Notes under the pieces: generated by a model | What the model saw: the letters and a program-made list of their open reading frames with translations, nothing else | Databases searched by the model: none | What the model was told of the DNA's origin: nothing | Program-made: the position numbers and the translations under genes | Shown: piece by piece, positions 1 through 27,483 of the stretch | Layout of the letters: each line of letters begins with the position of its first letter | Position numbering within the stretch: the stretch's first letter is position 1 | IMG/VR virus record: IMGVR_UViG_3300032335_001108 | Span: 1-27,483 of that record | Reading direction: 5' to 3' (one strand) | Origin: a virus | Lineage: Duplodnaviria > Caudoviricetes | Length of the DNA stretch: 27,483 nucleotides

Positions 1-1
1 C

Positions 2-79
2 CTCACGCAATCACTGCTTCTTCAAGAGGACGATTTCAGTATCCTCCAAGAAGACAACTCCTATATCTGGCTGGAGTAG
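2..79 (+). CDS. 3' end of a small virion/tail-associated protein (partial)
   Basis: Open frame from the window edge, LTQSLLLQEDDFSILQEDNSYIWLE*, stop 6 nt before the next ATG. The twice-repeated LLQED motif is typical of short phage proteins preceding tail fibres. Confidence 0.65.
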   Translation, partial: LTQSLLLQEDDFSILQEDNSYIWLE

Positions 80-85
80 CCTCAG

Positions 86-1345
86 ATGCCCGACTCAAGA
101 ATTTCCGCGCTTCCTAGCGCTACATCGCCCCTCGCAGGCACTGAAGTCCTGCCCATCGTCCAGAGCGGCACGACCGATAAGGTCACGGCTGCAAACCTGC
201 TGCGACAAAGCGGACAAACCGTCACCACGTCCAACCCTGTCCTTAGCCTCGCCCAAACGTGGAACGACGGGGCTGTGACGTTTACGGGTCTGCTGTTCAA
301 CGCGACGAACACCGCGTCGGCCTCGGCGTCGATGCTTATGGACCTGCAGGTCGGGGGCACTAGCCAGTTTAACGTGACTAGGGCGGGGGCGGTTTCTGCC
401 ACCTCCGGTTTTGCCGCTGGGGCCAAGGTTCTTATCGACGTCGGCGTGCCCGGCCTATCTTTGTCGTCGGAAAGCACAATCGCGTGGTCGTCCACTACAA
501 ATTACTTCAACACCAAAGATTTGATCCTCACCAGAGACGCTGCCCAAACCCTCGCCCAACGCAACAGCACGAACGCTCAGGTCTTCCGCGTCTACAACAC
601 CTACACGGACGCTTCGAACTACGAGCGGCTGGCTATCGAGTTCTCAAGCAACAACGCCTTCATTCGCACGCAGAACGGCGGCACCGGATCGCAGCGTAGC
701 CTGTTCTTCGACGGGGACGACCTTACCTTCCGCACGCGCGGCACCAGCCGCTGGACTATCGGTGCATCCACGGGACACCTGCTTGCCGTCGCAGACAACA
801 CCTACGACATCGGAGCCTCAGGCGCGACCCGGCCTAGGAGTGTGTACGTCGGTTCGAATATAGTAACGGGCACGCAAATCCAAGCCGGGAGCTTTATTAC
901 CGCCGGAAACGGGACGTATATAGGTATTACCAGTTCATTCTTCATGGATAGCGCTTCAAGCGGCGTAGTTGCTATAAAAAACTGGGCAGGCACCGATTTC
1001 TCCCGTCTCCAGTTCGGCGGGACGACGAGTAGCTTCCCGGCTTTGCGCCGGACGGGTACGTCCGTTGAAGCGGTCCTCGCGGACAACAGCGCCTACACAG
1101 GCTTCAACGCCGACAACATCACGGCAGCGACCAACAGAGCGATTGCGGCGGGAGGCCTCGCGGGGGTGGGTTACAAGCTCTCGACGACGGCCAACTTCGG
1201 CGTCTTCTTCGGCTCGGGCGCGCCTACTATCAGCGCGGCCCAAGGCTCCCTCTATCTCCGCTCGGATGGCTCAGGTACCACCAACCGTATGTACGTCAAC
1301 ACTGACGGCTCCACGACTTGGACCGCTGTAACGACCGTGGCCTAA
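86..1345 (+). CDS. Tail fibre / receptor-binding protein
   Basis: 419 aa, G/S/T/A/N-rich and beta-type. N-terminal anchor RISALPSATSPLAGTEVLPIVQSGTTDKV, internal DNTYDIGASGATRPRSVYV and C-terminal GAPTISAAQGSLYLRSDG..MYVNTDGSTTW motifs are common in phage fibres. GGAG SD at 73-76. Confidence 0.8.
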   Translation: MPDSRISALPSATSPLAGTEVLPIVQSGTTDKVTAANLLRQSGQTVTTSNPVLSLAQTWNDGAVTFTGLLFNATNTASASASMLMDLQVGGTSQFNVTRAGAVSATSGFAAGAKVLIDVGVPGLSLSSESTIAWSSTTNYFNTKDLILTRDAAQTLAQRNSTNAQVFRVYNTYTDASNYERLAIEFSSNNAFIRTQNGGTGSQRSLFFDGDDLTFRTRGTSRWTIGASTGHLLAVADNTYDIGASGATRPRSVYVGSNIVTGTQIQAGSFITAGNGTYIGITSSFFMDSASSGVVAIKNWAGTDFSRLQFGGTTSSFPALRRTGTSVEAVLADNSAYTGFNADNITAATNRAIAAGGLAGVGYKLSTTANFGVFFGSGAPTISAAQGSLYLRSDGSGTTNRMYVNTDGSTTWTAVTTVA

Positions 1346-1357
1346 AGGATAAACACA

Positions 1358-1795
1358 ATGACTGACATCACCTACACCTACACTATCAACTCCATGTCCT
1401 GTTACCCCCTCTACAACACCGAGAACGACGTCGTTTTCCAAGTGCTGTGGACCCTCACCGGGACCAACGGTGTTCAGACCTCAAGCTACTCGGGTCCCAC
1501 GATCCTGCCCGTTCCGCAAGGTGACGATTTCACGCCTTATAACGAGCTCACAGAACCCCAAGTCATCGGCTGGGTGGAGACGCAGACGGACCCGGAGTAC
1601 CTCGCTAACGCTCACCAGTGGATCGCGGACGACATCGCTGCTAAGGAAAACCCCCCGGTAGTCACCCCTCCCCTGCCGTGGACTCCTGAAGAAGCCCCGG
1701 TCGAAGCCGAAGCCGAAGTCGAAACCCCGGTTGAAGCCGAAGCCGAAGCCGAAGCCGAAGCCGAACCCCAAACCCCTGAAGAAGAGCAAGTCTAA
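1358..1795 (+). CDS. Acidic fibre-associated protein (tail fibre assembly/chaperone-like) with Glu-Ala tail
   Basis: 145 aa directly after the fibre; AAGGA SD. Pattern YTYTINSM..VVFQVLW..FTPYNELTEPQVIGWV..PPLPW recurs downstream of phage fibres. Confidence 0.65.
   Translation: MTDITYTYTINSMSCYPLYNTENDVVFQVLWTLTGTNGVQTSSYSGPTILPVPQGDDFTPYNELTEPQVIGWVETQTDPEYLANAHQWIADDIAAKENPPVVTPPLPWTPEEAPVEAEAEVETPVEAEAEAEAEAEPQTPEEEQV
1691..1768 (+). repeat. GAAGCC hexamer microsatellite / 30-nt duplication encoding (EA)n
   Basis: Five perfect GAAGCC copies at 1733-1762; 1691-1720 and 1721-1750 are near-identical 30-mers. Confidence 0.9.
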
Positions 1796-1962
1796 TGTTT
1801 CAACTGAACCTTACGCCTGAGCAAATGCAGGTCCTCGCGGGCCTGCTGGACGCCGCTATCAAGACTGTCGGTGTGCGGGCTATGGAAGACGACGTGGTTG
1901 ACCTGTTCCGCGCCATTAAAAGCGCGACCCCTCCGGCCTCGCCGGAAGAACCAGAAGGCTAA
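1795..1962 (+). CDS. Small hypothetical protein (55 aa), not in the ORF track
   Basis: ATG overlaps the upstream stop (TAATG). MFQLNLTPEQMQVLAGLLDAAIKTVGVRAMEDDVVDLFRAIKSATPPASPEEPEG* fills the gap to the next gene. Confidence 0.75.
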   Translation: MFQLNLTPEQMQVLAGLLDAAIKTVGVRAMEDDVVDLFRAIKSATPPASPEEPEG

Positions 1963-1967
1963 ACAAG

Positions 1968-2240
1968 ATGCGATCCAGTCGGGGTATGGGTGATATCCGC
2001 CCGTCCAAGATGCCCAAGGGTAAGATGACTCGGCGCAAAGATAAGCCCGAGGACGTCACGATGTACGCCAAGGGCGACTGGATCAAAGGTGCTGTGAAGA
2101 AGCCCGGGGCCTTGCGCGAGCAGCTCGGAGCCAAGCCGGGAAAACCCATCCCTGCCAAGAAACTGGCTGCCGCCGCCAAGGCCCCGGGTAAACTCGGACA
2201 ACGCGCCCGACTGGCGCAGACGCTGAAGACGTTTAAGTAG
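1968..2240 (+). CDS. Small highly basic phage protein
   Basis: 90 aa, K/R/G/A-rich, with the WIKGAVKKPGALREQLG..KLGQRARLAQTL motif seen in phage late regions; abuts the next ATG. Confidence 0.8.
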   Translation: MRSSRGMGDIRPSKMPKGKMTRRKDKPEDVTMYAKGDWIKGAVKKPGALREQLGAKPGKPIPAKKLAAAAKAPGKLGQRARLAQTLKTFK

Positions 2241-2633
2241 ATGGCGCGCACGGACGAAGCCAAGTGGAAGCGCACCGTCGCGGCGGTGAAAGCCGGGGAC
2301 AAGGGCGGCAAGCCGGGCCAATGGTCCGCGCGCAAGGCACAACTCGCTACCCAGCGCTACAAGAAATCCGGTGGGGGTTACAGCGGCCCTAAAACCGAAG
2401 CGCAGAAGTCTCTGTCGAAGTGGACCGACGAGGACTGGGGAACTAAGTCGGGCAAGCCCTCCACACAGGGGCCTAAAGCCACGGGTGAGCGCTATCTGCC
2501 GAAAGCAGCGCGGCAAGCCCTGACACCTGCGGAGTACAGCGCCACAAGTAAGGCGAAACGCGAAGGCACCAAGGCGGGCAAACAGTTCGTGAAGCAGCCT
2601 GCAGCCATAGCTAAAAAGACAGCTAGGGTGTGA
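2241..2633 (+). CDS. Basic protein, DUF5872-like
   Basis: 130 aa with KGGKPGQWSARKAQL..YKKSGGGY..QKSLSKWTDEDW..ERYLPK, recognised from memory as the DUF5872-type signature. Confidence 0.75.
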   Translation: MARTDEAKWKRTVAAVKAGDKGGKPGQWSARKAQLATQRYKKSGGGYSGPKTEAQKSLSKWTDEDWGTKSGKPSTQGPKATGERYLPKAARQALTPAEYSATSKAKREGTKAGKQFVKQPAAIAKKTARV

Positions 2634-2637
2634 CCCC

Positions 2638-3147
2638 ATGGCACCCGTCTCAGATTTACGGCGTGCCCAGCTCAGAGAGTACTACAAAGCGAACCGAGAG
2701 CGGGCTCTGGCCCGTGCGCGGAAGTACTACTACACCAAGACAAAGCCCAAGATAGCTCTGGAGACCCCGGAAGAGGCGGTAACCAGAAGGGCCAAGGCTA
2801 ACGCAGCAGCGAAGAAGAGCGGTTCGCGGCAACGGCGTCGAGTGCTCAGGCCGCTGGAGTACATGCTGCTCCGGGCCCGCAACCGGGCCGCTACCTACGG
2901 ACGGGAGTTCAGCATCACCGCAGAGGACCTGTATATCCCTGAGGTATGCCCCCTGCTTGGTATCACGCTATCCCTAACAGACCCCAACTTAGCCCACCGT
3001 CCGTCGATAGACAGAATAGACTCGAACAAAGGCTACATTCCGGGTAATGTCTGGGTCGTAAGTAACAGAGCCAACCGCTTGAAGAGCGACGCTACTGCTG
3101 ACGAGCTTATCAGGATCGGCTTAGCGCTTAAAGGGCGTACGTCATGA
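2638..3147 (+). CDS. Free-standing HNH-like (His-Me finger) endonuclease
   Basis: Basic N-terminal arm, then CPLLG..HRPSIDRIDSNKGYIPGNVWVVSNRANRLK, the phage SxDRID..GY..GN..N HNH variant. Stop overlaps the next ATG (ATGA). Confidence 0.8.
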   Translation: MAPVSDLRRAQLREYYKANRERALARARKYYYTKTKPKIALETPEEAVTRRAKANAAAKKSGSRQRRRVLRPLEYMLLRARNRAATYGREFSITAEDLYIPEVCPLLGITLSLTDPNLAHRPSIDRIDSNKGYIPGNVWVVSNRANRLKSDATADELIRIGLALKGRTS

Positions 3148-3848
3148 CCACTTCCGGCACCAGCACTTTCAATCTGAGTATTCTCGATATCATCGAGGAA
3201 GCAACGGAGCGCTGCGGGGCTGAAGTGCGCTCGGGTTATGATCTTCGTACGGCGCGCCGCAGTCTTAACCTTATGTTTGCTGAGTGGGCGAATAAGGGGT
3301 ACAACCTCTGGACTGTCGAGCAAGGCTCCATCCCGCTTACTCAGGGTACGATTACTTATAACCTTCCCGTCGATACTGTGGACCTTGTTGACCAAGTGAT
3401 CCGGACCCAGACCGGCGCTAACCAGACTGATATCAATATCTCGCGGATCAGCCTCGACACCTACTCCACGATCCCGAACAAGAACACCCAAGGCCGACCT
3501 ATCCAAGTCTGGATCAACAGGTTGTCGGGCGCTACGGACCCGTCTGGTGTCGTGTACCCCACGATCAATGTGTGGCCTGCGCCGGATCAGAGCAACTACT
3601 ACACCTTTGTCTACTGGCGGCTGCGCCGCATTCAGGACGGCGGCAACGGCGCTACGACTCAAGATATCCCCTTCCGGTTCCTCCCGGCGCTGGTGGCGGG
3701 GCTGGCCTATCACCTCGCGCTAAAAATCCCCGATGCCCTCCCGCGCGTGGAGATGCTGAAGATCATGTACGAAGAGCAGTTCCAGCTGGCGGCGGATGAA
3801 GACCGCGAGAAGGCCCCACTGCGCATCTCTCCGCGTATCAGCTACTAG
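3144..3848 (+). CDS. Head-tail adaptor-like virion protein (paralogue 1)
   Basis: 234 aa; N-terminal helices (IIEEATERCG..ARRSLNLMFAEW), beta-rich middle (GRP..VWPAPD) and C-terminal helices (FLPALVAGLAYHLA). Layout matches podovirus adaptor proteins. Confidence 0.7.
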   Translation: MTTSGTSTFNLSILDIIEEATERCGAEVRSGYDLRTARRSLNLMFAEWANKGYNLWTVEQGSIPLTQGTITYNLPVDTVDLVDQVIRTQTGANQTDINISRISLDTYSTIPNKNTQGRPIQVWINRLSGATDPSGVVYPTINVWPAPDQSNYYTFVYWRLRRIQDGGNGATTQDIPFRFLPALVAGLAYHLALKIPDALPRVEMLKIMYEEQFQLAADEDREKAPLRISPRISY

Positions 3849-3857
3849 GGGCGCGAT

Positions 3858-4364
3858 ATGGACGTTACGAGTGACTTGTTCTGCGCTTGGGCTGCCGGTT
3901 TTTTCGACGGCGAAGGCTGTGTACTCGTTACCATCTCGCGTAGTGAGCGTTGTCGGCACGGCTTTAGGACCGTGCTCCAAGCGCACGTAACCCAAACGAG
4001 CACGCCCTGCCTAGAACTTTTCAAGTCGCGCTGGGGCGGTAAAATTACTACTTCGGAGTACCGGTGCCCTACAGGACGTAGGTGGGCCGTGCAGCACCGC
4101 TGGGACGTAAAAAACGGGGACGCGGTACCTTTCCTAAAAGATATCTTCCCCTACGCCGTCGTTAAACGCGAACAGATTGCTGCGGCGCTGCGGTATCCGC
4201 TGCTTTCCCCCGACGGACGTAAATACGGGAACACGACAAACCCGATACCCGAAGACGTGCAAAACACACGGGTAGCTATCAGCCACGAACTTCGCGCCTT
4301 GCGCGCCAGCAGCAAGGTCCTAGCGAAAGAGTGGGTACCGGTGGAGGGACGCAATGCCGAGTAA
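3858..4364 (+). CDS. Free-standing single-motif LAGLIDADG homing endonuclease
   Basis: WAAGFFDGEGCV motif near the N-terminus, then VTQT..LELFKSRWGG and FLKDIFPYAVVKREQ, characteristic of I-CreI-like proteins. Confidence 0.85.
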   Translation: MDVTSDLFCAWAAGFFDGEGCVLVTISRSERCRHGFRTVLQAHVTQTSTPCLELFKSRWGGKITTSEYRCPTGRRWAVQHRWDVKNGDAVPFLKDIFPYAVVKREQIAAALRYPLLSPDGRKYGNTTNPIPEDVQNTRVAISHELRALRASSKVLAKEWVPVEGRNAE

Positions 4365-4758
4365 ATTTGCCTCCGGCAAGCGGGCCTTCGGGTATTGTGA
4401 TTATTGTAGTTTCCGTTACCCGCTAAAGGCGCTTAAGCCTCTTGTAATCAAGACCAAGTCCACAAACATTCTTGTTTGTCCTTCTTGCTGGGTGCAAGAC
4501 CAGCCACAGTTGCAGATCGGTATGTACCCGATCAACGACCCTCAAGCCCTGCGTAACCCCCGTCCGGACAATACTTTCTGGCAATCAGGGCTTGGTGGGC
4601 TGCAGCTTACTACGACGGACTACGGGACTCCCGGTGAAGGCAGTAGAGTGATACAGTGGGGGTGGGCCCCGGTAGGTCTTAACGACCCCTTGGATTTGTC
4701 CGGTCTTACGAATACACTGGTTGCTGTAGGCGCGGTCGGGACGGTAACTGTCTCGTAA
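4354..4758 (+). CDS. Zn-ribbon (CxxC..CxxC) late protein
   Basis: CDYC and CPSC pairs plus DQPQL..DPQALRNPRPD; GGAGG SD at 4342-4346. Confidence 0.75.
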   Translation: MPSKFASGKRAFGYCDYCSFRYPLKALKPLVIKTKSTNILVCPSCWVQDQPQLQIGMYPINDPQALRNPRPDNTFWQSGLGGLQLTTTDYGTPGEGSRVIQWGWAPVGLNDPLDLSGLTNTLVAVGAVGTVTVS

Positions 4759-4770
4759 AGGAGAAACCCC

Positions 4771-4917
4771 GTGGTCAAGAACGAAAACAAGGTCAAGTCG
4801 GTCCCGGTGCCTAACACCTCGGGCTACCCCAACAAGACCGCCAACACCCAGACGCTGCGCACCCGTGGGACCAAGAACACCCAGCGCGGTAACAGCTCCA
4901 GCACCAAGATGGGTTAA
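4771..4917 (+). CDS. Small basic protein (48 aa), not in the ORF track
   Basis: Strong AAGGAG SD at 4758-4763 and GTG start. MVKNENKVKSVPVPNTSGYPNKTANTQTLRTRGTKNTQRGNSSSTKMG* fills the gap. Confidence 0.75.
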   Translation: MVKNENKVKSVPVPNTSGYPNKTANTQTLRTRGTKNTQRGNSSSTKMG

Positions 4918-4923
4918 GGACTC

Positions 4924-5589
4924 GTGTCCACATACGCGGAACTTTCCAGCGCACTTCAGGCGACGCTAGAGAACGACTTCCCAACGTCTGTGGGCACTGC
5001 TCCCTTGACGTCGGCGGAGCAGATCGCGCTGTTCTTCAGGAACGCTGAACTTCGGATACAGAACGCGGTCCAGCTCCCGGTGTCCCGGAAGACCGGGACT
5101 GTTACGACTGTGGCCAACACCTCTACGGTAGCGACACCTGCGGACTGGTTGGCGAGCTATTCCGTCGCCCTGATCACACCCGTGACCCTCGCCTACAACT
5201 TCCTGCTCAACAAAGACGTTGAGTACATCCGGGAGGCTTTTCCAGCCGTGCTGTCCACCGGGACGCCGCTGTATTACGCCCTGCAAGACAACGATACTTT
5301 TCTCCTCGGCCCTACGCCGGACGCCACCTACACGCTGTCGCTGAACTACTATTATTACCCTGAGTCTATCACGACGGCAGGTACGTCTTGGATCGGCGAT
5401 ACTTTCCCGAATGTCCTGCTCTACGCCGCTCTGGTCGAGGGCTACACCTTCATGAAGGGCGAAGCTGACGTCGTTGCTCAGTACGAAAAGCTCTACAGCG
5501 ACGGTCTGGACGAGCTGAAGCAGTTCGCTGAAGGTATGAATAGGCAGGATACTTACCGCACGCAGCAAGTTAGGTACCCAGTGCGATGA
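4924..5589 (+). CDS. Head-tail adaptor / tail tubular A-like protein (paralogue 2)
   Basis: TYAEL..FFRNAELRI N-terminus, GTPLYYA..LGPTPDATY core and PNVLLYAALVEGYTFMK C-terminal helix; TAAGGA SD. Confidence 0.7.
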   Translation: MSTYAELSSALQATLENDFPTSVGTAPLTSAEQIALFFRNAELRIQNAVQLPVSRKTGTVTTVANTSTVATPADWLASYSVALITPVTLAYNFLLNKDVEYIREAFPAVLSTGTPLYYALQDNDTFLLGPTPDATYTLSLNYYYYPESITTAGTSWIGDTFPNVLLYAALVEGYTFMKGEADVVAQYEKLYSDGLDELKQFAEGMNRQDTYRTQQVRYPVR

Positions 5590-6059
5590 GCATTTTTCAA
5601 GGTCTTACCAGCTCGTTCAAGGCACAAGTACTGCTCGGGGTCCACGACTTCCGGGCAACGGGGGGCGATACCTTTAAGATCGCGCTCTACGACTCTACTG
5701 CTGATCTCAACGCCAACACGACTGCGTATACCGCCACAGGCGAAGTCACAGGTACTAACTACGTCGCCGGAGGCAGAACTCTTACTAACCTTGGGGTAAC
5801 GACCGACAGCGCTTCGACGACTTCGGGCGTAGGCTTCACGTCCTTTTCGCCTGTAGTTTTCACCAACGTCACCGTCGTGGCGCGCGGAGCGCTTATCTAC
5901 AACACAACCCCCTCCGCTACGGGCGCCAACAACGCTACACTGACCAACCCTGCGGTCTGCGTGCTGGACTTTGGTGCAGACAAGGCGGTGACTGCCGCCG
6001 CTCTGACGATTACCTTCCCTACAAACACGGCGGACGACGCCATTATCCGGATCGCGTAA
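5586..6059 (+). CDS. Tail structural protein
   Basis: 157 aa with SFKAQVLLGVHDF..FKIALY..EVTGTNYVAGG..ARGALIYN..VLDFGADK, a conserved phage virion-protein pattern; ATGA overlap. Confidence 0.7.
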   Translation: MSIFQGLTSSFKAQVLLGVHDFRATGGDTFKIALYDSTADLNANTTAYTATGEVTGTNYVAGGRTLTNLGVTTDSASTTSGVGFTSFSPVVFTNVTVVARGALIYNTTPSATGANNATLTNPAVCVLDFGADKAVTAAALTITFPTNTADDAIIRIA

Positions 6060-6524
6060 ATGCAGCTTTCCCCGAACTTCTCGCTCGAAGAGTTTACCAA
6101 GTCCCAGACAGGCGCTCGCCTCGGGATCGCCAACACACCTTCGGCGGCTCACCTTGCTAACCTGAAGACCCTCTGCGCAAAAGTGCTGGAGCCGGTACGG
6201 GCCCACTACGGTAAGCCGGTCCACATCAACAGCGGCTATCGCGGCCCTGCGCTTAACAAGGCGGTCGGCGGTGCCTCAACGAGCCAGCACTGCGCGGGAG
6301 AAGCTGCGGATATCGAAATCCCGGGCGTGGCAAACGGTGCCTTGGCTAAATGGATCGAGGCGAACCTCGAATACGACCAGCTTATCCTCGAGTGCTACAG
6401 CGCGGGTGTCCCTAACAGTGGTTGGGTTCATGTGAGCTTCAAAGCAGGCCACAACCGCAAGCAAGAGCTCACCGCAACGGTGGTGGGCGGCAAGATGAAA
6501 TACGCAGCAGGGCTGCATCTATAG
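6060..6524 (+). CDS. Endolysin, peptidase M15 (Zn peptidase, M15_3-like)
   Basis: LSPNFSLEEF..INSGYR..LNKAVGGASTSQHCAGEAADI..WVHVS; His, Asp and His Zn ligands are present; followed by holin and spanins. Confidence 0.9.
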   Translation: MQLSPNFSLEEFTKSQTGARLGIANTPSAAHLANLKTLCAKVLEPVRAHYGKPVHINSGYRGPALNKAVGGASTSQHCAGEAADIEIPGVANGALAKWIEANLEYDQLILECYSAGVPNSGWVHVSFKAGHNRKQELTATVVGGKMKYAAGLHL

Positions 6525-6533
6525 GGGCGGGTC

Positions 6534-6782
6534 ATGGGTAATCATTTGTTCAAACTCTTTGCGGGCAAGGACAACAAGACGCTTGATCTCGGTCGAGTGC
6601 TTTGGGCGATGAGCTTTATCTCGTACTTCTCCGCTACGTTCTTCGCGGTGTTCATGCACAACCAAGCGCTGGACTACGCCATGTGGGCCGTGGGGGCGGG
6701 CACTCTTCTCGCCGCAGGCGGCGGAGCTCTGGCGCTTAAGTCCGGCACGGAGCCGGACCACAAAGATACCCCCGATGCTTAA
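6534..6782 (+). CDS. Putative holin
   Basis: 82 aa with two hydrophobic segments (VLWAMSFISYFSATFFAVFM; AMWAVGAGTLLAAGGGALAL) and a charged C-terminus; lies between endolysin and spanins. Confidence 0.7.
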   Translation: MGNHLFKLFAGKDNKTLDLGRVLWAMSFISYFSATFFAVFMHNQALDYAMWAVGAGTLLAAGGGALALKSGTEPDHKDTPDA

Positions 6783-7167
6783 CTTCCTGCGCCCCTACCT
6801 GATCTACATTGTTCTCGCCGGTGCGGTGCTCTCAGCGGGGGCCGGGTACAAGCTCCGCGACATGCAGTGCAAAGCAGACGCAGCCAAGCAGATCGCCAAG
6901 GCGGCTGAAGAGCGCCTCAAGCTGCAGGCCGTTATCGACACGAAGTCCGCCCTCTACGAGGCGGAGCGGGATAGGGCCAGCGTAGTTAACACCGAACGAC
7001 ACAACACGATCAGGGAGATTTTCCGCGATGCGCCTGCCGTTAGTCCTGACTGTGCTGCTCCCCCTGAGCTTGGGCGCGTGCTCACACAAAGCGTTCTGGA
7101 CGCCAACAGTGCCGCGACTGGCACCCAATCTGGCAGCTCCGTGCCCGCCGCTGAACACACCCCCTGA
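6775..7167 (+). CDS. i-spanin (Rz-like)
   Basis: N-terminal TM helix (YLIYIVLAGAVLSAGAGY), coiled-coil body and C-proximal Cys. Confidence 0.8.
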   Translation: MLNFLRPYLIYIVLAGAVLSAGAGYKLRDMQCKADAAKQIAKAAEERLKLQAVIDTKSALYEAERDRASVVNTERHNTIREIFRDAPAVSPDCAAPPELGRVLTQSVLDANSAATGTQSGSSVPAAEHTP

Positions 7168-7291
7168 CCCCCTGCTGGACCCTGAGCGGGGGCTGTGGGA
7201 ACAAGACACTGTCGCCAAGTACGGCGACTGCGCGAGTAAGCACCGCAATACAGTAGAAGCGTGGCCCAAGCAGGGTAAAGATGGTAAGTAG
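7028..7291 (+). CDS. o-spanin lipoprotein (Rz1-like), overlapping the i-spanin
   Basis: Signal peptide MRLPLVLTVLLPLS plus lipobox LGAC; Pro-rich mature part with LAAPCPPL and YGDCASKH; starts inside Rz in another frame; GGGAG SD upstream. Confidence 0.85.
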   Translation: MRLPLVLTVLLPLSLGACSHKAFWTPTVPRLAPNLAAPCPPLNTPPDPLLDPERGLWEQDTVAKYGDCASKHRNTVEAWPKQGKDGK

Positions 7292-7325
7292 CCTCAACAC
7301 GACTCATTTGCCGTAAGGACGCGTT

Positions 7326-10184
7326 ATGGCCAGTACGTACAGCAACCTCAAAATCCAGTTGATGGCGACTGGCGAGAACCTCTCGACTTGGGGGGCTACG
7401 ACCAACGTAAACCTCGGCACAGCTTTGGAAGAAGCCATTACCGGGACGGCAGACGTGACGTTTGCCAGTGGGAACGTTACCCTTACGTTGACCAACGTAA
7501 ACACCAGCCAGACGGCTCGGCATCTGCGCCTGAACCTGACGGGTACGACGGGGGGCGCTAGGGACTTGATTGTCCCGGCTATCGAGAAACTCTACCTCGT
7601 CAACAACGGCTGCGCCGACGCTATTACGGTCAAGAACGCCTCGGGCACCGGCATCGCCGTCCCGGCGGGCAAGACCATGTGGGTCTTCAACAACGGCACG
7701 AACGTCCTCGACGTCGTGACTCACCTTACGTCCCTTACCCTCGGCTCGGCGCTCGCGGTGGCCAGTGGCGGCACGGGGCAGACAACTTACACTAACGGCC
7801 AGCTGCTTATCGGTAACACGACGGGCAACACGCTCACTAAAGCCACGCTTACGGCGGGCTCGGGTATCACCGTTACGGGCGGTGCGGGTTCCATTACGAT
7901 TTCAGCTACGGGTTCCGGCGGCACCGTTACGAGTGTCAACGGCTCGGGCGGTTCTACAGGCCTCACTCTGACGGGCGGCCCCATTACGGGTTCGGGTACG
8001 CTTACGCTTGGGGGTACTCTGGCTGTTGCTAGCGGCGGCACGGGAGTTACGTCGTCTACCGGCTCCGGCAATACCGTCCTCTCCACCTCTCCGGTGCTCA
8101 CTACCCCCAACATCGGCGTGCCCAGCTTCGCTACGCTGACTAACGCCACCGGCCTCCCACTTAGCACGGGCGTCACCGGCACCCTCCCTGTTGCTAGCGG
8201 CGGCACAGGCGTGACGTCCTCGACGGGCTCCGGCAATAACGTCCTCTCCACCTCCCCAGTGCTTACCACCCCCAACATCGGCGTGCCCAGCTTTGCTACG
8301 CTGACCAACGCCACCGGCCTCCCGCTCAGTACGGGCGTCACCGGCACTCTTCCGGTTAACCGGGGTGGCACAGGCCAAACGACCTACACTGACGGGGAAA
8401 TCCTGATCGGTAACACGACAGGCAACACGCTCACTAAGGCCACCATTACGGCGGGCTCGGGCGTTGCTGTCACGAGCGGTGCAGGTTCTATCACTATCTC
8501 GGCCACGGGTTCGGGCGGCTCGGTTACGAGTGTCAACGCCTCGGGTGGCTCTACGGGTCTTACCTTCTCGGGTGGCCCTGTCACGACTATCGGCACGCTC
8601 ACTATGGCGGGCACTCTGGCTGTCGCCAACGGCGGCACGGGGCAGACGACCTACACCAACGGCCAACTACTTATCGGTAACACGACGGGTAACACCCTTA
8701 CCAAGGCTACGCTTACGGCGGGCACCGGGGTTACCATCACCAACGGCACCGGCACGATTACGATCTCTTCGACGAGCACGGGCGGCACCGTTACGAGTAT
8801 TGATGTTTCCGGGGGTACTACGGGGCTTACGACCTCGGGTGGCCCGGTTACGGGTTCAGGCACCATTACCCTTGCGGGTACTCTGGCTGTGGCCAACGGC
8901 GGCACGGGAGTTACGACGTCTACAGGCACGGGTAACACGGTGCGCTCCACCTCCCCAGTGCTTACCACCCCCAACATCGGCGTGCCTTCGTTCGCTACGC
9001 TGACTAACGCCACTGGCCTGCCTATCTCCACGGGCGTCTCCGGTCTGGGGACCAACGTCGCTACCTTCCTCGCTACCCCCACCACGGATAACCTTCGGGT
9101 TACACTCACGTCGACCACGGGTACAGGCGCGGCGGTCTTCGCCGCTTCACCGGCACTCACTACCCCCAACATCGGCGTGCCCAGCTTCGCTACGCTGACG
9201 AACGCCACTGGCCTTCCTCTGACTACCGGTGTCACCGGCACGCTCCCGGTCGCTAACGGCGGTACTGGGGTTACGGCGTCTACTGGCACCGGCAACACCG
9301 TCCTCTCTACCTCTCCAGTGCTGACTACGCCCAACATCGGCACGCCTAGCTTCGCCACGCTGACTAACGCTACTGGCCTGCCCATCACCACTGGTGTTTC
9401 CGGCCTCGGCGCTAACGTCGCTGCGTTCCTTGCGACCCCCACTTCCGCCAACCTCGCGGACGCAATCGCCAACGAGACGGGCTCCGGCCTTCTGGTCTTC
9501 GCCACTTCCCCCACGCTGGTCACACCCCTGCTAGGCACGCCGACTTCCGGTACGCTGACTAACTGCACGGACTTGCCGATCTCCTCGGGTGTCTCCGGCC
9601 TCGGTGCCAACGTCGCTACCTTCCTTGCGACTCCGTCTTCGGCTAACCTCGCCGCTGCGCTCACGGACGAAACCGGCACTGGGGCAGCCGTCTTCGCTAC
9701 CTCCCCCGTGCTTACCACCCCCAACATAGGCGTCCCGAGCTTCGCTACGCTGACGAACGCCACTGGCCTCCCCCTCACTACCGGTGTGACGGGTACACTT
9801 CCTCTTGCCAACGGCGGCACGGGCGGCGCGACCAAAGCCGGTGCTCTGTTTGGTCTGGGTATCGCGGCAGTGGCGGTGGCTGCAGGTCGGGCGTCAGCTG
9901 GTAGCTGCACCCTGTACGATAATGCAAACATCTCGGCAGTCAGCCGCACCTCCACGGGGGGTATTTACACGGTAGCGTTTACGACCGCGCTGAGTAACTC
10001 AAGTTACGCGATTATTATTACGTGCGGCAACAACACTACGCAAAACAACTACAACGCAGTCGCGTCCTACTACGACAAGGCCACTACTGGTTTTTCAATT
10101 CGCTTTCAGGCTTCCAACGCTAACGCAAACACGGGGGCGGTTGATCCTGATCAGTTCTCTATTCAAGTCATCTCGCTCGGGTAG
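7326..10184 (+). CDS. Long modular tail fibre
   Basis: 952 aa, T/G/S-rich; N-terminal MASTYS..GEN..TWG..TN anchor, eight LxVxxGGTG-type motifs and a small C-terminal beta domain. Confidence 0.85.
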   Translation: MASTYSNLKIQLMATGENLSTWGATTNVNLGTALEEAITGTADVTFASGNVTLTLTNVNTSQTARHLRLNLTGTTGGARDLIVPAIEKLYLVNNGCADAITVKNASGTGIAVPAGKTMWVFNNGTNVLDVVTHLTSLTLGSALAVASGGTGQTTYTNGQLLIGNTTGNTLTKATLTAGSGITVTGGAGSITISATGSGGTVTSVNGSGGSTGLTLTGGPITGSGTLTLGGTLAVASGGTGVTSSTGSGNTVLSTSPVLTTPNIGVPSFATLTNATGLPLSTGVTGTLPVASGGTGVTSSTGSGNNVLSTSPVLTTPNIGVPSFATLTNATGLPLSTGVTGTLPVNRGGTGQTTYTDGEILIGNTTGNTLTKATITAGSGVAVTSGAGSITISATGSGGSVTSVNASGGSTGLTFSGGPVTTIGTLTMAGTLAVANGGTGQTTYTNGQLLIGNTTGNTLTKATLTAGTGVTITNGTGTITISSTSTGGTVTSIDVSGGTTGLTTSGGPVTGSGTITLAGTLAVANGGTGVTTSTGTGNTVRSTSPVLTTPNIGVPSFATLTNATGLPISTGVSGLGTNVATFLATPTTDNLRVTLTSTTGTGAAVFAASPALTTPNIGVPSFATLTNATGLPLTTGVTGTLPVANGGTGVTASTGTGNTVLSTSPVLTTPNIGTPSFATLTNATGLPITTGVSGLGANVAAFLATPTSANLADAIANETGSGLLVFATSPTLVTPLLGTPTSGTLTNCTDLPISSGVSGLGANVATFLATPSSANLAAALTDETGTGAAVFATSPVLTTPNIGVPSFATLTNATGLPLTTGVTGTLPLANGGTGGATKAGALFGLGIAAVAVAAGRASAGSCTLYDNANISAVSRTSTGGIYTVAFTTALSNSSYAIIITCGNNTTQNNYNAVASYYDKATTGFSIRFQASNANANTGAVDPDQFSIQVISLG
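7752..9824 (+). repeat. Intragenic module array A-B-B-A-A-B-C-B-C-C
   Basis: A = QTTYTNGQLLIGNTTGNTLTKATL.. (3x); B = VTSSTGSGNTVLSTSPVLTTPNIGVPSFATLTNATGLP (4x); C = VSGLGxNVAxFLATP.. (3x). Confidence 0.9.
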
Positions 10185-10192
10185 GGGCCTGC

Positions 10193-12106
10193 ATGTCGTT
10201 CCTGAAGCTCCAGTTCCGCCCCGGAGTTAACCGGGACCAAACCAACTACTCTAGCGAGGGTGGGTGGTACGAGTGCGACAAGATCAGGTTTCGCTCTGGC
10301 TACCCGGAAAAGATCGGCGGCTGGGTCAAGTCCACGCCTACGGCGTTTTTCGGTGTGTGCCGCCAGCTGTGGAACTGGGTTACGTCTTACTCAGATAACT
10401 TCCTGTCGCTCGGCACCAACAACAAGGTCTACATCGAGTCTGGCGGTGTTTTTAACGACATTACGCCGCTGCGGGCGACTACCCCCACACTCACTAGCCC
10501 GAACACCAACAACTGCGTGGCTACGACCAACGGCTCGAACGTGGTCACCATCAACCTCGGCACGACACACGATGCAGAGACGGGGTCTTTCGTTACGATT
10601 TCCGGGGTTACCGGCACTGTAGGTGGCGTACCCGATACCGAGATTAACGCTAACCACCAGATCACGGTTATCGACACCGACTCGTTCTCGTTCTCGGTGA
10701 GCACGGCGGCGTCTTCGACGGTTGCTGCGGGCGGCGGCACCTCCATCACCATCAGCTTTGAAATCGCTCCCGGCTACGCTACCACGACGGCGGGCTACGG
10801 CTGGGGTGCGGGCACTTGGGGGCGCGGCTACTGGGGTCTTGGCTCTACCACCCCGGTGCTTTTCCCGCAGCGCGATTGGTGGTTCGACAACTTCGACAAC
10901 GACCTAGTCATGAACATCCGCAACGGGGCTGGCTACTGGTGGGTTCGGGGCACTACAGTTGACCCCGGCTCTGCGCTCGCGACGCGGGCTATAGCGCTAT
11001 CTACCTACGCCAGTAACGAGGGCTTCACCGCCAACTCGGTCCCCGTGAAGATCATGCAGCTTCTGGTGTCCCAGAACGACAAGCACTTGATCGCTTTCGG
11101 CGCGGTGCCGTTCGGTAGCACTTCAGAGGCGGACTTCGATCCGTTGCTTATCCGTTGGGCAGACCAAGACACTCCGGGGGATTGGACCCCGTCCACTACC
11201 AACACTGCAGGCGACCTGCGCGTCTCCCGGGGCTCCAGCATCATTCGGGCTATGCCTACCCGGCAGGAAATCCTCGTCTGGACAGATACACACCTTTACT
11301 CGCTCCAGTTCCTCGGGACGTCAGACGTCTTCGGTCTGCAGGAGTACGCAGACAACGTCTCTATCATTTCGTCTAGGGCGTGCGCTACGGCGGCCAACGT
11401 CACCTACTGGATGGGGCAAGACAAGTTTTACGCCTACACCGGTCGGGTGGAGACCCTCCCCTGCACCCTGCGCAACCACGTCTTCAAGAACATCAACACC
11501 GAGCAAACCGACCAAATCGTCTGCGGTACGAACGAAGGTTGGAACGAAATCTGGTGGTTCTACCCGAGTGCGCAGTCTAGCTGGAACGACAGTTACGTCG
11601 TGTTTAACCACCTCGAAAAAATCTGGTACTACGGCACCATCGAGCGTACGGCGTGGCTAGACACTCCCCTGCGCGCCTACCCACAAGCCTGTAACAGCGA
11701 CTCGACCGCAGCCTCAGGGTACCTCTACAGCCACGAAGCGGGGCTGGACGACGACGAAATCGCCATGGAAGCCTATATCCAGTCGAACGACTTCGACCTC
11801 GGTGACGGCGACAAGTTCATGCTTACCCGCCGGGTTATTCCGGACGTGGGTTTTTCTGGTTCCACGGCCACCACGCCAGAAGTCACAATGCAGCTGCGCC
11901 CGCGTAACTTCCCCGGCAGCGCGTACAGAGGCGACGCTCAGGACACCCGGAACATCATTGAGTCTTCGGTGGACGTCTACACTGAGCAGGTCTTTATCCG
12001 CGCCCGCGCCCGGCAGATGGCGTTCAAGATCGCTTCTTCTGCGCTCGGAGTGAACTGGCAGGTTGGGTCTCCAAGACTGGACATGCGGGAAGACGGACTC
12101 AAGTAG
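10193..12106 (+). CDS. Tail hub/nozzle protein (P22 gp10 / tail tubular B-like)
   Basis: 637 aa, Trp/aromatic-rich beta-propeller-like sequence (KIGGW, LIRWADQD, YWMGQDKFYAYTG, EIWWFYPS, RTAWLD), ending RARARQ..DG; located before needle and ejection genes. Confidence 0.75.
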   Translation: MSFLKLQFRPGVNRDQTNYSSEGGWYECDKIRFRSGYPEKIGGWVKSTPTAFFGVCRQLWNWVTSYSDNFLSLGTNNKVYIESGGVFNDITPLRATTPTLTSPNTNNCVATTNGSNVVTINLGTTHDAETGSFVTISGVTGTVGGVPDTEINANHQITVIDTDSFSFSVSTAASSTVAAGGGTSITISFEIAPGYATTTAGYGWGAGTWGRGYWGLGSTTPVLFPQRDWWFDNFDNDLVMNIRNGAGYWWVRGTTVDPGSALATRAIALSTYASNEGFTANSVPVKIMQLLVSQNDKHLIAFGAVPFGSTSEADFDPLLIRWADQDTPGDWTPSTTNTAGDLRVSRGSSIIRAMPTRQEILVWTDTHLYSLQFLGTSDVFGLQEYADNVSIISSRACATAANVTYWMGQDKFYAYTGRVETLPCTLRNHVFKNINTEQTDQIVCGTNEGWNEIWWFYPSAQSSWNDSYVVFNHLEKIWYYGTIERTAWLDTPLRAYPQACNSDSTAASGYLYSHEAGLDDDEIAMEAYIQSNDFDLGDGDKFMLTRRVIPDVGFSGSTATTPEVTMQLRPRNFPGSAYRGDAQDTRNIIESSVDVYTEQVFIRARARQMAFKIASSALGVNWQVGSPRLDMREDGLK

Positions 12107-12790
12107 ATGGCTCTTGAACGCTTCCGCGCACCGCCGCTGCCCAACCCCCCGCAGGACTACGACCCCACCTACGTTCGGCAGCTGATACGGGTGCTGGAGC
12201 TCTACTTCACGCAGCTCGACTCTTTTACCCCTAACCAAGCGCAGTCCTACCGGGCGGACAACTTCTACGGCGGCGCGTTCTTCGGCGACGGCAAGGGGCT
12301 CGATACGCCCTTTAACGAGCTGCTGAGCAACGCAAGCCAAACAGCCGCTGCGATTGATATCGCCTACCCCCTCACGTTGGATACGGCTGAGTTCCCCGGC
12401 GATATTTCCATCGTGAGCAGCTCTAGGATTACGTTTGCGTCAGCTGGGGCCTACGTCCTGTCTTTCAGCATACAGCTGGAGAGCACGTCGTCTTCGACCG
12501 AGCATGCGGACATATGGCTGCGGAAAAACGGGACCGACATCCCGGCGTCCAACAGCCGGTTCGGTATCCCTGCACGGAAGAGCGCGGGCATCCCTGCGGC
12601 CATGATTGCGACGACCCCGTTGACAATCACTGTGGCGGCCAACGACTACGTGCAAATCATGTGGTGTGTGTCCAACACGGCGGTGTCTATTAAGTACTAC
12701 CCCGCTGTTGCGTATTCTGCGGGCGTCACCCCCGCTATCCCGGCCACCCCCTCTGCTATTGTCGGGGTGGGTTTTGCTTCTTCTACGTAA
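12107..12790 (+). CDS. Tail needle/spike-like protein with C-terminal C1q/TNF-like beta domain
   Basis: N-terminal LPNPPQDYD plus a helix, then RITFASAGAYVLSFSIQL..IWLRKNGTDI..ANDYVQIMW; immediately follows the hub gene, like P22 gp26. Confidence 0.6.
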   Translation: MALERFRAPPLPNPPQDYDPTYVRQLIRVLELYFTQLDSFTPNQAQSYRADNFYGGAFFGDGKGLDTPFNELLSNASQTAAAIDIAYPLTLDTAEFPGDISIVSSSRITFASAGAYVLSFSIQLESTSSSTEHADIWLRKNGTDIPASNSRFGIPARKSAGIPAAMIATTPLTITVAANDYVQIMWCVSNTAVSIKYYPAVAYSAGVTPAIPATPSAIVGVGFASST

Positions 12791-12878
12791 TCTGATACTG
12801 TTTACGTAGCCCGCCACCTGTCGCTGGCCGTTGTGTGGCCAGACTTGCAACTGTCGTATCGCCGTAAAGGTCACCGCC

Positions 12879-14780
12879 ATGTTCAACGCCCCTTCGCCAT
12901 CCTTTACGAGCCCCCAAACGCTTCCGACGCGCCCCAGCGCCGCCGCGCCGCAGCCGTCCCCCTACCCCGCGCCCACCCCGCCCGCGCAGTTTACCGCTCC
13001 GCCCCCGCAACCTCTGCAGGGGGGTTTCTTTGGTGGTATGAACCAGCGCCCGGCCCCGGGCGTCAGCCCGCGTCTTCCGGGTATGATGTCTACACCTGCC
13101 AGTACAGCCCAGAGCATGCAGGGTTATGGCCGTGGTAACGACACCATGCTTATGCACGTCACCCCCGGTGAAGTGCAGGGACTCCAAGCACTGGCGCAGC
13201 GGCACGGCGGCTCGCTGACCACTAACCCCCATACGGGTCTGCCGGAGGCTGGGTTCCTCGAAGATATTCTCCCGACACTCGCGGGCGGCTTGCTTACGCT
13301 GATCCCCGGCGTGGGCCCCCTTCTGGCGGCGGGTATTGTGGGCGGCGGTACCGGACTGGCTACGGGCAGCCTTGAGAAAGGGCTTATGGCGGGTCTCGGC
13401 GCGTTCGGCGGTGCGTCACTTGGTAGCGCGCTTGGTGGTCTGGGTGCGGGGGCGGGTGCTACCAGCGCCGCTAACACTGTGCTTCCTACTACTCTCCCCG
13501 AACTCGCGACCACAGGTATTACCGCTGCCCCCGCCCCCGCCAATGTGGCGGCGCTACTGCCCGGTGCCCCTACTTCGCTTATCGCCCCCACTGCGGCATC
13601 CCCCGCCGCATCCGCAGCCACGCAGGCAATCATCCCCGCCCCTATTGCTCCCGGTGCTACGGGGCTCGGTACAGGTCCGTCCATATCGCAGCTTGCGGCG
13701 CAGAAGCTCGGCGCGGATATCCCCACCGCAGCCGCTGTAGAGCCCGGACTACTCGAAAACGTGTTCGGAAGGACAGGTGCGCGAACCGTGAAAGACTTCG
13801 GGGGGAACTTCGCGCAAGCTGCGTCTGGTGGGGACAAAATCAGCCCGATGCGCACAGGTCTCGCTGCGCTTGGCGCTTCTGCTCCCATTCTGCAGGCCAT
13901 GCAGCCGACCTACGAGCCCTACAAGAAAGAAGATGACTACAACTACGAGGGTCCGTACACCCCGACCCCGCGCACGCCGCGCTTCCGGGGCCCCAACGCC
14001 AACCTCGGGGATAGCTCGGAGTTCAGCTACTTCGACAACGTCAACCCCTACCCGGGTTTCCAGCCCGCCCCCAAGGTCTTCGCTGAAGGTGGTGAAGTAG
14101 CCCGAACAGAAGACCGTGCACTCCGCATGCCTGCTGCGGGATATCAGGCCGGTATGGGCGCGGAACACAACTACAACTTCCGACCGGTGACCCCCGCTGC
14201 GAGCATGACGGGGATGCCTGCCACCACAAAACCCAAAACCCAAGACATCATGGGGCTATTCAGGGTCACGCTCCCTAAGGACAAGAAAAACTCCGACGAC
14301 GCGCCCAACATGCGCAAGTACCGCTACGACCCGCGAACGCAGAGCGTCATGGATGACGGCAACTACGGCGGTGCCATGGGCGAGCCCGGTGGACTGGAGG
14401 GCTTGAATATCGGGCGCTTCGCCGCAGGCGGTAACGTGAACCTGCGCGACGGCTCCTTCGTTGTGGATGCACGCACGGTGTCTGAGCTGGGTAATGGTAG
14501 CAGCGGCGCGGGGCAGGAGCTTCTTGCTCGCCATGGAGGTCAGCCGATCCGGGGTCCGGGGGATGGCGTCAGCGACTCTATTCCGGCTAGTATCGGCGGA
14601 CGCCAACGCGCGAAGGTCGCCCGTGACGAGGTTAAGTTCGACCCGGAAGCGGTGCAGCGGCTCGGTGGCGGCGATCTGCAGCGTGGGGCCAAGAAGCTCT
14701 ACGCGCTCATGGAAAAAGCCCAGAAGGCCCGTAAGGCAGCGGGTCGGGGGCAAGACACGAAGCTGAGGAAGAAGCTGTGA
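12879..14780 (+). CDS. Putative ejection (pilot) protein 1
   Basis: Likely start is ATG 12879 (AAGG SD upstream) rather than 12831. Pro-rich N-terminus, GRGNDTMLMHVTPGE..NPHTGLPE motif, Gly/Ala hydrophobic segment and C-terminal GPGDGVSDSIPA domain. Confidence 0.7.
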   Translation: MFNAPSPSFTSPQTLPTRPSAAAPQPSPYPAPTPPAQFTAPPPQPLQGGFFGGMNQRPAPGVSPRLPGMMSTPASTAQSMQGYGRGNDTMLMHVTPGEVQGLQALAQRHGGSLTTNPHTGLPEAGFLEDILPTLAGGLLTLIPGVGPLLAAGIVGGGTGLATGSLEKGLMAGLGAFGGASLGSALGGLGAGAGATSAANTVLPTTLPELATTGITAAPAPANVAALLPGAPTSLIAPTAASPAASAATQAIIPAPIAPGATGLGTGPSISQLAAQKLGADIPTAAAVEPGLLENVFGRTGARTVKDFGGNFAQAASGGDKISPMRTGLAALGASAPILQAMQPTYEPYKKEDDYNYEGPYTPTPRTPRFRGPNANLGDSSEFSYFDNVNPYPGFQPAPKVFAEGGEVARTEDRALRMPAAGYQAGMGAEHNYNFRPVTPAASMTGMPATTKPKTQDIMGLFRVTLPKDKKNSDDAPNMRKYRYDPRTQSVMDDGNYGGAMGEPGGLEGLNIGRFAAGGNVNLRDGSFVVDARTVSELGNGSSGAGQELLARHGGQPIRGPGDGVSDSIPASIGGRQRAKVARDEVKFDPEAVQRLGGGDLQRGAKKLYALMEKAQKARKAAGRGQDTKLRKKL

Positions 14781-15256
14781 GAGAAATGCTAGAGTTCGAT
14801 ACTCCTGAATGGCAAGCACTTCGCAACGAGAAGCTCCAAGAGTGGATACAAGACCCTTACGCCATCCGGTTTATCGTAGACTTCGCTGACACCTGCGAAC
14901 TGTTCGACGACATGATCGACCGGGATAAACCCCTCGAAGACGACCACATCGTGCGGGTGCTGTTCAAAGTCCTTACCGAAATCCCGCTGAACCCTTTTTT
15001 CGACCGCTTCAAGAGCCAGCTGATCCCCATCATAGTCACCGGGATTAACGCTTGGCTGGACTCCACCGCGTTGGAAAACGGGTCTGACAACGATAAGGTT
15101 TTCGCTTACGTGCTCCGAGACTGGTACATGGAGTTTGTGGCGTACGTCGTGTATCTTACCCGGGGCAGAGACTACATGCGGGACACGAGCATGGAAATCC
15201 GCCAGTTCTTTACTCACCACGAAACGCTCGAAGAGTATAAGGAAAAAATGGCATGA
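14777..15256 (+). CDS. Small helical DDxxD-motif protein (isoprenoid synthase/prenyltransferase-like, putative)
   Basis: 159 aa, acidic and apparently all-alpha, with FDDMIDRD at the end of an amphipathic helix; overlaps both neighbours by 4 nt. The ORF is secure; the function is inferred. Confidence 0.55.
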   Translation: MREMLEFDTPEWQALRNEKLQEWIQDPYAIRFIVDFADTCELFDDMIDRDKPLEDDHIVRVLFKVLTEIPLNPFFDRFKSQLIPIIVTGINAWLDSTALENGSDNDKVFAYVLRDWYMEFVAYVVYLTRGRDYMRDTSMEIRQFFTHHETLEEYKEKMA

Positions 15257-17568
15257 GTGGTGGGGGCGATAAAGCGCAGCCGCAAGAGCAGCAGGTTACT
15301 ACCACAACCAGCAACCTGCCCGAATACGCTCGTCCGTATTTCGAGAACCTCGTCAACCGGGCGCAGGCAGAGTCTTATCGCGAGTACACCCCTTACCAAG
15401 ACCAGCGCATTGCTGGCTTTACCCCCGGACAAACTCAAGTCCAGCAGCAGACGATGGGGATGCAAGCCCCCGGGCAGTACGGCATGGCTTCCGGGCTAGC
15501 TGGCGCTTCGGGTCTTGGGTCTATGGCTGCGGGTCAGTACGCACCCGCGCAGGTGAACAACCAGCAGATCGGCCAGCCTAACCTGCTGAACTACCAGATG
15601 CGCAACGCGCAGAACGTCTACGGCATGGCGCAGGTCGCGCCTCAGATCGCCACCGCCCAGACGGGCTATAACCCTAACCTGCAGAACCTGCAGATGGGAG
15701 CGGCGGATCAAGTCGCTGCGCAGAACTACAACGCCCCGCAGATGGGCGTCTCTCGTACGAACTACGCTCCCGGGCTTCAGCAGTACCTGATGGCCAACGC
15801 GCCGGACGTTACGGCGCAGCAGTACAACTCGCCTCAGATGCAGGCGGCGGCCACTACCTTCTCGCCAGAGCTGCAGCAAATCCTTATGGGCCCGGCGGGT
15901 CGGGTCTCTGGTTCGCAGCTTACCGCTGCGGATACACCGCAGATCACCGCTGCTCAGACCAGCTTCGATCCTAACCTGCAGCAGTACCAGATGGGTGCTC
16001 CCGACGAGTTCGGTCAGGCTCAGGCGTCCCAGTACATGTCCCCGTATGTCCAGAGCGTGCTGGATGTGCAGAAGCGCGAAGCCGTCACCGACGCGCGCAA
16101 GGCGCAGATCAACCAAGACCTCGGCGCTGCCCGTCAGGGTACCTATGGTGGCTCTCGTCAGCTTCTGGCGGGCATGGAGCGCGAGCGAGCGCTGGGTCAA
16201 CAACTCGGGGATATCCAAGCTCGCGGGCTCCAGTCTGCGTACGAAAATGCGCAGTCTCAGTTTGAGCGCGACCGCGCGGCAGGGATGAGCGCCGAAGGTC
16301 AGAACCTTCAAGCACGCCTTGGCGTGCAACAACTGGGGGCCCAGACCGGCGTCCAGACGGCGCTGGCTAATCTCTCTTCGGAACAGCAGGCGCGGGTGCA
16401 GAACCAAGCGGCCCTGCTCCAGAACCAAGGGATGAACGCCGAGCAGGCGATGCGCGCGGCGCTGGCCAACCAGCAAGCCGAGCTTACTGTGGGGCAACAG
16501 AACCAGCAGGCAGGACTGCAAACGCAGCAGCTGGGGACTCAGACCGGACTCCAAACGGCGCTGGCTAACCTGACGTCCGAGCAGCAGGCCAACGTCCAGA
16601 ACCAAGCGGCACAACTGCAAACGCAGGGAATGAACGCCGAACAGGCGATGCGTGCAGCGCTGTCTAACCAGCAGGCGGCTCTTACTGTCGGGCAGCAGAA
16701 CCAACAGGCTCAGCTCAACACTCAACAGCTGGGGACTCAGACGGGCCTTCAGACGGCGCTGGCTAACCTGTCCTCGGAGCAGCAGGCTCAAGTCCAGAAC
16801 CAAGCGGCACAACTGCAAACGCAGGGGCTTAACGCTGAACAGGCCATGCGCGCGGCGCTGGCCAACCAGCAAGCTGGACTCACGGTCGGACAACAGAACC
16901 TGCAGGCGGGGCTGCAAACCCAGCAACTCGGCGCTCAAACGGGTGTCCAGACGGCGCTGGCTAACCTGTCCTCGGCACAACAAGCGAACGTGCAGAACCA
17001 AGCGGCCATCCTGCAAACGCAGGGGCTTAACGCTGAACAGGCGATGCGCGCGGCGCTGGCCAACCAGCAGGCCCAACTGACGACGGGGCAACAGAACCTG
17101 CAGGCTAACCTGCAGACGCAGCAGCTTGGCGCTCAAACCGGCCTGCAAGCTCTTATGGCTAACCAGCAGACTAACCTCGAAGCCCAACGGTTGGCGGAGC
17201 AGTCGCGTCAGTTTGGGGGTAACCTCGGCCTGCAGGGTCTGGCGCAAGCCAACCAGAGTGCACAGACGCTCAGCAACATCGGCTCGGCTCAGCAGCAAGC
17301 GGAACTGTCTCGTCTCGCCGCGCAAGGGAACGTGGCCGCGCAGCAGCAGCTTCTGCAGCAGCAGCAAATGGACATGGCGTACGCCGACTTCCTGCGCCAG
17401 CGCGACTACCCGATGGAACAGCTGGGTTACTACAGTAATATCCTGCGCGGTCTCCCGGTTGGTCTCGGTTCTACCGCGACGACGTATGGACAACCCCCGT
17501 CCGTTGCTGCACAGATCGGTGGTGTTGGGCTCGGCGCTACGGCGCTTTCTCAGATGGCACGAGGCTAA
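15253..17568 (+). CDS. Gln-rich putative ejection / DNA-conduit protein 2
   Basis: 771 aa starting MSGGG; LPEYARPY, YQDQRIAGFT, YMSPY, GTYGGSRQ and QRDYP motifs typical of podovirus DNA-transfer proteins; glycine-rich hydrophobic C-terminus. Confidence 0.75.
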   Translation: MSGGGDKAQPQEQQVTTTTSNLPEYARPYFENLVNRAQAESYREYTPYQDQRIAGFTPGQTQVQQQTMGMQAPGQYGMASGLAGASGLGSMAAGQYAPAQVNNQQIGQPNLLNYQMRNAQNVYGMAQVAPQIATAQTGYNPNLQNLQMGAADQVAAQNYNAPQMGVSRTNYAPGLQQYLMANAPDVTAQQYNSPQMQAAATTFSPELQQILMGPAGRVSGSQLTAADTPQITAAQTSFDPNLQQYQMGAPDEFGQAQASQYMSPYVQSVLDVQKREAVTDARKAQINQDLGAARQGTYGGSRQLLAGMERERALGQQLGDIQARGLQSAYENAQSQFERDRAAGMSAEGQNLQARLGVQQLGAQTGVQTALANLSSEQQARVQNQAALLQNQGMNAEQAMRAALANQQAELTVGQQNQQAGLQTQQLGTQTGLQTALANLTSEQQANVQNQAAQLQTQGMNAEQAMRAALSNQQAALTVGQQNQQAQLNTQQLGTQTGLQTALANLSSEQQAQVQNQAAQLQTQGLNAEQAMRAALANQQAGLTVGQQNLQAGLQTQQLGAQTGVQTALANLSSAQQANVQNQAAILQTQGLNAEQAMRAALANQQAQLTTGQQNLQANLQTQQLGAQTGLQALMANQQTNLEAQRLAEQSRQFGGNLGLQGLAQANQSAQTLSNIGSAQQQAELSRLAAQGNVAAQQQLLQQQQMDMAYADFLRQRDYPMEQLGYYSNILRGLPVGLGSTATTYGQPPSVAAQIGGVGLGATALSQMARG
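15637..16011 (+). repeat. Four degenerate ~32-aa repeats
   Basis: Units start at 15637, 15733, 15829 and 15934, pattern xPQ[IM]xxxxTx[YF]xPxLQxxxM. Confidence 0.8.
16327..17169 (+). repeat. 198-nt (66-aa) tandem repeat, 4 full copies plus a partial
   Basis: QQLG starts at 16327, 16525, 16723, 16921 and 17119. Confidence 0.95.
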
Positions 17569-17571
17569 ACG

Positions 17572-19746
17572 ATGGCTACTAAACCGTTCAGTCTTCAGTC
17601 GCCCGAGCAGATCGCCAAGGACTACGGCGGTAACAAGCAGAAGATCGCCCAAGCTGCACAGTCTGGCCTTCTGGACCCCACTGCCGCCGTCATGGCGGGG
17701 ATGTTCATCGACCGCATGCGCTCTGCACAAACGCAGGAGCAGGGGCCCCCGACTACCGTGGCCCAGCAGGTCTTCGCGCCTCCGCAACCGCCTCAGGGCG
17801 CTCCACCTCCGATGATGGGCCAGCCGGGTATGGCTCCCCCGATGGGTGCCCCTATGCCTCCGCCTCCCCCCGCGGCTCCCCCGATGGGTGCTCCGCCTGT
17901 TGGTATGGCTAGCGGCGGTCTAACGGCGCTCCCGCTTCCTGACAACATGTTCGACGAGCCTGACGGCATGGGCTACGCGGGTGGCGGCATCGTGGCTTTC
18001 GCTGAAGGTGGTGAAGCTGACGACGAACTTACGCTTGGAGACCGACTGCGCGAGCAGTTCAGAGGTCCTGAAGACCCCACGTATTACGGTCGGCCTATGA
18101 CGGCGGCGGATATGCGCGAACAGTTTGGCATCCCCGAGCCCAAGAAGCCGAAGCCCGAACTCCCCACTCTCGGAGACCGACTGCGCGAGCAGTTCAGAGG
18201 CCCAGAGGACCCTACATATTACGGTCGGCCCATGACGGCGGCGGATATGCGCGGGACGTTCGGTATCCCCGAACCCAAGAAGGCTGAGCGCCCTGCGTTT
18301 CGCCAACAAGACAGTCGGTCGCGCTCCATGCTAACCGGCGCCCCCCCTGCACGCCCGTCGGAAGCGGCTTCTACTCGCGCCCTCCCTCTTCCCGAAGGAT
18401 ACGTCCCTTTCGGCGGCGAAGGGACCGGTATCTCCCGCCTGTTGGGCGGTTTGGGGGACGAGTCTTTCGCGGCTAAAGAGTTCCAAAAGGCCACGGCGCA
18501 GTACTACCGCGACCGCGCAGCGTACGATGCTGCGAGGGACAGGAACGCGCGCATCGCTGCGGTCGGCGGCGGGAAGCCGCAACCTCTGCCACCTAAGCCG
18601 GTCATGCCGAAGCAGAGTGATTTTAAGGTCGCCCCCAAGGCTAAGCCCGCCGCCCCCGCCGCTAAACCTGCCGCCGCTCCCGCTCGTGCGGGTAATACCC
18701 CCGCCGCTTCTGCCGGTATCCTTGATTTGTCGGGCGGGCAATCGCGTGAGTCGATCCCGAGGGGGACCCTTTACCGCGACCCGCAGGGCAACATTCGCCG
18801 TAATGACAACGGCGATAAGGGCAACCCGATTGTAACCGCCCCCGCTCCCCGCGTTATCGCTCCCCCTCCCCCTGCTCCCCGTGTTGGCGGCGGTGCTCCT
18901 ACGCCTCCCCGTGTTGGTGCCCCTGCCCCCGCAGGTCCGGCTCTGCCTGCTTCTCCTGCCGCCGCTCCCGGCGCTACCGCCGCTCCCGCCGCTCCCGGTG
19001 CTCCTCGGACTCTCGGTGGCGTGCCCGCCGACGCGGCGGCCATCATGGCGCAGCAAAAACAGCTGGCCCCGCAGTCTACGGCTGCTACCGACGCTATGCG
19101 GGATTACTACCAGCGCATGTCCTCACCTGAGGCGCTGGCGGCTCAGAAAAAGCAGGATATGTGGGCTACGTTGGCGCAGATCGGCTTTGGTATGGCGGGT
19201 TCTAACTCTCCGTCGTTCCTGCAGGCTGCTGGACAATCAGCGTCGGCTGCCATGCCGGGTATGATGCAGGCCAACAGGGACCGCAAAGCCCAAGAAGCCG
19301 CGTCCGTGCGCGGTATGTTCGATATCGAGACGGCTACCAACAAGGCTAATACCGACCTGTATCAGTACGCGCAGAGACTCGCTGTCGAAGTAGACAGGGG
19401 TATTAAGACGCAGGAGCAGGCGGATGCAGAGCTCGCCCTTAGAGCAAGGCAAGTTGACGAACAAATTCGTAGCAACAAAGCTGGTGAGGATATTGATAGG
19501 GGGAAAATTAACGCGCGTGGGTCCGGCGGCGGTAGGGCGCCCAAAGAGACCGTCAGCCAGTATTGGGCGCGACGTAGGGTAGAAGCCAATGCTGGAGACC
19601 CAGAGGCCCAAGATGAAGTCGCTGCCTACGACCAAAATAGGACGCGCAGCGGCGGTAACCCGTACCAACGCGGGACCGCCTCTACAGGCAGCACGCCCGC
19701 CCGGGATAGGAAGCCCATAACTGACTTCGACACCAGAGGGAGGTAA
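17572..19746 (+). CDS. Pro/Ala-rich putative ejection protein 3
   Basis: 724 aa; PTTVAQQV, MASGGL and YAGGGIVAFAEGG motifs, amphipathic WATLAQIGFGMAG segment, C-terminal coiled coil. Confidence 0.7.
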   Translation: MATKPFSLQSPEQIAKDYGGNKQKIAQAAQSGLLDPTAAVMAGMFIDRMRSAQTQEQGPPTTVAQQVFAPPQPPQGAPPPMMGQPGMAPPMGAPMPPPPPAAPPMGAPPVGMASGGLTALPLPDNMFDEPDGMGYAGGGIVAFAEGGEADDELTLGDRLREQFRGPEDPTYYGRPMTAADMREQFGIPEPKKPKPELPTLGDRLREQFRGPEDPTYYGRPMTAADMRGTFGIPEPKKAERPAFRQQDSRSRSMLTGAPPARPSEAASTRALPLPEGYVPFGGEGTGISRLLGGLGDESFAAKEFQKATAQYYRDRAAYDAARDRNARIAAVGGGKPQPLPPKPVMPKQSDFKVAPKAKPAAPAAKPAAAPARAGNTPAASAGILDLSGGQSRESIPRGTLYRDPQGNIRRNDNGDKGNPIVTAPAPRVIAPPPPAPRVGGGAPTPPRVGAPAPAGPALPASPAAAPGATAAPAAPGAPRTLGGVPADAAAIMAQQKQLAPQSTAATDAMRDYYQRMSSPEALAAQKKQDMWATLAQIGFGMAGSNSPSFLQAAGQSASAAMPGMMQANRDRKAQEAASVRGMFDIETATNKANTDLYQYAQRLAVEVDRGIKTQEQADAELALRARQVDEQIRSNKAGEDIDRGKINARGSGGGRAPKETVSQYWARRRVEANAGDPEAQDEVAAYDQNRTRSGGNPYQRGTASTGSTPARDRKPITDFDTRGR
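18031..18282 (+). repeat. 117-nt (39-aa) direct duplication, period 135 nt
   Basis: TLGDRLREQFRGPEDPTYYGRPMTAADMR[EQ/GT]FGIPEPKK at 18031 and 18166. Confidence 0.95.
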
Positions 19747-19752
19747 GCCGCT

Positions 19753-22700
19753 ATGGGTTTCGACGTAGCGGGTGCGAGGAAGGCGGGGTACTCGGACGCG
19801 GAGATCGCCGCGCATCTGGCCAAGCAGCGTAAGTTCGACATGGCTGGCGCGCGCAAAGCCGGGTACGGCGACGCCGAGATCGTCGCTTACCTAGCTGGTA
19901 AGCCAGCGAAGAAGTCCGGCCCGTTCCAAGGTGTGGTCGACGTCGGCGCGCAGGCACTGGAAGGCGGCCTTGGGTTTTCGCGCGCGGTCACTGATGTGTT
20001 CGGGGCGTCGAACCCCGCGTCTGACTGGCTTAGCGAGCGTACGGAAGATGTGCAGGGATGGCTGTCCCCGGAAGCGCAGCGCAAGCGCGCTGCGTCTGCC
20101 GCTCGGCTCGAAGAGACCAAGGATGGCACGATCCCGGAGCAGATCGTCGGGGGGTTCCGTGCCTTCGGAGAGAACCCGTTGGGTAACATCGCGCAGGGGG
20201 TTGGCTCTGTAGCCGCGCCCCTAGCGCTTACTGCCGGGGCTATCGCTAGTCTACCAGCCAGCGCACCCGCAGGTGCTGCGGCATTGGTCGGGACGGGTGT
20301 CGCCGTAGGCACTGGCGCTCTCGCGGGCGCGGGCTCTGTTAAGGGCTCTGTATACGATGCCGTGTACAGCGCTATGACCGAGAACAATGTGCCACCCGCA
20401 CAGGCGGAGGAAGCCGCGAAGCGCGCGCAGAGCTACGGCGGGGAGAACCTAGATCAAATCTTGCTGGCCGCAGGTATCGGCGGCGCTGCGGGCGTGCTCG
20501 GCGCTGAAACAGCCGCGATCCGTTCTTCGGTAATCCGACGCCTGACGGGCGGGAACGTAGCCGAAGCCGCCGCCAGACAAGCGACCAAGGGCTTAGCGCG
20601 CCGCGCGGGAGAGACGGCGTTTATTGAAGGCGGCACCGAGGGGCTACAAGGGGGGCAAGAACAGTTTGCGCAGAACCTCGCCACTCGCCGGGAAGGCTTC
20701 GACACCCCGCTTATGCAGGGTGTCGCGGGCTCCGCTACCCTAGAGGGCACTATAGGGGCGCTCCTCGGCGCGGGAGCTGGCGCTATGGAGCGCACTGCCC
20801 CCCGCGCTCCTACACCGGACATCACCGAAGACGGCGCTCCTGTTGGGGTAGACACTTCCCTACCCCCCGCTGTTCCATCCGCCACCGAAGGTCTCTTCAC
20901 GCCCTATACTCCCCGTGATCGCGGCCCTGTGCGACCTATAACGGGCGATGCAGATATAGATGCTGTACTTACTTCGTATGGCTTTAACCCTGAGAACATC
21001 GCTGGTGTAGCGCCGCAACAGGGAGAGGTTGTCCTTCCTGAAGGCGTAGCCCCGGCTACGAAGCGTGGGCGAAAAGCTGCGCCGGTAGCAGAAGCTCCGC
21101 TGGAAGCGGAGGCCGCGCCGGTAGAAGAAACCGTAGCAATAGCCCCGGCTACGAAGCGTGGACGAAAAGCTGCGCCGGTAGCAGAAGCTGCGCCGGTAGC
21201 AGAAGCTGCGCAGGTAGAAGAAGCGACCCCCGCTGAACGGTTTGATGTAGCTGCGGTAGAAGCAGCCAGAGCGCTTGGGCTGGATTACACCGGGGAAAGG
21301 GTCTTTACCGCAGCGGCGCTAATGCACCGGATGGAGCCTGATAAGCTTGCGGATATCTACGCCGCTGCTGAGAACGAGCCCCTCACAAGAAAGACAATCG
21401 AAGACGCTATAAAGTTCGTTGAGGGTATCGGTGCCCCGGCTAAAGCCGCTTCGCAAGCGGACATGCCTGCTGCGCCCAAGTTCTCTATCGTCGAAGGGGT
21501 TGACGTTATCGGGGATAAACAAATCCCCCACTACAAGGCGCAGGTAGACGGAAAAACGGTGAGCATCCTGAGCTCGCTGGAAGAAGCGCAGGCCAAGCTT
21601 GTCTCTCTGGGAGCGCCGCCATCGGCTGCTCCTGCTACCGCCCCGCTTACCCCTGAAAACTATGTTGCTAAAGCGGTGGAACAGGCCAAGGAGCTTGCGC
21701 CGACTTCTCTGGACGACCCTCTGCAGATGAAAGCCTTTGTCGCCGGGGCTAAGGCTGCGGCTACAGGGAAGAAGGTAAACCCCACAAGCCGTAAAGCAGA
21801 CCAGAGAGACTCTTACGCTGCAGGTGCGGGCGCTGTCGCCCTCCTGCAAAAGGCTCCGCAGGATACTCCCGCCGCTGACCTTACTCCTGCCCCTCAGGCT
21901 GCTCCCGTCATCGCCCCGCAGGTCGCGCCGGTAGAAGAAGCCGCTCCTGCCCCCGCCCCTAAAGCAAAAAAAACCAAGCCGGTCTTCACTCCCGACGAGG
22001 TTGCTCAGGCTGCGGTAGAGGTGATCAATACCGGTGCTACAGAAGCTGGCGTTGCATCCCCCCTGCTCGACAAGAACCAAATGCTTGCCTTCGTTGCGGG
22101 CGCTAAAGCCGCCGCTGAGGGTAAGAAGGTAAACCCTGCCTCACGTGCAGCCGACCAAAGAGACGCCTACACTTCCGGTGCTGACACCGCAAAACGCTTC
22201 CTCGACGACTGGGCCGCCAAGAGAGCTGCTCTTACGGAAGGCGTACCTGTCCAACAAATCCCGGAGAAGGTTAAGGGGATCGCTGCCGGGCGCGCGGCTC
22301 CCGATAGTGGGCCTAGAGACTTCAGCAAGGTTAACAGGCAGGACCAGCCGGAGTTTTTCGGCGACCTCGACCAAGCGCAAGAAGACATCCGCAAAGCCAT
22401 AACGACTGCGCAGAACGCCAGAAAAGCGGGACAGATTGATAACGCCGGTCTAACCGCCGTACTGGCTTACGGACGGCCCGAGACGGAGGTTCGTCCAGAC
22501 GGCACCGAGAAAATTATCCGTAACCCCAACGCGCGCCTCATGCTGCAGGAGCTTGAGAAACAAAAAACGCGGGGCACCCCGGAAGGCATTAGCGCGGAAC
22601 CGTCAGACTTCCGTACCGGTAGAGAAGCTCTGTACTCTGACCAGCCAGTGGAGGAAGGTCCGCCTCTCCCTATGGGAGATGTTGTTAAAATCGTTAAGGC

Positions 22701-25700
22701 TGCCTCGCGTGGGTGGACTAACCCGCCGCTTATCAACGTCGTGCCGTCGTTTAAAGACCTACCAGAGTGGATGCGGAAGGACGCTGACAAAAACACAGTA
22801 AACGGTATCCTTGGGGCAACCGTAAAGCAAGGCAGAGAAGTTTACATTATTGCTGACAGGCACTCCTCACGAGAAGGGGTGGTGGCTACTCTGTTCCACG
22901 AGGCGCTGGGGCACTCTGGGCTCGCCAAAGTGTTTAAGGAGAGGCTACGCGCTGTTATGAGCGCTATCTACAACAGCAACCAGAACGCCAAAAAAGCTGC
23001 AGACGAGTGGCTCGCCGCCAGACCGAAGTTCCGCAAAAACCTCCCACAACCCGCGCGTCTATCCTACGCTGTAGAGGAAGTGCTGGCGCTGGGTGCGCAA
23101 GAAGGAGCCTCTAAGCTGTCTTGGTACCGAGGCGCGATGGCTACCGTGCGCAACTTTATCCGCAGCATTGGAGAGCGAGCTGGCCTCCACCTAAAGTACT
23201 CCGACAAAGACATTCTGGCTATTCTGGCCGCCGCTAGAGAAGAAGTTGAGACAGGCGTAGCCACCCGCAAGCCATACAATCCGGACTTGCCTGACGAGGC
23301 TATGTACGCGAGCAAGGGTAAGGGTAAGGCCGCTCCTCCCGCTCCCCCCGCTCCTGCTTATCCTGCCGACAGCGCTATAGATAAGCAGCTGGCTAAAACC
23401 AAGGTAGCGCTCAACGACGCCTTTGCGGACGGGGCTAGGCACGACGCCAAACTCGCCAAGGTACTGGGGCGGCCACTAGCGGCGCACGAAACCCTCGATG
23501 AGCCCCTGCGCATGGTCAGGAGTATGTCTGCGGGTATCAAGCAGACTGTGCTCCACGAGTTTATCCAGCCGCTTGAAGAAATGATGCGCAAGCTGGGGGT
23601 GGACTACAACGAGTTTGGTTTGTTCCTCTGGGCTCGTTCTGCCCCAGACCGCAACAAAATGGTCGCGGATAGAAGCAAGGATGTGCCGCCGCCGAACAAC
23701 GGCTCTGGCCTGACAAACGCAGAAGCCGCCGGGCACCTGCAGAGGTTCCACGCAGAAGGCAAGCTGGCCAAGATGCAGCAGCTGGCCAAGATACACGACG
23801 CGCTGGTTGACTACCTCCTAGCTGAGCGGGTCAATGCTGGCCTCCTATCGCAGGACCAAGCAAAAAATCTGCGTGATGAGCAGCCGTTCTACGCCGCGCT
23901 GAAGGGCCGCGCCAAGGCCGGAGACATGCTCGTCTCTGAGGATGAAGACCCACATGCGGAGTTCGATACCCCCAGTCAGGGGATGGGTGGCTCTGAGTTT
24001 ATCCGTGCCAGAGGGCGTGAGAGCGTCCCCCTTCACCCGCTTGTAAACCTGCACGCTGACTCTAGTGGTGTGGCCAACAGCATCACTAAAAACGCCGTTC
24101 TACGTCGCGCTGTAGAGCAGATAGACGCCTTCCCCACTATGGAGAGGGACGTTGCTACTTACTATACCAAAAGCAAACCGAAGATAATCAACGGCAACAA
24201 GCAAAATATGATCTCGTATGCTAGGAACAACAACGAAATATACACTGCCAAGGTAGACGGTGAGCCGGTCTATATTGAGTTCCGCCCCACAGAGGGCGGC
24301 GCTGCACTGCGCCGCGCCTTCGAAAACATGAAGGTCAAACCCCTTGAGGGGTTCATGGGCGGCTATGCCAGTGTTGCCTCTATCCTGCGCCAAGCCTTGA
24401 CGACCAAGAACATCGCCTACCTGCTCGGCCCTGCGTTCATACGGGACGTTCTTGACTCCGTGACGTCGGCGTATGCTGCAGAGACCTCGGCGGGCAGTCC
24501 GGCATTGGGCAAGAAACTGGGCAACCGCGTCGTTAAGCGGATGTTCACACCTGCAGTCATGGGGGCTGTGCGGCGCTACGTCCGGAACGAAAAAGGCACG
24601 ACGCAAGCTCAACAGGCTATGGACCGGCTCATGGTCCAGATGATCAGGGACGGCGGCTCTGTCAGCCAGTCGCTTCTCAGCGGAGCGGAGAACATCGCCA
24701 AGGACGTCGCCAAGCGCGCCAAGCGTTACGAGTCCATGAGCAAAGGCGATCCCCTCGCTCTGGCCAAGCAGGGCTTCCACGTTGTTAACGGGGCACTGGA
24801 CGGCATCGCTCACTTCAACGACCTGTACGGGCGCTTCGCTACCTACGCTTCTGCTCTGGAGCTCGGTATTGGCCGTAAAGGCGCGGCTGCTCTGGCGCTT
24901 AACTCGTCTCTGGACCTGACGCGCCGGGGTACGGCTGCCCCTGTTATGGACAACCTGTTCTTCTTCTTCAGTCCGACCGTGGAAGGCGGACGCAAGTTCC
25001 TGAACATGGCCTTCACGTCCAAGAACGGCATGAAGTTCATGGGCGGCATGTTCATGCTCGGTGCGCTCTCTACCCTGTGGAACTACTCCATGGCGGGCGG
25101 GGATGACGATGAAGACGGGCGTTCCAACTTCCGGGATGTGAGCAAGGTCACGCGTCAGACACGCACGGTATGGTTCTACGGCGATGGCGCGGACGACTAC
25201 GTTGCTATCCCGCTGGGCTTTATGGGTGCCTTGCCGCAGTACATGGGCTCCAAGGCCATGGAGGCGGTTATCGGGGAGACGTCACCTGAAGAGGCCGGTG
25301 CCTCTATTACTAGCTCTATAGCAGACATACTCTCTGCTACGTTTGCTGCGCTATCCCCGATCCGCCCCACTGGCGGCGATGTACAGGAGGGGGCTGCATC
25401 TGTCGTGCCTAACGTCATCAAGCCGTTTACAGATACGATGATTAACCGCAACTTCTTCGGGTCGCCTATCCATAACCAGAAGTACAGCAACCAAGTTTCC
25501 GACGCCTCGTCTGGTCGCGAGTCGACCGGGGCCGTATGGAAGTGGCTCGCGCAGACTGTCAACGATATGAGCGGGGGCGCGGGCACTGTGCCCGGCAAGG
25601 CAGACTTCTACCCGGAGTCCTACCGCTACATCTTTGAGTCTCTCGTCGGCGGGTCCTACAAATTCGTTAAGGATACAGTGAAGTTTGTGAGTGGTACGCC

Positions 25701-26085
25701 CGAGGACGAGGGGATAGCTGCCGTGCCTCTCCTGCGTGGCTTCGTCGGTAAAGGCAGCAAGTACCGCCCGACGAGTAATTTCTACGAAAACACCACCCAG
25801 ATGCAGGCCATAGACTACGCGTATAGGAACGACACAGACGAAGAAGTGGCGGCTATGCAAGAAAGGTACCCGGTAAAGGCAGACCCCCGAGTCGCAGAAG
25901 CCTACCACAACGCCGTGCTCGCCCTGAAAGCTATCAGCAAGGACCGCAACGAGGCTTTGGCGCTCTACCCGGATGATCCTGCGGAGAGAAAGCGCATCAT
26001 CGAAGCTGCGCGCGCGGACAGCAGTGAGGTCCACAAGAGCTTCAACCGCCTGTACAACCAAGTGCGCAAAGAGAAGGGCGTATAA
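19753..26085 (+). CDS. Large polyvalent ejection protein with zincin-like metallopeptidase motif and LPD38-like C-terminal region
   Basis: 2110 aa; HEALGH (22897-22914) plus downstream EEVLA; C-terminal DLTRRG..FFFSPTVEG, YVAIPLGF and NRNFFGSPI patterns of LPD38-bearing proteins; last gene of the virion operon. Confidence 0.75.
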   Translation: MGFDVAGARKAGYSDAEIAAHLAKQRKFDMAGARKAGYGDAEIVAYLAGKPAKKSGPFQGVVDVGAQALEGGLGFSRAVTDVFGASNPASDWLSERTEDVQGWLSPEAQRKRAASAARLEETKDGTIPEQIVGGFRAFGENPLGNIAQGVGSVAAPLALTAGAIASLPASAPAGAAALVGTGVAVGTGALAGAGSVKGSVYDAVYSAMTENNVPPAQAEEAAKRAQSYGGENLDQILLAAGIGGAAGVLGAETAAIRSSVIRRLTGGNVAEAAARQATKGLARRAGETAFIEGGTEGLQGGQEQFAQNLATRREGFDTPLMQGVAGSATLEGTIGALLGAGAGAMERTAPRAPTPDITEDGAPVGVDTSLPPAVPSATEGLFTPYTPRDRGPVRPITGDADIDAVLTSYGFNPENIAGVAPQQGEVVLPEGVAPATKRGRKAAPVAEAPLEAEAAPVEETVAIAPATKRGRKAAPVAEAAPVAEAAQVEEATPAERFDVAAVEAARALGLDYTGERVFTAAALMHRMEPDKLADIYAAAENEPLTRKTIEDAIKFVEGIGAPAKAASQADMPAAPKFSIVEGVDVIGDKQIPHYKAQVDGKTVSILSSLEEAQAKLVSLGAPPSAAPATAPLTPENYVAKAVEQAKELAPTSLDDPLQMKAFVAGAKAAATGKKVNPTSRKADQRDSYAAGAGAVALLQKAPQDTPAADLTPAPQAAPVIAPQVAPVEEAAPAPAPKAKKTKPVFTPDEVAQAAVEVINTGATEAGVASPLLDKNQMLAFVAGAKAAAEGKKVNPASRAADQRDAYTSGADTAKRFLDDWAAKRAALTEGVPVQQIPEKVKGIAAGRAAPDSGPRDFSKVNRQDQPEFFGDLDQAQEDIRKAITTAQNARKAGQIDNAGLTAVLAYGRPETEVRPDGTEKIIRNPNARLMLQELEKQKTRGTPEGISAEPSDFRTGREALYSDQPVEEGPPLPMGDVVKIVKAASRGWTNPPLINVVPSFKDLPEWMRKDADKNTVNGILGATVKQGREVYIIADRHSSREGVVATLFHEALGHSGLAKVFKERLRAVMSAIYNSNQNAKKAADEWLAARPKFRKNLPQPARLSYAVEEVLALGAQEGASKLSWYRGAMATVRNFIRSIGERAGLHLKYSDKDILAILAAAREEVETGVATRKPYNPDLPDEAMYASKGKGKAAPPAPPAPAYPADSAIDKQLAKTKVALNDAFADGARHDAKLAKVLGRPLAAHETLDEPLRMVRSMSAGIKQTVLHEFIQPLEEMMRKLGVDYNEFGLFLWARSAPDRNKMVADRSKDVPPPNNGSGLTNAEAAGHLQRFHAEGKLAKMQQLAKIHDALVDYLLAERVNAGLLSQDQAKNLRDEQPFYAALKGRAKAGDMLVSEDEDPHAEFDTPSQGMGGSEFIRARGRESVPLHPLVNLHADSSGVANSITKNAVLRRAVEQIDAFPTMERDVATYYTKSKPKIINGNKQNMISYARNNNEIYTAKVDGEPVYIEFRPTEGGAALRRAFENMKVKPLEGFMGGYASVASILRQALTTKNIAYLLGPAFIRDVLDSVTSAYAAETSAGSPALGKKLGNRVVKRMFTPAVMGAVRRYVRNEKGTTQAQQAMDRLMVQMIRDGGSVSQSLLSGAENIAKDVAKRAKRYESMSKGDPLALAKQGFHVVNGALDGIAHFNDLYGRFATYASALELGIGRKGAAALALNSSLDLTRRGTAAPVMDNLFFFFSPTVEGGRKFLNMAFTSKNGMKFMGGMFMLGALSTLWNYSMAGGDDDEDGRSNFRDVSKVTRQTRTVWFYGDGADDYVAIPLGFMGALPQYMGSKAMEAVIGETSPEEAGASITSSIADILSATFAALSPIRPTGGDVQEGAASVVPNVIKPFTDTMINRNFFGSPIHNQKYSNQVSDASSGRESTGAVWKWLAQTVNDMSGGAGTVPGKADFYPESYRYIFESLVGGSYKFVKDTVKFVSGTPEDEGIAAVPLLRGFVGKGSKYRPTSNFYENTTQMQAIDYAYRNDTDEEVAAMQERYPVKADPRVAEAYHNAVLALKAISKDRNEALALYPDDPAERKRIIEAARADSSEVHKSFNRLYNQVRKEKGV

Positions 26086-26118
26086 AAAAGACCCCCGTGT
26101 CGGCAGGACACGGGGGTC
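26084..26118 (-). terminator. Rho-independent terminator of the - strand unit (possibly bidirectional)
   Basis: Perfect 12-bp stem GACCCCCGTGTC/GACACGGGGGTC (26090-26118) with a 5-nt loop; A6 at 26084-26089 gives a U-tract on the - strand; lies between convergent genes. Confidence 0.9.
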
Positions 26119-26180
26119 AGTCAGGGAGGCGCGAGAGACATCGCGCAGGAGGGGAGCAACCACCCTCGAAGCGGACTCTA

Positions 26181-26399
26181 TCAAGTTCTCCAGATACGTA
26201 AACCCCGAACGTTGTCCTGCACTAGGACCTTCATCACTATTTTGAACCTTAGCTTGCGTGCTAGCCGCTTTACGTCCTTCTTCAACTGCACGCACTTTAG
26301 GCAGGGTATAAATACAGAGCGCCCCTTGGTGAAGGCATCCCAGTTAACCCGGTACTTAACCCCGTCTACGTTAATCAGCAGCGTCTGCAGCTGGAACAT
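26181..26399 (-). CDS. Small basic hypothetical protein
   Basis: 72 aa with GRSVFIPC..GLRIWRT pattern seen in small phage proteins; start overlaps the helicase 3' end. Confidence 0.7.
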   Translation of the reverse strand: MFQLQTLLINVDGVKYRVNWDAFTKGRSVFIPCLKCVQLKKDVKRLARKLRFKIVMKVLVQDNVRGLRIWRT

Positions 26400-27483
26400 C
26401 AGTCATATCCAAGAAGGCCCCTGCCCCCGCGTCGAACACGAGGCATTGCGCACCGGGGGAGGCAATCTTGGTCCCCTTTGCCATACGCTTAACCTCCGTA
26501 CGAAGGAAAATCCCCTTCATGTGGAGCTGCTCTAGGGTTTCCTTGTAGTTGATCTGCGTCTCCACACAGTCGTGCTTGAACGCCCGGCTAAGGACGTAGA
26601 GGAGCTTGGTGTCCGGCTCGTAGCGGATGATGAGCTCTCCCTTGGGCTCCCGCACCGGTAGCGTCGGCATGTTAGACCGCAGGTCCACGGAGTCGTTAAC
26701 GACGAGGACGTTCTGGATGTGGCGGTTGATGAAGTTAGCCAGCACGTCGGTGCTGGCCACGCTGGGCTGCAGGACGGGAGTATCAGTGCGCATACCGAGG
26801 ATGATCTCCTTGGCCTCTCTGTACACCGACTTCATGTTGAACTCGTGGATGCCAAGCTGCTTGGAGATAAGCCCCCCAGCGATATTAGCGGCCACAGTAC
26901 CAGACCAGAACCTCTCCCGCTGCGTGAGCCGCAGTTCGGTATCCAGCTTTTGCTGCACGAAGGCCAGCGTGCGCCTGCACTCCTCTAGGTTAGCGACGAC
27001 GAAAGCCATGTAGATGTCGCCCGCGTGGCCATAGTTCTCCATGAGGGTATGGTCGAACATATCCTTGCCTGTCGATGCGTCGATAGCGTCGGAGAAGTTA
27101 ATCTTGTACTCGATGAGCCGCATGACCTCCCCGTCAGCGTTGGTCTTGGAGGCGGCTATCTTCTCCATAAACGAAGCGTTGGAGCTGCAGAGTGAGATAG
27201 TAGACCACGTTGTAGCGTTGTAACGCAGTTCGTTGGAGGACTGCTTGACCCGGTCTTTACCCCGCCCCTGCGTCATGTTGTAGGCGAGGGTGGAGAAGTC
27301 CTTCGGGTTCATGTTGGTAAGTTCGTCGATGGTGTAGGGCAGGTGGCACATGAGCCCCAGCCGCATGACCTTGGCGTTGAACGTGTCATCGTTCACGACG
27401 CAGAGCCCGTCCGGAGAACCATACACACTGTTACACATACGCAAGATGGTCGTCTTACCGGTGCCGGAGTTGGGGTGGATGAG
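26371..27483 (-). CDS. DUF927-type P-loop helicase (primase-helicase C-terminal part), 5'-partial
   Basis: Frame is open to the window edge; Walker A SGTGKTT (27448-27468, upstream of the track's start), Walker B YTIDE, GRGKDR, SSN and ENYGHAG motifs. Confidence 0.8.
   Translation of the reverse strand, partial: LIHPNSGTGKTTILRMCNSVYGSPDGLCVVNDDTFNAKVMRLGLMCHLPYTIDELTNMNPKDFSTLAYNMTQGRGKDRVKQSSNELRYNATTWSTISLCSSNASFMEKIAASKTNADGEVMRLIEYKINFSDAIDASTGKDMFDHTLMENYGHAGDIYMAFVVANLEECRRTLAFVQQKLDTELRLTQRERFWSGTVAANIAGGLISKQLGIHEFNMKSVYREAKEIILGMRTDTPVLQPSVASTDVLANFINRHIQNVLVVNDSVDLRSNMPTLPVREPKGELIIRYEPDTKLLYVLSRAFKHDCVETQINYKETLEQLHMKGIFLRTEVKRMAKGTKIASPGAQCLVFDAGAGAFLDMTDVPAADAAD

Follow-up and report, generated by a model that had tools for sequence, protein, structure and literature searches.

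A DDxxD gene directly ahead of a phage ejection gene has a predicted isoprenoid-synthase-like fold and is a candidate for ejection-protein prenylation

Gene organization of the locus

All features described below lie on the plus strand of the window, by which we mean the whole 27,483-nt stretch of DNA analysed here. The gene at 14777..15256, hereafter the helper, encodes a 159-aa protein with an all-alpha, isoprenoid-synthase-like predicted core and is assigned to PHROG 21390 (function unknown); the helper family comprises 873 clusters at 50% identity. The original prediction of an acidic helical protein carrying ELFDDMIDRD was confirmed for this ORF, which is rich in acidic residues (17 Asp, 15 Glu, pI 4.5) and in which GACGACATGATCGAC at 14906-14920 encodes DDMID, the DDxxD of the helper. 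An alternative ATG start at 14786 would yield 156 aa, the length found in two of seven cluster members. The 4-nt overlaps reported on either side of the gene are both real. Its GTG start shares GTGA with the stop of the 12879 ORF, 7 nt downstream of an SD-like GAGGA (14765..14780), and ATGA joins its end to the start of the 15253 ORF (MSGGGDK), 9 nt downstream of an SD-like AAGGA (15239..15256), coupling the helper to the ejection gene; both SD-like signals were read from the sequence.

The downstream gene (15253..17568) encodes the first ejection (pilot) protein, a 771-aa product with an MSGGG N-terminus and neither Trp nor Cys, which we propose as the substrate. It matches phrog_4287 at E = 0.0024 itself and at E = 3e-16 through an orthologue. 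A second probable ejection protein gene (17572..19746, 724 aa), assigned by position only and without a family match, is followed by a 2110-aa LPD38-bearing polyvalent protein (19753..26085; PF18857, E = 3e-23), a probable large ejection protein; LPD38 is described as phage-type only (PMC5512222). Upstream, a virion structural (tail) gene (10193..12106; phrog_3287, E = 2e-57) places the cluster in the tail/ejection module. The helper had been described as flanked by two ejection-type genes, which holds for the 15253 gene; for the 12879 gene (12879..14780), whose Gly/Ala/Pro-rich 633-aa product has no family match, an ejection role is putative. The constant partner of the helper family is the downstream gene, not the 12879 gene, and we do not favour the 12879 product as a substrate, given that tail genes lie upstream of the helper in many loci.

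Conservation of the aspartate motif and putative site residues

We rejected DDxxD as evidence by itself, because its presence is at chance level: among 20,000 shuffled helper sequences, 15.3% carried DDxxD and 1.4% carried DDxxDxD. At the level of sequence, it is the conservation of DDxxD, not its presence, that is the real signal. The FARM-like motif D44-D45-x-x-D48-x-D50 (14906..14926), located by DSSP at the C-terminal end of helix 27-48, was kept in all 120 close homologues, and D44, D45, D48, and D50 were kept in 136, 133, 137, and 130 of 137 distant relatives, respectively. Conservation of DDxxD across homologues, on which the original prediction depended, was thus borne out in 133 of the 137. 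Among polar residues, these four Asp and R/K114 show the highest conservation at about 25-50% identity; the remaining acidic positions are variable.

Beyond this motif, conservation points to W93-x-D95-x-N97-x-x-E100 (15053..15076) on helix 73-99, the putative helix F (W93 in 124, D95 in 92, N97 in 87, and E100 in 105 of 137). R114 (15116..15118) sits at a break, according to DSSP, between helices 104-113 and 117-129, presumably a kinked helix G, and position 114 is Arg in 123 and Lys in 11 of 137. H147-H148-E149 (15215..15223) follows helix 131-146 at the presumed SARM position and is neither DDxxD nor NDxxD; position 149 is Glu, Asp, or Gln in 103, 16, and 7 of 137. A second DDxxD (SARM) occurred in just 4 of the 137 relatives, and none carried an NSE/DTE motif ([ND]DxxS/TxxxE after residue 70) or an RRG loop after the FARM, the latter suggesting that the acceptor is probably not IPP.

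For the peptide prenyltransferase StheQ, the reported donor site consists of D85/D89/D91, K174, and Q212, with D153 near Mg (10.64898/2026.08.29.745113). The helper residues D44/D48/D50, D95, R114, and E149 follow in the same order, with spacings of 19 vs 21 and 35 vs 38, a correspondence drawn by spacing and not by superposition. By analogy, the acid of the W93-E100 segment is likely part of the metal/diphosphate site, as its spacing matches that of D153, and R114 likely binds diphosphate like K174. A single DDxxD had been taken to make a dimer or a chaperone possible. That there is one such motif stands, but it is not a defect: the FARM alone binds metal in StheQ (10.64898/2026.08.29.745113).

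Predicted fold

The AF2 model of the helper (pLDDT 93) is all-helical, with no strands by DSSP. Its top 14 rows in VIA were trans-IDS-fold chains and 30 of 50 rows were isoprenoid synthases (best row: Z 8.1, rmsd 4.0, 139 aligned); for domain 2 of an independent distant homologue, P0205, isoprenoid synthases filled the first 22 rows and 47 of the 50 overall (best: Z 8.8, rmsd 3.5-3.7, 139-152 aligned). These Z scores are modest, since for helical bundles VIA advises caution below 13, and the margin over the best unrelated row was 1.2-1.7 Z for both models. Foldseek returned no match at E ≤ 0.001 for the helper model, with GGPPS as the best-TM rows (TMq 0.52-0.53), and the nearest named ESM Atlas clusters include DUF2600, HEPPP_synt_1, and polyprenyl_synt (0.77-0.78), which we treat as a lead only. 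Overall, the VIA rankings of two independent models support an isoprenoid-synthase-like fold at moderate Z. The best single VIA matches were HepPPS small subunits, which pair with a large subunit and are not known to be catalytic themselves. Pfam identified none of the 22 window ORFs as an IDS gene, but completeness of the record stands at about 45%, and such a partner might come from the host.

Sequence searches gave no homology to prenyltransferases: Pfam and NCBIfam returned no match and PDB profiles none that was relevant, and hhalign against a shallow profile of 10 IspA/IspB sequences gave Prob 2.3%, a score exceeded by 1 of 30 shuffles.

The original prediction of a half-size isoprenoid-synthase fold is supported as to the fold, but the model looks more like a trimmed core than like a symmetric half. 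The predicted structure would cover helices C-H of the class I core and has neither an RRG loop nor a SARM. Natural tandem fusions of the helper domain occur in P0187, P0205, P0227, P0237, and P0283, and in the P0205 model the two domains are packed together (pTM 0.79). A symmetric half dimerising into one full synthase was rejected, as Foldseek matched P0205 to no synthase over its full length (TM about 0.13). Because VIA aligned one domain per synthase chain and Foldseek was negative, two trimmed cores side by side are favoured.

Exchange with GNAT-like genes

The internal virion protein A (IVP-A) slot of podophages holds T7 gp13 and P22 gp14, which have a GNAT-like alpha/beta fold, and the helper gene, like these, lies directly upstream of the first ejection gene. 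Across 80 loci with an orthologous ejection gene, the upstream gene was GNAT-like in 66, DDxxD in 9, and neither in 5, and the two types never occurred together within 1.2 kb; the GNAT calls came from three profiles, so that other GNAT subfamilies may be missed, and the main GNAT-like group was assigned weakly. A 63-row ejection-protein tree showed 12 label changes, 9 of which were forced by starred branches. Here, we show that the two types were exchanged at least nine times along the ejection-protein tree; loci counts and tree alike support the proposal that the DDxxD gene has taken over the slot from a GNAT-like gene. The mutual exclusion anticipated from this proposal is strong but not absolute, with both types within 1.2 kb in 3 of 63 pooled non-redundant loci, and we rejected strict exclusion, given co-occurrence in 9 of 98 distinct loci (adjacent in L022, L024, L025, L073, L084, L086, and L102; farther apart in L019 and L069). 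The gap to the ejection gene was -4 in 38 of 39 leaderless DDxxD loci of the 15253 ejection family vs 2 of 31 GNAT loci. In a T7-like phage particle proteome, gp14-16 appear on the list of proteins, whereas the homologue of gp13 does not (PMC4517105), which fits a non-structural helper.

Partner N-termini and related contexts

The N-terminus of the ejection partner co-varies with the upstream gene: K-G-[GSR] occurred near it in 12 of 36 GNAT cases vs 0 of 116 DDxxD cases, although these rows are not independent and the pattern may reflect physical linkage. The L142 partner (GNAT) begins MGKGSK and the 15253 protein MSGGGDK, and 92 of the next 100 residues match; similarly, the L150 partner (GNAT, GGKGG) shares 83% identity with the L154 partner (DDxxD, without Lys).

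The DDxxD partners have no acceptor side chain in common: MSGGG, MGWNS, MPNP, and MAQY are all found among them. Ser2 of 15253 is partly forced by the ATGA overlap, and O-prenylation of Ser2 as a general rule was rejected because residue 2 varies once that overlap is lost. Leaderless DDxxD partners accounted for 64 ATGA cases. P22-gp7-like leaders ended just before (S/D/N/C)-x-G-G in 15 of 16 true leader-bearing DDxxD partners, a class picked after data inspection and also matched by three GNAT loci (L150, L165, and L166). P22 gp7 loses 20 residues, and the N-terminal sequence KGGKG was obtained from an amber fragment (PMC8402733); that KGGKG could be read implies that the alpha-amine is not fully blocked in P22.

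A bacterial clade of the helper family lies between the LapA adhesin gene and the lapG/lapD genes and keeps the Asp motif despite its different neighbour; a terminator-like hairpin, read from the sequence, stands between the Lap-clade gene and the adhesin gene. Another family member, P0192, is fused to a SAM methyltransferase, and no locus was found to give its context.

Possible functions of the helper

Based on the motif, slot, coupling, GNAT swaps, and partner N-terminus co-variation, we tentatively favour, at a likelihood somewhat below even, prenylation of the 15253 ejection protein by the helper with host prenyl diphosphate as donor; from these observations we infer the catalysis, donor, acceptor, and purpose. 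The helper would be a minimal cytoplasmic isoprenoid-synthase-like enzyme that binds host prenyl diphosphate via Mg2+ on DDxxDxD and via Arg114, and prenylates the co-translated ejection protein on its Gly-rich N-terminal peptide. The acceptor would most simply be the N-terminal amine that is freed once Met or the leader is removed, as it is the only nucleophile common to all partners. Such a modification might help packaging of the first ejected protein or its entry into the outer membrane, and the helper would then be a functional analogue of the slot's GNAT-like gene, with prenyl-PP in place of acyl-CoA. Weighing against prenylation are the absence of sequence homology to prenyltransferases, the HepPPS small subunits as best structural matches, and the sequenceable P22 gp7 N-terminus (PMC8402733). 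Moreover, the trans-IDS-like peptide prenyltransferases characterised to date are all reported to target Trp (PMC13290415), and neither the 15253 nor the 12879 protein contains Trp.

The small-subunit matches and the P22 gp7 N-terminus (PMC8402733) would equally suit a non-catalytic chaperone or assembly factor, whose scaffold would bind the N-terminal peptide of the nascent ejection protein, perhaps via metal on the Asp motif, and deliver the protein to the procapsid or keep it soluble; the GNAT-like alternatives would likewise be binding scaffolds. Tight translational coupling, suggesting near 1:1 output, points the same way, as does the fact that in both contexts the protein concerned, an ejection protein or a T1SS adhesin, passes through a channel in unfolded form. 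We nevertheless consider this explanation rather unlikely, since four Asp and an Arg that are near-invariant while partners diverge widely resemble an active site more than a typical interface, the filling of one slot by two unrelated enzyme folds suggests chemistry, and members of the Lap clade retain the motif beside a different neighbour.

If the helper is an enzyme, a DDxxD-Mg site implies merely a diphosphate or metal ligand, so the ejection protein might undergo other chemistry, with a different diphosphate donor (nucleotide or phospholipid precursor) or through metal-dependent processing of its leader or N-terminus. Leaders ending before (S/D/N/C)-x-G-G in 15 of 16 partners and the 20 residues lost by P22 gp7 (PMC8402733) are consistent with such processing. 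This seems unlikely given that the gene is kept beside the 64 leaderless partners, that the fold matches specifically prenyl-PP enzymes, and that the residue class is post hoc and shared with three GNAT loci. Finally, a small-molecule isoprenoid enzyme, or a subunit redirecting a host prenyl synthase and using the ejection operon for late expression only, would agree with the likeness to heterodimer small subunits, the P0192 methyltransferase fusion, and the Lap-clade hairpin, but is very unlikely, as a metabolic gene would not be expected to trade places with GNAT-like genes one for one, time and again at a single position, or to co-vary with the neighbour's first residues.

Returning to prenylation of the ejection protein, a wider scheme can be drawn, although we regard it as doubtful: podophages may lipidate the first ejection protein via either GNAT acyltransferases (on Lys-Gly) or the helper family (prenyl on Ser/Asp-x-Gly-Gly), and bacteria may have taken the prenylating version once for LapA-type adhesins, acting before type I secretion. 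To our knowledge, the role of the small gene ahead of podophage ejection genes has been open for decades, and we found no paper assigning it an activity. Our searches (main texts, few subscription papers) returned no paper connecting a phage ejection protein with a prenyltransferase, no paper, among the titles and abstracts listed, in which a GNAT in the podophage slot acylates anything, and no relevant paper on a phage or virion with an isoprenoid synthase, terpene synthase, or DDxxD; within the literature searched, prenyl chemistry has yet to be reported from a phage particle. If true, our proposal would represent the first virion protein prenylation in phage and a class of protein prenyltransferase that does not use Trp, and would explain T7 gp13 and P22 gp14. 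The helper family would be the smallest isoprenoid-synthase-fold enzyme; at 159 aa and with an acceptor other than Trp, such a protein prenyltransferase would bear on how enzymes evolve and on tools for lipidating peptides. An unrelated, enzyme-like fold that repeatedly replaces a GNAT-like gene while the partner N-terminus changes makes ejection-protein modification testable by mass spectrometry, and bacteria of the Lap clade could serve as a test system that can be cultivated.

Comparison with known systems

The helper resembles ComQ (IPR033965), PalQ, StheQ, and Ord1 in its predicted all-alpha isoprenoid-synthase core, its one metal-binding-type DDxxDxD, a basic residue on the putative helix G, and a gene adjoining the presumed peptide substrate. 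It differs from these in being about half as long, in its phage structural context, in having no detectable sequence homology, and in a partner without Trp; it also lacks the NDxxx pseudo-SARM and preceding Gln, with H-H-E-T at the presumed position. Chain-elongating trans-IDS (PF00348) and MoeN5 are its top structural matches (Z 6.9-8.8) and share DDxxD at a helix end, whereas the helper has 159 aa vs about 300, no RRG loop (0/137), and rarely a second DDxxD (4/137). HepPPS small subunits (9kp1_A, 5h9d_D; PF07307) are the best single matches and similarly trimmed in size; unlike them, the helper has an invariant Asp motif, and no IDS gene accompanies it among the 22 window ORFs.

HlyC/RtxC acyltransferases are encoded beside RTX toxin genes, and in the Lap clade, too, a T1SS substrate gene adjoins a small gene for a cytoplasmic enzyme-like protein, although this protein has another fold, the neighbour is an adhesin and not a toxin, co-transcription is doubtful, and any activity is putative. 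With respect to IVP-A slot proteins, the helper is all-alpha and not an alpha/beta GNAT, and the Lys-Gly motif often seen in GNAT partners is missing from its own, yet it is of similar size, stands directly ahead of the first ejection gene, and has been repeatedly exchanged with them.

Gene position and exchange with GNAT-like genes

The DDxxD helper is a 159-aa protein that, in our tentative but most likely reading, would be a transferase dependent on Mg2+ and prenyl diphosphate, with the N-terminal peptide of the translationally coupled ejection protein, 15253, as its substrate. The features on which the original prediction was built are all present in the sequence: the plus-strand ORF (14777-15256) contains ELFDDMIDRD, with the DDxxD motif (DDMID) at 14906-14920, overlaps the stop of the upstream gene at GTGA and the start of 15253 at ATGA, and is followed by a protein beginning MSGGGDK. 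In this virus record (~45% complete), the gene has tail genes (phrog_3287) on one side and three large genes on the other. The first of these, 15253, has a weak match to phrog_4287, the DNA ejection family (E 0.0024; E 3e-16 for an orthologue), and LPD38 is present in the last. Several internal Gln-rich repeats (QLGxQTGLQTALANL...) expand the 15253-17568 product to 771 aa, against ~376 aa for the orthologues at L001-L003. Elsewhere in the window, two SU10-adaptor-like genes (PF24175; 3144-3848 and 4924-5589) flank an endonuclease gene (3858-4364) and a 134-aa ORF, a second endonuclease gene lies at 2638-3147, and lysis genes (M15 peptidase endolysin, Rz-like spanin; 6060-7167) sit between head-completion and tail genes.

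Across the loci surveyed, the DDxxD gene lies directly 5' of a pilot/ejection-type gene; among 13 downstream genes scanned, 5 had a hit to the DNA ejection family, 5 to one of virion structural proteins and 1 to an unknown family, while 2 had no hit. The reciprocal survey started from the ejection protein and covered the best 80 of the 361 stretches that encode an orthologue. Immediately upstream, 66 of these had a GNAT-like gene, 9 a DDxxD gene and 5 neither type. The GNAT assignment is secure for two subgroups, which match Pfam Acetyltransf_1 and phrog_4470, and weaker for the largest (phrog_1249, E 0.02; GCN5, E 0.24; Atlas clusters, 0.91-0.95 with 12-66% Acetyltransf_1). The suggestion that the two types exclude each other held in this survey, where none of the 80 carried both within 1.2 kb, but not throughout, since both occur in 3 of 63 non-redundant loci and, when distinct DDxxD loci are counted, in 9 of 98. 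A FastTree phylogeny of the 63 non-redundant ejection proteins showed 12 changes of helper type, 9 of them forced by starred branches. At L134 (1909-2904), a partial ejection-gene duplicate, possibly an assembly artefact, lies between the GNAT gene and the intact copy.

Family, conserved residues and cellular copies

PHROG 21390, of unknown function, was the sole family match of the helper, and relatives numbered 230 in a first search and 589 in a later one, with a further search yielding 873 clusters at 50% identity. Because DDxxD arises by chance in 15% of shuffles of so acidic a protein, conservation of the motif had to be examined, and it proved strong: D44, D45, D48 and D50 are unchanged in 120/120 close relatives and present in 136, 133, 137 and 130 of 137 distant ones (150 sequences, query included, from the 873-cluster search, less 13 outside 125-210 aa). 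In the distant set, position 114 holds R (123) or K (11), and W93 (124), E100 (105), E149 (103) and D95 (92) are also frequent. With the four Asp and the basic residue at 114 so widely retained, we consider it unlikely that the helper is a non-catalytic chaperone. Among 50,697 GenBank phage records, the only tblastn match to the query was in Achromobacter phage CF418P1 (L011; OQ817832.1, 5369-5842; 32.5%), where the downstream protein begins MGCMS.

Chromosomal copies with an intact motif were also observed between LapA-type T1SS adhesin genes and lapG/lapD-like genes (L096, L099, L103, L105, L109, L111, L114, L119, L213, L219, L224-L225, L228-L230, L232-L234). In Halomonadaceae, Achromobacter and related betaproteobacterial genomes, the helper gene directly follows the adhesin gene, separated from it by a terminator-like hairpin; the Lap matches are strong yet under NCBIfam cut-offs. 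All 12 non-redundant Lap copies fall within a single starred clade, which also takes in one prophage copy, and they retain DDxxDxD, LR and HxE. Prophages included, the family is carried by 3/401 genomes sampled from the phylum, and by 19/251 and 6/251 sampled from the two families.

Predicted fold

The AlphaFold2 model of the helper (pLDDT 93) has eight helices and zero strands, with DDxxD at the end of helix 27-48 and R114 where helix 104-113 breaks before helix 117-129. Foldseek returned no PDB match at E<=0.001, although its best rows by TM score were GGPP synthases (TMq 0.52-0.53); four matches in a viral structure library were all uncharacterised or unnamed proteins, and sequence methods found no link between the family and prenyltransferases. 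With VIA (48,161 chains), the 14 highest-ranked rows, and 30 of 50 overall, were chains with the trans-prenyltransferase fold (best 9kp1_A, Z 8.1, rmsd 4.0, 139 aligned). For the second domain of P0205, a distant tandem homologue, isoprenoid-synthase-type chains filled the top 22 rows and 47 of 50 (best Z 8.8), among them terpene cyclases and a UbiA homologue (residues 4-160). These Z values fall short of the level below which VIA advises caution with helical bundles, with a margin of only 1.2-1.7 over the best unrelated row. Taken together, the models make an isoprenoid-synthase-like fold quite likely, and the helper is probably a member of this wider fold.

N-terminus of the partner ejection protein

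Among leaderless ejection-family members, residue 2 is Ser at 38/39 DDxxD loci versus 7/31 GNAT loci, an excess forced in part by the ATGA overlap (38/39 versus 2/31); Lys at residues 2-5 occurs at 0/39 versus 12/31. Over all loci, K-G-[GSR] close to the N-terminus or first GG was found in 0/116 DDxxD partners and 12/36 GNAT partners, the latter set including a few non-ejection genes. Four of seven close GNAT/DDxxD contrasts have Lys-Gly beside the GNAT and lose it beside DDxxD (L142/L005, 92% identity; L150/L154, 83%; L130/L039, 72%; L160/L071, 41%), three lack Lys on both sides, and none shows the reverse. The partner's N-terminal codons could travel with the helper by linkage, and the rows compared are not mutually independent. 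Many partners carry leaders ending ahead of S/D/N/C-x-G-G, a motif class picked post hoc and also matched by three GNAT loci. P22-gp7-like leaders of 15-35 aa ahead of a Gly-rich motif (L100, L102, L116, L117, L131, L144, L150, L152, L154, L159, L198, L250, L254, L255, L264, L267-L269) differ in presence between close relatives.

A P22 gp7 fragment begins KGGKG after the loss of 20 residues (PMC8402733), which fits the Lys-Gly signature and argues against a fully blocked amine in P22. T7 gp14 is ejected first and destined for the outer membrane (PMC8954989), and a gp13 homologue is missing from the listed particle proteins of a T7-like phage (PMC4517105). Trp is the target of all trans-IDS-like peptide prenyltransferases characterised so far (PMC13290415, section 2.4), whereas the 15253 protein, the presumed partner, contains neither Trp nor Cys. 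Some other chemistry on this same ejection protein seems to us rather improbable.

Comparison with known systems

A literature search of limited reach found no description of the helper, and the available portions of PMC9728967, PMC5512222, PMC13552765, PMC12510300, PMC11784390, 10.64898/2026.09.03.749273 and 10.64898/2026.05.18.726046 contained nothing on the slot gene. The helper falls outside ComQ, chain-elongating synthases and terpene cyclases as these classes are defined. Both the RRG loop and the NSE/DTE motif are absent in 137/137 family members checked, and a second DDxxD is present in 4/137. A small-molecule enzyme or synthase subunit is very unlikely. Tandem domain duplications within one ORF occur in P0187, P0205, P0227, P0237, P0283 and at L257 (3952-4603), most halves keeping the Asp motif. 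P0205 is predicted to pack confidently (pTM 0.79); structure comparison of this model did not support the pair as one rebuilt full synthase. In P0192 (385 aa, one contig), a SAM methyltransferase domain is fused N-terminal to the DDxxD domain.

Returning to a peptide-directed prenyltransferase, class I isoprenoid synthases have helices named C, D, E, F, G1/G2 and H, and the modelled helix order of the helper fits a version of this series trimmed of its RRG loop and terminal helices. In StheQ, a trans-IDS-like peptide prenyltransferase, D85, D89, D91, K174 and Q212 are described around the donor diphosphate, with D153 near Mg and metal bound by the first Asp-rich motif only (10.64898/2026.08.29.745113). 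Judged from spacing, D44/D48/D50, D95, R114 and E149 of the helper appear in the same order at similar intervals, so a lone DDxxD need not mean an obligate dimer. By prediction, the helper would act in the manner of a ComQ-type enzyme.
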